Below, one piece after another: positions 1 through 64,000 of a stretch of 64,000 nt of DNA. Positions within the stretch are counted from its first letter, which is position 1. Each line of letters opens with the position of its first letter. The position numbers were made by a program, and so were the translations under genes. Under the pieces are notes generated by a model that saw nothing but the letters and a program-made list of their open reading frames with translations, had not been told where the DNA came from and made no database searches. Location: the NCBI RefSeq assembly GCF_009914755.1, contig NC_060925.1; one strand, written 5' to 3'. Source of the DNA: the human T2T-CHM13v2.0 reference genome, Homo sapiens.

Positions 1-3000
1 AGTAGAATAAAGAATTTCAGGAATTTAATGTAGGTCTTTTGAAATAACCCAGTCAGATAAACATTTTTTTAAGAATTTTTTTTAAAAAGAGAACAAAACC
101 TATGTGGCATATAGGAAACATAAAGCAACCAAATATTCAGGTTTTCAATGTCTCAGAAGGTGAAGAGGAAACAAAAGTGGTAGAAAACCTATTTAACAGA
201 ACAATAACCGAAAATGTCTGGAATGTAGCAAAAGATGCAGACATCCAGTTACAGGAAACTCAGAAATAAATAGATACAATTTCAAAAGATCTTCTTCACA
301 ATGAATTATCATTAAATTATCAAAGGACAAAGATAAAGAGAGAATTCTAAAAACAGCAAGAGAAAAGGATCTAGTCACTTATAAGGCAATCCCCATGAAA
401 GTAACAGTGGATTGCTCAGCAGAAACCTTACAGGCAAGAAGACAGAGGATGATATATTCAAAGTGCTGGGGAAAAGAAACAAGGATACTATACCCCCTAA
501 AGTTATCCTTTATAAATGAAGGAGAAATAAAGTCTTTCTCAGACAATCAAAAACTGAGGGACTTCATCATCACTAGCCCAGTCCTACAAGAAATATTAAA
601 GGGAGTCATGCCTGGAAGAAAAAAAAATGGTATCCATGACGATGACAACACACGGGAGTATAAAACCCACTGGTAGAGCAAACACAGAAGAGAAAGAACT
701 GAAATGTTACCACTATAGAAAATCACCAAATTACAATGATAAACAATAAGAGACAAAGATAGGACCAAAGATACACAAAATAACCAAAAACCAATTAATA
801 AAATGACACTAATAAGCCCTCACATCTCAATAATGACCTTGAATGTAAATGGATTAAACTTTCCACTTAAAATACATAGACTGGCTGAATGGATAAAAAG
901 CATGACACAACTATATGCATCCAAAAAGAAACTTATCTAATCTGTAAAGACACATATAGACTGAAATTATAAAAGCATAGAAAAAGATATAACAATTATA
1001 AATCCAGGCACACCCAATACTACAGCACCTAGATATTCAAGACAATTATTATTAGATCTAAGGGAGAGAGAGAATCCAATATAATAATAATTAGAAACTT
1101 GAATGATCCACTCTCAGTATTAGAGAGATCATCTAGACAGAAAATTAAGAAAGAAACTTTAAACTGCACATTTAACAAAATGGACCTAACAGATATTTGC
1201 AGAATATTTCATCCAACAACCACAGAATGTACATTCTTCTCATCAGCACATGAAAACTTCTCCAGGACAGAACATACGTTAGGATGCCAAACAAGTCTAA
1301 AAAAAGTTTTAAATATTGAAATCATATCAAGTATCTTCTTGGAATAAAACCAGAAACTGATCACAATGGGATAAAACTATAAATCAATAATGAGGAATTT
1401 TGGAAACCGTACAAATACATGGAAATAGAACAACATGCTCATGAATGACCGTTAGGTCATGAAAAAAAATAAAAGAAGGAAATAAAAAAATTTCTTAAAA
1501 CAAATGACTATTGAAGCTATGGATTACATAAAAACAGTGCTAAGTGAGAATTTTACAGCATTAAATGCTTACATCAAAAAAGCAGAAAGATTTTAAATAA
1601 ACAATGTCACCCAAGAAACTAGGAAAGCAAGAGCAAACCAAACCCAAAATTGGAGAAGAAAAGAAATAATGAAGACCAGAGCAAAACTAAACAAATTAGA
1701 TACTAAAAAAAAAAAAAAAACAACAACAAAAAAAAAAAAACCACACACACAAAGAAATAATGAACAAAAAGTGAAATAATGAACAAAAAGTTGGTTTGTT
1801 AGGAGATAAATAAAACTGCTAGCTAAAATAACCAAGGCGGGGGGAAGAAAAGACACAAATGAACAAAAACAAAGAAAAAAGAAAAAAATCACAATTGAAA
1901 CCACAGAAATACAAAAGATCTTACTATAATAAACAATGATATACTAAAAAACTGGAAAATGTAGAGGAAATAGATAAATTCCTGAATACATACAACCTAC
2001 CACAATTGAATCAGGAAGAAATAGAACACTTGTACGGTGTAATGAGATTGGCCAGTAATGAAAAGTCTCCCAACAAAGAAAAGTCCAGGAACAGATGCCT
2101 TCATTGCTCAATTCTGCCGAACTTTCAAAGAAAAACTAACATAAATTCTTCCTCAAAGTATTCAAAAAAATTGAAGAGAAGGGAATTCTTCCTAAATCAT
2201 TCAATGAGGTAAGCATTACTCTGACACCAACATCAGACAAGGACACACACACACAAAAAGAAAACTATAGACCAATTTCCCTGATGAACATACATACAAA
2301 AATCTTCAGAAAATTACTATCAAACTGAAATCAACAAAACATCCAAAGATTATATACCATGATTAAGGGGGATTTATCCCAGGGACACAAGGATGGTTTA
2401 ATACACAGAAACCTATAAACATAAATCACCACATCAATACCATAAAGGAAAAAACATACAATTATTTTGATAGATGAAGAAAAAGCATTTGATAAAATTC
2501 AACATCTCTTCATGATACAAACACTCAACAAACTAAGCACAGAAGAAACATACTTCAATGTGATAAAGTCCATGTATGGGAAACACACAGTCAACATCAT
2601 TCTAAATGAGGAAAACCTGAAAACCTTTCCTCTAAGAACTGAAACAAGACAAGGATGCCCACGTTCATCACTCCTGTTCAATAAGGTACTAGAAGTTCTA
2701 GTCAGAACATTCAGACAAGAGAAAACCATCCAAATTGGAAAAGAAGAGGTCAGATTTTTACTCTTTGCAGATGACATGATCTTGTATCTAGAAAAGCAGA
2801 AAGACACCACCAAAAAACTCTTAGATTTTATAAATAAATTCAGTAGTTACAAGATACAACATCAAAATAAACATCAATAGCATTTCTATACACCAATAAT
2901 GCATTAGCTAAGGAAGAAATTATAAAGGCAATCCCATTTACAACACCTACAAAAAAGAAGAATACCCAAGAATAAATTTAACTAAGGAGATGAAAAGTTT

Positions 3001-4410
3001 TAGAAGGAAAACTACAAAACACTGATGAAAAAAATTAAAGAACACTAAAACAAATTGAAAGATATTCCATACTCATGAAGCAGAAGAACTACTATTGTTA
3101 AAATGACCATACTGCCCAAAGCAATCTACAGATTAAATGAATCCATATCAAAATACCAGTGTCATTCTTCACAGAAATAGAAAAAAAAAATTCTAAAATT
3201 CATTTGGAACCAAAAAACACCCTGAATAGCCAGAGCAATCCTGAGCAAAAAGAGCAAAGCTGGAGGCATCACACTACCTGACTTCAAAATATGTTACAAG
3301 GCTATGGTCAACAAAATAACATGCTATTATATAAAAGCAGATACATAAACCAAAGGAAAACAATAAAGAACCCAAAAATAAACCTCCATATTTACAACCA
3401 ACTGAATTTGACAAAGATGCCAAGAATATACATTGGGGAAAGGACAAATTTATCAATAAATTGTTCAGAAAAAAATGGAATTCATACGCAGAAGAATGAA
3501 ACATGGGCTTATATCTCTCATCATATACAAGAGCCAACTCAATATGGATTAAAGACTTAAATGTAAGACCTGAAACTATAGAACTACTAGAAGAACACAC
3601 AGGAAACATACTCTATGATGTAAGAGTATGCAAGGGGTTTTCGGGTAAGACTTCAAAAGCACAGGTAATAATAGCAATTTCACAAAAAATACTAAAAATA
3701 GAACTACCATTCAATTCAGCAATCTAACTACTGTGTGTGTATACAAAGGAAAATAAATCAGTATATCAAAGGGATGCCTGAACTTCCATGGTTATTTCAG
3801 CACTATTCACAATAGCAAAGATGTGTAATCAACCTAAGTGCCCATCAACCTAAGTGTCCATCAACGAATGAATGGAAAAAGAAAATATAGTATATATATA
3901 CAATGAAATACTACTTGGTTGCAAAAAAGAATGAAATCATGTCGTTTGCAACAACATAGATGAAACTGGAGGTCATTATCTTAAGTGAAATAAGTCAAGC
4001 ACAGGAAGGCAAACATCTCATGTTCTCACTCATATAAAGCTAGAAAAGTCAATATCATGGAGATAGATATCATGGAGAATAGAATGATAAGATACCTGAG
4101 GCAGGGAAAGGTATTTGTGGGGGATGGGGGGGATGTTGGTTAATGGGTACAAACAAAAAGATACAAGGAATAAGTTTTAATATTCAACAGTAGAGTAGGG
4201 TGACTAGTTTACAACAATGTATTCTATATTTCACAATAGCTAGGAGAGAAAAATTAAAATGTTCCTAACAAAGAAAAATGATAAATACCCCAGGCGATGG
4301 ATAGTCTAAATTTCCTGATATCCTGACTTGATCATTACACATTCTATTCATGTAACAAGATATCATATGTACCCCGTAATTGTATACAAGTATTATGAAT
4401 TCTTAAAAAA
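1..4410 (+). mobile_element. Old LINE-1 (L1MA-like): end of ORF1, decayed ORF2 and 3' UTR; starts before the window
   Basis: ORF fragments 395-676 (ORF1 C-terminus, ...RILYPLKLSFINEGEIKSF), 1099-1347 (endonuclease) and 2467-2880 ([14 protein letters not shown]). L1MA-type 3' end (...TTGATCATTACACATT...TGTACCCC) near 4330-4410. Internal ORF2 deletion near 3675. Confidence 0.9.
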
Positions 4411-4477
4411 TAGCAATAGAGACTCTTCTTATTTCCTGTATTAGTTATATCCAAGCTACTCTCTTGCTGGAGCAACT

Positions 4478-4550
4478 ATGGTGGTGGTTGTAGTGGTGTA
4501 GTGATGCTGGTGATGATGATAATGATGATGATGATGAAGACAAGGATGAT
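4478..4550. repeat. (GGT/GAT)n low-complexity trinucleotide tract
   Basis: ggtggtggttgtagtggtg...gatgatgatgatg read directly. Confidence 0.8.
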
Positions 4551-4924
4551 ATATTCCTGCTAATAAACCTCAATTAAATGACTGCTAATTATGTGTCAAG
4601 CATTCTGCCAACCAAATTTCAGATAGTAATTCAATTTTATGCCTTAGACTAGCTTTGTTATGTAAATGTTATTTTGCTCACTTTGCAGTAAAGAGACTGA
4701 CATTTGGGGAAGTTGAATAATATGTTCCTTGAATCAATCAAAACACTAACTAAGGAAAATAAAACGGGTTTAAAATCACACAGAAATAATCTTTAGTATG
4801 ACCCAAAATTCCTACAATAATCATGAGAGCCTGGTCCTGGGGACCAACGAAAGATAGAAATAAATCCAAATGATCATATGATATTGTTAATAAAGTAGGT
4901 TTAAACAGAAATGAAATATCCATT

Positions 4925-6290
4925 CACAAAAATATAGGCATAGCTACTTTATTCAGGGAGTGAAAGAAAAGTGACAATTGCACAGATAGTAGAAGCTCAT
5001 GCCAGGTGACAGACAGAGACAGAAGACATCAAAATAATTCTTTGATGGCACCCAAAGAGAAGCTCTGAAAGGCCGGTACAGCTGAGGACTTCCTTTGCTC
5101 AGTCTCCACCTGGACAGTGGCAGCATGGCAGCCTCAGAAAGGAAACCTTTTGCTGTCGGGGATCATCATGGGCAGATCACAGGCTAAGGGGAAAGAAGCT
5201 CCCTGTGTATCCCTGGATGGCTTTGATGAGAAGATGCAGGTGGAGCTGTGGAACGAGGTGAGCCAATTATCCCTATCCTTTCGTGGTCCTGATGAATTCC
5301 GAAGCTGTTACTTGCTCTTGGGTGGACACTTTGGCTGGCAGGGTGGGGAAGGTGTCACCAGAGGATATTTCTGCTGGCACTGCTGAGGTGGGCAGGGCTG
5401 TGGACACTTTGGTGGTGGGCAGGGCTCAGGGCACTTCAGGGGTGGACATGGCTCTGGACGCTTTGGCAGGCGGCACACAGGAGGTGGCTGGCAGGGCTGC
5501 TTACATTGCTACTGTTGATAAGACATCCTGCTGGAGTCTCAGAATCTGAAAGAAATTATATAACAGGGTTCACAGGAAGGGACTCCTACAAAGAAAAGCC
5601 AACGTTTATGTAATACCATGGGCTATTTCTCCAGTCTCCAAAAAATTATTTAAACTCCTAATTCCCTTTTCATGACTCTCTGGTTTCTCCTTTCCACTTT
5701 AGCAAATTGCTTTATCAACCCTGGGAAATCCTGTGTTTTCTCATGCAATTTTTCTAAAGAAAATATCTCTGTTATAAAGAATCAAGCATGAAAATAACCA
5801 CTTCATGAAAGGCAGTCACAAGTTCAGATACTCTGGGCAATCTCAGAAGCTATTCCTATCATCATTATCTGTTGTAAAGCCCCAGTGGGCTGATGGGCAA
5901 AGAGCAAAGGGCTGTTTGGGAAGAATTGCAGGCTCTCACACCTGCTAAAACACAAATGTTTGAAAAGGACACCAGAAAGATATAGAAAAAAGGAAAAACA
6001 CTTTGCTTTTACCTCTTCCTCAAATCAAAGCCTTCCTATTAACTTCGCTGTTCATATGAACACCAAGCTACTTACAAAAAAAAGCTAAAACAATGTGTCA
6101 TTATGATCTAATCCTAAGGTTCCATCCACTAAGTAGTGTCAAAACTGTCATCAGAGGTTTGGATCAACCATACTTTCTGTCTTCAGATTAAATTCAACTT
6201 TTGAGGGCCCAAAGAACAGAGAAATTCAAGTAAGCAGACTCACCAGGTTCTCCGAAGCAGATCGGTGCTCAAGTACCAGGAGTTTAGGAG
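4925..6290 (-). pseudogene. SPRR2C: SPRR2C pseudogene, two exons: exon 1 about 6244-6290, intron 5546-6243, exon 2 about 4925-5545; pseudo-CDS 5308-5526
   Basis: Reverse complement of 5308-5526 reads [71 protein letters not shown], with an in-frame TAG at 5509-5511. Donor CTG|GTGAGT at 6238-6243, acceptor TTTCTTTCAG 19 nt before the ATG, AATAAA at 4948-4953. Position next to SPRR2G fits SPRR2C. Confidence 0.93.
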
Positions 6291-6309
6291 TCATGAGGCT
6301 GAGAACCTC

Positions 6310-6480
6310 TTCACAGGGCCTGCTGCCCCACCCAGGGGGAAACGGAACTGCCTAAAATGGGCTGGTCCAGTAATGTCCCATCCAAAATGCAAATTTATCC
6401 ATAACTGGTATGACAGGGAATCTCAAAAAAGGAAATATCCTGTTCTGAGGTCTCCCGCTGGATTAAGTGCTCATGACTCA
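6310..6480 (-). promoter_or_regulatory. SPRR2-type proximal promoter of SPRR2C: degenerate TATA, octamer, Ets-like GGAA, AP-1
   Basis: TGTGAAGAG at the TATA position (6310-6315, 72 nt upstream of the donor); perfect ATGCAAAT at 6387-6394; AGGAAA at 6430-6435; perfect TGACTCA at 6474-6480. Octamer, Ets and AP-1 sites are known SPRR2A promoter elements. Confidence 0.75.
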
Positions 6481-7169
6481 CAGAGGCCCTGCCTTAGCTC
6501 TCAGTTTCAGTGACTTATGGCAGAGAGAAAATTGGGGGATTCTCTAACTGGTGGTCCAAGGCTGTCTTTCTTGATTGGGGGAAAGGATCCCTTTCTATCT
6601 TAACCTTTCCCTGAATTGTAAAACTTCCTGCTCTGATCCACTTTAGCTGATTTCTATATTGTTGTACATGAACTCAACTCTACCTCTACTCCCTTAGTAT
6701 AATTTGCCAATTTGCTAGAAGTAATGAGAAACTGAACATAGTTCTATCATTGGCAAGTCCTGTGATCACAGGTAGGTCACTTCTCCTCCCTGGGTTTGAG
6801 TCTTTCTGTGTTCACAGGAGAGAATAATACCTGGCTCTGGGTTGGAGACTGTCCACATTGTGCTATTTGTAGACTCTTCTTCAAGCCTGAAATTTTTTCC
6901 TCTCTTTTTTTTTTCCTATATAATCCTGGGTTTGACCTATATTCTTTGTGTTTTTAGAGCTGTCTTTTCCACCCAATCCATAGAGGCATTTCTCTGCTAG
7001 GACAGATTCCACAGTGGAATCAAGTCCCCTCGGTGTTTTTCCTCCTTGCTGCCCTCAAAGATGTGTACTACAGACCTTTTAAGGAATTAAAAAATGTACT
7101 CTTAATCGCCAAATTAAAGAAAGGAGAGAAGTGAACAAAAACCACAAGGAGTCACCTAAAACCTATTTA

Positions 7170-8313
<1,144 letters not shown>

Positions 8314-8339
8314 TCACAGCAGAGAACAAGATGCGTAGA

Positions 8340-8775
8340 CTCACACCATCACATGTAAATTCTGGAGACTGGAGATACACACAAGGCTCTTCCCACTGCT
8401 GCTTCTACTTTTATATTCCTCACTGCTCCATAAATCAGTTCCAGTGCTGGGGAGGGTTAAGGCCTTCCCCCATGGCCTGGATTGCCAGGTTACCTGGTGG
8501 TGTATATCCTGGAGGCAGTCCATCCCCCCTCATACTCTGAAAAACTCTGTTTTCTGCCTGGCTCACAGTGTAGGTTGCAGCCTGCAGCTTCTTTCAAAGG
8601 ATGTATGGGGTTTTGTTTTTTTGTGTGTGGGGTCTTTTTTTTTTTTTCAGTTTTCCTGTTAAGTTCCTGCATTACTTCCTGGGAAAAAGTTCACAGTGTG
8701 GATCTCTACACACTATTTTGTCTTTCCAAGTGAGAGAGGCATGCTAACAATGTCTCCAATCCACTATCTTGGAAA
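8340..8775 (-). mobile_element. Old L1 (L1M-like) 5'-end fragment
   Basis: AAGTTCACAGTGTGGATCTCTACACACTATTTTG...CCACTATCTTGG resembles the reverse complement of L1M 5' UTRs (recalled). Confidence 0.5.
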
Positions 8776-11109
8776 AATAAAAACAAACTTCACTCAGAAT
8801 TTTAAGGCCTTTATCCGTTGACTCCTAGCAGCCTGTATTGCTGATAAAGTGATGCTAAGGATTACCTGGAAAAGGAATTTCTTTATAAATCTGGAGGTGG
8901 ACTTGAAGATCCAACTAAAGAGGATCTTTTAACTTCAGGGGACAAAGGAGCCAAAAGTCCTCTTGATTGGGTATGAGAGTTGATTAGGAAAGAAAGAGAA
9001 ACAGAGTAGAATGATGAGGGAAACCTCAATGTGTTTTTTTCTCTTAGCTGCACAAATTGTGGAAGGTAGCTGAATCCTGCATCTGCTTTGAGACACTTAT
9101 TTCTCCCACACATTCTTTATTAGGGAATTACATAAGGATATTCTTCAATGAGTAGTGGCATAAGCTCAAGAAACAGAAAGGTAGAGAAATGGTGGGTTTA
9201 ATCCAGGAAATTATTTAAGAAGGGGAGAGGACAAGGGGTGTACAGGAGACCTGGAGAGCTGTCAGCACAGACTGGAAAAAACAAACAAACAAACAGAGGC
9301 CTCCAGAAATGAAAATCTGAAAAACAAGAAGGAGAACAGACTCTATATCATCTTTTAAATTTTCAAACAATCCAACAAGAAAATAAAGGCTATTGAAGCT
9401 TTAAAATATAGATATGGAAGAAGCTAATAAATGCAGCCCCTGCAGTAAATTCTTATAAAACTGCTTTGTCAAATACAACCATCCAAGAGATATAATCTAC
9501 TAAACATCTCATAGATGGGAAGCTATGGTAAGAGAAATAGTAGTTAGCAATGTATCATTTTAAATAATGAAATAAGCATAGTCATCTGTAGGAACTGAGG
9601 TCATAAAACAGAGCATCGGTATTTATAAACCCTAACAATGTGAAAATTTCTATATAACTAGCAAAAATGTTGAAGTAAAAATGGGTTGGGAAGATACAAA
9701 TTTACTCAACATTTATATTGGTAATTCTATAATTAATATTTGATATTGAAATGTGGAGATAAGAAAATAATGACTCCAAATGCTTTTCATTTTAAGACCT
9801 GCTTATTCAGACTGTTGCAGAAATCTGAGCACGGGAGAAAATTTTGCCTGAAGTTTGACAATTCTTAATTATATCTTGCTTTCCTTTTCTTCTGTTAAAT
9901 TAAATTAATGCATTAAAAATTCCAGCTACGGCACTTCTCTATTCTTTCTATCTCTTTTTCTACTTACTATGCATGGAAAGGTATCTATAATGATGGCTGT
10001 TCATGTTAATCATGGTTACTTTGGAAATAAACTGTGATTATCTTTGGGCAAAAAGAAAGAGCATAGACTCAGATAGAGAGGATCATAGCTTTTCTGTGCT
10101 GTTGAAGTTTTTTAACTTTATAGCAGTATCATTGTAAATAAGACAGAAATGGTAGCTATTTTGGTAGATAACCACAAGAAGGTTCACAACTGGACTGTGT
10201 GTGCTCTAACACAACTTTACATAACACCTACCATTGCACCATTTACTCCAGACCTACTGAACGACAAAGCAGTCTCTGGAACATTGCAGGTGTCTGTGTG
10301 TGTTCTCTGATGTTGCCCCCTGCATCTGGAATACTTTACCTTTCAGCTCTCCCTGATGATCACCTGCATATGCTTCTACAATCTGCTCAGTCATCTGGAG
10401 GTTTTCCTTGCTCCACCCCTATCTTCTCAAGTAGAATCAAATGACCCCAACTGTTCCTTATAGAACATAATTTTAACACAGTATGCATACCAGAATTGCA
10501 ATTATTTTATTTTACATATGATTCTAAGGTTTTTGAGGGCAAGCAAAATGGCTTATCATTTATCGCTTGAGCTTAGTGCCTGGAAAATATATACTCAAAA
10601 CTTATGAAGGCAAGAAGGAAGGAAAAATCAGATAAATAGGGTGGGCATGTCAGAGGGAAGAAGGAAGAAATGAAAGAGAGTAAGATGAAAACAAAAGAAG
10701 AGCTAAAATAATCTGTCTCAAATCAAACAATTACAGGCTTTCCGCCTTTTTGAAAAAAAGAAGATGCTTGCATGTGTATTTTAAGTATTAGTCTTAGTAA
10801 CTTTCCCAAGTTTTTCTGCCTCAACCACATAAATACTAACAAAAGATAAAGAAATACAGGATAAACATATGGTAAACACATATCAAAGAAAACACTTGAC
10901 AAAACAAATCATTTCATTCAGTACCTTACTATTTCAGTGGACTAGCTTGAACATTTTAATTGTATTTTTAGTTGTAGTTATGACATATGTGTTATATAAT
11001 AATAAAATGGTACACAAAATTTTACAGAGAAAAAAAATGCTGCCTCTCACCTCATCATTTGACCATGCAATTTCCTATCCTACTTAAGCTTTTCTGAGAG
11101 AAGGAAGGA

Positions 11110-11375
11110 AGAATAAATACAGATGAGGCAGATTTCAGAGGTGAGTTTCAGTTCATGTTGGGCTTTGTAGATCACTGTAGAGACTGTGTCTCATATTCTG
11201 ATTTAGAAGGGAAGTATCTGGCTAGAGAAGTGACATTATCTTTAAGAGGTTAATTCTGACTACTGTGTTGAGCATTTGTCATATAGAGCAAGGATGAAAG
11301 CGGGGAGAGAGTAAGGAGGCTATAGAAATAATGCAGATATTCAGGTGGCTTGAAGCAGGGTCATAGCAATATCTG
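11110..11375 (-). mobile_element. L2 fragment
   Basis: GGGCTTTGTAGATCACTGTAGAGAC...GGAGGCTATAGAAATAAT...GGTGGCTTGAA, typical antisense L2 motifs. Confidence 0.5.
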
Positions 11376-11389
11376 CAGCAACAGACAAT

Positions 11390-13000
11390 TCAAAAATAAA
11401 ATGTTAAAATCCACTTATAATAACATTTGAAATAAATACCAAAAAACTTTAAGAAAAGATGTGCAAGACCTTTCACTGAACACTGTGTACTTCTCTGCTT
11501 AGAGAAAGTAAATATATGGACAGATATTGCTTGTTCATGGATCAAAAAGTCAGTACTGCTAAGTTTTGTCAATACTGTCAGTTCTTCTCAAATTGAGCCA
11601 TAGATTTAATATAATTTCAGTCAAACCCCCTCAGTGTCTTTTAAAGAATTCGCAAGCTAATTATAAAATGTATGTGGAAATATATAGTACTTGGAGCAGG
11701 ACAAATGAATATTTATTCTAGAACCAAACTAATCAGATGTAGTATTAGCATAAAAATAGACATAGAGATCAATAGAATAGAATAAAGTCCAAAAATAGAC
11801 CCACATGGATATGTATCTATATCTATATAGTTAGTTGGTTTTCAATGAAGGTGTCAGGATAATTTAATGGGCAAAAAAAAGAAACTTGTCAGCAAATGGT
11901 ACTCAAGCAATTGGATATTAATATGGGAAATAGTGAATCTTGATTCTTACTTCACATATACAAAAATTAATTCAAAATATATCACTAAGATAAAAAATAA
12001 AACATTCTGCAATTCTGGAGGAAAACAGGAGAAAATCTTAGTTACAGTGGGTTAGGCAAATTACCATTAAAGCTAAGTATCCAAAATATACTAAAAATTC
12101 ATAAAAAGTAGTCAGAAAAAAACAGCTCAATAGAAATGGGTAAAAGCCTTTAGCAGGCACTTCACAAGAATGTATGTCAAAATGATTAATAAACATATTT
12201 TTTAAAACTTCTAAAAGACATTAATATTTAATAAAATGCATATTCAAAGTACAATAAAAGATAATTATGCCCATACCAGATAGGTAAACTATGAAGGGTG
12301 ACATTGATCGATTAGCTGAAGGAGGGAAAGGAAGCATAAAATCTACTACACAGCTCTAGGCATTTAAATTGGGACAGCATTTTAGAAAACAGTTTGGCAT
12401 CACCTACCAAAGTTGAAGATGCACATACTTCTGGGTGTATATCCTAGAGAAATGTGTGAGCTTGTGCACCCACAGGCAGGAAGAAAACATCATGATGGCA
12501 CTATTCATAACAATACCAAATAGGGAACAACCCGATGTCAACCAAGAGTAGAATAAATAAGGATACAAAAGTGTTGTGTATTTATACAATGATATGCTAA
12601 AATGCAATCATGAATAAGCAAAAATTACACAATGATGGTTGAAAGGAGACAGGCAAAAAAATGACATACTGTATGGTTCCATTTATATGCAATTCAAAAA
12701 CTGGAAAACTTAACTATATCTATTAATATAGATCCCTCTATATTAATGGTTAAAAAATAAAATAAAAAGCAAGAAAGTAATTATGTTAAATGTCAGCAGA
12801 GTGTTTACTTCCAGTGATGAAAGTATAGAGTGTTATTGAATAAGGCAATGTGGAGTCTTTAGAAAGTTTGGTAATGTCATTTTTCTTCAATTTGGCATTG
12901 GTTGCATGAGTGCTCAGCTTGTAATTATTCGCCCTGTACAGCTAAAGTTTATGAACTTTCCGAATGTGTTGATTATATTTCGCCTAAAATAAAGGATTTT
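11390..13000 (+). mobile_element. Ancient L1 (L1ME-like) 3' portion
   Basis: ORF2-end and 3' UTR motifs: ATAGACATAGAGATCAATAGAATAGA, TTTAGAAAACAGTTTGGCA, TACTGTATGGTTCCATTTATATG. Confidence 0.7.
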
Positions 13001-13429
13001 TTATTTTTGTTTTTCTTAAAGACAAAATGTGGCCTGGGGGTTAGGAGGAACTGTCAACAACATTAAGCCAGAGCTTTATTCAACAGCTTACTGTTAAGAC
13101 AATAACTTGGAGTTATTCTGTATTGCCTTGTGTAAACTTTACCTTCTAACATTCCTGTTGGGGCTTGGAGCACAGCAAGAACAAAATTCCCTAAGCATTC
13201 TGCTAGCTGCAATTTGATGAAACTAATCAAATATATTTCCCTTTAAGATGTGAAAACAGGTAGACCTACTTTTCATTTGGGCAGTCCCTCTTAGCAAAAG
13301 AGTTTTAATTAATTCCTCAGTTCTTTTCAACTTTTAAAAAAATATGTTTGAAATACCCTATGTACTTCTGGTTGAAATGCTATGCAAAAGTAATTATATA
13401 CAATTGTTGAGTTATGTACAATAAAATTT

Positions 13430-13571
13430 CAAGACTTTGACCATCCTAAGATGGCTGTCAAACTTCAAGTATATGTCGAAATCATGACTGTATCCTAGAG
13501 ATCCAACCTCTCTGACCTCATTTGCAGACATTTCTCCTTGACCACCATTTTCCTTTTTGTTATTTTGTATT

Positions 13572-13604
<33 letters not shown>

Positions 13605-14100
13605 AGACAGAGTCTTGCTCTGTCGCCCATGCTGGAGTCCAGTGGCACGATCTCGGCTCACTGCAAGCCCGCCTCTCGGATTCACGCCATTCTCCTGCCT
13701 CAGCCTCCCGAGTAGCTGGGACTACAGGCGCCCACCACCACGCCCGGCTAATGTTATTTTGTATTTCTTTAGCACTGGCCATTTCTTCCAACAGGAACAA
13801 TCTACCCCTGATATACCCATGGCTCCCTCTTCTATTCATTCATGTCTTTGAGCCAAAAGTCACTTCAAAGGGTCTTTCTAAATAATTTTCTTTAAATATA
13901 GCCCATGTATTACTATAATTTGTCCTGTGTGTGGGAGGTGTGTGGGGGTCGGGGGGTGGGGGTGATATGTAACTCTCTTAAGACTGTAGACTCTATAAGA
14001 GCAAGGACTTTGTTTGGTCATCATTATCCCTATCAGCAGTGCATAGAAGACTGGCTGGCACATGATAGACAATTAGGAAACATTTGTGAATAAATCAATT
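13430..14100 (+). mobile_element. L2 3' fragment, interrupted by an AluY
   Basis: Ends CTGGCACATGATAGACAATTAGGAAACATTTGTGAATAAAT, like the L2 3' terminus. Confidence 0.55.
13577..13751 (-). mobile_element. 5'-truncated AluY (right arm only), long poly(A), 19-bp TSD
   Basis: AluY diagnostics (CACTGCAAG, TTCACGCCATTCTCC, GGACTACAGGCGCCC), CpGs retained. TGTTATTTTGTATTTCTTT at 13558-13576 and 13752-13770. Confidence 0.92.
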
Positions 14101-14423
14101 GCTATGAGTACACTCAGCTGAATACATGCTCTCTTACTTTTTACAGATGATGAAACTGAAGCTAAGAGAGTTTAGGTAATTTTTTCAGCCATACAAGCTA
14201 GAAGGGGTAAAAATGAGTTTTAAACCAATAAAAGAGAATTATTTGTTGTACCGAATCCAAAACACACATTGCACGCAACACTGAATTCAGTGATGGAAAA
14301 GCCTAATAATTCTAATAATTCAATAGGAATGAAAAGGAACATTCACTTGGTGTAGTTAACAGAAGAGGTTAAAGACACGAAATGCAAACAAAAGCAATGT
14401 GGGCTTGACCATGAAACATGTGC

Positions 14424-14429
14424 TTTATT
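14424..14429 (-). terminator. Polyadenylation signal (AATAAA) of SPRR2G
   Basis: TTTATT on the plus strand, about 280 nt past the SPRR2G stop codon. Confidence 0.75.
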
Positions 14430-14706
14430 GGGGAGAAGCAAAAGAATAAACACACTTGCTCTCAGGATAGGAACCACCATCTACATCACAGACAGCAAAG
14501 CGAGATTAGGCAATGATCTGGCTGCTCATCTTCCAACAACATATCGGTTTTCAGAACTAAGCCTTTTCTCTGTCAACGCTCAAGCCAGACAGAGGTTAGG
14601 GAAGATGCAGCCTCCCACTACAGCTGAAGGGAAGATGATGGAGTCCTGGGAATAAGAAGAGCCACTGGATCTTGTTGTTTCATGGTCCTGATGAATTCTA
14701 GTGATG

Positions 14707-14928
14707 TTACTTGCTCTTGGGTGGATACTTCTGCTGGCAGGGTGGGTATGGTTGCACAGGAGGGCATTTATCCTGGCATGGTGGAGGTGGGCAATGCTCA
14801 GGTGGACAAGGAGGAGGCAGGTAAGGCTCAGGGCACTTCGGGGGTGGACATGGCTCTGGGCACTTTGGCGTGGGGCACACAGGAGGTGGCTGGCAGGGCT
14901 GCTTGCACTGCTGCTGCTGGTAAGACAT
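14707..14928 (-). CDS. SPRR2G: Small proline-rich protein 2G, 73 aa cornified-envelope precursor; whole CDS in exon 2
   Basis: [73 protein letters not shown] has the SPRR2 head, PKCPEPCPP nonamers and PPKSK tail; recognised as human SPRR2G. Acceptor AG at 14950-14951, 21 nt before the ATG. Confidence 0.97.
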
Positions 14929-15669
14929 CTCTCCTCAGTCTCAGAGAATCTGAAAGATACACACGAAACAGTGCTCATAAGAGAGACAGTCCTGTTGGTG
15001 GAGCAATTAGCTAGGACATCAAATCTCCAGTATCTAGGGACCAACTTTGATCCCTAATACAGTCTTTATGACTTTGTGAACCTTCTTCACACTTCACTTT
15101 TAGGACCTCTTACCCTCAGTTCTTCCGTCTTTCTGGCTGTTCTCTCATTCTACCATTTTCTGAAAATAAAATTGCCTATGAGACAGCAACAAATGTTGTC
15201 TGAATACAAACACTATCTGAAGAAGAAAAACTCAGATATTAAAAGTCTAGCCAATACCAAACAAATCTGTGATCTTATCTTCCATGAGGCCCTAGTTACC
15301 AGTTTTAATGAGCTGGCTGTGGTGCTGAGCCATGAGTTTTTTAAGAGAATTGCAAAAACTTGCACCCATCACCCAAGGAGATTGCACTCCAAGAGAGATG
15401 TATTTGGAACAGATGTGAAGCAGGAGACAGAACAGCATCTTGTGTCTCTCACTCTCCTTCAGTTTAAGATTTTATATATTTGACTCCAGGTTCCTCATCA
15501 CCTTCATGTTTATCTACCAAATACCAGCTAAAATTTACCTTCAAGACCTCATTATCTTCTTTTTCCTATCCATGAGGATAAATTGGTTAAAATAAACAGG
15601 CATTTCTGTACCCAGGTTAGACCCTAACACCATCCAAGTGCAAGAAAAGCTTCTAATATTTGTACTCAC

Positions 15670-15738
15670 CAGAGTCTTCAAAGATCTACAACTGAATGGC
15701 AAGAAGATAGCATCAGTGTGGTGGAGAGTCCTTTTATA
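15670..15738 (-). promoter_or_regulatory. SPRR2G: SPRR2G TATA box and non-coding exon 1 (about 15670-15710)
   Basis: TATAAAA at 15732-15738 (minus strand), donor CTG|GTGAGT at 15664-15669, intron 14950-15669. Confidence 0.88.
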
Positions 15739-18669
15739 AGGGGCAGGCAGCCCTACACAGGGAACAGCCCAGGACTAGCATGATGTGCTTATTTCCCAAC
15801 CAAAATACCACTTGCATGTAATCCATGCTGGTATCACAAAATTCCTAGTCCATGATCCTCCCCAGCAGGATAAGTGCACAGTGATTCACTTGGGACATTA
15901 TCTCAGGTTCCTCATGCCAGTGGCAATTGTAGAACGTGACAAATTGTCTGACAATTGTGGTGCTTCCCTATAATTAGAGATGGTGCTTCTCCTACTTCCC
16001 AGCTTCCAAAGTATCCTGTATGTAAAACTACTCCCATTCAGTTGCACATGCCCAGTATCTAGCTGTGTTCTCTTTAGTAGAGACCAGTATGTGCTGATCC
16101 TGCAGCCTGGCTATATCCTAACCCTCAACTGCAGTTTTTCTTTACAACTAACTTCCCCTTTTATCATGGCCTATTGATCCTTAGGCTTTTCTTGACAATT
16201 AATTGACTTGAACAGGGTGACAAAATCATATATCAGCTTCCTAGATGCTGACAGCCCCAACCTGGGTGTGTTCTGACATGGTATTAATGGGCTTGAACAA
16301 GGCAACATCATCTCTCAGTTTTCTAGGCCATTAGAGTCATGTTGGGGCCCCTTCTTAAAGCTTCACATTTGCAGATTTACACACTAACCTCATCTCTGTG
16401 GCCCTTGTAACTATGAGTGACTTGTGGTCTACTAGAAATCCAAACTCATCTTCTCCCATTTTCTTCCAAACTGCCTTAATGTATGTGCTGCATCCATTTT
16501 GAAGCTTTTCTCCTACATGCTAATTCAATTTACTCCTTCACAATTTCTCTCTTTTGAAATGACATTTAGTAGGATTTCAGGCTTTCTTTGCACATTCGAG
16601 GAGTGAAGTTCTGTAAAGCTATTTATCCTGCTGTTTACTTCATGGATGTTTTTACCTAAATAAGTAAAGTATAGCTGGCACAGATCCCACGGATAATTTC
16701 TTAGTATAGCTTATTTAACCATATTAACACTTCAGCTAGTATTACTCACTGTCCCAACTTGGAAAAAACTTGAGTACCTTGGTTATGCATACATCTACAG
16801 CCACCACTACTGTGTGGAACTAAATATTTCCTAACCTCCTTGAAACACAGTTTACACAGCTGTAAAACAGAAATAAAAAATACACCTACCACAAAAGTCT
16901 CCTACAAAAACTCAAAGAGTGGCCTAAAATTATGCACATTACATAGTGGGTCTTCTAAGAAATATAAACTCTAAAATGTAGAAGAAATAAGAATAATAAC
17001 TAATCATAACTAACCAATAATTTCAAACATGTCAAAAACAGATAATAAAGAATGGCATTGTTTAGAGTGAGGCCTATCTAGTGAAGATCCTTTCCCTGCA
17101 TCCCCCATTCTTCTAGCTGTAGTCACTACTAATTAGACGGCATGGGTACCATAGCACCTACAGGGTCGGCACCTTGTTTTCCTGAGAAAGCCCCTCTCAG
17201 GGAAGATTTTTGCCTTGTGCTCTTTACCCAGAAGAATGCTGTGTTGTATCTGCAATGTTTCAAACTTGATTGGGTTGGTACAGTAGAGAAACAAAAAAAA
17301 CTGAGGACCTAACATGGGAATTTGAAGAGGTAGGAACGTCTTTGAGTTGAGCCCTACTATTAAATTCTTTCTCAGCATCTCAGAGGAACAATATGAGGCT
17401 AGTTATCCCTCCCTAGTACTCTGAAACTAAACAATTTAGTCATCTAAGTTACTATCAGGAAACTGACACACTTCAGGGATGCCAGAAGGAACAGGGATGC
17501 TCCTGGGATGGGTGAGGCACTTTCACAGCGTTCTTTCTCATGTTGAAATCCTAGGAACCATAGCTGATGCATGCTGAAGAATTAGCTAAGGATTACGTGA
17601 CTTAAAACAGTTCTATCAACACAATTTTAGACCTACTTTTCTTTGCCTCATGAATTACTAATAGATTCCAAAGTTATTTTTACCAATAAATTATTTGGTT
17701 TATCATTTATGCTTGATAAACTGAAGGAGGATTGGGCTTTTAAGAAAAGAATGCTTAATGAGGTTTGCCAGCTTCACAAAGGACAGTTTTTTTATAGAGA
17801 GAGAAAATAGCTAAAGGACAGATGATCCTCATTTTTCACAAATAATGGGCACTTGAAGCACTCTGTGCAAATTAAACCTCTGAAACTCACATAGTATCTA
17901 CATGAGGGTTTGCTGGAGTTTACTTATAAACTAGTAACCGTGGTTATCTCAGGAGAATAGTTAAGTATCTAGGGAATAGGAGTGGGGGAGAGACTAACTT
18001 TTCACTGCATGACCATTTTCTTCTCTTTTGAATTTTGGTATCATGTATATTTTTTGCTTATTCAAAGTGTTTAAATATTTAAATGTTCAAAGATATTTTA
18101 AAATTGAAATAAATAAATCTGTGAGTAAATACTATGTTAGCAAACTGGCACTGTATAAACACAATGATTGAGTTAAGTCCTAATTAGGTGTGTAAATTTG
18201 AGCAATTTTCTTAACATTTCTGCAATTTTCAGTTTCTTCATTGAGAAATGGTAATAATAATACTTCTCTGACGGACATTTTTGTAAGGTGCAAATAAAAT
18301 AAATAGTAAGCCTAGTAAAACAACCGTGTAAAGCTGGGAATTATGAGGCTGAATTACCTGGTCCCAAAGTTCCTGATTTGCCTAAAGATTTTGAAAAGAA
18401 GGACAAAGCTATTTTATGGGAGTCCCAGAAATGAAGAAACGAAGGAAGGTAGAGAGGGTAGAAGACAGGCGAGTGGAAAGAAGAGGAAAGGGGAAAGAGA
18501 GAGAGGATGACATTTCCCAAGGGCCATTTGATTTTACTTGATTTAACATTTATAGCCTAGTTCTTTAAGCTCCCAATAAAATTATTTCTATTTTAATAAA
18601 TAAAGATATGCTGCTACTACATAATATGCCTTTAAGTTTTTGAAAATATAGAATTTAAAAATAATAGAA

Positions 18670-19598
18670 TTAGAAATGAACAGAGATGGCAAGAGTGAGT
18701 GTCCTTGCTTTGCTCCTGATCTTAGAGGAAAAGCTTTTAATTTTTCACCCTCGAATATATTAGCTGTGGGTTACTCACATATGGCCTTTATTATGTTGAG
18801 ATACATTTCTTCTATACCTAATTCGTTGAGTGTTTTAATCATGAAAAGATGTTGTATTTTGTGGAAAGCTTTATCTGCCTCTATTTAGATTATCATACAA
18901 TTTGTATCCTTTATTCTGTTTATGTAGTGTATCACATTTATTGATTTGCCTACACTGAACCATCTTTTTTTTTTTTTAGAAAAGAAAGAAATTTATTGAA
19001 CCATCCATCCTTGCATCTCAGGGATAAATCCCACTTGATCATGTTGCATTATTCTTTTAATGGACTACTAGGTATGCTAGTATTTTGTTGAATCTTTTTG
19101 CTTCTATATTCATCAGGGATGTTGGCCTGTAATTTTTTTATAATGTTCTTATCTGGCTTTGGTATCAGGGTAATGCCATCCTCATACAATGAATTTGGAA
19201 GTGGTCTCTCCTCAATTTTTGGAAAAGTTTAATAATAATTTATTAATACATTAGTTATTTAAATGTTTGGTAGAGTTTACTACTGTAGCCATGTGGTCCT
19301 GGATTTTTCTTTGATCACAGTATTTATATTGCTGATTTAATCTCCTTACTCGTTATTGGTCTGTCCAGATTTTCTATTTCTTCATGATTCAGTCTCAGTA
19401 GGTTGCATGTTTCTAGTAATTTATCAATTTCTTCTAGGTTATCCAATTTATTGCTATATAGTTGTTCATAAGCAGTCTCTTAGGATCTTTTTTATATCCA
19501 TGGCATCAGTTTTCATATCTCCTCTTTCATATTTGATTTTATTAATTTGAATCTTCTCTCCTTTTTTCTTTATTAGTCTAGCTAGAGGTTTGTCAAAT
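18670..19598 (-). mobile_element. L1M ORF2 fragment
   Basis: Antisense ORF2 motifs: CTTAGAGGAAAAGCTTT, GGGATAAATCCCACTTGATCATG, TTTGGTATCAGGGTAATG. Confidence 0.85.
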
Positions 19599-19599
19599 G

Positions 19600-20910
19600 A
19601 GTCATCTACAACTGCTGTCTCTTCTGTCCCACATCTCACTAACCCCTCAACCCATGGCAGTCTGGATTTAGCCCACCATCTACTGAAATTATTCCAAGCT
19701 TTCTGTCAGATAAACTGAGTCATTCTCCGTTTTTATCTTCCTAGACTTCTCTGCTACATGTCACAGTGCCAATCATTCCATCTTTCTCTAGAGTCTCTAC
19801 TTACTGGTTTTCATAATATCCACTTAATATTCTCCTACTCCTGTGCTTAATCTTTCTCCTCCTTGATCTGAACCTCTTCTTCTAAATGCCAAATGGAGTC
19901 CTCTGGTGCTCATTCCATGGATCTTACCATCCTATGCATTCTCTAGTTACAATATCAATGATTCCTATGGTTTCAGTCATCACAAATCTACTAACTCACT
20001 CATCTACATTTGCACTCCAGAACTCACTTCAAACTTAAATATCCCCTTGCCCTCTAGATATCTCTGTCCAAATATCCTCAAGTACCAACAAGCTGATCAT
20101 CTTTCCCACAAACCACTTGAACCTCCAGTATTCTCTATCCTGTACACCAATAATCACCCAGCTACTTGAGTTACCTTGACATTTTCGCCTCTACTACATG
20201 CTACTTATCTAAACTCCTCATCCTGACAGTTCAACAGCATAAGTATCTCTGGAATCCATCTCTCTCCTTCTATGCTGACTGCCATGCCCTAGTTCAGAGC
20301 CTCCTCATCTCTTGCTCGATTATTACCATAGCTTCCTAATATAGCTGTCTTCCTCTATCTTGTTTGATTTAAATCCATCTTTCCATTGCCATAAGAGTGA
20401 TACATTAAAAAGTAAAATCTGACTACATCACTTGCATGCTTAAAATACTTTAAGTTCTAGGTCCATTACATAGCCCTTCCTTCGCCTCTAGCCTCATTCC
20501 TTATTACTCCACTTTTTGAACTGTGTGCTGTCATGTATCAAACTCTGTAATTTTGCTGACATACCAGTTTTTTCTATCCTCAGTGAATTTATTTACTAAC
20601 CTGTAATATGTCATATTATTATTGTTTTACCGGGTTAATGTCTACACAATTCTCTAAAAGCCATCACTTCAATGAAAAGCCTTCCTGGATCCCTCCTATT
20701 AGGGCAGGTGCCCCTACCTAAGAGTCCCATAAAACACTCTGAGCTTTGCATTAAGTGTTAAGTGCAACCCATCTGCATTAAGTGGATTCCCCACCCATAT
20801 CCTTTTCCCTTGAGCTTGCGAGCACTTTGAGTAGTCAGACTGCAACTTCACCTACACTCAGGACATGATCCAATACCTGAAACAGAGTACGTGCTAGATA
20901 AATAGTTGTT
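19600..20910 (+). mobile_element. L2 fragment(s)
   Basis: CT-rich L2 body ending ...CCTGAAACAGAGTACGTGCTAGATAAATAGTTGTT. Confidence 0.6.
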
Positions 20911-21057
20911 AAAAAAATAATGATTTTAGTTTCTAAATTGTGTTGCCTTACATGAGTGTCACAACAATCTTGTGAGTTCTGAGGGAAAGAATATGCTATT
21001 ACCTCTGTGACTAGAAAAAAATAACATTTAATATTCTACTGAATTACTCTGTGATTT

Positions 21058-21184
21058 CATGATTTTCCAGACATCTCATCTTTCCACTACATTAGCCCTG
21101 CCAAAATCCACACACCTACCTATAGCAATTGGAATTACAGATAATAGAGCCTTGACTATTTAGATTTGGGGCTCCTATATTTGG
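21058..21184 (+). repeat. Copy 1 of a 127-bp local direct duplication (copy 2 at 27911-28037)
   Basis: Manual alignment gives about 113/127 identity. Confidence 0.9.
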
Positions 21185-21798
21185 ATACTCCATGACAATT
21201 TGTTCCAATGCATGTGATTGCTGAATAACTTTGTAAACACCATGTATCTTGCCAATGGATTACAAAAGGAATTGTCTAAAGAATTTTAAGACGCTGACAT
21301 TGCAGAGTTTCTTTAGTTCATGTCTCCTGTGACAGAGGTAGTAGAATATTAAATATTATTTTTATAACATTTGGTAAGAGCAGTACATTTAAATACGCGC
21401 TGTTTTCCCTATCCTCCCTCACCCTCACCATTCACTGCCCACTGCTGATTGGTAGAGAAGTTTGTTTTGTTGTGTTGAACCAGATAATGGATAAAGAAGA
21501 GGACTAAAATAATACCAGAAAGCCTAGACAGAGTCATACTAAAAAGGACAGAAAAGGCAAAAGAGAAGGTAAAGGCAGCTACCATGCAAAAATTAGTACA
21601 AATTTGGGGAGAGAGGTAAAGAGGATTTTAAGTTATTTTGTGGCAATATAATTCCAGTTTGCCATTTGTTAAGTAAACGTCAGTATTTAAATTGATTTCC
21701 AATTGTGTTTCCTTTTTAGAACTCAGACTAATATTTCTTCTGAATGTCACCCTGTGCATAAGGTCAGAACAAGATTGTTCGGCTTTATTCAAAATATA

Positions 21799-21978
21799 CA
21801 GAGCTCCTCAATTTACAGGGTAAACCACATGGTAAATTGAGGAGCTGGGGCTTACTGCCACTGCCCAGCATCACCCAAGAATATCACACCACTTTCTACT
21901 GAATGCATAGTACTTTGGCACCATCATAAAATCAAAAATATTGTAAGGAAAACTAGCATAAGTTGGGGATTATCTGTA
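21799..21978. mobile_element. Tigger-derived MITE (MER47-like), internally deleted
   Basis: TA-flanked CAGAGCTCCTC...; right part TTTCTACTGAATGCATAGTACTTTGGCACCATCATAAAATC...AAGTTGGGGATTATCTG matches the recalled MER47 end. Confidence 0.65.
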
Positions 21979-22562
21979 TTTTGTGAATTATTGCTCAGCT
22001 TTTAGAACTTAAGGTATAAGTTTCATATATATCTTTTTTGGATTACATGTAGAATAATCATTAATTTTGTTAAGTGTGATGATCATCTTGTGGCTATTTT
22101 AAGATATCTGTTAAAAACACATACTGACAAATTTATAGGTGAAAGGATATGATATTTGGAACTGTAAAATAGTTCAGTGATAAAAAGAACAAACAAAGTG
22201 TGGGAGAGTAGATGAAGTCAAGAATAACAAATTGTTGATAATTTTTGAAGCTAGGTGATGGGTCCAAGGGAGATTATAATACTCTTTTTTATTGCTTTTA
22301 TTGAGGTATAATTGATATATAAAAACTCATGCACATTTAATATACACATCTGGATGAATCTAGACATATGCATATACCCATGATATCATCACCACAATCA
22401 AGACACTAAGCATATCCATCACCTCTAAAAATTTCCCTGTGGGTTTTTTTTTGTTGTGTTATTATGGGTTGGTTTGTTTTGGTTTGGTTTGGTTTGGGTT
22501 GGGTTTGGGTAAGAATGCTTAATGTGAAATCTATCCTCTTATATTTTAAAGTGCACAGTACC

Positions 22563-24781
22563 ATTAGTCCGTTCTCACACTGCTTACAAGGATACTACCT
22601 GGGACTGGGTAATTAATAAAGAAAACAGGTTTAACTGACTCACAGTTCCCCATGGCTGGAGGGGGGCCACACTTACAATCATGGAAGAGGGTGAAGAGGA
22701 AGCAAAGCATGTCTTACATGGTGGCAGGAGACAGAGAGGGGGGTGGGAGGGGGGCTGCCAAGCACTTTTAAACAATCAGATCTCATGAGACGGCCCCATG
22801 ATTCAATTACCTCCCAACAGGTCCCTCCCTCAACATGTGGGATTGTAATTCGAGATGAGATTTGGGTGGGTACACAGAGATAAGCCATATTATTCTGCTC
22901 CTGGACCCTCCCAAATCTCATGTCCTTTTCACATTTCAAAAACAGTCACACCTTCCCAACAGTCCCCCAAAGTCTTAACTCATTTCAGCATTAACTCAAA
23001 AGTCCAAGTCCAAAGTCTCATCTGAGACAAGGCAAATTTCTTCCACCTATGAGCCCGTAAAATCAAAAACAAGTTAGTTGCTTCCAAGATACAATGAGGG
23101 TACAGGCATTTGGTAAATGTTCCCATTCCAAATGGGAGAAATTGGCCAAAACAAAGGAGCCACAGGTCCCATGCAAGTCTGAAACCTAGCTGGACAGTCA
23201 TTAAATCTTAAAGCTTCAAAATCCCCTTTTGACTCCATGTCTCACATCCAAGGCATGCTGATGCAAGGGGTAAGTTTCCATGGTCTTTGGCAGCTCTGCC
23301 CCTGTGGCTCTGCACAGTACAGCCCCTGCAGCTGCTTTCTTGAGCTGGCATTGAGTGCCTGCAGCTTTTCTAGGTGCACGGTGCAAGCTGTCAGTGGATC
23401 TACCTTTCTGAAGTCTGAAGGACAGTGGCCCTCTTCTTACAGCTCCACTAGGCAGTGCCCCAGTTGGGACACTGTGTGGGGGCTCCAACCCCACTTTTCC
23501 ATTCTGCATTGCCCTAGAAGAGGTTCTCCATGAGGGCTCCATCCCTGCAGCAGACTTCTGCCTGGACACTCAGGCATTTCCATACATCCTCTGACATCTA
23601 GGCAGAGGTTCCCAAAGCTTGACTCTTGTCTTCTGCATGCCCGCAGACCCAACACCATATGGAAGCTGCCAAGGTTTCAGACTTGCACCCTTTGCAGGAA
23701 GCCATGGCCAGGGCTGTACTTTGGCCTGTTTTGGCCATGGCTCAATCTGGATGGCTGGGATGCAGGGTACCAAGTCCCAAGGCTGCACTGAGCAGTGGGG
23801 CCCTGGGCCTGGCCCACTAAACAATTTTTTCCCTTCTAGGCCTCTGTGCCTATGATGGGAGGGGCTGCCACGAAGATCTCTGAAATACTCTGGAGACATT
23901 TACCCATTGTCTTGGTGATTAACATTCCTTTCCTGCTTACTTATGCAAAACCTAAGTTTGAATTTCAAATCATATCTTTGTGAATGTATGTGACGGTATG
24001 CTTTCAGAAACAACCAGGTCACCTCTTGAATTCTTTGCTGCTCAGAAATCTCTTCTGCCAAATACCCTAAATCATCTCTTTCAAGTTCAGAGCACCACAC
24101 ATCTCCAGGGCAGAGGCAAAATGTCACCAGTCTTTTTGCTAAAGCATAGCAGCAGTGACCTTTACTCCAGTTCCCAATAAATTCCTCACCTCCATCTGAG
24201 AACAACTCAGCCTGGACTTCATTGTCCATATCTCTATCAGCATTTTGGTTAAAACCGTTCAGCAAGTATCTAGGAAGTTCCAAATTTTCCCACATCTTCC
24301 TGTCTTCTTCTGAGCCCTCCAAACTGTTACAATATCTGCCCATTACCCACTTCTAAAGTCACTTTCACATTTTTAGTTATCTTTATAGCAGTACCCATTC
24401 TGCTGGTACCAATTCTCTGTATTAGTTTGTTCTCACACTGCTATAAAGATACTACCCGAAACTGGGTAAAAAGAAAGCAGGTTTAATTGACTCACAGTTT
24501 TGCATGGCTAGGGAGGCCTCAGGAAACTTACAATCATGGCAGAAGGCAAAGGGGAAGCAAGGCGTGTCTTACATAGTGGCAGGAGAGACAGAGAGGTTGA
24601 GGGGAACTGCCAAACACTTTTAAGCCATTAGATCTCATAAGAACTCGCACACTATCACAAGAACAGCTTGGGGGAAATTGCCTCCGTGATCCAATCACCT
24701 CCCAGCAGGTCCCTCCCTTGAAATGTGGCAATTACAGTTTGAAATGAGATTTGGGTGGGTACACAGAGCCAAACCATATCA
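22563..24781 (-). mobile_element. Complete THE1 (THE1D-like) MaLR provirus: LTR about 22563-22892, internal region, LTR about 24418-24781
   Basis: Two similar LTRs (ATTAGT..GTTCTCACACTGCT...GAGATTTGGGTGGGTACACAGAG..CCATAT) around a 1.5-kb THE1-internal sequence. Confidence 0.88.
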
Positions 24782-25392
24782 ACCAGATTGTTAACCATAG
24801 GTATTATATTGCACAGCAGGTCTCTAGAATTTATCTTATATAACTGAAACTTTATACCCACTGAAAAACAAATTTTCTATTTCCTTCTACCCCAGACCCT
24901 GGCAACCACCATTCTTTTCTCTGCTTCCATAGGTCTGGATATTTTAGAAACTTCACATAATAGAATCATGCAGTATTTTTCCTTCTACATGACTGGCTTA
25001 TTTCACTTAGCATATCATCAAGGATCAAACATGTTTTTGCAAATGACAGGGTTTCCTTCTTTTCTAAGGTTCAATAATATTACATTGTATATATGCGCCA
25101 CAATTTTTCAATTCATTCATCTGCTCATAGACATTTAGATTGTTTCCATATCTTGGGTATTGTGAATAATGCTGCAATGAACATGAGAATGCAGCTATCT
25201 CTTAGAGATCTTGATTTCCATTATTTTAGATATATCCCCATAAAAGGAATTACTGAATTATTTTTAATTTTTTGAGGAAACTGCATACTGTTTTCCATAG
25301 TAGCTGCACCATTCTTCATTCACGCCAACAGTGCGTAAGTGCTCCAATTTCTCCACATCCTCATCAACACTTGTTATCCTTTGTTTTTTGGG

Positions 25393-26032
25393 AAGTCAGG
25401 AAACAACAGGTGCTGGAGAGGAACACTTTTACACTGTTGGTGGGACCATAAACTAGTTCAACCATTGTGGAAGTCAGTGTGGTGATTCCTCAGGGATCTA
25501 GAACTAGAAATACCATTTCACCCAGCCATCCCATTACTGAGTATATACCCAAAGGATTATAAAACATGCTGCTATAAAGACATATGCACATGTATGTTTA
25601 TTGCAGCACTATTCACAATAGCAAAGGCTTGGAACCAACCCAAATGTCCAATAATGATAGACTGGATTAAGAAAATGTAGCACATATACACCATGGAATA
25701 CTATGCAGCCATAAAAAATGATGAGTCCATGTCCTTTGTAGGGACATGGATGAAGCTGGAAACCATCATTCTCAGCAAACTATCACAAGGACAAAAAACC
25801 AAACACCACATGTTCTCACTCATAGGTGGGAATTGAACAATGAGAACACATGGACACAGGAAGTGGAACATCACACACCCGGGCCTGTTGTGGGGTGGGG
25901 GGAGGGATAGCATTAGGAGATATACCTAATGTTAAATGAAGAGTTAATGGGTGCCGCACACCAACATGGCACATGTATACATATGTAACAAAACTGCACG
26001 TTGTGCACATGTACCCTAAAACTTAAAGTATA
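25393..26032 (+). mobile_element. L1PA 3' fragment, no poly(A), no evident TSD
   Basis: AAGTCAGGAAACAACAGGTGCTGGAGAG...GTACCCTAAAACTTAAAGTATA, the primate L1 3' end. Confidence 0.88.
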
Positions 26033-26520
26033 TGGTTTGCAAATATTTTCTCTCATTCTGTATGATGACTTTTCACTCTGTTGATTCTTTCATTTGCTGT
26101 CAAGAGGTTTTTAATTTGATGCAGCCCCACTTGTCTACTTTTTTATTTCATTGTCTGTGATTTTCATGTAAGTTTCATCTATAACTTGCATTAAATCATT
26201 ACCCTAGGACTCACCTAAGAGACCCAGGCTGCCATTAGCTGGTCTGTTGGAACTCTGGAGCAAAGAAATGAGAATGACCATATATAAACTGTGAATAATC
26301 TTAGAAATCAGATGGACAGAAATTACAAAGACTACTCTAGAATTAGAAATATAACCTCAGGTAATAGGCAGACTTTGAGAATCTTCACATCAAAAAGAAA
26401 ATAGGTTTCAAATAATGGTAATTGACCTTTCTAAATTGACAATGTCTAAAATCTCCTTCATAAAATTAGAAGACAGAAAACTGCATTTCAACAGTCTCCA
26501 TGATACCAATAGGGGGTTTT

Positions 26521-26916
26521 TGGTGGTGGTGGTCGTTGTTGTTGTTGTTGTTTAACTTTTATTTTAAGTTCAAGGGTACATGTGCAGGTTTGTTATATAG
26601 GTAAACTCGTGTCATGGGGGTTTGTTGTACAGATTATTTCATCACCCAGATATTAAGCCTAGTACCCATTAGTTATTTTTCCTGATCCTCTCTCTCCTCC
26701 CCACCTCCTCCCTCGGATAGGCCCCAGTGTGTGTTGTTCCCCTCTATGTGTCCATGTGTCCTCATCATTTAGCTGTCACTTATAAGTGAGAACACGTGGT
26801 ATTTGGTTTTCTGTTCCTGCATTACTCTGCTAAAGATAATGGCCCATAGCTCCATCCATGTTCCGGCAAAGCACATGACCTCATTCTGTTTTATGGCTGC
26901 ATAATATTCCATGGTG
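26521..26916 (-). mobile_element. Older L1PA/L1PB 3' end with (GTT)n tail
   Basis: TTTAACTTTTATTTTAAGTTCAAGGGTACATGTGCAGG...; partial TSD ATACCAAT at about 26503 and 26918. Confidence 0.85.
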
Positions 26917-27910
26917 AATACCAATTGTTTTCAGGAATGCACGTCCTCTGTTGAATGGAGCAGGGAGCTACCCAGAGTAACCCAAACACTCTGCCCTTCT
27001 GCTGTGCCTGAGCCAGGACATCCTGGAGGCTCCATTACTGCTATGGGTCCCACCATTAAACAGCAAGTTAGTGTGTCAGGGCTGGGGAAACAGACAGAAT
27101 CACAGTTAAATTAGCCCACTGAAATGGTGCAGGCCCAAGACCCTGGCCTTAGAATTGCTTGGTGACCAGAGAGAGAAAGTGAGGGGCTGCAGGGTCCTAA
27201 AGCAGGACACATCATGGACTGGGAACCTCAAACTCCATGGCCTGACCACCTCAGACTTCCAGCTCATATCAGATGTTATGTCTTCCAGGAATCCTCTCCC
27301 AACTACATCTTTATCATTGCACTTGCCAATATATTTTAATTTTCTATGTGTCTTTATATTTTATACAAGATAGTATGAGCCCCTTAGGGCAGAGATAGTG
27401 CCTTACTCAATCTTGGGTCCCCAGTGCCTATGACAGGGCATGGTACATAATTTGGGTCAAAGAAATATTATCAAACAAGTAAATAAACATCAGTTCTAAT
27501 GCCTAAAATGACAATAAAGAATCTTCTCTCATGATTAGCAGGTCCAGTGATAATAATGGTAGAAACAAAACTGGCTTTTAACCGTCCATTCAATCAATAG
27601 TTTTACTACATAGCAGACACCATTAAAAATGCACAAGATAAAGATTTGAGCTGTTCATGACCCTAATCTTGAAGAATATACAGTGTATTGTGACAGACAA
27701 GACTTGCTTCCAGATGATCACAACATGGAAAAAGTGGCACTCGAAAAGAAGCATTATTTTTAGAACTGTGCATGGATTGTGTGTGATTTTGTGTGCACAT
27801 GTGATTGATAAAAATGGAGCTGAGGGATCAGCAGACAAATTATCTCATGGGTGAGGTTAAAAATATGGTTGTCTACACATTCCAAAAAGAAGGCCATCTT
27901 GCCAAAGGCA

Positions 27911-28037
27911 CATGAATTTCTAAACATCTCATCTTTCCACTATATTAGCCCTGCCAAACATCACACGCCTACCTATAGCAATTGGAATTATGGGTGATAG
28001 AGACTTGACTATTTATATTTGGGGCTCCTATATTTGG
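27911..28037 (+). repeat. Copy 2 of the 127-bp local direct duplication
   Basis: Aligns to 21058-21184. Confidence 0.9.
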
Positions 28038-29056
28038 GGACACATAAGAAAAGGGTAAGAGGTCTTCAAAATGTTAGCTGGGGAGCAGTGCATACCAATT
28101 CCAAAGCAAGTTTCAAAGCAAAAGAGGTGTCCCATCCTCTTTTTGGAGCCTAAAAATGCAGCTCTCAATCCTCTTAACCTTGGCATTCTGTTCTCAGCTC
28201 AGTCCTTCCTACTCACTTTGTCCCTCTGACTGCTCTCTTCCTTTCCCGAGTCTTCACCCCATCCATGTAACTTCTGTGCACGGCATCTGTGTCTCAGCCC
28301 TGTTGGGAGGCCATAGGAATGATATTCCTAAACAGCCAGTTAACATTTCGACCTAGATTATCACAGCTCTTGAGCACAGTGTATCCAAAACAAAACCCAT
28401 CCCATTCTTCATAACCTTGCTGCTCTTCTGGAGGACCAAAACTCTATATCAACATCACCTATTCTGTCTTCCAAAGTCTAAGATTTTGAGTCATCTAAAA
28501 TACCCTCATATTTCTCAGTCCTCACCAAATGGTATCAATACCGTTTCATACTAATATATAGTAATATCAATAATAGCAATACAATTAGAAAGAGAACTTC
28601 CTTTTATATAATTTATCTCACACTAAGTTATGAAATATTTTCGTTCTCAACTGCGTTTTTCAAGTAACAGGTTTTACATGATTTTAAAATAACAGAAAAT
28701 GTTATTTGGTAAACAAAACTTAATGGACAAAATCATTCACAACCCAAAGAACAATGATGGAGATTATTTAAGTGCCCTTGGGCATGGAGAGGCACAGGTC
28801 TCTAACTGACTGATAGGCTGGCTCAGCAATGAATGGCAGGACCATGAGGCCAGGAAGAGAGGTACAAGAAAGGTGAAAAGTGGGTGTACCTGGAAGTTTT
28901 GTCCACCAGCAACTATTCCTGGAGAAAGTCATTTAGTCCAGAATCTCTAATCCAATGCTGATGGGTGGTCAGAAGCTCAAAAGAGTAGTCTGAAGAGGAG
29001 AGGGGAGAAGGAAGTAAGTGGCTCTGTTATTTTAAAATAATTTGAGTACCAAATAC

Positions 29057-29396
29057 AGTCATCCCTCAGTATCCATGGGAGATTTGTTCCAGGACCCTCC
29101 CATAGATACCAAAATCCACAGATGCTCAAGTCCCTTATATAAAATCACATAGTGTTTGTATATAACCTATATACATCCTCTGGTATAATTTAAATCATCT
29201 TTAGATTACTTATAATACCTAATACGATTCCTAAACATCACTTCATTGTGTGGGGTGGGTTCAGCATAGAACTCTGCACACTGCAAATTCAAGTTTCACT
29301 TTTTGCAACTTTGTGGAATTTTTTTTCTGAATACATTTGACCCACAGTTGGTTGAATCCACAAATGTGGAACCCACAGACATGGAGTAACAGCTGT
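29057..29396. mobile_element. MER2-like Tigger MITE
   Basis: TA-CAGTCATCCCTCAGTATCCATGGG...CCCACAGACATGGAGTAACAGCTG-TA, with terminal inverted repeats. Confidence 0.8.
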
Positions 29397-29702
29397 ATGT
29401 TTAAGGAACCTATAAACTCTCCTCAGGCTAGAGATGGAAACTAGCAGGATAACAGGATAACTTCTACACACTTCTCTCTTCTCCCTACACACTTCTCACC
29501 TCTCCCTGGTGCAAACTTTTGGGAAATTATTTTTGTTTCCATCCATCAAGTTGATCAAAGATAAAAGTAACTTAGGTCCTCTGAGAAAAGGAGCAACTAG
29601 AAGAGGATGATGAATGAGATGGTTCTACCTGGCAGGAGCTGAAAATCAGATCCAGAATATTTGCACCCAGGCAGCTTTCAGGATGGGATTTAGAAAGCAA
29701 AC

Positions 29703-29768
29703 ATGGATGGATGGATGGATGGATGGATGGATGGATGGATGGATGGATGGACGGACGGATGGATGGAT
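29703..29768. repeat. (GGAT)n microsatellite with GGAC variant units
   Basis: Read directly. Confidence 0.95.
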
Positions 29769-31740
29769 CAGTTAATTGATCAAAATATAGGTGATTCTAA
29801 ATATTGATAGATATTGAACTAATACAATAAATAGGATATTCTAAGTTAAAAAAATCAAAGAGAATTCATTGATTCAAGCACAGAGGAAGCCTACTACAGA
29901 GCATAAAACTGAACCTGGAGTAGATAACAGACTTCACAACAACTTTCCCACAGCTAGATTATGACAGACAGAACTTCCCAGGTTCCAGAACTTGAATCCT
30001 TTTTCTGCCCTTTCTGACTTCATTTTCCTAATTTATAATGTAAGTCTGGCTCCTCAGAGGCATCAAATAGAGACTCAGGGACCATTGTTCTAACACAAAA
30101 CTGCAAGAGGATGAGGCTGGGATACAAATCTAGTGTTATGTTATCTCCTCTCCCAGAACTCCTTTGGTCCAGAGGTTAAGAAAACATATATAAAATGGGT
30201 TGAGAACACAGCATGTATTCTGGTGGGGAAGTGGCAGAAATAATGAAAAGTCTAAGACAAAATAATATATAATAAAGTCCTGGAAGTGTGGCTTTGGAGG
30301 GAAATCAGAGTTCCACAGGTGATAAGCAACGCCTTATTTCAGTCCTTCTGGTGTGTCAGTGATAGTGTATAAAACCTTCTTTGAAGATGAAAAACTAAAC
30401 TCTTACTTTGGGGGCCTCTGTGACTGTGAGGCACAGGCTTCATGGCCCCACCAATAGCAGTGACAGCCTTGGGGTCAACTCAGAAGTGTCTTTCTTGTCC
30501 TGTGTTGGAATCAGGCTGAACCTCTGACCGTAAACTCCACAGGTGCCAATTTTGCTTTCTATTCAAGGCTCAGCTGTTTGGATGGTGCAGCTAATGCTCT
30601 TACTCACCCAAGCCTTCTCTTTCCCATAAGCCATCCCTAGTGCCTCACATGACACAATTCCTAGCTCCTTCTCTGCCCAGTCTCTTTCCTTGTACCTATA
30701 TACTGGGTGGGTTGATAGGGCAGGTCCAGAGAATCATTCCTAATCTGTGTCTGGGCAGAGATTTTCCAAGGACAGTCTCAGGGAGAACTAGATTTCTGCC
30801 CTGCCTTGTACCAAGGAGGGTTCTGCATTTGTAGTTTTAGTTCTGATTATAGTAGAGGGGAATGAAAGGTTTTTAATCATTGAGGATGAAGAAGATTTGA
30901 GTGTTTATGAGCCTCTCCTACATGGGCATTTAACTTAGTTACTTAGGTTTTGTTGTTTGAGAAAGAACCCCATGTGAAAATCTGGTTTCTACAAGCCTTT
31001 TTGTTGTTGTTGTTGTTGTTCTCTTGGTCCCAAGGAAGTGTTCCTAATATCAGCAGCAACAAAAAAATTACTACCCCTTCTTCTCTCTTCCTTGATACCT
31101 AAGCTCTGACGCTGCACCCTCAAATAAGCAGAATTGGGCCTCTGGACAGCAGAGGACCACCCAACCAGGTAGAAGCAACACATTTCACAGTCTCCAGATC
31201 ATGGGGATGAAGATCTCCAAGAATAGATATGTCATTTCATTCATCACTCACTCCCATATTAGCCCACATTATCAAGATCTGGAAGACCAAAGATGGATTT
31301 TGAATCTAGGAAAAGAACAGTCCTACTCAAAACTCTCTTGGGACAACTGATACCATCCACACAGAGACAGAAAATATCTTGATGTGCTTGGCACTTTAGG
31401 AAGTTGAGTATCACAGAATTTGAGGGCAGTTAAAGAACTGTAAAAATCCACTTGATCTCTTCATAAAAGTGTTTAGGAAAAAAAAATCCACTTGAAAATT
31501 GACAAAGGTCTATAAAGGGAACATAAGTTGGAATGGAGAAGAGGGGCCGAGATCCAGAACCATGGCATAATCAGAATGGACCCTGATGCAATCTACTTTG
31601 ATTCCACCACCACCATCACAGAAGGCTCAAAATATATATGAGATATTTGGATCCTAATAACCTTGGCATGCCATACTGCAGTTAATGATCTGAAGAAATA
31701 AATAAGAGACCCTTTGTTTTGGAAAAAAAATAAAATCTCT

Positions 31741-32050
<310 letters not shown>

Positions 32051-33441
32051 CTAAACTAGGTAGGGTAAATTTGGCAATTACAGTAAGTTATTTTGATATG
32101 TTTACTGTATTGGTACCATATAAATTTGTTTTACATCTGTTTAATGATTAGAGATTAGGAAGGTGGAACTTAACTATTACTCTCCTAGATGCTGAATGTA
32201 CAATGGAGGATAACTCAGAAAACATTTAAGTTCTCTGACCTTATCTTCTTATAGAAGATATAAGCCAAAATATGTAAACTTACAAGTAAATAATTTTAAA
32301 TGATAATAAAGGTTTTTGGATCTTACCTGCTTCATTGTCATTTGGACCAAAAGTCATGTTTGCCCTCCACCACAATAATATAGTAATGTTTTTAAGAAGA
32401 TTCAACAAAAAATACATTTTATTTAATCATGTAATACTTGCTAATAATATGGCAATTATCTTAATACATTAGCCTAATATTTGCTACCCCATGTCTTATA
32501 AAATATTAGAACCTGAGTATAAATGGTTCCATGATCCCATGAGCAGGAGAAATGCCATATTCTAAATCACCTTCTTGGTGCTCTGAGTAGTGTCTCCATC
32601 AAAGAAGAATCTGTTTTACTTTAACATCTCAAAAATAATATCACTAGGAGAGAAGAATGCTTTATATAACATAGTTATCAACACCAACCAAAAAGAATAG
32701 ACTCTTCCACCAACTGTTGAAGCACCATCAGTTCTGGAAACACTCAGTTCCATAGAAGAACCTCCTAGACCAAAGGCTCAATGCAATGCCCATAGCTTTA
32801 TCTATTTTCAACAAGCAGTCTGGGAATTGGTCTCTCAAAGTTCCACTTCAGTTGTGTCTTGATAGAACTTTCACTGAATCTTACATCACATAGAAGTATA
32901 TCAGGAGCTCAACTCAGCACAGAGCTTCAGTTTTACAGCAAGAAAGACATGCATGTGAATGCCACAGAAATTGATTTCCCTCACAGTCTCATTAATTCTG
33001 TACCTATATTTTGGCATTTATAACAATCTGGTTTTGACTGTTATTATTTTTATCATAATAGCAGAATCATAATAGTTGCCAATTATTAAGTGCTTATTAT
33101 CTGCTTGGGACATTACTAGATGCTATTTTATATTATCCGAAATTCTTAAATTTCAAAGAAGTTTTGAAGGAATTACATAAGCATATGAATGATCCTATGG
33201 AAAGGCATTGATACATTCTTAGAACTATTGAAGAGAACATAAAAGTATGCTAAAATACCCCCAGCAATGAAAAATCCAAATAAGTACCAAACGAAATCAG
33301 ATAAAACCTGAGAAGGAAGATGCAGATTTGGACAACAGGGAATTCTTGGTCAATGTGCAATTTGAATCAGAAGAGCATAGGCTATGAGAGCACCCTATCT
33401 GGATGCCAATCCCAACTGTCATCTTGACTGTGTACTCATGA

Positions 33442-33483
<42 letters not shown>
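33442..33483. repeat. (TG)n microsatellite
   Basis: Read directly. Confidence 0.95.
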
Positions 33484-33487
<4 letters not shown>

Positions 33488-33527
33488 TGTAAAATTTGGC
33501 ATGTTAGATCATCAAATAAATCAGCCT

Positions 33528-34544
<1,017 letters not shown>

Positions 34545-37500
34545 AGTCTTACAGTTTATATTAACTAATATAACTAATTAATTTATTTAGACATGATTTT
34601 AAGTTACAAAGTGTAATGGAATTTGGTTAGGTTTCTAAACAGCATTGAAATGCTTAAGAAAACATAAGAATCAAAAGATGTATAAATTTTCTTCGAGTAT
34701 GTATTTGGAATTGTATTAGTCAGTGGGAGACTTAAAGTACTCTAAAATTGAGGATATCAACTTGGTAACCTCAGTTTAAGTTGTTAAGAGAGTTTAACCG
34801 AAGTTGTTAACTGGATCAATTATTACTCCAAAGCTCCTTGAAAAAATTACACAAATTTCTAGAATTTTAATTAAATTAATAACATTAGTTATCTAACTTA
34901 TGGCTCACAAAAAGCTGTATAATTGGTAACTTTAATAAAGTAAATATAAATTTTGTAAACCAAAGTGTGCCTTAAATCATCTTTGTGATACACAAAAGCC
35001 AACTTCAAGGACACAAAAACAGCGTATGGCAATGAAAAATGAACAGAAAACAAAAGCTTTATGAGTTGCAAAGAGCAGGCAGAAAAGGTAGACCTGGGTT
35101 TAGGAATCAACTCCAGAAGACTACTGGGCAAGAGGACAAGAGAGAGGAAAGGAGGGAAGAAGAAAAGGTGGAAGAAGGGCTTGATAGAGAGATAAGAGAG
35201 GTATTCCATGGCTTCAAAAGAAAATACTTTTGATTTTAAAAATTAACCAGCATATGGTAAATCAGCTCAGGATCCCACAGACCCACATACCAGGCCCCTC
35301 ACTTGCTTTTCTCCCACTCAAAGGTCCTACCTCCCTGCACCTCCCCACGGCTGCCCACCACCCTCTGAGAGCCACCTCTGCATATGGTGATTCAGGCCAG
35401 GACCCCACAAATCCACCTAAGTAAATCAGCACTGGCTGGTCAGTGACTCAGAGAGGTGGCCAACAAGTGAGGAAGAACAGGGTATCATGGGCAACTGACA
35501 CAGAAATTCTCAAAGACCTAGAAGATCCAGGATCCACGATCAGCTCATTCCACCCTCTTTGGCCTTGGCAGTGACATCACATGGGAGGGTCAATCCTCCC
35601 TCTTTTCACGGAAGAGTACTTTGCTTGGCAAGGCTGTTCTTGTCACTAGTGTTTATTTGTTCACACCTGCCTTAAATGCCAGTATGACTGAAATGTTGAA
35701 ACTCTCTCATCTTCATTGGTTTAGCCTAAATTTTCCCAGGCAATTAGTTTCTCTGAATATGAGCAGGTAAACACCCTTCCTTCCTCCACCCTTTTCCCGG
35801 CCGTCCTGGGACTACTTGAAACACAGGTGTGTCTTACCACACACAAACACTAAAACTCAAAAAGAGAGTAAATAACAATTACAGCTACTATTGAGCTAAT
35901 GGATTGCATATAAACATTCAAGATTCTTGGACTACAGGAGCCTTTACACCCACTCGCCTCCCCAGGAATGCTTCCCTGTATTCATTCATCAGACTGACAT
36001 TTGAGAATTTGGGTTATACGGACTTGTGTGATCACACCATATACCCTTTCAGTACCTGAATCTCCACTGCACATGCCACCGCTTTTCCTCCACCCAGCCT
36101 ACCACCACTCACCACTATGGACATTTCTTCAGCAGATAATTGCTCACTTTTTCCACTGGCTAGGGCTTGGGTATCATGCACCAAAATGCTGAAAGTTGAC
36201 TGGAAACCCTGTGTATTCATCTCTGGTGAACAGCCACCTCTCAACTTCACAGCTGCCAACAGATGGTGGTCCCATCTCCCTGGCACAGATAGTGAAGTCT
36301 CTTTTTTTGCCCAGGTATGGTTCCATAAGCACAGTTTTCCCTACCAAATAATACAACAAAGCAAACACATCAACCAGTGAAATTAGTGGATGTCTAACAT
36401 TACCCAAAGACCACAATTCCCCTCTTGAGCTCTGCCCAATGCTTCTGCCCTCCCCTCCCATGCCCCCCGAATCCCCAGCCCTGTACTCCAGCTATCAGTA
36501 TCTACGTCTGTCCTTTGGCCATGTACTAAGGACTTGTTCAGACCTTCTTCTTTGGTTTACCAATTTCCTTTTACACTCAACTTTAATCCTCCATTGAAAT
36601 TGGAGCGACCTACAGCTTCAGGTATCCAGCATCCTCCTGAATACATGAGACAAGTGACAGTCAAGCCATGTCCCATGAGAGGACCAGGAATTGGCTTCCA
36701 CTCTACTTCACCTCTCACCTTCCAGGGTCTATCAACACTCCCTGACTGAAAAAACTATCCTTAAATTATAACTCTCATGCTCAGAAGACCAGGTCTACTT
36801 CTCCAGACTGTCCCATTTAGTTTTTTCTAATGAACCTTTTTATCTATCAATTCCACAGAGTTCTTTCCTGGTGGCACCTATCACAATACGTGGTCTGGTC
36901 TCATGCGGTTGACTTTTGCTGTAGCATTACAACATAAGTTCAAGTCTTCTATCACTAACCTACCACCTACCAGTCCTTGCACACATCCTTCCCCCACTCA
37001 AGAGTCCTGCCCCCAATGCACCTCATTGCACCTTTCCTTTGGCTGCCCCCACAGAGACCCCAGAGATACTGTGGGAAAGGGCTTCTGTGTCCTCTTTCTC
37101 CCAGGCTACCCTTCCTCAGGAGATGGAAACCTTGCTAGTCACTCAATACCTGCAAAACTGGAGTTTCCGGTACAAAAAAAGAGTTAGACACATCACATTA
37201 GTAACTGGAATGAGGCACCCAAAAAACGGAAAACTGGGGCAAACCCTTTTGTTTTCCAAAAGTTTGACTGTGCTTGGGATCAAAGGTACAAGATTACTTT
37301 TTATGCCACCTTAATCCTCTGAAGCAGGAAGTTGAAGAAGAGACAGCTACTGGGATTATCCCTAAAAGGAGAGAAGAGTTCCATTAGGGCTTGGGCTAGC
37401 CTTCATCTGGGCCGGAAGAAGATTGTATGGTTGGACTGACAGTGACCACTTTTTTCAAGGTGGGGTTTTAAAGAATTAGGATAGTTAAGTGCATAAATAG

Positions 37501-37900
37501 ACAGGCGGACAAACATAATATAATTCTAGAATTAACTTTGGAACTCTTACAAGTCTTCAATATTAGAGATGAAGAAATAAAGTCATGGAGATACTGAGGA
37601 ACTTCACTCAGACAGCACAGCTGGTTAATGTCAGTAAAGCTAGCATCCACATGTTCACATCCTATCTCACGTTCTTTCTACAACCCCAAGAGGGCTTACT
37701 TCACTTAAATTGAAGTCAAATCCCAGCTATTCAGAAACCACAAAGAACAGTCTTCAAATGAGGACACAGACCTGAGAATTTGAGTGAAGGCCTTGGGACA
37801 GAACATGGCTAACACTTCCAGAACCCCCAGGCTTGTGATATTCGATTACTCCCTGGCTGCTCTTTCAGAGCCTGTGGTTTGGACAATAAGAAAGAGTGAA

Positions 37901-37963
37901 GTTGTCCTACAGACAGAGGGAAATAAATATGGAGGTTGTCCTACAGAGAGAGGGAAATAAATA
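37901..37963 (+). repeat. Tandem duplication, 34-bp period
   Basis: GTTGTCCTACAGA(C/G)AGAGGGAAATAAATA at 37901 and 37935. Confidence 0.85.
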
Positions 37964-38799
37964 GAGGGAAATGATGGAGGCTCTAAAGGGAAGTCAAACA
38001 GAAAAAAAAATCTCAGATAAGAAAAGGAATCATGGGATCAGAAGCACATATTGAATGGAAATCTGCTCTAAAATACCTCCTGATGGTCTTTCAGCCTCTG
38101 CTTGAAGTCTGTCCACAATAGAGTGCTCTGTACAAGGGAGGCAACCAGATTTATTATTAATGAACTTACTTAGAAACTATTTCCTTGGTTGGACTGAAAT
38201 GTGCTTCCCAGTGACTTCTGTTACTTTAGGAGAATTTTGCTCTGAACTACAGAGCGGTTCCCTCCTTGTCACTGGAGGTGTCAGAGCAGAGGCTAGAAGT
38301 CCTGAGTCAGTGATGCTCCAGGGAGTTCCTTCCATGGGGTTGGAGGTGGCAAGACTCAAGTCTCTCACTGGCTTCAAGAATCATTTATGCCTTGGTTCTT
38401 CCCCACCTAGGCCACTCTTCCACCTGCTCATGGACTCCTCGGGAAATTTTACAGATTCTTTCACACCATAAAGGATGGGGCAGGAAAGATTCACTCAGTA
38501 ATTCAGAGGCATTCACATTTTTTACTTTGTTATAGTTTAATTTTTAGCAGATGGGCTCAGAAATTCATCTATGAGAAGGCCCTATGAAAGAGTCTATTTG
38601 AAATGTTATAGGGACATACATTTCTCTTATATGTTGACAAATGTTTGGCATAACCCATATGTAAGCCAACTATGAACAAAAGCTTTGATCAGACCTATTT
38701 CTTCCTCTTTGGTCACTCTTCCAAGAACTCCAATTTCATGATGTTGCTTTAGTAGAATTTAAAGAGCAGGCTAATACTGTGTAATTAATAGCATTTAGT

Positions 38800-39260
38800 T
38801 TTGTACCATCTCAGGATATTAATTACAAACAACAAAAGCTCACTCTGACTGATTAAACAGAAAAAGGGTTTATTAAAATATTATTGGGTAGATTATAGAA
38901 CTCTTGGAAAAGCCGCAGAACCAGGCTTGAGGCTAAGCATATAGGGGAAATGTCCAAAAACCACACCACAAAACTAGCCTGGTGAGGAAGTTCTACTGCC
39001 ACAGCGACTGCTCCACCATTGCTACATCATGCCAGGAACACATCTTTGCCTCCTCAGCCAGCCGCAAAAGGGAGCCACCACCCCTGCCAGCAAAATGTCT
39101 TCTGCAAGGAGACCCTCTTCCAATTGTTCCTTTCCAGAGCATAGCTCTGACTGGTAGAGCCTCCGTCACAGTGCGCACCCTGACTGCAAAACAGACTGTG
39201 AGATTTACTTTCTGGGTTCTACCTTGGGGAGAAGGAATACAAGTCTGTAAAATAGTCCAT
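38800..39260. mobile_element. Ancient ERVL/MaLR LTR fragment
   Basis: TCTCAGGATATTAATTACAAACAACAAAAGCTCACTCTGACTGATTAAACAGAAAAGGG..TTTATT resembles old MaLR/ERVL LTR ends. Confidence 0.4.
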
Positions 39261-39649
39261 ACATAGTGACAGTGTGCAAAGAGTACTGGAAAGCAAGGGA
39301 AAGGATTACATATATTTGCTACAGGCCCAAATTATCACTGGTTTTAGATCCAGGCAAGTTGAGACAACACCTGCACTGTCAGCCACATATTTGAAGCATC
39401 TGTCAGGAAATCCAGTTTTGCTAGCTGAAAATGACCTGGATGGATGCTGGGCTTTAAAAAAAAGAAAGAAACAAAAGAAAAGAAAGAAGAAACACTTAAT
39501 ACCTCAGGCAGCAGGCTGTACCCTAGAGTAAGGTAGACCTAACTGTATTTATTAATTGTGCTATGATGTTGACTGCTAAGATGTTATCATGGGTCCCAGA
39601 CCCAGGGAATTGTTAGAATGATCAGAGCTAATATTGTGAGCTTAACAAT

Positions 39650-40742
<1,093 letters not shown>

Positions 40743-41589
40743 CTAACTGGGTCCTAGTATTGGCTATGTAACCCTAGACAAGTTACTTTACATTTCTAGA
40801 CCTCAGTTCAGCAGTTGGAACACGTGGACTTTGGATTTTCTTCTTCCTGGAACTTCCTTTATGCACTCATGTTTGTTACTCACCCATGTATTTATCCATT
40901 GTCCATGTCTGCTTGTCAGTTTTAGTTACCTCCTACCCCCACCTGTCCAAGGTGCTCTTGTCCTCAGAAGATCCCACTGGCATGAATAAGACAGACTTGG
41001 AAACTTTTATCCTAGATAAAACTGGTCTGGAACACATAAAAAGTATTTCCCCAACAATTTTGATTCACTTCAATTCCTGAAATCTAACTTCTGACTTTCA
41101 AAGAAAATTCCACTTTGGCAGCTGTACAGGTACCAACAACAGTTTACCCTTACCTGGAAGAAGAGCCTTGGAGGAGAAAACACACCATGTCGGTATGGGT
41201 GTGACAAAGTCTACTTTTTCTAGCACTCCTGGGGCTCACAGAGAAGGCATTTATCAAGGGGCGAGATGAAAGCAGACTCAGATTTCATATAGCCAGTTCT
41301 TGCAGTCCATGTCAGTAAAAGTGAAAAAGCCCAGCAATAATGCATTGTCTCATTAAGGCTAATGTGAGTAAGATAATTCAAGTATGTAGATTTCTGGTAG
41401 TGTAATTTTATCTCAACAAAGAACTTAGAACAATGAGAAAAGTAAATAGAAACCATAATCCTATCATAACAGCCCCTGAAACCTGTGAGCGCAAGGGGGA
41501 TCTAGAATATTTCCAATGCCCCCTTGCAGTTAGTTAATCCCCTCCCAAAGGCACTGTTCAGATTCCTCACCATAGGTTAGTTTTCCTTA

Positions 41590-44080
41590 TTCTGCATTTC
41601 CCTGACTAATAGTGTTGTTAAGCACGTTTTAATATGATTTATATACATAGAATCATACAGAACGTACTCTGCTGTGTTTGGCTTATTTGCTAAACATAGT
41701 GTCTTGATACACATCAAATTCCTGCTTTTTTAATACTTTCTTAAGTTTTCTTAATGCTAGGCAGTATTTCATTGTATGAATTTTCCATAATTTATTGATT
41801 TACCTGCAGATGGACATTTAGGTTATTACAATTTGGGGCTATATGAACAAAGTTGTTACGAATATTTATGTACAAGTCTTTCGTGGACATGTTATTTCTC
41901 TTAAATGAATATTTAGGGGCAGAGCTTCTTGGTCATAGCATGGTTGTATGTTTAACTTTATAAGAAACCGCCAAATTGTTTTCTGCATTGATTGTGCCAC
42001 CTTACATTCATACTAGCACTGTATGAGAGTTCCAGGGGCTCCACCTCCTTGCCACACTTGCTTTGTCATTAATTTTAATATTAGCCATTTTTGTGGGTCT
42101 GAAATGATATCTTATGGGGCTTTTTAACTGCATTTCCCTGACTGATAATATGGTTAAGGATTTCACATGCTTTTTGGTCATTTATACATTTTCACTTGAA
42201 CATAAATGTAGGTCTATTTCTGAGTTCTTTATGCTTTTCATTTATCTATATGTGTATTCATACACCAAAACCACACATTCTTGATTGATGAGCATTTATA
42301 GTAAGTATTGAAACCAGATAGTGTGAGACCTACAACTTTGTTATTTTCCAAGATTGTTTAAACTTTTCTAGATTCTTTGAATTTCCATGTAAATTTTAAA
42401 TTTGGTCCATTAAGTCCTCCAAAAAAAAAAGCCAGCTGGGATTTTTATTAGGATTGCAAGGAATAAATAGATCAATTTAAGAGGACTGATACATTCAAAA
42501 TAGTGTGTTATCCAATATGTGAACCTATATCTCTTCATTTATTTGGATCCTGTCTAGTTTTTCTCCAGATTGTTTTATTATTTTCAGTGTAGCAGTCTTA
42601 CAAATTTTTGTTAAATATATTACTAACATTTTATCTTTTATGCTGTCATAAAGTTATTTCTAAATTTTATTTCCAATTGTGTGGTGATGGTTTATAGAAA
42701 TATAATTGATTTCTATATATTGACCTTGTATTCTGTGGCCTTGATAAAGTTCCATATTAGTTCCAATACATATTTCTATAAGTTTCTTAGGAATTTCTGC
42801 ATGGGCAATTATGCCATTTGTGAGTAAAGACATTTGTGCTTCTTCTTTCCAATCCATGCTTGTACTTATTTTTCTTACCTTATTGCACTGGCTGGAACTT
42901 CCAGGAAATGTTAGAATAGAAGTAGTAAATTGGGATATACTTGCCTTGTTTCTGATATTAGGGGAAAAATATTTCACAATTAATATAATGTTAGCCAAGG
43001 CTTTTCATAGATGACCTTCATCGCATAGAGAAAATTTCTTTCTATTCCTAGTTTGCAAGAGTTTTATCCTCAATGCATGTTGAATTTTGTCAAATGCTTT
43101 CTCTACATCTATTCAGATGATATAATTTCTTCCTTTATTCAGTTAATTTGGTGAATTACATTTATAATATTAAATAAACCTTGCATTCTGTGACAAATCC
43201 TCTTAATATATTGCTAGACTCAATTTACTGATATTTTCTTAAGGATTTTTGCTTCTATGCTCCTGAGGAATAACGATCTGTAACTTTCTTTTCATTTAAT
43301 GTCCTTGTCAAGTTTCAATATCAGGGCTACGTTAACCTGAAAAAGACTTGGTGAATATTCCCTCTTTCTCTGTTTTATGAAAGAAATTATGTATGATTGA
43401 AATTTTTATTTCTTAAGTGTGTGGTATAATTCACCAGTTAATCCTTTTGGACCTGGGGCATTCTATATGGGAAGGTTTTAAACTATGGGTTTTATTTCTG
43501 TAATAATTTTAGAGATTGTCTCAGTCAGGGTACAATGAGAGGAACAGAACCAGTTGGAAATGTACTTCAGAGATTTACTACAAGGACTCAATTTATGTGA
43601 TTGCAAAGGCAGCTAGGCAAGTCTAAAATCCAGAAGTCAGGACATCAAGAGGGTAAGCTGGAACTCTGTCATAGGCTGAAGCTGTAATCCACACATATAA
43701 TTTCTTCAGGGAAGATTTAGCTTGGCTTTTAAAGCCTTTCAACTGATTGAATCAGACCAGCCTGTATAAACTAGGATTTTCTCCCTTACTTAGAGTCAAT
43801 TCATAATGGACTTTAATCACATCTACCTTCACAGCAACACCTAGATTAGTATTTGATTGAGTAACTAGGGACTGTCATGCAGCCAAGCTGACACGTCAAA
43901 AGACCATCACAGGGCTGTCAAGTTTTCATTTATGTGTTAGTTTTTTATTTTCAAGGAATTTGTGCTTTTCATCTAAGTTGTAGAATTCAATATGAAGTTG
44001 TTTATAATATCCACTCATTTTAAATATAACAATGTCACGCCTATCATTTGTGAAATGGTTTCATTTTTAAATATACAATA
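41590..44080 (-). mobile_element. Old L1 (L1MC/ME-like), interrupted by an MLT2 LTR
   Basis: Antisense L1 3' UTR and ORF2 motifs: GATGGACATTTAGGTT, TTGAATTTTGTCAAATGCTTT. Confidence 0.75.
43517..43910 (-). mobile_element. MLT2-type ERVL solo LTR
   Basis: TGTCTCAGTCAGGGT...ACAGAACCAG...CCAAGCTGACACGTCAAAAGACCATCACA. Confidence 0.75.
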
Positions 44081-44634
44081 TCATCGTGTGTGTGAAGGTA
44101 CTCATGCCACAAACTAAATAAGGATAATAATGTTTGAAATAATGATAGTAGTCATAATAATAATTTTTAAGACCTAGGATTCATCTCTTATTCCTCTTTT
44201 CCTCACCTCCCACATACTACTTCTTCCTAGATCCCAAGTTCTGCCTTAAGCTTATTATCACTTCTCATCTTCTCATTATCTTCAATGTTCTTACCCTAAT
44301 TAGAGCCACCATCACCCTCACCTGAACCACTGCAGAAGTTTCCTATCTTGTGTCCTGATTTCTATCTTGTCTCCGTATTCCTATCTTGTGCCACAGCAAT
44401 CCCATATCAGAACAACCACAGCAATCATATAAAATATAGAGAAGATTATGTCCTCCCTAATTGAAATGATCAAATATCTTGCCATTGTATCTAGAGAAAA
44501 GTCTGAAGACCTTACTGTCCTACAAAGCACTTCATGCTGTGGCACTGACTCTTATGCTGACTTCATCATATCTTTCTTTCCTTGTTCACTAAGTTGCAGG
44601 AATATTGGCATTCTGGTGGCTTCCTTCCCTTTAA

Positions 44635-46860
44635 AGTAACCTTTTAACTGACTAAAATTGAAGTATAAATTAATAAAAGCTCACCAAGTACAGGTATACA
44701 ACTTAATAAAGCTTCATAAGCTAAACAACCATGCAACCAATGCACAAATGAAGAAATAACATGTTACCAGCATCTCAGAAGCAGTCCACCTGGGAAGCAG
44801 GTTCTCAAAAGCAGTCCGAGTCACTACCAGCCCCCAAACATTAACTTTTTCCTGGCATCTAACACTGTACATTTGTTCTTCATGTTCTGAACTGTATATA
44901 AAGGGAATCATACAGTATGAACTCTTTGGTGCCTGGATTTTTTTTCCCCAAAATTGTGTTTGTGATACTGATTCATTTTCTGGTTTGTAGATATAGATCG
45001 TTGATTCTCATTGCTGTATGGTATTTCTCTATGAGAATATACTACCATTTATGCATCCATTTTATTGCTAAAAGGTATTTTAGTAGTTTCCAATTTGGAA
45101 TTTTTAAAAATAGTGCTAATGTGAATATTTACGTATTTGTCCTTTTGTGACTATATGTACACACTTCTGTTAGGTACATACCTAGGAAAATATAATGACT
45201 GGGTCAGAGGATAGGGATATGCTCAGCTCTAGTGAATACTGTTAACTTTTCCAAATTCTTTCTACCATCTATTATTCCCATCAGCAGTGTGTGAAAGTTT
45301 CAATTGCTCCACACTCTGTCTAAACTTGGTATTGTCTATCTTTTTTCGTGTTAGCCATTTCGGTGGCTATGTGGAGATAACACGTTGTGACTTGAATTTG
45401 CATTTCTCTTATGAATGGTGAGATTAAACTCTTTATTATATGTTTATTGGAAATACAGAAATGCCCTTTCATGAATTGCCTGTTCAGGTTGTTCAGATAT
45501 TTTTCTATTTGCTCATTTCTTGTTTTTTTGTTGATCTGTGAGTAGGAACACATGTGTATATATGTTCTGGGAACAAGCCCTTTGTTAAATATAGATATTA
45601 CATACAGCTTCTCCATCTCTGTGGCTTGGCATTTTGCAATCTTGGTGGTGTTTTTGATAATCAGAAATTTTTAATTTTAATGAAATCCAATTTGTCATTT
45701 TTCCACCTTATTGGTATGCTTTTTATTACCTGATTAAGGAATCTTTCCTATTGACAAGATCTGAAGACATTCTCCCAGAGTTTAGAATTTTGTTTGTTTG
45801 TTTTTGGTTGTGTAATATATTTTTATTTTCTATGGGTACATAATATACATATTTATGGGGTACATGTGACATTTTGCTACACACATAGAATGTATAATGA
45901 TCAAGTCACAGTATTTAGAATATCCATCACCGTGAGCATTTATCGTTTATCTGTGGTGAGTACATTTCAGTTCCTCACTTCCAGATATTTTGAAAGATAC
46001 AACACATTCTCATTAACTATAGTCAGCTCACTCTAATATCAGTCATTAGAACTTGTTTATTCTATTTAACTATATGTTTGTACCCATTAACCAACCTCTC
46101 TTTATCCCCCACAACCCCATGCACATACACGCCTTTCCCAGCCTCTGGTAACTATCATTCTATTCTCTACCTTCATGAAATCACCATTTTTAGCTCCCAC
46201 ATATGATGGAACAGGTGATCATTGTCTTTCTGTGTCTGGCATATTCTATTTAACATAATGACCTCCATCCAGTTTCATCCATTTTGCTGCAAATAATATG
46301 ATTTCCTTATTTTTATGGCTGAGTGGTATTCCATTATATATATATATATAATATTTTCTTTGTGCATTCATCTGTTGATGGACTCTTAGGTTGATTCCAT
46401 ATCTTTGCTATTGTGATAGTGCTGCAGTAAACATTAGGATGTGTATATCCTTTTGATATACTGATTTTCTTTCCTTCAAATAAATACTTAGTAGTGGGAT
46501 TGCAGGATCACATGGTAGTTCTATTTTTAGTTATTTCAGAAATCTCCATACTGTTACCCATAATGGCTGTATTAATTTGCATACCCACCAATGGTGTATG
46601 AGAATTCTCTGCATCCTCTCAAGCATCTGTTATTCTTCATCTTTTTGATCATAGCCATTCTTGCTGGAGTGAGAGGATATCTCACTGTGGTTTTAGTTTG
46701 CATTGCCCTGAGGATTAGTGATATTGAGCAATTTTTCATATACTTGTTGGCCATTTGTATATCTTCTTTTTAGAAATGTCTGTTTAGATCCTTTGCCCAC
46801 TTTTTAACAGGATTGTTTGGTTTTTTGCTGTTGTTTGAGTTCCTGCATACCCAAAATATA
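44635..46860 (-). mobile_element. Stacked old L1 3' fragments: L1ME/MD-like about 44635-45790, L1MA-like about 45810-46860
   Basis: Two successive antisense L1 3'-end sequences. Confidence 0.7.
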
Positions 46861-46886
46861 ATACTTATATTTTAAGAATTTTTTTA

Positions 46887-46929
46887 TTAGGTTGGTGCAA
46901 AAGTTATCGTGGTTTTTGTCATGACTTTT
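46887..46929. mobile_element. Half of a MADE1 (Hsmar1 mariner MITE): one 37-bp TIR plus spacer
   Basis: TA-TTAGGTTGGTGCAAAAGTTATCGTGGTTTTTGTCATG-ACTTTT; 32/37 match to the recalled MADE1 TIR. No second TIR. Confidence 0.85.
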
Positions 46930-49900
46930 TTTTTTTATTATACTTAAAGTTCTGAGATACATCTGCAGAACATGCAGGTTTGTTACATAGGTATACATTT
47001 GCCATGGTGGTTTGCTGCACCCACCAACCCATCATCTAGATTTTAAGCCCCACATGCATTAGGTATTTGTCCTAATGCTCTCCCTCCCCTTGTATTCCAC
47101 CACCCCTGACAGGTCCTGGTGTGTGATGTTCCCCTCCCTCTGTCCATGTGTTCTCATTGTTCAACTCCCACTTATGAGTGAGAACTTAGGGTGTTTGGTC
47201 TTCAGTTCCTGCGTTAGTTTGCTAAGAATGATGATTTCCAGCTTCATCCATGTCCCTGCAAAGGACATGAACTCATTCTTTTTTATGGCTGCATAGTATT
47301 CCATGGTGTATATGTGCCACATTTTCTTTAGTCTATCATTGATGGGCATTTGGGTTGGTTCCAAGTCTTTGCTATTGTGAATAGTGCTACAATAAACATG
47401 TGTGCACATGTCTTTGTAGTAGAATGATTTAGAATCCTTTGGGTGTATACCAGTAATGGGATTGCTGGGTCAAATGGTATTTCTGGTTAGAGATCTTTGA
47501 GGAATTCCTGCATTGTCTTCCACAATGGTTAAGCTAATTTACACTCCCACCAACAGTGTAAAAGTGTTCGTATATATCCACATCCTCTCCAGCATCTATT
47601 GTTTCCTGACTTTTTTTTTCTTTTTTTTTTTTGGGTGGGGACAGAGTTTCACTCTTGTTGCCCAGGCTAGAGTGCAATGGCATGATCTCGGCTCACCACA
47701 GTTTCCGCCTCCTGGGTTCAAGCGATTCTTTAAATTATGTGTGGTGGCGCATGCCTGTAATCCCAAGTAGCTGGGATTACAGGCATGCGCCACCACACCC
47801 AGCTAATTTTGTATTTTCAGTAGAAACAGAGTTTCTCCATGCTGGTCAGGCAGGTCTCAAACTCCCAACCTCAAGTGATCCACCCGCCTCAGCCTCCCAA
47901 AGTGCTGGGATTACAGGCATGAGCCACCGCGCCTGGCCCCTGACTTTTTAATCATCGCCATTCTACCTGGAGTGAGATGGTATCTCATTGTGGCTTTGAT
48001 CTGCATTTCTCTAATGTCCAGTGATGATGAGCTTTTTTTCATGTGTTTGTTGGCCACATATATGTCTTCTTTTGACAAGTGTCTGTTCATATCCTTTGCC
48101 CACTTTTTGTTGGGGTTGTTTGTTTTTTTCTTGTAAATTTATTTAAATTCCTTGTAGATTCTGGATATTAGACCTTTGTCAGATGGATAGATTGCAAAAA
48201 TTTTCTCCCATTCTGCAGGTTGCCTGTTCACTCTGATGATATTTTCTTTTGCTGTGCACAAGCTCTTTAGTTTAATTAGATCCAATTTGCCAATTTTGGC
48301 TTTTGTTGCAATTGCTTTTAGTGTTTCAGTCATGAAGTCTTTGCACATGCCTATGTCCTGAATGGTATTGCCTAGGTTTTCTTCTAGGGTTTTTATGGTT
48401 TTAGATTTTACATTTAAGTCTTTAATCCATCTTGAGTTAATTTTTGTATAAGGTGTAAGGAAGGGATCCAGTTTCAGCTTTCTACATGTGGTTAGGCAGT
48501 TTTCCAGCACCTTTTATTAAATAGGGAATTCCTTCCCCATTGCTTGTTTTCGTCAGGTTTGTCAAAGATCAGATGGTTGTAGATGTGTGGCATTATTTCT
48601 GAGGCCTCTGTTCTGTTCTATTGGTCTATATATCTGTTTTGGTACCAGTACCATGCTGTTTTGGTTACTGTAGCCTTGTAGTATAGTTTGAAGTCAGGTA
48701 GCATGATGCCTCCAGCTTTATTCTTTTTGCTTAGGATTGTCTTGGCTATGTGGGCTCTTTTTTGGTTCCACATGAAATTTAAAGTACTTTTTTCTAATTC
48801 AGTGAAGAAAATCAATGATAGCTTGATGGGAATAGCATTGAATCTCTAAATTACTTTAGGCAGTATGGCCATTGATTCTTCCTGTCCATGAGCATGGAAG
48901 TTTTTCCAGTTGTTTGTGTCCTCTCTCATTTCCTTGAGCAGTGGTTTGTAGTTATCCTTGAAGAGGTCCTTCACGTCCATTGTAAGTTGCATTCCTAGGT
49001 ATTTTATTTTCTTTGTAGCAATTTTGAATGGGAGTTCACTCATGATTTGGCTCTCTGTTTGTCTTATTGGTGTAAAAGAATGCTTGTGATTTTTACACAT
49101 TGATTTAGTATCCTGAGACTGCTGTATTTGCTTATCAGCTTAAGGAGTTTTTGGGCTGAGAAAATGGGGTTTTCTAAATATACAATCATGTCATCTGCAA
49201 ACAGAGACAACTTGACTTCCCCTCTTCCTGTCTGAATGCCTTTTATTTCTTTCTCTTGCATGATTGCCCTGGCCAGAACTTCCAATACTATGTTGAAATA
49301 GGAGCGGTGAGAGAGGGCATACTTGTCTTGTGCAGGTTTTCAAAGGTAATCCTTCCAGTTTTTGCACATTCAGTATGATACTGGCTATGGGTTTGTCATA
49401 AATAACTCTTACTATTTTGAGATATGCTCCATCAATACCTAGTTTATTGAGTGTTTTTATCGTGAAGGGGTGTTGAATTTTATTGAAGGCCTTTTCTGCA
49501 TCTATTGAGATAATCATGTGGTTTTTATCATTGGTTCTGTTTATGTGATGGATTACATTTATTGATTTGCGTATGTTGAACTGCCCTTGCATCCCAGGGA
49601 TGAAGCTGACCTGATTGTGGTGGATAAGCTTTTTGATGTGCTGCTGGATTCAGTTTGCCAGTATTTTATTGAGGATTTTCACATCGATGTTCATCAGGAA
49701 TATTGGCCTGAAATTTTCTTTTTTTGTTGTGTCTCTGCCAGGTTTTGGTATCAGGATGATGCTGGCCTCATAAAATGATTTAGGGAGGATTCCCTCTTTT
49801 TCTATTGTTTGGAATAGTGTCAGAAGGAATGGTACCAGCTCCTCTTTGTACCTCTGGTAGAATTTGGCTGTGAATCCTTCTGGTCCTGGGCTTTTTTTTT

Positions 49901-52900
49901 TTTTTGTGGTTAGTAGGCTATTAATTATTGCCTCAATTTCAGAACTTGTTATTGGTCTACTCAGGGATTCGACTTCTTCCTGGTTTAGACTTGGGAGTGT
50001 GTAATGTGTCCAGGAATGCATCCATTTCTCCTATATTTTCTAGTTTATTTGCGTAGAGGTGTTTATAGTGTTCTCTGATGGTAGTTTGTATTTCTGAGGG
50101 ATCAGTGGTGATATCCCCTTTATCATTTTTTATTGTGTCTGTTTGATTCTTCTCTCTTTTCTTCTTTGTTAGTCTGGCTAGCAGTCTATCTATTTTGTTA
50201 ATCTTTTCAAAAAACCAGCTCCTGGATTCATTTTTTTGAAGGGTTTTTCATGTCTCTATCTCCTTCAGTTCTGGTCAGATCTTAGTTACTTCTTGTCTCC
50301 TGCTAGCTTTTGAATTTGTTTGCTCTTGCTTCTCTAGTTCTTTTAGCTATCATGTTAGGGTGTCGATTTTAGATCTTTCCTGCTTTCTGATGTAGGCATT
50401 TAGTGCTATAAATTTCCCTCTTTATGCTGCTTTAGCTGTGTCCCAGAGATTCTGGTACATTGTGCCTTTGTCCTCATTGGTTTCAGAGAGCTTATTTATT
50501 TCTGCCTTAATTTCATTATTTACCCAGTAATCATTCAGGGGCAGGTTGTTCAGTTTCCATGTAGTTGTTCAGTTTTGAGTGAGTTTCTTAATCCTGACTT
50601 TTAATTTGATTGCACTGTGGTCTGAGAGACTGTTTGTTATAATTTCCATTCTTTTGCATTTGCTGAGGAGTGTTTTACTTCCAATTATGTGGTCAATTTT
50701 AGAATAAGTGCATTGTGGTGCTGAGAGGAATGTACGTTCTGTTGATTTGGGGTGAAGAGTTCTGTAGATGTCTATTAGGTCTGCTTGGTCCAGACCTGAG
50801 TTCAAGTCCTGAATATCCTTGTTAATTTTCTGTCTCATTCATCTGTCTAATACTGATAGTGGGGTGTTAAAGTCTCCCACTATTATTGTGTGAGAGTCTA
50901 AGTCTCCTTGAATGTCTCTAAGAACTTGCTTTATGAATCTGGGTGCTCCTGTATTGGGTGCATATATATTTAGGATAGTTAGCTCTTCTTGTTGCATTGA
51001 TCCCTTTACCATTATGTAATGTCTTTCTTTGTATTTTTTGACCTTTGTTGGTTTAAAATCAGTTTTATCAGAGACTAGAATTGCAATCCCTGCTCTTTTT
51101 TTTTCTATTTGCTACATCCCTTTATTTTGAGCCTATGTGTGTCTTTGCAAGTGAGATGGGTCTCCTGAATACAACACACCAATGGGTCTTGACTCTTTAT
51201 CCACTTTGCCAGTCTGTGTCTTGTAATTGGGGCATTTAGCCTATTTACATTTAAGGTTAATATTGTTATGTGTGAATTTGATCCTGTCATCATGATGCTA
51301 GCTGGTTATTTTACACATTAGTTAATACAGATTCTTCATAGTGTCGTTGGTCTTTATATTTTGGTATCTTTTTGCAGTGGCTGGTACCATTTTTTCCTTT
51401 CCATATTTAGTGCTTCCTTCAGGAGCTCTTGTAAGGTTGGCCTGGGGGTGACAAAATCACTCAGCATTTGCTTGTCTGTAAAGGATTTTATTTCTCCTTC
51501 ACTTATGAAACTTAGTTTGGCTGGATATGAAATTCTGGGTTGAAAATTCTTTTCTTTAGGAATGTTGAATATTGGCCCCCACCCTCTTCTGGCATGTAGG
51601 GTTTCTGCAGAGATACACTATTAGTCTGATGGGCTTCCCTTTGTAGGTAACCTGACCTTTCTCTCTGTCTGCCCTTAACATATTTTTTATTTCATTTCAA
51701 CCTTGGAGAATCTGACAATTATGTGTCTTGGGGTTGCTCTTCTCAAGGAGAATCTTAGAGGTGTTCTCTGTATTTCCTGAATTTGAATGTTGGCCTGCCT
51801 TGCTAGGTTGGGAAAGTTCTCCTCGATAACATCCTGAAGTGTGTTTTCCAACTTGGTTCCATTCTCCCCGTCACTTTCACATACACCAATCAATCGTATG
51901 TTTGCTCTTTTCACATAGTCCCATATTTCTTGGAGGCTTTGTTTGTTCCTTTTCATTCTTTTTTCTCTAATCTTGTCTTCATGCTTTATTTCATTAAGTT
52001 GATCTTCAATCTCTGATATCCTTTCTTCTGCTTGATCAATTCAGCTATTGATACTTGTGTATGCTTCACAAAGTTCTCGTGCTGTGTTTTTCAGCTCCAT
52101 CAGGTCATTTATCTTCTTCTCCAAACTGGTTATTCTAGTTAGCAATTCCTGTAGCCTTTTATCAAGGTTCTTAGCTTTCTTGCATTGGGTTAGAACATGC
52201 TCCTTTAGCTCAGAGGAGTTTGTTATTACCAACCTTCTGAAGCCTACTTCTGTCAATTCATCAAATTCATGCTCCATCCAGTTTTATGCCCTTGTTGGAG
52301 AGGAGTTGTGATCATTTGGAGGAGAAGAGGCATTCTTGGTTTTGGAATTTTCAGCATTTTGGGGCTGGTTTTTCCTCATCTTCATGGATTTATCCGCCTT
52401 TGAGCTTTAATGCTGACGCCCTTTGGATGGGGTTTTTGAGTGGGTGTCCTTTTTGTTGATGTTGATGTTATTGCTCTCTGTTTGTTAGTTTTCCTTCCAA
52501 CAGTCAGGCCCCTCTTCTGCAGGTCTGCTAGAGTTTGCTGGAGGTCCACTCCAGACCCTGTTTGCCTGGGTATTACCAGTGGAAGCTGCAGAACAGCAAA
52601 GATTGCTGCCTACTCCTTCCTCTGGAAGTTTCATCCCACAGGGGTACCTGCCTGATGCCAGCCAGAGCTCTCCTGTATGAGGTATCTGTCGACCACTCCT
52701 GGGAGGTGTCTCCCAGTCAGGAGGCACAGGGGTCAGGGACCCACTTGAGGAGGCAGTCTGTCCCTTAGTAGAGCTTGAGCACTGTGCTGGGAGATCTGCT
52801 GCTGTCTTCAGGGCTGGCAGGCAGGAAATTTTAAGTCTGCTGAAGCTGCACCCACAGCCACCCCTTCCCCCAGGTGCTCTGTCCCAGGGAGATGGGAGTT

Positions 52901-53666
52901 TTATTTATAAGCTCCTGACTGGGGCTGCTGCCTTTCTTTCAGAGATGCCCCACCCAGTGAGGAGGAATTTAGAGAGGCAGTCTGGCCACAGCCGCTTTGC
53001 CATGCTGTGGTGAGTTTGGCTTCCTTAACACTGTAAGGGGAAACGGCCTACTCAAGCCTCAGTAATGCTAGACACACCTCCCCACACCAAGCTCAATCCC
53101 AGGTCAACTTCAGACAGCTGTGCTGGCAGCAAGAATTTCAAGCCAGTGGTTCTTAGCTTGCTGGGCTCCATGGGACCCGCTGATCAAGATCACTTCGCTC
53201 CCTGGCTTCAACACCCTTTCCAGGAGAGTGAACAGCTCTGTCTCACTGGGGCACCAGGCACCACTGGTGTATGAAAAAAAACTCCTGCAGCTAGCTCAAG
53301 GTCTGCCCAAACAGCCACCTAGTTTTGTGCTTGAAACCCAGGACCCTCATGGTGTAGGCACACGAGGGAATACCCTGGTCTGTGGGTTGCCAAAACCATG
53401 GGTAGTATCTGGGCCGGGTAGCACAGTCCCTCACGGCTTCCTTTGGCTAGGGACGGTAGTTCCCCACCCCTTTGCACTTCCCGGGTGAGGCAACGCCCCA
53501 CCCTGCTTCTGCTCACCCTCCATGGGCTGCACCCAATGTCTAACCAGTCCCAATGAGATGAACCAGGTACCTCAGTTGGAAATGCAGAAATCACCTGCCT
53601 TCTGCGTTGGTCTTGCTGGGAGCTCCAGACCAGAGCTGTTCCTATTCAGTCATCTTGCCAGCTCTC
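46926..53666 (-). mobile_element. Near full-length L1PA7/L1PA8-like LINE-1 (5' UTR, ORF1, ORF2, 3' UTR, poly(A)); ORFs disrupted
   Basis: 5' end GAGAGCTGGCAAGATGACTGAATAGGAACAGC at 53666. ORF1 pieces at 52277-52041 and 51956-51687; ORF2 start MMTGSNSHITILTLNVN at 51293; [16 protein letters not shown]. Flanking repeats TTTAAGAATTTTTTTAT (46871-46887) and TTTAAGAAATTTTTTAT (53667-53683). Confidence 0.95.
47611..47938 (-). mobile_element. AluS (Sq/Sp-like) nested in the L1, containing an internal inverted duplication
   Basis: TSD CCTGACTTTTT on both sides; Alu body otherwise typical. Confidence 0.93.
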
Positions 53667-54649
53667 TTTAAGAAATTTTTTATCTATGTTCTTGAAAGAG
53701 GTTCACCAAAGTTTTTCTTTTACATTTGAAATTTTTATATTGTTTTCTTCTACTTCAACTTGAATTTCCATTTTACTTCTTTATGACATTTTTAGTGTAA
53801 CATATGCTTAAATATATTTATTGACTACTCTCTTTGAAAGAATGTGTAAGTACATTGAAATTGAAATATTTGTCTATTATTCCCTATGGTTATAAGGCTC
53901 TGTGTTTATAAATTCTTCTAAGTCAGACATCATTATACTTATTAGGATTAATAATAATTATTGTTCATTTTACCAAATAAAATATACTTATATTTTATAG
54001 ATAATTATATTTAAAGTTTTATTAGAAACATTTAATGAACTTATAAGAGCTGTCTCTTTTTTGTTTTCAATTACTTCATAGAACCATAGAAAATATTATC
54101 TGTTGATAGTTTCCATCTTTTTATATGTAAGTAACTAAGGAAACTTGTTTATGTGGCTACTCAAGTTGGGTTTCCTGGCAGAGATGAGGGAGATTGCCAG
54201 AACATACAATTTAGTATGCTCCCAGATTCTAACACATAAGATGGGCCATGACAAGGGATACTAATGTTCCTGAAGAAGTAATGATCAAGTTGTAAGTCAT
54301 AGGGGTAGTACAGAAGGTCCAGGGAAGTTGCCAAGGTGGGATGAGTAAGGAGAAAAAATGCCTTAGGAACAGGGGACACAGAGTCAAAGAAAGGACGATA
54401 CCAACTCCTGGGAGGGGCAGACACTGCAGTTCCTAGCCATCTGTGGGGCAGCCCCACAAAAGCCTCCTGTAGGGTGGGCAGTCTCAGGAGCGAGTGCAAT
54501 GGGGATGTCTTGTCACTGACATTAAAGAAAGGGGTGATGAGAGAGGGTGTTTCTCCCTTGTGGTATTTTGGGGAATAATCTTCTTCACTGATGTTGTCTT
54601 ATACTAAAGTACTTTCTTCTTTCTCTCAGTTTACTTTCAACTAGGGAAA

Positions 54650-54825
54650 ATTTCCTAGCAGCAGCAGAAATAAGGCAAAGTCCCCTGCCAGCACCACTCC
54701 CAACTCAGGTCCCACAGCCCTGTCCTCCCCAGGTGCCTGAGCCCTGTCTCCCACCCTTCATACAGTAGAAGTCCAGCTGTTAATACCACTTATGCCAGCA
54801 AGACTGCGCAGCAAAGCAGAAATGA
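54650..54825 (+). pseudogene. Decayed SPRR-like gene (relic A), coding exon
   Basis: TACTAA (54602-54607), pyrimidine tract, acceptor AG at 54628-54629, then 20 nt to ATT at the start-codon position. With one 1-nt frameshift it reads (M)S*QQQK*GKVPCQ/PLPTQVPQPCPPQVPEPCLPPFIQ*KSSC*YHLCQQDCAAKQK*. Confidence 0.8.
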
Positions 54826-55933
54826 CCCTCAGAAGCCACCTTCTCTGACCTGGACAAGAGGATACTGCATCCCCCGCCCACTTCCATCCCCTTACTTCCA
54901 GCAATAATAGGGACCACCACACAACCTAGAAGATGCTACCTGTCTTCAGATTCAAGATGGAAGATATTGTCATAGTCTACTGGGGTCTCCTCCCTGAATC
55001 TACAGCCCCTCCCAGCTTTTCACCCAGGAGACAACATGGTTTAGACAGAGTGCCACGTTTTCAAACCTTCCACCTGTGATCCAAATATGCCATATTTCCA
55101 CCGGCTACCTTCTCTACCACACTGCCTTCTGCTGGCTATATGAGATTCCTGCAAGAACACAGAACATTCACATCTCTGCCTCAATGGAATTCAAAAACTT
55201 CATTAACGTTTCTAGGAGCAAACATTGTTTAAAAAAATTAACACATGAAAACTGCTTAAATCAATGAAAAATTTGCCAGAATTCTTTACAGCACAACTCC
55301 ACATTCTTTGATGAAGACAATCACATTGTCTGTTTGTATTTTCTCCCTAATAATCTCCATAAATCCTAACAAAGCTCACCCCTTCCTCTGGACTTTGAAC
55401 CTATTCCAAGACCTATGATGTTTTTTTTTTCTCTCTCTGCTTCCCAATCAAACATATGTATCCCTGACTGGTCATGTCTCTGCTCTTTGCTGGAGATGTA
55501 AAAAAGTCAAGAGAGACAAAGTCACAGAGAGACAAAGGACAAATGGAGGAAAGTGGAGACTGAATGGTAAATCCTTGGAAGGACCCTAGAGGCAATCAGG
55601 GGCCACCCAAGAGTGACAAGGGGACCTGGTTCAAGTCAGAAGGTCTTCTTTTTCCCTCTGGTTGCCCAGTCTCAGTCTCTGATTTCAGCTGCCTCCAGAC
55701 CCACCTCTACATGAGGCACCTATCCATTTCTGATTAGGGACTCGCCATGCAAGGAAGGTGAGGAGAGTACACAAAGGAGCCATCAGTGTCAGGGCTGCAG
55801 GAGGGATGAGCATGTGACAGGCCCTGCAAGGTTCATAGATGTGTGAGTGCTCAGCATCTGGGACCAGAATTGTGAGCCTGGCTCTGCACAGAGCCCAGTC
55901 TGTTGGGGATGGACCCCAGAGACAGTTATTACT

Positions 55934-56286
55934 GCAGCAGTTCTCACACTACTTGGCCTTGAAAATAATTTACACACTTAAGATTATTAAGGACCCTAAG
56001 TAGATTTTATTCATGTGATTTACATCTATTGATATTTCTTGTATTAAAAATTAAAACTAGAAAATAACACATTTTACATAAGTAGATATTGCACTAGCTG
56101 GCAGAGTGATGATGTCATTGCATATCATCTACTCTCCGGAAAATTCTACCATAGACTAATGAAAAAATATGAGTAAAAAAGTCAAATAATGTCAGCATTA
56201 TGATTAAAATTGTTTTGATCTCACTGACCCTACTGAATGCATCTCAGGGACCCCAAGGTTCCCACACCACACTTTGACAACCACTG
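55934..56286. mobile_element. hAT-Charlie MITE
   Basis: CAGCAGTTCTCA...GGGACCCCAAGGTTCCCACACCACACTTTGACAACCACTG, with hAT-type TIRs. Confidence 0.7.
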
Positions 56287-56719
56287 GTCTAGGGCATGAT
56301 TGTAGGCCAGGTCTCCAGGGTCTCAGAGCACAACACACCACAGTAGCACAAGTCTCAAAGGGTTGAGGACATTCTCCTTGGTCTCAGCTTACTTGTGGGT
56401 TTTATTTATGCCTGTTGTTTAACTATCCAGCTAAATTAAGTTCTGACCTTTAATTCAATAATCATTAATCAGAACCAATTTAGCACTGCTAAATTGAGTT
56501 CTGTACCATTATTCAACAACCATTGACAACAACAGCTAGAAAGCATCTAGTTTATAAAACCTGAAGACAAAGAGAATAAGACACTGAGGCTCACTAGAGA
56601 AGCCTCCTCGGTTGTCTCCTGCAGCAGTGGGGACACACATGTGCTGCATGAACCATTAGGCTGATCTGACGAGGGCTTCTATTAGGCACAGAGGGCATGT
56701 GGGATGATGTATTGAATGT

Positions 56720-56762
56720 ATGTCTTCATAAGGGACAGCCTTGAATTATGTGCAGGCTTGTG
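56720..56762 (+). repeat. Copy 1 of a 43-bp local duplication (copy 2 at 59092-59134)
   Basis: 41/43 identical by manual alignment. Confidence 0.9.
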
Positions 56763-58226
56763 GAAGCTGAGGAAGAAGGCAGAGCAGAGGATGTCTCCTG
56801 GGTTCCTATCTGGGTTTCTTCCTTGGGTTCCTAAGTGCAACTGGCAGGAGTTTCCTTGGGAGCTAATCATATTCAGTGATTATGGAAGTTTGAATCTAAT
56901 CATATTATATCCCAGTTCTCCTCCCACCAGCCACACAATAGCCTCTCCCTTATTTCCATGGAGGCAAAACCACATCATAGTCAATTGAAAAATATACCTG
57001 AAGGATAAAAAATTTCAAGAACAATCAAGAGTGGAGATGGAAGAGAAAGGATAAGAACTAATTTTATAGTAGGATTGGGAAGGTCCCCCCAAATTGCACC
57101 CACTTCCCTTTTGCCTAGTCAAGATTATAGGTTCCTGGGTCCCTTCACTGTGCACAGGAATGTACCTGCTGGTTGATTTCAGACTGAAACAAAGAGTAGA
57201 GCTTCTGGTTCTTGTTCTAAATCTTGTTATTAAACTCTTCTCCTGGGCCTAAATTTTTCTCAAGCTCTTTGCATTGTAGGTATGTAGAATATATTTTTCT
57301 CTACAATTTCCACAGCTTAAAGTCTTTTTGTTTAAGTTTAGCAGGCAGAATTTCTTAAATAAACTTTAAGCTGACACTACTGCCTGTGTAGGTAAGAACC
57401 CCCATCCATCATCCACTGTCCGGCCCCAAACCACTGATGTGTTTCTAGCACCACCACCTGGGAACTGGTGGTATCAAAAGATCAGAGCTACCTGGGCTAT
57501 GCCTTGGCAAGGAGCACAAGGTGCGTCCTTTGTGAGGCACACACTAGGACTAGGTTTCCATTTCTTTATTTTGAGAGATTAGGTAAACCTTCTCCTTGTC
57601 CGCTGACCAGCCCAGGAAGTCTTGGTGGTGAAGAGAAGAAAAGGATGTAGCTTTTCTTACATCCAATAAGATAAACAAATGCAGCTAGAGGACAAAAGAC
57701 TGGATAAACTGCCACAGGATGGTCGATATGCATTGACCTAGAAAGAGACAGAATCCCCTCTACATCATTCCTGGAGGTGACAGCTCCCCAGGAGGTTTTC
57801 TGTGACCCACTCACCCCCACCGATCATCCAAATGGATTTCCACAGCACGCTGAACAAACTTCAGCCATATTTCCCCACACTTAGCTCTGTGCCTCAACAT
57901 CAGTGACCACACTCACTCTTGCCTAGACTGCAGAGTATTTGTCCAGGTTGCTCTGTATCTTCATTCCCTATGCTGCCCTCAAACATGTGCATGCACACAC
58001 ACTCACACGCACACACATGCACACATGAGGACACAGGCATGCATATGCACACACAGGGTCTAGCCTCTGGGAGAGGCTCAATGACTTTAAACTTCATTTA
58101 ATCCTAAAGAGCAGAGCTAGAGGTGGTGTGAGTTAATGTTAAGCGATTTCATTTCAAGTCTCCGAAAGAGATGGTGGGATTGGGGTGGGGGCATATGAAA
58201 GATGCTAAACACCCAGCCCAGGAATC

Positions 58227-58304
58227 CTTATAGAAGAACTGTTTCCTGGAGATGAGGAGCTCAGCAAGTCCATTCTGCTTGTCTCCTCTCAGACACCAGG
58301 AAGT
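58227..58304 (+). promoter_or_regulatory. Candidate decayed TATA, exon 1 and splice donor of SPRR-like relic B
   Basis: CCTTATAGAAGAACT matches the SPRR2G TATA context CCTTATAAAAGGACT at 13/15. CCAG|G-AAGT lies 71 nt after the TATA, versus 69 nt (SPRR2G) and 72 nt (SPRR2C). Confidence 0.55.
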
Positions 58305-59091
58305 CCCAAAGACCTGAGGTGCTGCTGAGTAAATTAGACCTGCCTCCATATCCCTTTCTCTCACTCCCACATCTCCATCCAGGGCAGCTATCAAACTGGA
58401 ACCCCACTGGGGGCTTAGAGCAATCATACCTCCTCAGGTCTATGAGGGCTGCATGGACACCAGAGCCCCTTGCACACTTCCTGGCCACCATGCTCCAGCC
58501 CACAAGATGACAGCTGTAGATGAAGAAACCAAAGACACAGATCACAGACATGATTCTCTTCGACCTGAGCTGGAACTTAACTTTCTTGGATCCCATGCTT
58601 TGCTCCTCCTTCTGCATCATCTTGAGCTTGTACCCAGGCTAGGGTAAAAAAGGCCTGGGAATTTTACTCTTTCTGATGTTCAATTCTGATTCAATGATAC
58701 AATGTCAAACTGACATGTATTAACCTCCTGAAAAAAAAAGAGAGATCAGATTTTAAAGTAACTAGGAATAGCATAGATGAAGAAGAGAAACAGTCAATAA
58801 TAGGAGAAAAGACAAAATGTCTGCATAACTATTAATAGAATATATCAAAACACAGGAAAATTTGCATGACATTCTAAAAGTCATTTAGTCCTGCCTCCCA
58901 TCAAATTATTCTCCACCAAAAGGCCTTCAAAAGATTAGTTGGCACTTCATTAAACACTTGCTGGGCCAGACAGTTGATAAACTTAGGAAGTGCTGCTACT
59001 GGCCTGAGAAGAGGGTGTTAGCAACTTCTTCCTTACCTCCTGCCACTTCCACCCACATGTGCTGCTCCCACTCTCTGGAACTTTTGGGAGC

Positions 59092-59134
59092 ATGTCTTCA
59101 TAAGGTACAGCCTTGAATTATGTGCAGACTTGTG
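59092..59134 (+). repeat. Copy 2 of the 43-bp local duplication
   Basis: Aligns to 56720-56762. Confidence 0.9.
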
Positions 59135-59583
59135 CTCCCTCCTCCAAACTTTTCCTTCCTCAGACTAAAACTCCCCTACTCCACTTTCCATTTTTTAACA
59201 GGCACTCTATCTTGGTGCTTCCCAAACTTTTTGCTTTTTTTCTGAATCATTGCAATGTGAGAATGATTGTCTCAGACAGCAGCATCCGTAACCAGCCTCA
59301 GCCCTCTGAGTTTGGAGTAGACATGGGCAGGCATCGGCTCCTTGGTGCAGCCCCAGAGATACTCCCCTTGGCTGAGTGCTGTGCTCCAATGGAGGCAACC
59401 ATGGCTTTGATCATGGCAGTGAGTGAGTGGGAGTGAAGGTCTTAGTCCCCAAGGATGGAGAATTAGGGAGAGGAGAGGGAATATCTCACATGTGAACATT
59501 CAGGAGGAAGCTCCTCCACTGCTGTCACTAAAGCATAAAAGTTTATCTCCTGTTTTTTGCAGTGTATCATCAACACAGGAAAG

Positions 59584-59719
59584 ATGACCTAGCAGCAGCT
59601 GCAGCAGTGCCAGATCCCCTGCCAGTCCCCTTCTGGGTCCCCAAGCCCTGCTCTGTACCCCACAGCTGGCAGAAGTGGACTTCCTCTCCATGCTAACAGG
59701 AATACCACCAAAGCCAAAG
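59584..59719 (+). pseudogene. Decayed SPRR-like gene (relic B), coding exon
   Basis: CACTAA (59526-59531), TTTTTTGCAG acceptor (59561-59562), 21 nt, then ATG. With two frameshifts it reads MT*QQLQQCQIPCQSPS/VPKPCSVPHSWQKWTSSPC*QEY/PKPK. Confidence 0.75.
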
Positions 59720-60589
59720 AGGCTCTTCTGAAGCCTCCCTTCCCCGCAGCATCTAGGCAGTACGTTGCTCCCTGCACCCTCTCCAATCTCTTTCTTCCAG
59801 AATCACAAAGCCCAGAAATTACCTTTCATCTACTGAAAGAGAAAGATACCTTCATAGACCAACAATCTGAGAGCAGTTCATCAAGGGTATCCTCCCGGCT
59901 CCTCCTCCAAGCAAGGATTGGACACGTGGGCCATGTTTCGGTCTTCTTTGGTAAACAGCAGACCTGCTCTCCATTCTCTATTTTGACACTGTGTGGTCAG
60001 GACCAGTCAGTTCATCTAACTGTTGCCTCCACCACCACTACTGCCACTGCTGGCTCAAGAAGGCATCTCAAGTATGGAGTTTTCCTTCCTTAGCTCTCTG
60101 TACCCCTGGGTTCCACCATTTTGGGGGTCTTAAGTAGCAAGGATGATCGAAATTCTAAGAAAGAAAAACTGCTTTAGACAATGGTAAAGTCTTAAGAATT
60201 TTCTCTTTCCAATCCTTCAGCTTCAATCAAGACAATTACAACATTTATTTATCACCTCCTCTCCTAAGAGAGCTGACCCCTCAGTCTGCTCCTAAGCCTG
60301 TTTTGAACATGCTGAGATGACTCTTCCTTTCCTCTAGAGGCATGGGGACTCTATCTCACTCATCACACACACCTCCTTCCCTCGTGCTCCCACCCTGAGC
60401 ACCCCACAGCCCACAAGACCCCAACTCTCATGAGCAACAAGGAGAAGACCTTCCCAGGCCACTGGGCCTCCATAGGTGGTGAGTGACTCCTCCCAGGTCC
60501 TTCCCAGAAAACAGCAGGAATTAGACAAAAGTACACTCAGGACCTTCCTGGGGGCCAGGTGTACCATCCTTCCCCTTCCTTATCCTCTT

Positions 60590-61045
60590 TTTAAATTTAT
60601 TTATATTTTTGTGGTAAGAATATTTAACATGAGCTCTATCCTCTTAACAAATTGTAAGTGTATTAATACAATGCAATATTGTTGACTATGGGTACAAAGT
60701 TGTTCAGCAGATCTCTAGAGCTTATTCATCTTACTTAATTATTTTATGCCTGTTGATTAATAACTCATTTCATCCTCCCCCTGTCCCTGGTAACCACTGT
60801 TACAGCCTTTGATTTAATGAATTTGACTATTTTTAGATACTTGATGTAAGTGGAATGATGCAGTATTTGTCTTTCTGTATTTGACTTATTTCACTGCATA
60901 ATGTCCTCAAGGGCCATTTATGTTGTTGAATAAGGCAGAATTTCTTTCCTTTTTAAGACTGGATAGTATTCTATCATGTGTATATACCACATTTTCTTCA
61001 TTCATCTGTTGATGGACATTTAGGTTATTTTCACATCTTAGCTAA
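60590..61045 (-). mobile_element. L1MA-like 3' end
   Basis: TTTTGTGGTAAGAATATTTAACATGAG...CAGCAGATCTCTAGAGCTTATTCATCTT. Confidence 0.8.
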
Positions 61046-61682
61046 AGTTTGATTAGATAAAGCTGCTTATTCCAACTGCTACTGTTCCAGCCCATGCTGC
61101 CTCCTGTGGCAAAAGAAGATCATTAGGGAAACACAGTGCTGCCTCCCACTTTATTAAAAAATATGAAGACCTTGTAAAGCTGGTTAAGAAATTGACAAGA
61201 ACTACTTCAAATCATCTGAAAATGTCCCCCAAATTTCCTGACTTTGTGATCCCACACTCAGTGAAGGAAATGGGTCTCTGCTTTTCACTGCCTTCCTTAC
61301 CTGTGCAAAGAGATCTCGCTTTGTGCCCTGAGCCTGCAGAAGTCACTCTCAACCTGCTGAGGGATTTTCTCTTCATCTCTGCTCTCTCCATTAAGACATC
61401 TGCCCCAGTGGGTCCCCAGTTTATTGCCCTTGCTTGTAGCTGGGAAGGTGATGGTGTCACAGGAGGAAAAAGGAAACAGAAGCCTGGTGGGCACCTTAGG
61501 AGGAGCCCTCAGGTAAAATGTGGACTCCACAGAGGAGTCCGGTAGAGCTTCACTCAAGAGAATGACTCCCATTTACCCACAGGATCCTTCCCTACCATGC
61601 CTGGCCCAGCTACCTCCCTGCCAAGTCCACTCCATCCTGTGTCCTCCCCAGTTCTCCTGAAGTGGGTCTCCCCAGGCAGAGA

Positions 61683-61683
<1 letters not shown>

Positions 61684-61722
<39 letters not shown>
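61684..61722. repeat. (TG)n microsatellite
   Basis: Read directly. Confidence 0.95.
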
Positions 61723-61726
<4 letters not shown>

Positions 61727-62049
61727 TGGAGGATGAAGAGGAGGTGCAGGGCAAGATAAACCCTAGCTGCAGGGAAGGGGAGATGGACACTCGCTGAAGC
61801 TTGAGTCCATCTCTGCTTGGGAGCCTGGATCAGATGGCGGCTGTATCCTGGACAAATCCAACAAGATCTGGGATTTTCAGCCTACACAGCCCAGCGGTAC
61901 CTGCCTCCTGGAATCTCTGGGCCTCATACAGATATATTCATGTTGGAAGCTGACCCTGAGAAACAGATCTCCATCTCCATAAAGTTGGATCTCCCTCCTC
62001 TGACAGACAGTTTATTTGATTCTTATCTCCCCTGCTGAACTTTGTCTTG

Positions 62050-63600
62050 TATATCCATTCATTTATTTCCCAAATATTCACTGAGCATCTATTATATGTC
62101 AGGCCCTGGCCCAGCACTAAAGATGCAAAGAATAATAAGAAAGCCCTTTCCTGGATTAGGGCACTGTATGAGACAGAAGACAGCATTGCCCCCCGGCAGA
62201 ACAGGTGGGGAGTCAATCCATGGGGAGCACATCAGGCATGTTCAGAGATGGTATCTCTTAACTGCAGCAGGGTGGGGGTCCAGAGCAGTCCACATGGAAG
62301 GTGGAATTTTCAAATTGTATATAGAAGATAAAAAATAAATATTAATAAGGCAAAAAGGAGGGTGATACTCCAGTTAGAGAGAAAAGCAATTGCGAAACCA
62401 TTGAAATATTATTCCATCTCCTTATTGACAAGAAGCATTAACTATTGCCTGGCCAACATGTGCCAAGACACACACTGGACACTGCAGAAACAGAGATTTT
62501 AAAAAGTAATTGGTTCCTGATCTCTACACTACATCATGTGAGAGAGTAGATCAGGAAGTAAATAACTACAAAATATGGGGATAAAAATTTCAGAATGAGC
62601 TTGGCTAAGGCAACTAACTGCCTGGGAAGGTGAGAGAAATCATGCCCAAGGAGAATTTCCTATGAGTTCAAGGTTGAGGAGGAGAGAGGGAGGACTCGGC
62701 TGGCAGAGCAAAAACTCGGAGTTTAAAAAAATAAAAAAAGTCTAGCATATTTTGGAAACTGCAAGTAGCTTTACCCCAGAATCTACGGTAAAAGTAGAAG
62801 ACCGAGCTGAAAGTAGACACCAGATTAGTAAGAGTTTTGTTGACCCAACCAAGAGCCTTGGGCCTCATCTTAAATTCAATAGTAAAATTAAGCTTTTGTT
62901 TTATAAAATTCACTTCGGCAATGCTGTGGGGGTTGAATTAGTGGTGAGACTCTTTGGAGACAGGGAGACCTGTGATGATGATGCCACAATAAAGGCAGCA
63001 ACCACGGCTGTGAGAGAATGGGGGACCAACTTGAGAGAAATGTGCCTGCAGCTCCCAAACACACCCTGGCTTAGAAGCCTGTGGCTCAGGAGGTAGAATC
63101 TGCAGATCCTGATAGCACATTTGGTGTGAGGTTGAGTAGGAAGCAAGAGTCTGGGATGATCCCAGGTTTCTTGTTAAGTCTTGGTGGACAGGATGCTATT
63201 CACAGAGTCGGAGCCCATAAGAGGAGCAAGAGGGGCATGTTAGGAAAAATGTGGAAGGTGTTGAACTCTGATTTTGTAAAATCAGCTTGAGGTACCAAAG
63301 TACATCCAATGGATGTTAGTATTGGGACCTAAAGCTCAGGGAAGAGGGTGGGCTTTGGGATTCTCTATGCAGAGCTGGTACTTTCAGCAATGGTGGATAA
63401 TAATATCAGCAGCAAGGGTGAAAAATGAAGGTGCAGGTGATGTTGAAAGGATTCAACAGAGGAGAAAGGGCTCGGGAAGGAGAGTAGATGAGGCTGTAAG
63501 TGGGAGTCTACCCATGTCACAGAGGACCAAAAGGGAAGAGGGTTAAAATATAGGACACAACTGTAACAATTACTGCAGTAAAGTCAAATAGGATAAACCC
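62050..63600 (-). mobile_element. L2 fragments
   Basis: CATTCATTTATT..AATATTCACTGAGCATCTATTATATGTCAGGC (antisense L2 3' end), followed by purine-rich L2-like blocks. Confidence 0.55.
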
Positions 63601-64000
63601 TGAACCATGTCCATGAGGATTTCGTAGAACATTCTTCCCCCTTTATATAATGAATGAGCAAAAATACACAAATATCAAGAAAAACTTACGCAATGGTGAT
63701 TGATAAACAGTGAAAGGGGAGGATGTATATCTGGTTCCCATGGGCCAGATATGAGCCATAAGGGAGGGAAAACTGGCTGTCCAGGTGGTCTAAAATCCTG
63801 TCCAAGAGGTGAAGATGAGGAATACCAGCCAAGAGAAGCTGTAGGAGAGCTTGCCAATGCCTAGGCGCTACAGGAGCCATGCACAGCTAGACAAAGCAGA
63901 CATGCCTGTTATACTAAAGAACTGTGGCCAACACCCAGCCAGCAGGGAGAGGAGAGTCTGTGAAGGACACATTCAAGTTCTCCACGGGAGAAAGGTCAGC

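What the first reader, a model, noticed from the sequence alone, without database searches (positions are those of the whole stretch)
54602..59719. Pair of plus-strand fossil genes suggesting an extinct SPRR subfamily distal to SPRR2G
Seen: two decayed exons about 4.9 kb apart align codon for codon at the start. Relic A: CAAC-TAGGGAAA ATT TCC TAG CAG CAG CAG AAA TAA GGC AAA GTC CCC TGC CAG. Relic B: CAACACAGGAAAG ATG ACC TAG CAG CAG CTG CAG CAG TGC CAG ATC CCC TGC CAG. Both have an ACTAAAG branch site and an acceptor 20-21 nt before the start position (19 and 21 nt in SPRR2C and SPRR2G). Both have V/I-P-C-Q where SPRR2 has Q-P-C-Q, and both face opposite to the SPRR2 genes. Established: single-coding-exon EDC genes share this layout. 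Inference: a small paralogous family, distinct from SPRR2, was lost in the human lineage and may be intact in other mammals. I do not recall it being annotated but cannot confirm that.
Basis: partly seen in the sequence, partly recalled or inferred. Interest (0 to 1): 0.88.

Follow-up and report, generated by a model that had tools for sequence, protein, structure and literature searches.

The report
Two dead SPRR-type gene fossils
Between SPRR2G and LELP1 lie two badly decayed copies of one extinct skin-barrier (SPRR-type) gene lineage, one of which now serves as the last exon of a non-coding RNA; this is ordinary gene birth and death in a tandem cluster.

Summary
Relic A (acceptor 54628-29, start-equivalent 54650, stop 54823-25) and relic B (acceptor at 59562, ATG 59584) are real SPRR-type single-coding-exon fossils on the + strand.

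A collinear block of about 236 nt covers the intron 3' end, the acceptor, the 5'UTR and about 20 codons (0 of 1000 shuffles and 0 of 800 genomic controls reach its score). A block of about 270 nt 3' of the stop is also shared. No other EDC gene shares this non-coding similarity, and trees pair A with B (86/94, then 98/97).

Relic A keeps two 24-nt (octapeptide) VPEPC-type repeats, closest to SPRR1A/B. It does not have the nonapeptide repeat of SPRR2. Relic B keeps only the head recognisably.

The intron and the first 14 codons are equally similar (73% and 74%). Both relics carry TAG at codon 3 and the same frame offset. The pair may therefore be one dead gene that was duplicated, not a once-working family.

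Relic A's acceptor is the exon-3 start of the lncRNA LOC101928009. No non-human mammal genome was available, so whether intact orthologues exist is untested. Interest is modest.

The parts
54485..54629 (+). Relic A: 3' end of the former intron, with ACTAAAG at 54603-54609, a pyrimidine tract and the acceptor AG at 54628-29
   Evidence: Collinear with 59417-59562 of relic B. 95 of 130 ungapped columns are identical in the last 142 nt. The sequence is shown.
54630..54649 (+). Relic A: 20-nt 5'UTR part of the coding exon. Position 54630 is also the first base of exon 3 of the lncRNA LOC101928009.
   Evidence: Annotation table supplied with the finding. 13 of 20 bases are identical to relic B.
54650..54691 (+). 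Relic A head: 14 codons reading I S * Q Q Q K * G K V P C Q. The start is lost (ATT), with TAG at 54656-58, TAA at 54671-73, and GGC where relatives have the Cys codon TGC.
54692..54693 (+). Relic A frame break: two extra bases, equivalent to one missing base
   Evidence: The reading frame changes between the head and the repeats.
54694..54825 (+). Relic A body and tail, reading PLPTQ VPQPCPP QVPEPCLP PFIQ*KSSC*YHLCQQDCAAKQK*. Two 24-nt repeats lie at 54706-54752, with TAG at 54766-68, TAA at 54781-83 and the terminal TGA at 54823-25.
   Evidence: TRF finds period 24, 2.0 copies, 83% matches. blastn to the SPRR1A/B repeats gives 82-86%, E 1e-5. The z-score against SPRR1A is 12.
54828..55101 (+). 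Relic A 3' flank (former 3'UTR), homologous to 60312-60575 of relic B
   Evidence: Strict local score 189 at 60% identity over 278 columns. 0 of 300 local-composition shuffles reach it (max 110), and reversed or reverse-complemented controls score 68-72.
54630..56227 (+). Exon 3, the last exon, of the lncRNA LOC101928009 (NR_110685.1). It contains all of relic A. ATTAAA at 56203-08 precedes its end.
   Evidence: Annotation table supplied with the finding. The sequence is shown.
59417..59562 (+). Relic B: 3' end of the former intron, with ACTAAAG at 59527-59533, a pyrimidine tract and an acceptor ending at 59562
59563..59583 (+). Relic B: 21-nt 5'UTR part of the exon
59584..59625 (+). Relic B head: 14 codons reading M T * Q Q L Q Q C Q I P C Q. 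The ATG is kept, with TAG at 59590-92.
   Evidence: blastn to SPRR2G gives 76% over 72 nt (59577-59647), E 5e-8.
59626..59726 (+). Relic B: remains of the body and tail, weakly alignable to 54732-54829 of relic A. A VPKPC motif sits in the same shifted frame as VPQPC in relic A.
   Evidence: Score 97, reached by 12 of 2000 shuffles and 7 of 1000 genomic controls. No similarity to SPRR1/2/4 bodies, z 0-0.8.
60312..60575 (+). Relic B 3' block, homologous to relic A's 3' flank. It lies about 585 nt further from the head than in relic A.
   Evidence: The intervening 59730-60310 is single-copy in the genome.

Best explanation
Relics A and B are two unprocessed, long-dead copies of one SPRR-type 'simple EDC' gene lineage. 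This kind of gene has one non-coding exon and one exon that holds the whole coding sequence. The copies arose by a local duplication of a few kilobases on the LELP1 side of the SPRR2 array.

Both copies keep the last 145-165 nt of the intron, the branch-point-like 7-mer, the acceptor, a 20-21 nt 5'UTR piece and the Q-rich head ending in x-P-C-Q. Relic A also keeps two octapeptide VP(Q/E)PC repeats and a K-Q-K tail. Relic B has lost a recognisable body. Neither can encode a protein. Relic A has lost its ATG, carries four in-frame stops and has a frameshift. Relic B has a stop at codon 3 and a frame shift.

The only remaining activity shown by annotation is that relic A's acceptor is still used. 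It is the 5' end of the terminal exon of the lncRNA LOC101928009, whose first exons lie 13-15 kb upstream.

Shown: the homology, the decay and the annotated splice use. Inferred: the duplication history and an age of roughly 100 million years.
For: - The sequences and frames are.
- All 15 intact family members examined have an acceptor 13-21 nt before the ATG, and the relics have 20 and 21 nt.
- Family queries hit only SPRR2C, SPRR2G and the two relics in 71 kb.
- Protein-level z-scores: A against SPRR2E 5.1, and B against the SPRR2 proteins 5.3-6.2, with 0-1 of 300 shuffles reaching the score.
- The relic A repeats have a 24-nt period and match the SPRR1A/B repeats.
- A-B homology across intron, UTR and head scores 344. 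Genomic controls average 107-113 with maxima of 186 and 172. 0 of 800 controls and 0 of 1000 shuffles reach 344.
- The 3' block scores 189 against null maxima of 90-147 for the whole 6 kb x 7 kb comparison.
- The introns of A and B score only at background against the introns of 8 other family members, z at most 1.65.
- Trees pair A with B at 86/94 on 17 rows and 73 columns, and at 98/97 on 25 rows and 81 columns.
- Both relics are single-copy in the genome.
- Exon 3 of the lncRNA starts at 54630 (annotation table supplied with the finding).
Against: - No exon 1 or promoter remnant was found for either relic. The SPRR2 promoter profile gave E 0.12 and the SPRR2G promoter E 0.22. The upstream regions of the other SPRR genes gave only two SPRR4 matches at unrelated, (CA)n-rich places.
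- Pfam SPRR2 and Cornifin models do not match the read-through pieces, while the SPRR2G control matches at E 1e-21. A genome-wide six-frame scan with the SPRR2 model finds only the 7 known SPRR2 genes.
- tblastn at E 1e-3 found relic A but not relic B.
- Relic B's head scores 45 against SPRR2G and 37-43 against several LCE heads, so on its own it is only a generic simple-EDC head.
- The 3' block is offset by about 585 nt in B. A second, weaker collinear candidate also exists (59690-59938 against 54792-55060, score 118), so the exact structure of B's 3' part is unsettled.
- The trees rest on only 73-81 columns.
Confidence: 0.85

Rival explanations
1. One reading: a small family of two or more working SPRR-like genes, distinct from SPRR2. 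Its members died independently on the way to humans and may still be intact in other mammals.
For: - A and B pair in trees and share derived features not seen in the SPRR1-5, PRR9 or LCE heads: V/I before P-C-Q and a CAAC.AGGAAA 5'UTR motif.
- Relic A combines an SPRR2-like short head with SPRR1-like octapeptide repeats.
- SPRR numbers vary widely among mammals. Passages read in PMC11039687 give 12 in human, 21 plus pseudogenes in dugong and 34 in elephant. Passages read in PMC8192740 give 16-21 in cetaceans.
- The bodies of A and B are far less alike than their heads, as would be expected if the repeats diverged while under selection.
Against: - Coding-head identity (31 of 42) is no higher than intron identity (95 of 130), Fisher p = 1.0. 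There is therefore no sign of purifying selection after the duplication.
- TAG at codon 3 sits in the same alignment column in both relics, and both have the same net frame offset between PCQ and VPxPC. This suggests the damage predates the duplication.
- No orthologue data could be obtained.
Confidence: 0.3
2. A single extinct gene: one SPRR-type gene was already disabled, or died almost at once, and was then copied as part of a duplication of about 5 kb. The 'pair' is then one loss, not a family.
For: - TAG is shared at codon 3, and the net frame offset is shared.
- Similarity is equal in the intron, the UTR and the head: 73%, 65% and 74%.
- Homology reaches into non-coding flanks on both sides.
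Against: - CAG-to-TAG or TAY-to-TAG changes are common in Q-rich heads. SPRR2C has its own TAG at codon 6.
- The two frame shifts may sit at different bases, because the 11-nt and 17-nt spacers differ by 6 nt.
- The bodies are much more diverged than the flanks.
- Relic B keeps its ATG while relic A does not.
Confidence: 0.4
3. Exapted RNA: the relic A exon survives because LOC101928009 is a working lncRNA born from a pseudogene, as has been proposed for TEDAR/LINC00302 in the LCE cluster.
For: - The relic acceptor is the annotated exon-3 start of a BestRefSeq lncRNA (annotation table supplied with the finding).
- The proposed precedent in the same complex is in passages read in PMC13550425.
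Against: - No functional or expression study of LOC101928009 was found. 1 paper holds the name, in a search listing only.
- No Rfam family matches at gathering score in 52000-62000.
- Relic A is decayed at neutral-looking levels.
- Use of a leftover splice site needs no function.
Confidence: 0.1
4. Chance resemblance of CAG-rich and C-rich low-complexity DNA to SPRR heads.
For: - The head motif is short and Q/P/C-rich.
- The Pfam models do not match.
- The Cornifin model hits many unrelated tandem repeats genome-wide.
Against: - 0 of 1000 shuffles and 0 of 800 genomic controls reach the A-B score.
- Family queries hit nothing else in 71 kb.
- The acceptor spacing is correct and matches an annotated splice site.
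- The SPRR1-type 24-nt repeats are present.
Confidence: 0.02

Closest known systems
SPRR2C, the transcribed pseudogene in the same window (4933-6349, - strand)
   Same: It is an unprocessed SPRR pseudogene in the same cluster. It has the same exon layout and is disabled by a CAG-type to TAG change in the Q-rich head.
   Different: SPRR2C is young. It has a single stop, is 81% identical to SPRR2G over 254 nt, and its promoter is 77-85% identical to those of five other SPRR2 genes. The relics are on the opposite strand, are heavily decayed, and share no promoter or non-coding homology with any SPRR2 gene.
SPRR1A and SPRR1B
   Same: The relic A repeats have an 8-residue (24-nt) period with a VPEPC core. 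They are 82-86% identical to the SPRR1 repeats at the DNA level, and the tail ends in K-Q-K followed by a stop.
   Different: The SPRR1 proteins have a long two-part head. The relics have a short head of SPRR2 or SPRR5 length. There is no non-coding homology, and the relics lie at the far end of the cluster.
TEDAR / LINC00302, an EDC lncRNA between LCE2 and LCE3
   Same: It is an lncRNA inside the EDC. Its authors suggest it arose by pseudogenization of an LCE-like coding gene (passages read in PMC13550425). LOC101928009 likewise ends in a dead simple-EDC coding exon.
   Different: TEDAR has experimental evidence of function and of conservation among primates. Nothing comparable was found for LOC101928009. 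Its first two exons are unrelated upstream sequence.
Lineage-specific SPRR expansions (cetacean SPRRc, ruminant PRD-SPRRII / SPRRII-PRD)
   Same: They show that the SPRR cluster repeatedly gains and loses sub-lineages (passages read in PMC8192740, and PMC5155297).
   Different: Those genes are intact and expressed, and are described as absent from human. No sequence of them was available here, so no relationship to the relics was tested.

Membership tests
Simple EDC (SEDC) genes | Lies inside the epidermal differentiation complex at 1q21.3, among other SEDC genes | tested here: met
   The window is chr1:152272001-152336000 of T2T-CHM13, between SPRR2G and LELP1 (annotation table supplied with the finding). 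LELP1 and PRR9 were recovered downstream.
Simple EDC (SEDC) genes | The whole coding sequence lies in the last exon, with the acceptor a few to about 21 nt before the start codon | tested here: met
   The relics have 20 and 21 nt, and intact members have 13-21 nt. Relic A's acceptor is an annotated exon start.
Simple EDC (SEDC) genes | A short non-coding exon 1 with its own promoter upstream | tested here: inconclusive
   No homology to SPRR promoters or upstream regions was found near either relic. Decay could hide it.
SPRR family | A Q/K-rich head containing the QQ..C.x.PCQ-PP motif | tested here: met
   Both relics carry it. The motif is also shared with the PRR9 and LCE heads, so it is not specific to SPRR.
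SPRR family | Central tandem proline-rich repeats of 8 or 9 residues | tested here: met
   This holds for relic A only, with two 24-nt units at 54706-54752. For relic B it is not met, as no repeat or body similarity was found.
SPRR family | A Q/K-rich tail ending in K just before the stop codon | tested here: inconclusive
   Relic A ends AAKQK followed by a stop, like the KQK endings of SPRR1, 3, 4 and 5. No significant alignment of the tail alone was shown. Relic B's tail is only weakly alignable to relic A's.
SPRR2 subfamily (Pfam PF14820) | Match to the SPRR2 profile, and a 9-residue PKCPEPCPP repeat | tested here: not met
   There is no match at E up to 10 for the read-through pieces of A and B, while the SPRR2G control matches at E 1e-21. 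A genome scan finds only the 7 SPRR2 genes. Relic A's repeat is 8 residues long.
Cornifin (Pfam PF02389) | Match to the Cornifin profile | tested here: not met
   There is no match for the pieces. Relic A is not among the 150 listed matches of the genome scan, where 20 more were unlisted. That scan is unspecific in six frames.
Functional protein-coding gene | An open reading frame from ATG to stop | tested here: not met
   Relic A has ATT in place of ATG, four in-frame stops and a frame break. Relic B has TAG at codon 3 and a frame shift.

The most novel reading that the evidence does not exclude
The pair is the human trace of an SPRR-type lineage that is distinct from SPRR1-5. It combines a short SPRR2-length head with SPRR1-type octapeptide repeats, sits in LELP1 orientation, and survives intact in some non-primate mammals. 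In addition, or alternatively, its relic A exon has been kept as part of a working skin lncRNA, which would be a second TEDAR-like case in the EDC.
Probability: 0.2. Interest if true: 0.5.

Novelty: new member of a known kind. Interest (0 to 1): 0.3.

Why it matters
The SPRR cluster is a standard example of birth-and-death evolution, and published counts give 12 human SPRR genes. These fossils, and three more noticed elsewhere in the locus, show that the human array once held more lineages. They mark the old boundary of the array next to LELP1. If orthologues are open in other mammals, the relics would define an additional SPRR subtype and date its loss. They also explain where the terminal exon and splice site of the lncRNA LOC101928009 come from. 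None of this changes how SPRR proteins are understood to work.

Tried and rejected
- **Apparent shared 3' flank between relic B (60829-61044) and SPRR2A/B/D (72% over about 200 nt).** Rejected, because it is a dispersed repeat with 3314 first-look candidates genome-wide.
- **Promoter or exon-1 remnants.** blastn and nhmmer were run with the SPRR2 promoter profile, the SPRR2G promoter and the upstream regions of SPRR1A/1B/3/4/5. Nothing credible turned up.
- **Word-based protein search with relic A read through with X.** No candidate was found.
- **Full HMMER search of 1.84 billion representative proteins with the same piece.** It gave 1 hit, an 824-residue tandem-repeat protein matching through 12 repeats of a YYTCQQD-type motif, which is spurious. 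This library gave no sign of holding mammalian SPRRs, so the blank says nothing about orthologues.
- **Pfam scans.** There were no matches.
- **Rfam over 52000-62000.** There were 0 matches at gathering score.
- **LINC01527 as the name of the lncRNA.** Rejected, because passages in 10.1101/816520 place it beside IVL/SPRR5.
- **TE origin of the lncRNA's exon 1.** This is not supported. The genome search of 38800-39300 found, besides the query itself, only 3 weak matches, all confined to its first 130 bases upstream of exon 1.
- **Further A-B blocks (scores 143 and 122).** They fall within the null range of 90-147 and were dropped.
- **A TAA stop after Cys that looked shared between A and B.** The best alignment does not support it.
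- Earlier-findings search, paper supplements, and the sheep genome paper, which is not held.


Full report
**What is there**

The window is chr1:152272001-152336000 of T2T-CHM13 (annotation table supplied with the finding; confirmed). Both quoted sequences are present.

Relic A has these features:
- ACTAAAG at 54603-54609, a pyrimidine tract, and the acceptor AG at 54628-29.
- A 20-nt leader, then 14 codons from 54650 reading I S * Q Q Q K * G K V P C Q.
- A two-base frame break at 54692-93.
- From 54694, the frame reads PLPTQ-VPQPCPP-QVPEPCLP-PFIQ*KSSC*YHLCQQDCAAKQK, ending in TGA at 54823-25.

Relic B has these features:
- ACTAAAG at 59527-33 and an acceptor ending at 59562.
- A 21-nt leader, then an ATG at 59584 followed by T * Q Q L Q Q C Q I P C Q.

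No ATG-started ORF of at least 40 residues covers either relic in the sense frame.

**Is it more than chance?**

I fetched the rest of the SPRR locus, LELP1 and PRR9 from the same genome and recovered SPRR5, 4, 1A, 3, 1B, 2A-G, LELP1 and PRR9.

- Every intact member has an acceptor 13-21 nt before its ATG.
- In 71 kb (the window plus 7 kb), ten family or relic queries hit only SPRR2C, SPRR2G, relic A and relic B. The SPRR2G head matches relic B at 76% over 72 nt (E 5e-8). The SPRR1A/B repeats match relic A at 82-86% over 35-40 nt (E 1e-5).
- At the protein level, with X at the breaks, relic A scores z 3.7-5.1 against the SPRR1, 2 and 4 proteins. Relic B scores z 5.3-6.2 against the SPRR2 proteins. 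In both cases 0-1 of 300 shuffles reach the score. A against B scores only z 2.1, with 15 of 300 shuffles reaching it.
- TRF finds a 24-nt unit in 2.0 copies at 54706-54752. That is an octapeptide repeat as in SPRR1. SPRR2 has a nonapeptide repeat (sequences).
- Past about codon 21, relic B has no similarity to SPRR bodies, z 0-0.8.

**The two relics are true paralogues, beyond the coding head**

A gapped local alignment of 54480-54720 with 59413-59660 is collinear over about 236 nt. It covers the intron 3' end, the 7-mer, the acceptor, the leader and about 20 codons. It scores 344. 0 of 1000 shuffles reach that score. Two sets of 400 genomic control windows reach maxima of 186 and 172.

With stricter scoring, three blocks exceed all six null comparisons, whose maxima were 90-147:
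- 54488-54740 with 59421-59673, score 255.
- A non-collinear 57-nt piece, 56706-56762 with 59078-59134, score 204.
- 54828-55101 with 60312-60575, score 189.

For the third block, 0 of 300 local-composition shuffles reach the score (max 110). Reversed and reverse-complemented controls score 68-72. Nine family 3'UTRs score 58-107.

The introns of A and B score only at background against the introns of eight other family members, z at most 1.65.

Maximum-likelihood trees of positions -25 to +48 pair A with B at 86/94 (17 rows, 73 columns) and at 98/97 after adding eight LCE heads (25 rows, 81 columns). These alignments are short. The shared non-coding homology is the stronger argument.

Both relics, and their 3' blocks, are single-copy in the genome at the sensitivity of that search.

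In relic B the 3' block lies about 585 nt further from the head than in relic A. A weaker collinear alternative also exists (score 118). This part of the anatomy is not settled.

**A family, or one dead gene copied?**

Between A and B, identity is 95 of 130 ungapped columns (73%, with 24 gap columns) in the last 142 nt of the intron. It is 13 of 20 in the leader and 31 of 42 (74%) in the 14 head codons. Fisher p = 1.0 for codons against intron.

The TAG at codon 3 is in the same alignment column in both relics. The spacers between P-C-Q and V-P-x-P-C are 17 and 11 nt, so both leave the same frame offset.

This pattern is what neutral decay since the duplication would give. It suggests the gene was already dead, or nearly so, when it was copied.

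Several points argue against that reading:
- CAG- or TAY-to-TAG changes are common in such heads. SPRR2C has its own TAG at codon 6.
- The two frame shifts may be independent.
- The bodies differ far more than the flanks.

I therefore leave both sub-scenarios open, at about 0.4 for a single dead gene and 0.3 for two once-working genes.

Non-coding divergence of 27-38% would put the duplication at roughly 100 million years, using recalled neutral rates. This is a very rough inference. It makes 'lost in the human lineage' too narrow.

**What it does now**

Neither relic can encode a protein.

The annotation table supplied with the finding puts the start of exon 3 of the lncRNA LOC101928009 (NR_110685.1) at 54630, which is relic A's acceptor. 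That exon ends at 56227, 19 nt after an ATTAAA at 56203-08. Exons 1 and 2 of the lncRNA (39070-39197 and 40665-41192) show nothing SPRR-like. The genome search of 38800-39300 found, besides the query itself, only 3 weak matches, all confined to its first 130 bases upstream of exon 1. The fossil's splice site therefore survives as the terminal-exon acceptor of a non-coding transcript.

Relic B lies antisense within an intron of the long SPRR2G transcript, between its exons 59850-60154 and 58430-58727 (annotation table supplied with the finding).

No Rfam family matches at gathering score in 52000-62000.

**Family membership**

Location, exon layout and head motif fit the simple-EDC and SPRR pattern. 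Relic A also has SPRR-type repeats and a K-Q-K end.

The Pfam SPRR2 and Cornifin models do not match the read-through pieces, while the SPRR2G control matches at E 1e-21. A genome scan with the SPRR2 model finds only the seven known genes. The Cornifin scan is unspecific in six frames.

Relic A is therefore SPRR-type but not SPRR2. Its head has the length of SPRR2 or SPRR5 and its repeats are of the SPRR1 kind.

Relic B's head alone scores 45 against SPRR2G and 37-43 against several LCE heads. It is assigned to the SPRR type only through its paralogy with relic A.

No promoter or exon-1 remnant was found.

**Comparison with print**

- Passages read in PMC8192740 and PMC11039687 give 12 human SPRR genes. 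They describe large copy-number differences and SPRR pseudogenes in other mammals.
- Passages in PMC10791643 place the origin of SPRRs in stem mammals and of LELP1 in therians.
- Passages in PMC5155297 and PMC6822923 describe the ruminant PRD-SPRRII genes as derived from an SPRR2 gene.
- Passages read in PMC5222828, a study of positive selection across EDC genes in 14 mammals, hold no mention of SPRR2G or of pseudogenes.
- The searches for 'LOC101928009' (1 paper, listing only), 'SPRR2G + LELP1 + pseudogene' (2 papers, unrelated), the SPRR-pseudogene phrases (1 paper, on dugong) and the EDC/primate/pseudogenization terms (11 papers) found no description of these relics.
GENCODE could not be consulted.
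- PMC13550425 (passages) proposes that the EDC lncRNA TEDAR/LINC00302 arose from a pseudogenized LCE-like gene. That is the nearest precedent for relic A within LOC101928009.

**What could not be done**

No non-human mammal genome is reachable with these tools. The two large protein searches gave no candidate and one spurious repeat protein. The key prediction, that open orthologues exist elsewhere, remains untested.

**Verdict**

The pair is real, mutually closest and not SPRR2. 'Family', 'human lineage' and 'intact elsewhere' are unproven.
- This is ordinary birth-and-death evolution in a tandem gene cluster, possibly unannotated as pseudogenes.
- Interest is 0.3.

Noticed in passing
L019:715-1010 (window -111285..-110990, + strand): A clear SPRR3-like pseudogene lies between SPRR3 and SPRR1B. 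It has its own acceptor and ATG and is 73% identical to SPRR3 over 45 residues (E 4e-27). It is broken by stops and frame shifts.
   Followed up: partly
L015:9680-9970 (window -142320..-142030, + strand): A P/C-rich stretch with a 72-residue ORF holding PKCPVP-type motifs lies between SPRR1A and SPRR3. Its best tblastn hit is SPRR2G at E 1e-7. It may be another SPRR fossil.
   Followed up: partly
L019:3396-3458 (window -108604..-108542, + strand): A short piece resembles an SPRR head (Q-*-P-C-Q-P-A-P) and is 62% identical to SPRR2G over 21 residues, E 2e-6.
   Followed up: no
window 15660-16010 (- strand): The SPRR2G promoter and exon 1 have no blastn match to the other six SPRR2 promoters. 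Those six match one another at 77-85% over about 410 nt.
   Followed up: no
window 56706-56762 and 59078-59134: A 57-nt block is 84% identical between the two places and is not collinear with the relic pair. Its nature is unknown.
   Followed up: no
window 60829-61044: An old dispersed repeat with 3314 first-look candidates genome-wide, 76-80% identical to other copies. It also sits 3' of SPRR2A, SPRR2B and SPRR2D.
   Followed up: yes
window 58430-61439 (- strand), reaching to 67804: The long SPRR2G transcript in the annotation table starts about 170 nt from the LELP1 start, on the opposite strand. Its exons flank relic B in antisense.
   Followed up: no
window 57993-58027: A CA-rich microsatellite. 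It probably explains the stray nhmmer matches of the SPRR4 upstream region.
   Followed up: no

What the first reader, a model, noticed from the sequence alone, without database searches (positions are those of the whole stretch)
54602..59719. Pair of plus-strand fossil genes suggesting an extinct SPRR subfamily distal to SPRR2G
Seen: two decayed exons about 4.9 kb apart align codon for codon at the start. Relic A: CAAC-TAGGGAAA ATT TCC TAG CAG CAG CAG AAA TAA GGC AAA GTC CCC TGC CAG. Relic B: CAACACAGGAAAG ATG ACC TAG CAG CAG CTG CAG CAG TGC CAG ATC CCC TGC CAG. Both have an ACTAAAG branch site and an acceptor 20-21 nt before the start position (19 and 21 nt in SPRR2C and SPRR2G). Both have V/I-P-C-Q where SPRR2 has Q-P-C-Q, and both face opposite to the SPRR2 genes. 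Established: single-coding-exon EDC genes share this layout. Inference: a small paralogous family, distinct from SPRR2, was lost in the human lineage and may be intact in other mammals. I do not recall it being annotated but cannot confirm that.
Basis: partly seen in the sequence, partly recalled or inferred. Interest (0 to 1): 0.88.

Follow-up and report, generated by a model that had tools for sequence, protein, structure and literature searches.

The report
Decayed SPRR gene copies beside LELP1
Between SPRR2G and LELP1 the human genome holds two broken copies, plus part of a third, of an old skin-barrier (SPRR) gene whose closest intact relative found here is a ground-squirrel protein; this adds a lost gene to the human inventory but is an ordinary kind of gene loss.

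Summary
Relic A (coding remnant 54650-54825) and relic B (59584-~59723) each have a splice acceptor 20 or 21 nt before an SPRR-type start. They align over ~940 nt, intron and 3' flank included (nhmmer E 5.5e-33). A partial third copy lies at 60312-61695. Both are SPRR-family exon-2 units, each other's nearest kin in a DNA tree (98/99) and outside the human SPRR2 clade (AU p 0.047, borderline).

A profile search found an intact relative, the Arctic ground squirrel protein 'small proline-rich protein 2E-like' (P0037). It alone of 76 proteins carries the relics' [VI]PCQ head and QVP[EQ]PC octamers. It shares an unbroken 17-residue run with relic A, and relic A is its best match in the whole human genome. 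Synteny was not testable.

The relics are long dead. A has a lost start, four in-frame stops and a frame change, and there is no coding constraint between A and B. A shared stop at codon 3 and a shared frame phase suggest one gene died and was then duplicated, rather than two working genes being lost.

Relic A's acceptor now starts the last exon of lncRNA LOC101928009.

Verdict: new member of a known kind, modest interest.

The parts
54483..54629 (+). Relic A: 3' end of the former intron, with ACTAAAG (54603-54609), a pyrimidine run and the acceptor AG (54628-54629)
   Evidence: Read. Aligns with B 59412-59562 (nhmmer; 58.7% identity over 143 nt). The acceptor is used by NR_110685.1, whose exon 3 starts at 54630 (annotation).
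54630..54649 (+). Relic A: 20-nt 5'UTR part of the former coding exon
   Evidence: SPRR2G has 21 nt here and SPRR2C has 19.
54650..54825 (+). Relic A: decayed coding sequence. The start reads ATT. Stops lie at 54656-58, 54671-73, 54766-68 and 54781-83. There is a net -1 frame change within 54692-54708. The final TGA is at 54823-25, where SPRR2 genes stop.
   Evidence: Translations. nhmmer to the SPRR2G CDS at E 6.8e-6 and to SPRR1A at E 9e-5 and 1.5e-4. Best human match of squirrel P0037 (window 54682-54822, E 2.3e-8).
54826..55767 (+). Relic A: former 3'UTR and downstream flank. It is homologous to B (to 55426) and to the partial copy C (54828-55762).
   Evidence: nhmmer. The first 60 nt resemble the 3'UTR start of SPRR1A/1B/SPRR3 and SPRR2.
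54630..56227 (+). Last exon of lncRNA LOC101928009 (NR_110685.1). It contains all of relic A's exon. An ATTAAA lies about 20 nt before its end.
   Evidence: RefSeq annotation. GT donors at 39198 and 41193 and the end of the exon were read.
59412..59562 (+). Relic B: 3' end of the former intron, with ACTAAAG (59527-59533) and the acceptor AG (59561-59562)
   Evidence: nhmmer. SPRR2E/2F/2A exon-2 queries reach into it (59467-59647, E 3e-5 to 7e-6).
59563..59723 (+). Relic B: 21-nt 5'UTR part and decayed coding sequence. The ATG is kept (59584-86). TAG at 59590-92. The same frame phase change as A follows 59625. Gaps of 6, 19, 5 and 6 nt against A remove most of the repeats. TAA at 59694-96, a 1-nt gap in the tail, and no stop where A stops.
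   Evidence: nhmmer to SPRR2G at E 4.5e-7. P0037 is the best of 76 proteins (39.7 bits).
59724..60325 (+). Relic B: former 3'UTR and flank
   Evidence: Colinear with A 54828-55426.
60312..60575 (+). Partial third copy C, first piece. It matches A 54828-55101, that is, from just after A's stop codon.
   Evidence: nhmmer E 1.2e-6 (pairwise) and 3.9e-4; 57.4% identity over 263 nt. This is the weaker of the two pieces.
61068..61695 (+). Partial third copy C, second piece. It matches A 55094-55767.
   Evidence: nhmmer E 4.7e-17 and 6.7e-18; 60.3% over 599 nt.
60537..61065 (.). Old interspersed repeat lying between the two pieces of copy C. It is not part of the gene unit.
   Evidence: nhmmer finds relatives at 24657-25174, 45950-46424, 3812-4110, 25613-26000 and in L012. 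Those places are partly masked as repeats.

Best explanation
These are dead copies of one old SPRR-type gene, with no coding function left. [quoted passage not shown] They encode a small proline-, glutamine- and cysteine-rich cross-linking substrate of the cornified envelope.

Each copy keeps the end of the intron, the acceptor, about 20 nt of 5'UTR, a broken coding sequence and the 3'UTR. No first exon or promoter was found.

The lineage is a subtype of its own:
- an SPRR2-like head, but with V/I in place of Q before P-C-Q;
- eight-residue Q-V-P-[E/Q]-P-C-P-P repeats, like SPRR1 in length and lacking the extra cysteine of the SPRR2 nonamer;
- an SPRR2-like tail.

The lineage is still open in at least one rodent, the Arctic ground squirrel protein P0037.

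Inferred history, about 0.55-0.6 likely for the order of events. A single gene stood at the LELP1 end of the SPRR2 cluster. It was disabled early on the line to primates, after the split from rodents. A unit of about 4.9 kb was then copied in tandem, giving A, B and the truncated C. All copies have drifted since.

Shown: homology, decay, and the use of relic A's acceptor and exon as the terminal exon of lncRNA LOC101928009.

Inferred: the time of death, the order of death and duplication, and the ancestral function, which is taken from what is established for SPRR proteins.

The confidence of 0.8 is for the core claim: dead SPRR-family copies of a subtype that is intact in the squirrel.
For: - A and B are homologous over about 940 nt, including non-coding parts (E 5.5e-33). 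Copy C matches at E 4.7e-17.
- SPRR homology runs both ways: A to SPRR2G at E 6.8e-6 and to SPRR1A at 9e-5 and 1.5e-4; SPRR2G to B at 4.5e-7 and to A at 1.2e-5; SPRR1A to A at 1.4e-4.
- DNA tree of 19 rows and 440 columns: A+B at 98/99, outside SPRR2+PRR9. AU test: with SPRR2 p 0.047, with PRR9 p 0.022, with SPRR1/3 p 0.22.
- Intact relative P0037. It is the only one of 76 proteins with [VI]PCQ, QVP[EQ]PC and PCLPP. The longest shared run with A's centre piece is 17 residues, against 7 for the next best.
- P0037 is the best of 76 on A (62 bits against 42) and on B (39.7 against 26.6).
- Its best place in the whole human genome is relic A (E 2.3e-8; the next is SPRR2C at 6.6e-4).
- Protein tree: A+P0037 at 98/96, with P0037's end branch 0.025 and A's 0.61.
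- Decay: four in-frame stops in 58 codons. In simulated neutral drift of five human SPRR genes this is reached in 0.5% of runs at 0.1 substitutions per site, 1.4% at 0.15 and 8.3% at 0.275.
- No constraint between A and B: coding identity 91 of 141, non-coding 425 of 700, p 0.45; differences by codon position 19, 12, 16, p 0.49.
- Shared lesions, read: TAG at codon 3 in both, and the spacer between head and first repeat is 17 nt in A and 11 nt in B, both 2 mod 3.
- The lncRNA exon starts at 54630.
Against: - The genomic place of the squirrel gene is unknown, so orthology rests on sequence alone. Only one such protein was found, and the query that found it contained relic pieces.
- With gapped tblastn and no composition correction, P0037 scores higher on intact SPRR2G (82.8 bits) and SPRR2C (80.9) than on the single unbroken frame of A (62). 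The 'best human match' therefore depends on the scoring scheme.
- The A-B distance is K2P 0.55 over all 841 aligned columns. It falls to 0.33-0.37 only in high-confidence columns. The higher value would put the duplication before the primate-rodent split, which fits two once-working genes better than my preferred order.
- The shared TAG could be two independent hits. I roughly estimate a coincidence chance of about 0.05. A shared frame phase has a chance of about 1 in 3.
- The rejection of an SPRR2 clade is borderline, and the protein tree does not separate the pair from SPRR2-type proteins.
- No exon 1 or promoter remnant was found.
Confidence: 0.8

Rival explanations
1. Two paralogous genes of this subtype were both functional in an ancestor, A and B having duplicated before the primate-rodent split, and each died on its own on the way to humans.
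For: - K2P 0.55 between A and B over all aligned columns is about 0.27 per copy. That exceeds the roughly 0.17 substitutions per site that I recall for the human line since the human-mouse ancestor. This figure is recalled and comes from no call.
- Most lesions are private. In the 14-codon head, 1 difference from P0037 is shared, 4 are private to A and 4 to B.
- EDC families commonly expand. The papers give 34 SPRR genes in the elephant and 21 in the dugong (passages of PMC11039687).
Against: - Both copies share TAG at codon 3 and the same frame phase.
- There is no excess of coding identity and no third-position excess between A and B.
- K2P drops to 0.33-0.37 in well-aligned columns, which allows a duplication after the split.
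- Only one intact relative was found.
Confidence: 0.35
2. The relics are merely old, inverted, decayed copies of a canonical SPRR2 gene such as SPRR2G. The resemblance to the squirrel protein is then convergence in a low-complexity family.
For: - B's head and acceptor region match SPRR2G best among human genes (70% over 98 nt).
- Both tails resemble the SPRR2 tail.
- P0037 carries Pfam SPRR2, and its nearest Atlas clusters are SPRR2-like.
- The protein tree leaves the pair unresolved among SPRR2-type rows.
Against: - AU p 0.047 against a clade with the six human SPRR2 genes.
- A's repeats and intron end match SPRR1A/1B, not SPRR2.
- The V/I-P-C-Q head, the octamers without the extra cysteine and the 17-residue run shared with P0037 occur in 0 of the 75 other proteins.
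- Convergence on 17 consecutive residues by a drifting pseudogene is not credible.
Confidence: 0.07
3. Relic A is no longer only a fossil. As the 1.6-kb terminal exon of lncRNA LOC101928009, it has a regulatory RNA role in the EDC, as has been proposed for the transcribed pseudogene SPRR2C.
For: - The RefSeq curated lncRNA NR_110685.1 splices onto relic A's acceptor exactly. Its splice sites are canonical.
- A paper on a lncRNA role of SPRR2C appears in the listing (PMC8386546, title and abstract start only).
Against: - No evidence of function. The only paper that names LOC101928009 is a cancer expression survey (listing only).
- The sequence drifts at the same rate inside and outside the former coding part.
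- No Rfam family matches. The one hit is sub-threshold: mir-297 at 57984-58034, 25.9 bits against a cut-off of 90.
Confidence: 0.1
4. Chance resemblance of proline-, glutamine- and cysteine-rich low-complexity DNA. There is no gene relic at all.
For: - The Pfam scan of the open pieces found nothing relevant.
- Two word-based protein searches were blank.
- Weak P/C-rich matches to P0037 also occur at 36446-36514 and 40875-40976.
Against: - A-B homology at E 5.5e-33 extends through non-coding flanks.
- The acceptor, the 5'UTR length, and the order head, repeats, tail, stop and 3'UTR motif all follow the SPRR layout.
- The blanks are uninformative. Human SPRR5 also gets no Pfam hit. Human SPRR2A/B/D/E share three 5-residue words with the query yet were not reported.
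Confidence: 0.01

Closest known systems
Human SPRR2 genes (SPRR2A, B, D-G) and Pfam PF14820
   Same: - EDC location and the two-exon layout, with the whole CDS in exon 2 and the acceptor about 20 nt before the start.
- A head of the M-S-x-Q-Q-Q..C-K-x-P-C-Q type.
- A tail of the C-Q-x-K-[YC]-P-P-K-x-K type followed directly by a similar 3'UTR start.
- The intact relative P0037 carries PF14820.
   Different: - Opposite strand.
- V or I instead of Q before P-C-Q.
- Repeats of eight residues without the first cysteine of the SPRR2 nonamer.
- The tail of A and of P0037 ends in Q-K, not S-K.
- Outside the human SPRR2 clade in the DNA tree (AU p 0.047).
- Not open.
SPRR1A/SPRR1B (cornifins, Pfam PF02389) and SPRR3
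   Same: - Same strand as the relics.
- Eight-residue x-P-x-V-P-E-P-C repeats. A 54686-54788 is 69.5% identical to the SPRR1A repeats plus tail.
- The intron end and the 3'UTR motif resemble SPRR1/3.
- A clade with SPRR1/3 is not rejected (AU p 0.22).
   Different: - SPRR1/3 have a long double head (..K-Q-P-C-x-P-P-P-Q-x-Q-Q-Q-Q-V-K-Q-P-C-Q) and a single Q-Q-K-T-K-Q-K tail.
- The protein tree puts A+P0037 outside SPRR1+SPRR4 (90/86).
SPRR2C, the known transcribed pseudogene of this cluster (window 4933-6349, minus strand)
   Same: A disabled SPRR gene in the same cluster that is still transcribed as non-coding RNA. It has an in-frame stop early in the head.
   Different: SPRR2C is a young, nearly full-length copy of the SPRR2 type, with its own exon 1 and promoter (nhmmer E 1e-179 to SPRR2A exon 2). 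The relics are far older, lack a detectable exon 1, and belong to another subtype.
'small proline-rich protein 2E-like', Urocitellus parryii (P0037; UniParc UPI000E55D8BF as named)
   Same: - Colinear with relic A from the start to the stop. The head has the same 14 positions, including K-V-P-C-Q.
- A 17-residue identical run, QVPQPCPPQVPEPCLPP.
- The same tail plan ending in Q-K.
- Its residues just before the SPRR start resemble the translation of relic B's 21-nt 5'UTR.
   Different: - Open reading frame with three octamers (A keeps two, B one).
- The database model has 41 extra N-terminal residues that match nothing in the window and may be a prediction artefact.
- Its genomic place is unknown.
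PRR9 and LELP1, the plus-strand neighbours
   Same: Same strand and the same SEDC gene layout. PRR9 has a related head.
   Different: - A clade with PRR9 is rejected (AU p 0.022).
- The PRR9 exon-2 query matches SPRR2G and SPRR2C, but neither PRR9 nor LELP1 queries give any nhmmer match to the relics at E<=0.01.
- A clade with LELP1 is not rejected (p 0.45), but LELP1 is a very long branch (1.49), so this says little.

Membership tests
[quoted passage not shown] | Location inside the SPRR cluster at 1q21 | tested here: met
   Window chr1:152272001-152336000. The relics lie between SPRR2G and LELP1.
[quoted passage not shown] | Two-exon layout: non-coding exon 1, one intron, and the whole CDS in exon 2 with the acceptor about 20 nt before the ATG | tested here: inconclusive
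   The exon-2 side is met: acceptors 20 and 21 nt before the start position, and the intron end is homologous between A and B. No exon 1 or promoter remnant was found with nine SPRR/PRR9/LELP1 promoter queries plus SPRR2G at nhmmer E<=0.01.
[quoted passage not shown] | Gln-rich head with the ..C-K/Q-x-P-C-Q motif | tested here: met
   Pieces GKVPCQ (54674-54691) and QQLQQCQIPCQSP (59593-59631). They align with SPRR heads.
[quoted passage not shown] | Central tandem proline-rich repeats ending in P-E/Q-P-C | tested here: met
   A has two octamers within 54694-54765, 69.5% identical at DNA level to the SPRR1A repeats. B keeps one (V-P-K-P-C).
[quoted passage not shown] | Lys/Gln tail (K-x-K) followed by the stop and a family-like 3'UTR start | tested here: met
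   A: the piece YHLCQQDCAAKQK, then TGA at 54823-25, then a motif shared with the SPRR1/3 and SPRR2 3'UTRs. B: the tail is recognisable but frame-shifted and has no stop.
[quoted passage not shown] | Open reading frame | tested here: not met
   A has a lost start, four in-frame stops and one frame change. B has two stops, frame changes and deletions. They are pseudogenes of the family, not genes.
[quoted passage not shown] | Match to the curated Pfam models PF14820 or PF02389 | tested here: inconclusive
   0 relevant families for the three open pieces (24, 45 and 34 aa). The test is weak: human SPRR5 gets 0 families and SPRR4 stays below the cut-off. The intact relative P0037 carries PF14820.
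SPRR2 subfamily in the narrow sense | K-Q-P-C-Q head and nine-residue P-K-C-P-E-P-C-P-P repeats | tested here: not met
   The head has V/I for Q. The repeats are eight residues long and lack the first Cys. KQPCQ is present in 52 of 76 proteins compared, but not in P0037 or the relics.
SPRR2 subfamily in the narrow sense | Groups with the SPRR2 genes in a tree | tested here: inconclusive
   DNA tree: outside the clade, AU p 0.047. Protein tree: unresolved among SPRR2-type rows, and relic B's place is unreliable because of its long branch, 2.79.
SPRR1/cornifin subfamily | Double head, x-P-K-V-P-E-P-C octamers and a Q-Q-K-T-K-Q-K tail | tested here: inconclusive
   The octamers and intron end are alike, and AU p 0.22 does not reject a clade. 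The head is single and the tail is of the SPRR2 plan. The protein tree puts A+P0037 outside SPRR1+SPRR4.
Orthologue of the squirrel gene encoding P0037 | Reciprocal best match | tested here: met
   P0037's best place in the human genome is relic A. P0037 is the best of the 76 proteins compared on A and on B. Limits: only 56 database proteins were at hand, and with another scoring scheme intact SPRR2G scores higher.
Orthologue of the squirrel gene encoding P0037 | Same genomic neighbourhood and strand (between the SPRR2 array and LELP1) | not testable with these tools
   No mammalian genome other than the human reference can be reached, and the protein search gives no genomic context.
Processed (retrocopied) pseudogene | No intron, poly(A) tail, dispersed location | tested here: not met
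   The intron end and acceptor are kept, the copies are homologous in the intron and in the flank beyond the transcript, and they stand in tandem in the parent cluster.

The most novel reading that the evidence does not exclude
The relics mark an unrecognised SPRR subtype. Its features are a V/I-P-C-Q head, cysteine-poor Q-V-P-E-P-C octamers and an SPRR2-like tail. On this reading it is a real, conserved, working gene at the LELP1 end of the cluster in some mammals, sciurid rodents at least. It was present in the primate-rodent ancestor or earlier and was lost early in primates. Its human remnant survives as the terminal exon of a spliced lncRNA. Mammals would then differ in a whole class of cornified-envelope cross-linker that gene catalogues now hide under automatic 'SPRR2-like' names.
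Probability: 0.5. Interest if true: 0.45.

Novelty: new member of a known kind. Interest (0 to 1): 0.35.

Why it matters
**Inventory.** The human SPRR inventory is quoted as 12 genes (passages of PMC8192740 and PMC11039687). These relics show that the cluster once held at least one more subtype at its LELP1 end, and that an open relative still exists in a rodent. This gives comparative work on the skin barrier three things:
- a concrete lost gene to trace across mammals;
- a dated example of birth and death in the EDC;
- an origin for the last exon of the lncRNA LOC101928009.

**Annotation.** The intact relative is hidden under an automatic 'SPRR2E-like' name.

**Limits of the claim.** It does not change what is known about how SPRR proteins work. 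No human phenotype follows from it.

Tried and rejected
**Whole-genome DNA search.** With each relic (341 nt) as query, only the relic itself was found (1 match each). The search was too insensitive, so I used local nhmmer and blastn instead.

**Word-based protein searches.** Searches with open pieces of A (45 aa) and B (70 aa, region 1-40) found no candidate. I give these blanks little weight. Human SPRR2A/B/D/E (72 aa, within the length range) share three 5-residue words with the query yet were not reported.

**Pfam on the pieces.** Nothing relevant. There was one chance hit, CSLinker, 15 bits against a cut-off of 27.

**Union alignment.** An alignment of relic pieces only (A3) piled all the Cys motifs on one column, so I did not search with it.

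**Further copies and first exons.** I looked in the window plus 30 kb beyond it (L011-L013) with 10 exon-2 and 10 promoter/exon-1 queries. Nothing turned up besides A, B and the known genes.

**Weak P/C-rich matches.** P0037 gives weak matches at 36446-36514 and 40875-40976. Neither has an SPRR head, repeats or tail in any frame. I take them as chance.

**N-terminal extension of P0037.** Its 41 extra residues have no credible match upstream of A, B, SPRR2G or SPRR2C (best 13 bits).

**Atlas and Rfam.** The Atlas returned only generic SPRR2 and cornifin clusters. Rfam over 53000-62500 gave one sub-threshold hit.

**An idea I dropped.** I first thought the gene had died before a duplication more than 100 million years ago, so that no placental mammal could have it open. 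The intact squirrel relative, the 17-residue unbroken run, and the lower K2P in well-aligned columns speak against so early a death.

**A shared stop near the tail.** I also considered a shared TAA, but nhmmer aligns B's TAA with a CAG of A. I count it as not shown.

**Flaws in my own runs:**
- In the protein tree the relic B row ended with three residues taken from the wrong frame. Its placement was unreliable in any case.
- In the DNA tree the B tail segment was cut 2 nt off the aligned stop position.
- Rows left out of the DNA tree: SMCP, LCE1A, CRCT1 and SPRR2C.
- Rows left out of the protein tree: 43 of the 56 database hits (mostly SPRR4 and cornifin orthologues) and 10 of the 20 human EDC proteins. 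Five rows were trimmed of model extensions: P0037, P0041, P0042, P0045 and P0050.

**Literature.** I ran six full-text searches. I read passages only of PMC8192740, PMC10791643 and PMC11039687. Figures and supplementary tables of those papers list EDC genes and pseudogenes per species. I could not see them, and they may bear on whether the relics or the squirrel-type gene have been noted. GENCODE and pseudogene catalogues could not be consulted.

Full report
**1. The observation**

Relic A:
- ACTAAAG at 54603-54609 and an acceptor AG at 54628-54629.
- After 20 nt comes a start position that now reads ATT (54650-54652).
- The next 13 codons include TAG (54656-58) and TAA (54671-73) and end in the V-P-C-Q codons (54680-54691).

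Relic B:
- ACTAAAG at 59527-59533 and an acceptor AG at 59561-59562.
- After 21 nt comes an intact ATG (59584-86), then TAG at codon 3 (59590-92), and I-P-C-Q at 59614-59625.

SPRR2G has 21 nt and SPRR2C has 19 nt between acceptor and ATG. Nine human SPRR proteins (1A, 1B, 2A, 2B, 2D-2G, 4) read K-Q-P-C-Q at that place.

The 7-mer ACTAAAG is not enriched in the window (11 found, 12.5 expected), so only its position counts. Both relics face the same way as LELP1 and PRR9 and opposite to the SPRR2 genes. The interval 53653-64000 holds no masked repeat of 100 bases or more.

**2. How far the likeness goes**

The two relics are homologous far beyond the start codon.
- nhmmer aligns A 54483-55426 with B 59412-60325 at E 5.5e-33. 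This covers about 150 nt of intron, the whole former coding part and about 600 nt of 3' flank.
- Identity is 58.7% in the intron (143 nt), 64.5% in the coding part (141 nt) and 61.1% in the 3' part (537 nt). Overall K2P is 0.55.

The 3' part of A is matched a second time just after B. A 54828-55101 aligns with 60312-60575 (E 1.2e-6 pairwise), and A 55094-55767 aligns with 61068-61695 (E 4.7e-17). This is a partial third copy, C. It lacks the coding head and is split by an old interspersed repeat (about 60537-61065) that has relatives elsewhere in the window.

No further copy and no exon-1 or promoter remnant was found in the window or in the 30 kb beyond it.

**3. What family**

I compared the relics with 20 fetched stretches of the human EDC.
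- Relic A aligns with the whole SPRR2G coding exon (E 6.8e-6).
- It also aligns with SPRR1A in two parts: intron end plus head at E 1.5e-4, and repeats plus tail plus 3'UTR start at E 9e-5.
- Relic B aligns with the acceptor and head of the SPRR2 genes (SPRR2G E 4.5e-7).
- The reverse searches find the relics again.
- PRR9 and LELP1 queries do not.

The anatomy is a mosaic:
- the head and tail follow the SPRR2 plan;
- the repeats are eight residues long like SPRR1 and lack the extra cysteine of the SPRR2 nonamer;
- the intron end and a 3'UTR motif resemble SPRR1/3.

I built a maximum-likelihood tree of intron end, head, tail and 3'UTR start (19 rows, 440 columns). It joins A and B at 98/99 and places them outside the SPRR2+PRR9 group, in an unresolved set with SPRR1/3, SPRR4, SPRR5, LELP1 and LCE6A. 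Holding the relics together with other groups gives these AU results:

| Held together with | AU p |
|---|---|
| Six human SPRR2 genes | 0.047 |
| PRR9 | 0.022 |
| SPRR1/3 | 0.22 |
| LELP1 (a very long branch) | 0.45 |

The relics are therefore SPRR-family, form a pair, and are not simply SPRR2 copies. Their deeper placement is open.

**4. Another mammal**

No mammalian genome other than the human reference can be reached with these tools, so I used the protein database.

Two searches with open pieces of the relics were blank. The blanks mean little, because human SPRR2A/B/D/E share three words with one of the queries and were still not listed.

A profile of five human SPRR proteins plus three relic pieces (A4) returned 56 proteins out of 272 scored candidates. 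Another 2874 candidates of unnamed source were left out.

One of the 56 is P0037, 'small proline-rich protein 2E-like' of Urocitellus parryii. Its last 65 residues are an open SPRR protein colinear with relic A from start to stop. The evidence that links it to the relics:
- It is the only one of 76 proteins (56 hits plus 20 human EDC proteins) with [VI]PCQ, with QVP[EQ]PC and with PCLPP.
- It shares an unbroken run of 17 residues (QVPQPCPPQVPEPCLPP) with relic A's centre piece. The next best run is 7.
- It is the best-scoring protein on A (62 bits against 42) and on B (39.7 against 26.6).
- Searched against the whole human genome, its best place is relic A (window 54682-54822, E 2.3e-8, 62% identity, one TAG and one TAA inside). 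SPRR2C (6.6e-4), SPRR2F and SPRR2E come next.
- In a protein tree of 26 rows, A and P0037 join at 98/96. The squirrel branch is very short (0.025) and the relic branch long (0.61).

Evidence on the other side:
- With gapped tblastn and no composition correction, P0037 scores higher on intact SPRR2G and SPRR2C (82.8 and 80.9 bits) than on A's single unbroken frame.
- Pfam, NCBI's name and the Atlas all file P0037 under SPRR2-type.
- The query that found it contained relic pieces.
- Its genomic place is unknown.

**5. State of decay, age and order of events**

Lesions:
- A has lost its start. It has four in-frame stops and a net -1 frame change between head and repeats.
- B has two stops and the same frame phase change. 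It shows gaps of 6, 19, 5, 6 and 1 nt against A, and has no stop where A stops.

Age of the decay:
- I let five intact human SPRR genes drift in simulation. Four stops per 58 codons were reached in 0.5% of runs at 0.1 substitutions per site, 1.4% at 0.15 and 8.3% at 0.275.
- Taking P0037 as a proxy for the ancestor, 23 of 61 aligned codons differ. By my rough conversion this is about 0.15-0.25 substitutions per site.
- I recall a figure of about 0.17 for the human line since the human-mouse ancestor. This figure comes from no call.
- The gene has therefore been dead for most or all of the time since primates and rodents parted. The loss is old and not human-specific. This is an inference.

Between A and B there is no sign of coding constraint. 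Coding identity is 91 of 141 and non-coding identity 425 of 700 (p 0.45). Differences at codon positions 1, 2 and 3 are 19, 12 and 16 (p 0.49).

Two lesions look shared. Both copies have TAG at codon 3. The spacer between the head and the first repeat is 17 nt in A and 11 nt in B, both 2 mod 3 (read).

K2P between A and B is 0.55 over all columns but 0.33-0.37 in well-aligned columns. That is 0.17-0.27 per copy, about as old as or older than the primate-rodent split.

I therefore prefer, at about 0.55-0.6, that one gene died and was then copied in tandem.

**6. What it does now**

As coding genes, the relics do nothing.

Relic A's acceptor and the 1.6 kb after it are the last exon of the curated lncRNA LOC101928009 (NR_110685.1). 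That transcript starts 15.6 kb upstream at 39070 and has canonical splice sites. The fossil exon therefore still works as a splice acceptor and transcript end.

Whether that RNA has a role is unknown. The one paper that names it is an expression survey (listing only).

The ancestral protein would have been a transglutaminase substrate of the cornified envelope. This follows from what is established for SPRR proteins and was not tested here.

**7. Is it known?**

- RefSeq annotates neither relic as a pseudogene.
- Full-text searches found nothing about them: SPRR2G+LELP1+pseudogene, LOC101928009, SPRR6, EDC+SPRR+PRR9+LELP1+comparative genomics, SPRR+pseudogene+EDC+evolution, and EDC+SPRR2+primates+gene loss.
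- Passages of three comparative EDC papers count 12 human SPRR genes and do not mention a remnant next to LELP1.
- I could not see their figures or supplementary gene tables, nor GENCODE, so an existing annotation cannot be excluded.

**8. Verdict**

- A lost SPRR subtype with an intact relative elsewhere: yes.
- Two once-working genes: doubtful.
- Distinct from SPRR2: only at subtype level.
- Lost in the human lineage: lost much earlier.

It is a new member of a known kind, a family pseudogene, in a cluster known for birth and death of genes. It is of modest interest to specialists in skin-barrier evolution.

Noticed in passing
window 56720-56762 and 59092-59134: A 43-nt stretch is 41 of 43 identical at these two places, although the surrounding units are only about 61% alike and its flanks do not align. 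It is not colinear with the A-to-B offset. Its invariant 21-nt core occurs only at these two places in the whole genome. It could be a recent micro-conversion or a small constrained element; this is unexplained.
   Followed up: partly
window 58430-58727, 59850-60154, 61301-61439 (minus strand): The predicted long SPRR2G transcript XM_054338463.1 (Gnomon) has upstream exons that run antisense across relic B and copy C. It starts at 67380-67804, next to the LELP1 promoter. This suggests antisense or read-through transcription over the fossil units.
   Followed up: no
window 60537-61065: This is an old interspersed repeat with at least six relatives in the window and one near PRR9. It is not soft-masked here, while its relatives are partly masked. 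It lies inside copy C, so it was inserted after that copy arose.
   Followed up: partly
protein P0055 (Microcebus murinus, 68 aa): A mouse-lemur 'uncharacterized protein' has a canonical SPRR2 head followed by a K-V-P-E-P-C unit and an aberrant tail. It could be a mis-modelled or hybrid SPRR gene of a primate. It is not specially close to the relics.
   Followed up: no
protein P0037 residues 1-41: The squirrel model has a 41-residue N-terminal extension before the SPRR start. The last 7-8 of those residues look like a translation of the 5'UTR part of exon 2 (compare relic B 59560-59583). The rest matches nothing here. The extension is probably a gene-prediction artefact.
   Followed up: partly
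tool behaviour: The word-based protein search reported no candidate, although human SPRR2A/B/D/E (72 aa, within the length range) share three 5-residue words with the query. Blanks from this search on low-complexity queries should not be read as absence.
   Followed up: yes
window 57984-58034 (minus strand): A sub-threshold Rfam match to mir-297 (25.9 bits against a gathering score of 90, E 0.47). I take it as chance.
   Followed up: no

What the first reader, a model, noticed from the sequence alone, without database searches (positions are those of the whole stretch)
54650..54825. Relic A encodes an SPRR1/SPRR2 hybrid architecture
Seen: one 1-nt frameshift repairs the frame, and all four internal stops are TAG/TAA, one C>T change from Gln codons. 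The peptide has two 8-residue repeats (QVPQPCPP, QVPEPCLP), a tail IQ(Q)KSSC(Q)YHLCQQDCAA, and ends KQK*. Established: SPRR1 has 8-mer KVPEPCxP repeats and ends in KQK; SPRR2 has 9-mer PKCPEPCPP repeats and a two-part CQQK..PPCQQK tail. Inference: this mosaic may reflect an ancestral or recombinant SPRR type that no functional human gene retains.
Basis: partly seen in the sequence, partly recalled or inferred. Interest (0 to 1): 0.8.

Follow-up and report, generated by a model that had tools for sequence, protein, structure and literature searches.

The report
Decayed SPRR-family pseudogene inside a lncRNA exon
This is the worn-out coding exon of an old skin-barrier (SPRR-type) gene, one of two tandem dead copies, now transcribed only as part of a non-coding RNA; its mixed look is better explained by inherited family-wide features than by a fusion of two living gene types.

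Summary
At 54650-54825 (+) one 1-nt frame shift links a Q-rich head to two 24-nt units (QVPQPCPP, QVPEPCLP) and a tail ending KQK-TGA, with four TAG/TAA stops.

It is a real SPRR-family relic, not chance. Profiles built only from functional human genes find it: the SPRR2 DNA profile at E 2.6e-8 and the SPRR1 profile at E 2e-6. Composition-matched shuffles almost never reach its scores.

The "SPRR1/SPRR2 hybrid" reading is only partly supported.
- The head matches the N-terminal motif [18 protein letters not shown] shared by EDC genes across amniotes (PMC4245816), so it is not SPRR2-specific.
- The SPRR1 profile scores the relic (23.0 bits) no higher than true SPRR2 genes (24.8 and 18.4 bits).
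- The tail matches nothing significantly.
- The first stop aligns with the Tyr3 codon, not Gln.

A paralogous relic B lies 4.9 kb downstream (ATG 59584) and shares the codon-3 TAG. The A/B split looks as deep as the oldest SPRR paralog splits.

Relic A's splice acceptor is now the start of the last exon of lncRNA LOC101928009.

Most likely this is an ancient, separate SPRR lineage that died long ago. Orthologues could not be examined.

The parts
54488..54629 (+). Remnant of the 3' end of the ancestral intron, ending in the polypyrimidine tract and AG acceptor (CTCTCAG, 54623-54629)
   Evidence: Aligns with 59421-59562 upstream of relic B: blastn 54488-54722 vs 59421-59650, 62% over 240 nt, E 1.3e-10. 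Global alignment z 5.4 vs shuffles. The acceptor abuts the annotated start of LOC101928009 exon 3 at 54630.
54630..54649 (+). 20-nt 5' leader between the acceptor and the former start codon
   Evidence: Leader lengths in the paralogs can be read from the alignment and the flanks printed (about 19-21 nt; my count). Relic B has 21 nt.
54650..54691 (+). Head, 14 codons: ATT (former ATG), S, TAG (54656), QQQ, K, TAA (54671), G (former Cys), K V P C Q
   Evidence: Codon table. Aligned with SPRR2G from the acceptor through PCQPP. Head region best against SPRR2G, z 8.2, 0 of 300 shuffles. Fits the SEDC motif [18 protein letters not shown].
54692..54693 (+). Frame-shift site: two bases (CA) where SPRR2 genes have CCA (Pro)
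   Evidence: The exact position of the lost base cannot be fixed more closely than about 54692-54700.
54694..54705 (+). Linker P L P T
54706..54753 (+). Two 24-nt (8-codon) units QVPQPCPP and QVPEPCLP
   Evidence: TRF period 24, 2.0 copies, 83%. Direct repeat at spacing 24. 18 of 24 identical. Local scores: SPRR1A/B 26 (z about 8), SPRR2B/E 24 (z about 6.6), SPRR3 19 (z 6.3), each reached by 0 of 300 shuffles.
54754..54825 (+). Tail PFIQ*KSSC*YHLCQQDCAAKQK plus TGA; stops TAG 54766 and TAA 54781; KQK 54814-54822
   Evidence: No significant match to any paralog tail. K-Q-K-stop occurs 6 times in both strands of the window.
54630..56227 (+). Last exon of lncRNA LOC101928009 (NR_110685.1), which begins at the relic's acceptor; ATTAAA at 56203
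   Evidence: Hub annotation. Canonical GT-AG at all junctions and the poly(A) signal checked.
59555..59756 (+). Relic B, the tandem paralog: acceptor TTTTGCAG, 21-nt leader, ATG 59584, ACC, TAG 59590, QQLQQCQIPCQSPSG, then in another frame a single VPKPC unit (59637-59651) and a decayed tail
   Evidence: SPRR2 DNA profile E 1.4e-7. SPRR2G local alignment z 14.7, 0 of 200 shuffles.

Best explanation
Relic A is the decayed single coding exon of an unprocessed pseudogene of the SPRR / single-coding-exon EDC family. It is one of a tandem pair (A at 54650, B at 59584, both on the + strand) between SPRR2G and LELP1. The pair belongs to a lineage separate from the 12 functional human SPRR genes.

Its ancestor would have been a small cornified-envelope precursor. 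In that protein the Q/K-rich ends serve as transglutaminase cross-linking sites and the central PEPC units act as a spacer. This function rests on established knowledge of SPRRs and was not tested here.

The gene is dead several times over: ATG to ATT, a stop at codon 3, three further stops and a 1-nt deletion. The mosaic look is mostly a mix of family-wide inherited states:
- the pan-SEDC head;
- PEPC units with the 8-codon period that SPRR1/3 also keep;
- the KQK end that SPRR1/3/4/5 keep.
It is not a fusion of SPRR1 with SPRR2.

Today its only visible role is passive. Its old splice acceptor is used as the start of the last exon of lncRNA LOC101928009, so the relic is transcribed but has no SPRR reading frame.

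Shown: family homology, the lesions, the tandem paralog and the use of the acceptor in the annotated transcript. Inferred: the age, the separate lineage, ancestral rather than recombinant origin, and lack of function.
For: Family homology
- DNA profiles built only from functional genes and run over 134 kb (window plus 70 kb downstream) hit relic A. The SPRR2 profile matched 54615-54851 (model positions 12-232 of 294) at E 2.6e-8, 29.1 bits. The SPRR1 profile matched 54683-54779 at E 2e-6.
- In-house protein profiles scored the relic with X at every break. SPRR2: 36.8 bits against shuffles of 17.6 +/- 3.2, reached by 0 of 500. SPRR1: 27.1 against 13.1 +/- 3.2, reached by 1 of 500.

Gene structure
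- The acceptor, the 20-nt leader and the head align with SPRR2G from position -28.
- Intron homology with relic B shows an unprocessed copy.

Separate lineage
- The SPRR2 profile gives the true SPRR2 genes 302-322 bits, but relic A only 29.1, about the level of PRR9 at 33.7.
- In the tree of head regions, A and B join each other with support 89/89.

Inherited rather than hybrid features
- The MSY...[11 protein letters not shown] head is described as inherited from the amniote ancestor (PMC4245816, section 8).
- KQK ends 5 of the 12 functional SPRR genes, covering four of the five classes.
- The SPRR1 profile scores SPRR2C at 24.8 and SPRR2G at 18.4 bits, the same range as the relic's 23.0.

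Age
- The A-B intron alignment gives z 5.4. SPRR1A-SPRR1B and SPRR2G-SPRR2A each give z 4.1, while the younger pairs SPRR3-SPRR3ps and SPRR2A-SPRR2B give 14.6 and 28.

Transcription
- The annotated exon starts exactly at the relic's acceptor, with canonical splice sites.
Against: - Pfam finds nothing in either piece at E <= 10. In the whole-genome scans the relic is not among the 12 SPRR2-model matches or the 150 listed of 170 Cornifin matches. The same Pfam library also gives no family for SPRR5 and leaves SPRR4 below its cut-off, so this weighs little.
- Whole-genome searches found no link between the relic and SPRR genes at E <= 10. This holds for the relic peptide (17 matches, only itself significant) and for SPRR1B. 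SPRR4, searched at E <= 1, also found none. The homology is visible only in focused comparisons.
- The head tree is weak. The relics sit on the SPRR2/PRR9 side at only 79/79, and the AU test does not reject placing them with SPRR1/3 (p 0.18).
- The 8-codon period rests on just two units.
- The tail frame contains two stops while the other two frames are open. The KQK end could therefore be a coincidence or could match an internal QQK-C of SPRR4 (19 of 24 bases; z 2.7 with 7 of 200 shuffles, z 3.2 with 5 of 300; 14 targets tested).
- No remnant of exon 1 or a promoter was found.
- No orthologue from another species could be examined, so age and lineage are inferred from human paralogs alone.
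Confidence: 0.72

Rival explanations
1. Recombinant hybrid: unequal crossing-over or gene conversion joined an SPRR2-type 5' half to an SPRR1-type 3' half, and the product later died.
For: The head scores best against SPRR2G (z 8.2), while SPRR1/3/4/5 reach z 2.4 or less. The repeat block scores slightly higher against SPRR1A/B (26) than against SPRR2B/E (24). The best whole-exon local alignments are head to SPRR2G and repeats plus early tail to SPRR1A.
Against: - Identity to either putative parent is only about 65-75%, with no sharp switch.
- The head motif is pan-SEDC.
- The SPRR2 DNA profile covers the relic from the acceptor through the repeats in one match.
- True SPRR2 genes cross-score with the SPRR1 profile as well as the relic does.
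- Relic B, whose head is the more SPRR2-like, also carries a VPKPC unit. The Val unit therefore belongs to the A/B lineage as a whole.
Confidence: 0.07
2. Degenerate SPRR2 copy: an old duplicate of the SPRR2G-like founder of the SPRR2 array, in inverted orientation. Its 9-codon units each lost one codon, and its tail drifted after or before death.
For: - SPRR2G, the nearest SPRR2 gene and the most divergent one, is the closest paralog of both relics. Whole-exon z is 11.2 for A and 14.7 for B.
- The SPRR2 profiles give the highest scores.
- In the protein-profile alignment the relic units fit SPRR2 units with a single-residue gap each.
Against: - Both units, and relic B's single unit, have Val where SPRR2 has Cys. 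The period is exactly 24 nt in both A units, which would need parallel one-codon losses.
- The terminus is KQK, not KSK.
- The relic's score against the SPRR2 profile is at PRR9 level, a tenth of that of true SPRR2 genes.
- Both relics have one more head codon than SPRR2.
Confidence: 0.17
3. Chance resemblance: a C/A/G-rich stretch that happens to read like an SPRR after a chosen frame shift and stop read-through.
For: Pfam and all genome-scale searches miss it. The reading needs five repairs in 58 codons. The tail has no significant match.
Against: - 0 of 200-500 shuffles reach the observed scores with SPRR1A/B, seven SPRR2 genes and the SPRR2 profile.
- Profile E-values are 2.6e-8 and 2e-6.
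- Splice acceptor, leader length, head, repeats and terminus lie in the same order and spacing as in SPRR genes.
- A second copy with the same layout lies 4.9 kb away.
- The locus is inside the SPRR cluster.
Confidence: 0.01
4. Working non-coding exon: the relic matters today as part of LOC101928009, for example as a regulatory RNA in differentiating epithelia, as has been claimed for the transcribed pseudogene SPRR2C.
For: RefSeq lists a spliced, polyadenylated transcript that uses the relic's acceptor (annotation). Papers claiming lncRNA roles for SPRR2C exist (PMC7810847 and PMC8386546, seen in the search listing only).
Against: Nothing here tests function. Only 1 paper in the library names LOC101928009, in an unrelated ovarian-cancer study. 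The spliced RNA holds only short ORFs of 30-64 aa, none SPRR-like. This reading does not conflict with the pseudogene origin.
Confidence: 0.1

Closest known systems
SPRR2 genes (SPRR2A-G), especially SPRR2G, 40 kb upstream on the opposite strand
   Same: Same exon layout: acceptor, then a leader of about 20 nt, then the start codon. Same head, M-S-(Y)-Q-run-C-K-x-P-C-Q-P-P. PEPC-containing proline units. Best overall profile score.
   Different: - Period is 24 nt, not 27, with Val in place of the first Cys of each unit.
- One extra head codon.
- Ends KQK, not KSK.
- Scores 29 bits on the SPRR2 DNA profile against 302-322 for SPRR2G/2C.
- Opposite strand.
- Dead.
SPRR1A/SPRR1B and SPRR3 (Pfam Cornifin, PF02389)
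   Same: 8-residue xVPEPCxP units. A 16-base identical run, AGGTGCCTGAGCCCTG, shared with the last SPRR1A/B unit (my count in the alignment). KQK terminus.
   Different: - No duplicated head (SPRR1 has QPCxPPPQ twice).
- The tail PSTVTPAPAQQKT is not recognisable.
- No Pfam Cornifin match.
- The SPRR1 profile score is no higher than that of SPRR2 genes.
SPRR2C, the annotated transcribed pseudogene in the same window (4933-6349, - strand)
   Same: An SPRR-family coding exon disabled by a premature TAG early in the Q-run, and still transcribed as a non-coding RNA.
   Different: SPRR2C is a young, nearly intact SPRR2 copy (322 bits, one stop). Relic A is old, has five lesions plus a lost start, and belongs to no living class.
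PRR9 and the pan-amniote SEDC head motif (Strasser et al. 2014, PMC4245816)
   Same: The head MSF/Y..QQCKQPC.PPP. Same strand and neighbourhood as the relics. PRR9 scores about the same against the SPRR2 profile (33.7 vs 29.1 bits).
   Different: PRR9 has no PEPC tandem units and ends GKGK. Direct relic-PRR9 similarity is weak (z 1.7 for A, 4.2 for B).

Membership tests
SPRR / single-coding-exon EDC gene family (as a pseudogene) | Lies in the epidermal differentiation complex between IVL and LOR | tested here: met
   Hub annotation places it between SPRR2G and LELP1. LELP1, PRR9 and LOR ORFs were found downstream in L044, L045 and L050.
SPRR / single-coding-exon EDC gene family (as a pseudogene) | Whole ORF in the last exon, with the start codon about 20 nt after the splice acceptor | tested here: met
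   CTCTCAG, then a 20-nt leader, then ATT at the position of ATG in relic B and all paralogs. Exon 1 and the promoter were not found.
SPRR / single-coding-exon EDC gene family (as a pseudogene) | N-terminal motif [18 protein letters not shown] | tested here: met
   In degenerate form: I-S-stop-QQQK-stop-G-K-V-P-C-Q-(P)-P-L-P. Relic B keeps M, the Cys and PCQ. Motif taken from PMC4245816, section 8.
SPRR / single-coding-exon EDC gene family (as a pseudogene) | Central tandem proline-rich units containing PEPC | tested here: met
   Two 24-nt units. Significant against SPRR1, SPRR2 and SPRR3 units.
SPRR / single-coding-exon EDC gene family (as a pseudogene) | Match to a curated family model above its cut-off (Pfam PF02389 or PF14820) | tested here: not met
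   No family at E <= 10 for either piece. The functional genes SPRR5 (no family) and SPRR4 (24.6 bits, below the 34.8 cut-off) fail too, so this feature does not define the wider family.
SPRR / single-coding-exon EDC gene family (as a pseudogene) | Intact reading frame | tested here: not met
   Lost ATG, four stops and one frame shift. Hence a pseudogene.
SPRR1-type (cornifin) | 8-residue KVPEPCxP units | tested here: met
   Period 24 nt, Q-V-P-Q/E-P-C-x-P. Only two units.
SPRR1-type (cornifin) | Duplicated head (QPCxPPPQ ... [14 protein letters not shown]) and tail PSTVTPAPAQQKTKQK | tested here: not met
   Single head. Tail region z 2.2 or less against SPRR1A/B, and only the terminal KQK is shared.
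SPRR1-type (cornifin) | Scores with an SPRR1 profile better than members of other classes do | tested here: not met
   Relic A 23.0 bits, SPRR2C 24.8, SPRR2G 18.4.
SPRR2-type | 9-residue PKCPEPCPP units | tested here: not met
   Period is 24 nt, not 27, and Val stands at the first Cys position.
SPRR2-type | Two-part tail CQQK...PPCQxK..PPKSK | tested here: not met
   Tail region z between -0.7 and 0.6 against all six SPRR2 genes tested. With correct 3' ends z was 2.3 or less. Ends KQK.
SPRR2-type | Profile score in the range of SPRR2 genes | tested here: not met
   29.1 bits against 302-322 bits for SPRR2G and SPRR2C. PF14820 found only the 7 SPRR2 loci in the genome.

The most novel reading that the evidence does not exclude
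Relics A and B are the last traces of a sixth SPRR class. It would have a single pan-SEDC head, cornifin-type 8-residue Val-Pro-x-Pro-Cys units and a KQK end. It would have branched near the SPRR1/SPRR2 split and was already disabled, by the shared codon-3 TAG, around the time the two copies duplicated, that is early in placental evolution. If so, relic A preserves an intermediate state showing that the 9-residue SPRR2 unit is derived from an 8-residue one. An intact orthologue might survive in SPRR-rich mammals; papers report 34 SPRR genes in the elephant and 21 in the dugong.
Probability: 0.3. Interest if true: 0.45.

Novelty: new member of a known kind. Interest (0 to 1): 0.3.

Why it matters
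The human SPRR cluster is usually counted as 12 genes (passages in PMC8192740 and PMC11039687), and the table supplied lists no pseudogene here. Two old dead copies beside SPRR2G, plus an SPRR3-like one between SPRR3 and SPRR1B, add to the birth-and-death record of a fast-evolving skin-barrier locus.

Relic A may also hold an intermediate repeat form between the SPRR1 and SPRR2 types. That would make the order of events in the family testable with a simple multi-species alignment.

It is also a small, clean example of a lncRNA exon built on a dead gene's splice acceptor. It is not a surprise for specialists, because SPRR pseudogenes are already reported in other mammals.

Tried and rejected
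- Pfam on both read-through pieces gave nothing.
- Protein searches with the frame-2 read-through found no relative. The 5.8-billion library gave 1 candidate and none scored. The 1.84-billion library gave 0 hits. I do not know whether either library holds mammalian proteins, so neither result shows that orthologues are absent.
- Genome-scale searches of the human assembly with the relic peptide, SPRR1B, SPRR4 and both Pfam models never linked the relic to SPRR genes.
- Search for exon 1 or a promoter remnant: blastn of 52500-56300 against all paralog loci found only the coding-exon matches.
- 3' UTR similarity: none. In one search the SPRR2 sequences carried the wrong flanks (300 nt upstream, only 60 nt downstream). 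One search repeated the test with 400 nt downstream, again with no result.
- A motif after the stop that looked like the SPRR3 3' UTR scored z 1.6 only.
- A possible match of AAKQK-TGA-PS to the internal PAQQKCPS of SPRR4 stayed marginal (z 2.7-3.2 with 14 targets).
- My idea that the TAA at 54781 is a second stop shared with relic B was dropped. MAFFT aligns relic B's TAA (59694) with relic A's CAG (54796).
- LINC01527 lies between IVL and SPRR5, not here.
- The ruminant PRD-SPRRII family was searched (listing only) and not followed.
- Earlier findings of this scan were not open to the session.
- The K2P distances are near saturation: aligned identity 0.61 against 0.59 for shuffles. I use only the alignment-score z values.

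Full report
WHAT IS THERE

On the + strand a polypyrimidine tract and AG (CTCTCAG, 54623-54629) are followed by a 20-nt leader. Then comes ATT TCC TAG CAG CAG CAG AAA TAA GGC AAA GTC CCC TGC CAG (54650-54691). After two stray bases (54692-54693) the next frame reads PLPT, QVPQPCPP, QVPEPCLP, PFIQ*KSSC*YHLCQQDCAAKQK and TGA (54694-54825).

Tandem Repeats Finder reports period 24, 2.0 copies, 83% matches at 54706-54752. The two units are 18 of 24 identical. So are its statements about SPRR1 and SPRR2, which I checked on translations taken from the same genome.

IS IT MORE THAN CHANCE?

Genome-scale tools do not see it.
- Pfam finds no family in either piece at E <= 10.
- Six-frame scans of the whole assembly with Pfam Cornifin (170 matches, 150 listed) and Pfam SPRR2 (12 matches, the 7 SPRR2 loci over cut-off) do not list it.
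- The relic peptide finds only itself in the genome: 17 matches, the next best at E 1.04.
- SPRR1B and SPRR4 as queries do not reach it.
- Two very large protein libraries gave nothing. I do not know whether they hold mammalian proteins.

These misses weigh little. The same Pfam library gives no family for functional SPRR5 and leaves SPRR4 below cut-off.

Focused tests are clear.
- Local DNA alignment of 54590-54885 gave z 10.8 with SPRR1A, 9.5 with SPRR1B, 11.2 with SPRR2G and 7.1-10.1 with the other SPRR2 genes. No score was reached by any of 200 Markov shuffles. LELP1, PRR9 and SPRR4 gave z 1.7-2.7.
- DNA profiles built only from functional genes and run over 134 kb hit relic A with the SPRR2 profile (54615-54851, model 12-232 of 294, E 2.6e-8, 29.1 bits) and with the SPRR1 profile (54683-54779, E 2e-6, 23.0 bits).
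- Protein profiles from the human paralogs scored the relic, with X at every break, as follows:
  - SPRR2: 36.8 bits against 17.6 +/- 3.2 for 500 composition-matched shuffles; reached by 0 of 500.
  - SPRR1: 27.1 against 13.1 +/- 3.2; 1 of 500.
  - SPRR1+3: 24.2; 0 of 500.
  - SPRR4: 23.3; 1 of 500.
  - LELP1: 25.0; 0 of 500.
  - SPRR5: 17.9; 291 of 500.
  - PRR9: 15.1; 18 of 500.

The relic is real.

A SECOND COPY

Self-comparison of the window showed that 54488-54722 matches 59421-59650 (62% over 240 nt, E 1.3e-10) and 55239-55350 matches 60156-60267.

At 59555 there is another acceptor, then a 21-nt leader, then ATG ACC TAG CAG CAG CTG CAG CAG TGC CAG ATC CCC TGC CAG. After a shift of frame come a single VPKPC unit and a decayed tail. 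This relic B keeps the ATG and the head Cys that relic A has lost.

Because the match runs into the intron, both are unprocessed DNA-level duplicates. No further relic was found in the window or the next 70 kb.

THE LESIONS

- Relic A has ATT where relic B and every paralog have ATG.
- The first stop, TAG 54656, aligns with the TAT/TAC Tyr3 codon of all SPRR2 genes and with the Y of the conserved MSY motif. Relic B has the same TAG at the same codon.
- That TAG is either older than the A/B duplication, or spread by gene conversion, or arose twice. I cannot tell which.
- TAA 54671 and TAG 54766 align with CAG in relic B, which supports a Gln origin.
- TAA 54781 has no reliable counterpart. My first idea that it is shared with relic B did not survive the MAFFT alignment.
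- The frame shifts of A and B lie at different places in the alignment with SPRR2G.

DOMAIN BY DOMAIN (300 shuffles per region)

- Head plus leader (54609-54700): SPRR2G z 8.2 (0 of 300). Other SPRR2 genes z 3.4-3.9 (1-4 of 300). SPRR1A/1B/3/4/5 z 0.1-2.4.
- Repeats (54701-54757): SPRR1A/B score 26 (z about 8). SPRR2B/E 24 (z about 6.6). SPRR3 19 (z 6.3). All reached by 0 of 300.
- Tail (54758-54830): nothing above z 2.2.
- 3' flank: nothing, also when repeated with correct SPRR2 3' ends.

The head looks SPRR2-like and the repeats are about equally like both types. Only the 24-nt period and the Val are SPRR1/3-like. The tail is unassignable except for its KQK-stop, a pattern that occurs 6 times in both strands of the window.

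WHY "HYBRID" IS NOT THE BEST READING

1. Strasser et al. 2014 (PMC4245816, section 8 read in full) describe the N-terminal motif [18 protein letters not shown] in human, chicken and lizard single-coding-exon EDC proteins and trace it to the amniote ancestor. PRR9, two genes downstream, has it too. The head is thus an inherited family trait, not an SPRR2 signature.
2. KQK ends SPRR1A, SPRR1B, SPRR3, SPRR4 and SPRR5. Only SPRR2 ends KSK.
3. The SPRR1 DNA profile scores genuine SPRR2C (24.8 bits) and SPRR2G (18.4) in the same range as relic A (23.0).
4. Similarity to either putative parent is only about 65-75%, with no sharp switch.
5. Relic B, whose head is the more SPRR2-like, also has a Val-Pro-x-Pro-Cys unit.

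The relic is not an SPRR2 gene in the narrow sense either.
- It scores a tenth of what SPRR2G and SPRR2C score on the SPRR2 profile, about the level of PRR9.
- It has one more head codon than SPRR2.
- Its period is 24, not 27.

A maximum-likelihood tree of the head region used 13 rows and 104 of 117 columns. It joins A with B (89/89) and puts them on the SPRR2/PRR9 side of a weak split (79/79). AU tests reject none of three groupings: with SPRR2 (p 0.40), with SPRR2G (p 0.46) or with SPRR1/3 (p 0.18).

AGE

Over the last 179 nt of the intron the alignment-score z values against shuffles were:
- A vs B: 5.4
- SPRR1A vs SPRR1B: 4.1
- SPRR2G vs SPRR2A: 4.1
- SPRR1B vs SPRR3: 4.4
- SPRR3 vs its nearby pseudogene: 14.6
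- SPRR2A vs SPRR2B: 28

Identities are near saturation, so I give no date. The A/B split looks as deep as the oldest splits in the family. From my own knowledge, not tested here, SPRR1A and SPRR1B both exist in mouse and human, which would put such splits before the primate-rodent divergence.

PRESENT STATE

RefSeq's lncRNA LOC101928009 has exons 39070-39197, 40665-41192 and 54630-56227. All junctions are canonical GT-AG, and the last exon starts exactly at the relic's acceptor. ATTAAA lies at 56203. The spliced RNA has only short ORFs of 30-64 aa, none SPRR-like.

The library holds one paper naming this RNA, in an unrelated context. I found no paper describing these relics. The searches were made, with passages read in PMC8192740, PMC10791643, PMC5222828, PMC11039687 and PMC4245816. 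Two of those papers count 12 human SPRR genes, and one mentions pseudogenised SPRRs in the dugong. Supplementary tables of those papers were not opened and might list such remnants.

VERDICT

The thing is an old, unprocessed SPRR-family pseudogene, one of a tandem pair, reused as a lncRNA exon. The hybrid interpretation is partly supported as a description and poorly supported as a mechanism. A deep, separate lineage keeping ancestral states fits better.

The decisive test, orthologous intervals from other mammals, could not be run with the tools at hand.

Noticed in passing
window 59584-60090 (+): In relic B the head frame stays open for 166 codons after the TAG at codon 3 (59593-60090). Only 2 of 6,983 stop-to-stop runs in the six frames of the window are that long. 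Pfam finds nothing in it, and beyond the head it does not look SPRR-like. It could be chance, or a hint that this copy stayed coding in a shifted frame until recently.
   Followed up: partly
L052:715-1010 (G000:C1:152160715-152161010, +), outside the window: An SPRR3-like pseudogene lies between SPRR3 and SPRR1B. It reads MSSHKQKQPFTSPPQLQQQQVKQHSQPLP-stop, then after a frame shift GNTKIPELGCTKIPEPGCTKVLES...PAQQKSK-stop-K-stop. It is much younger than the relics: intron alignment z 14.6 against SPRR3. I did not check whether it is annotated.
   Followed up: partly
window 56720-56762 and 59092-59134 (+): A 43-nt direct repeat, 95% identical, lies between the two relic units but off their common diagonal. 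Its nature was not examined.
   Followed up: no
genome-wide: In a six-frame scan of the genome the Pfam Cornifin model passes its own cut-off at dozens of proline-rich tandem-repeat loci on other chromosomes (for example C6:168.95 Mb, C8:142-144 Mb, C9:146-147 Mb). It misses SPRR4 and SPRR5 as proteins. It is a poor classifier for this family.
   Followed up: no
window 60600-61040 (+): This stretch matches sequence near SPRR2A, 2B, 2C, 2D, PRR9, SPRR3 and LOR at 64-73% identity in both orientations. It is most likely an interspersed repeat and not part of the relic.
   Followed up: no
L053:4217-4522 (G000:C1:152085217-152085522, +), outside the window: SPRR5 in this assembly reads as 101 residues with eight PPPQQCC/PPPQQYC units and ends TSKQK. 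It gets no Pfam family.
   Followed up: no
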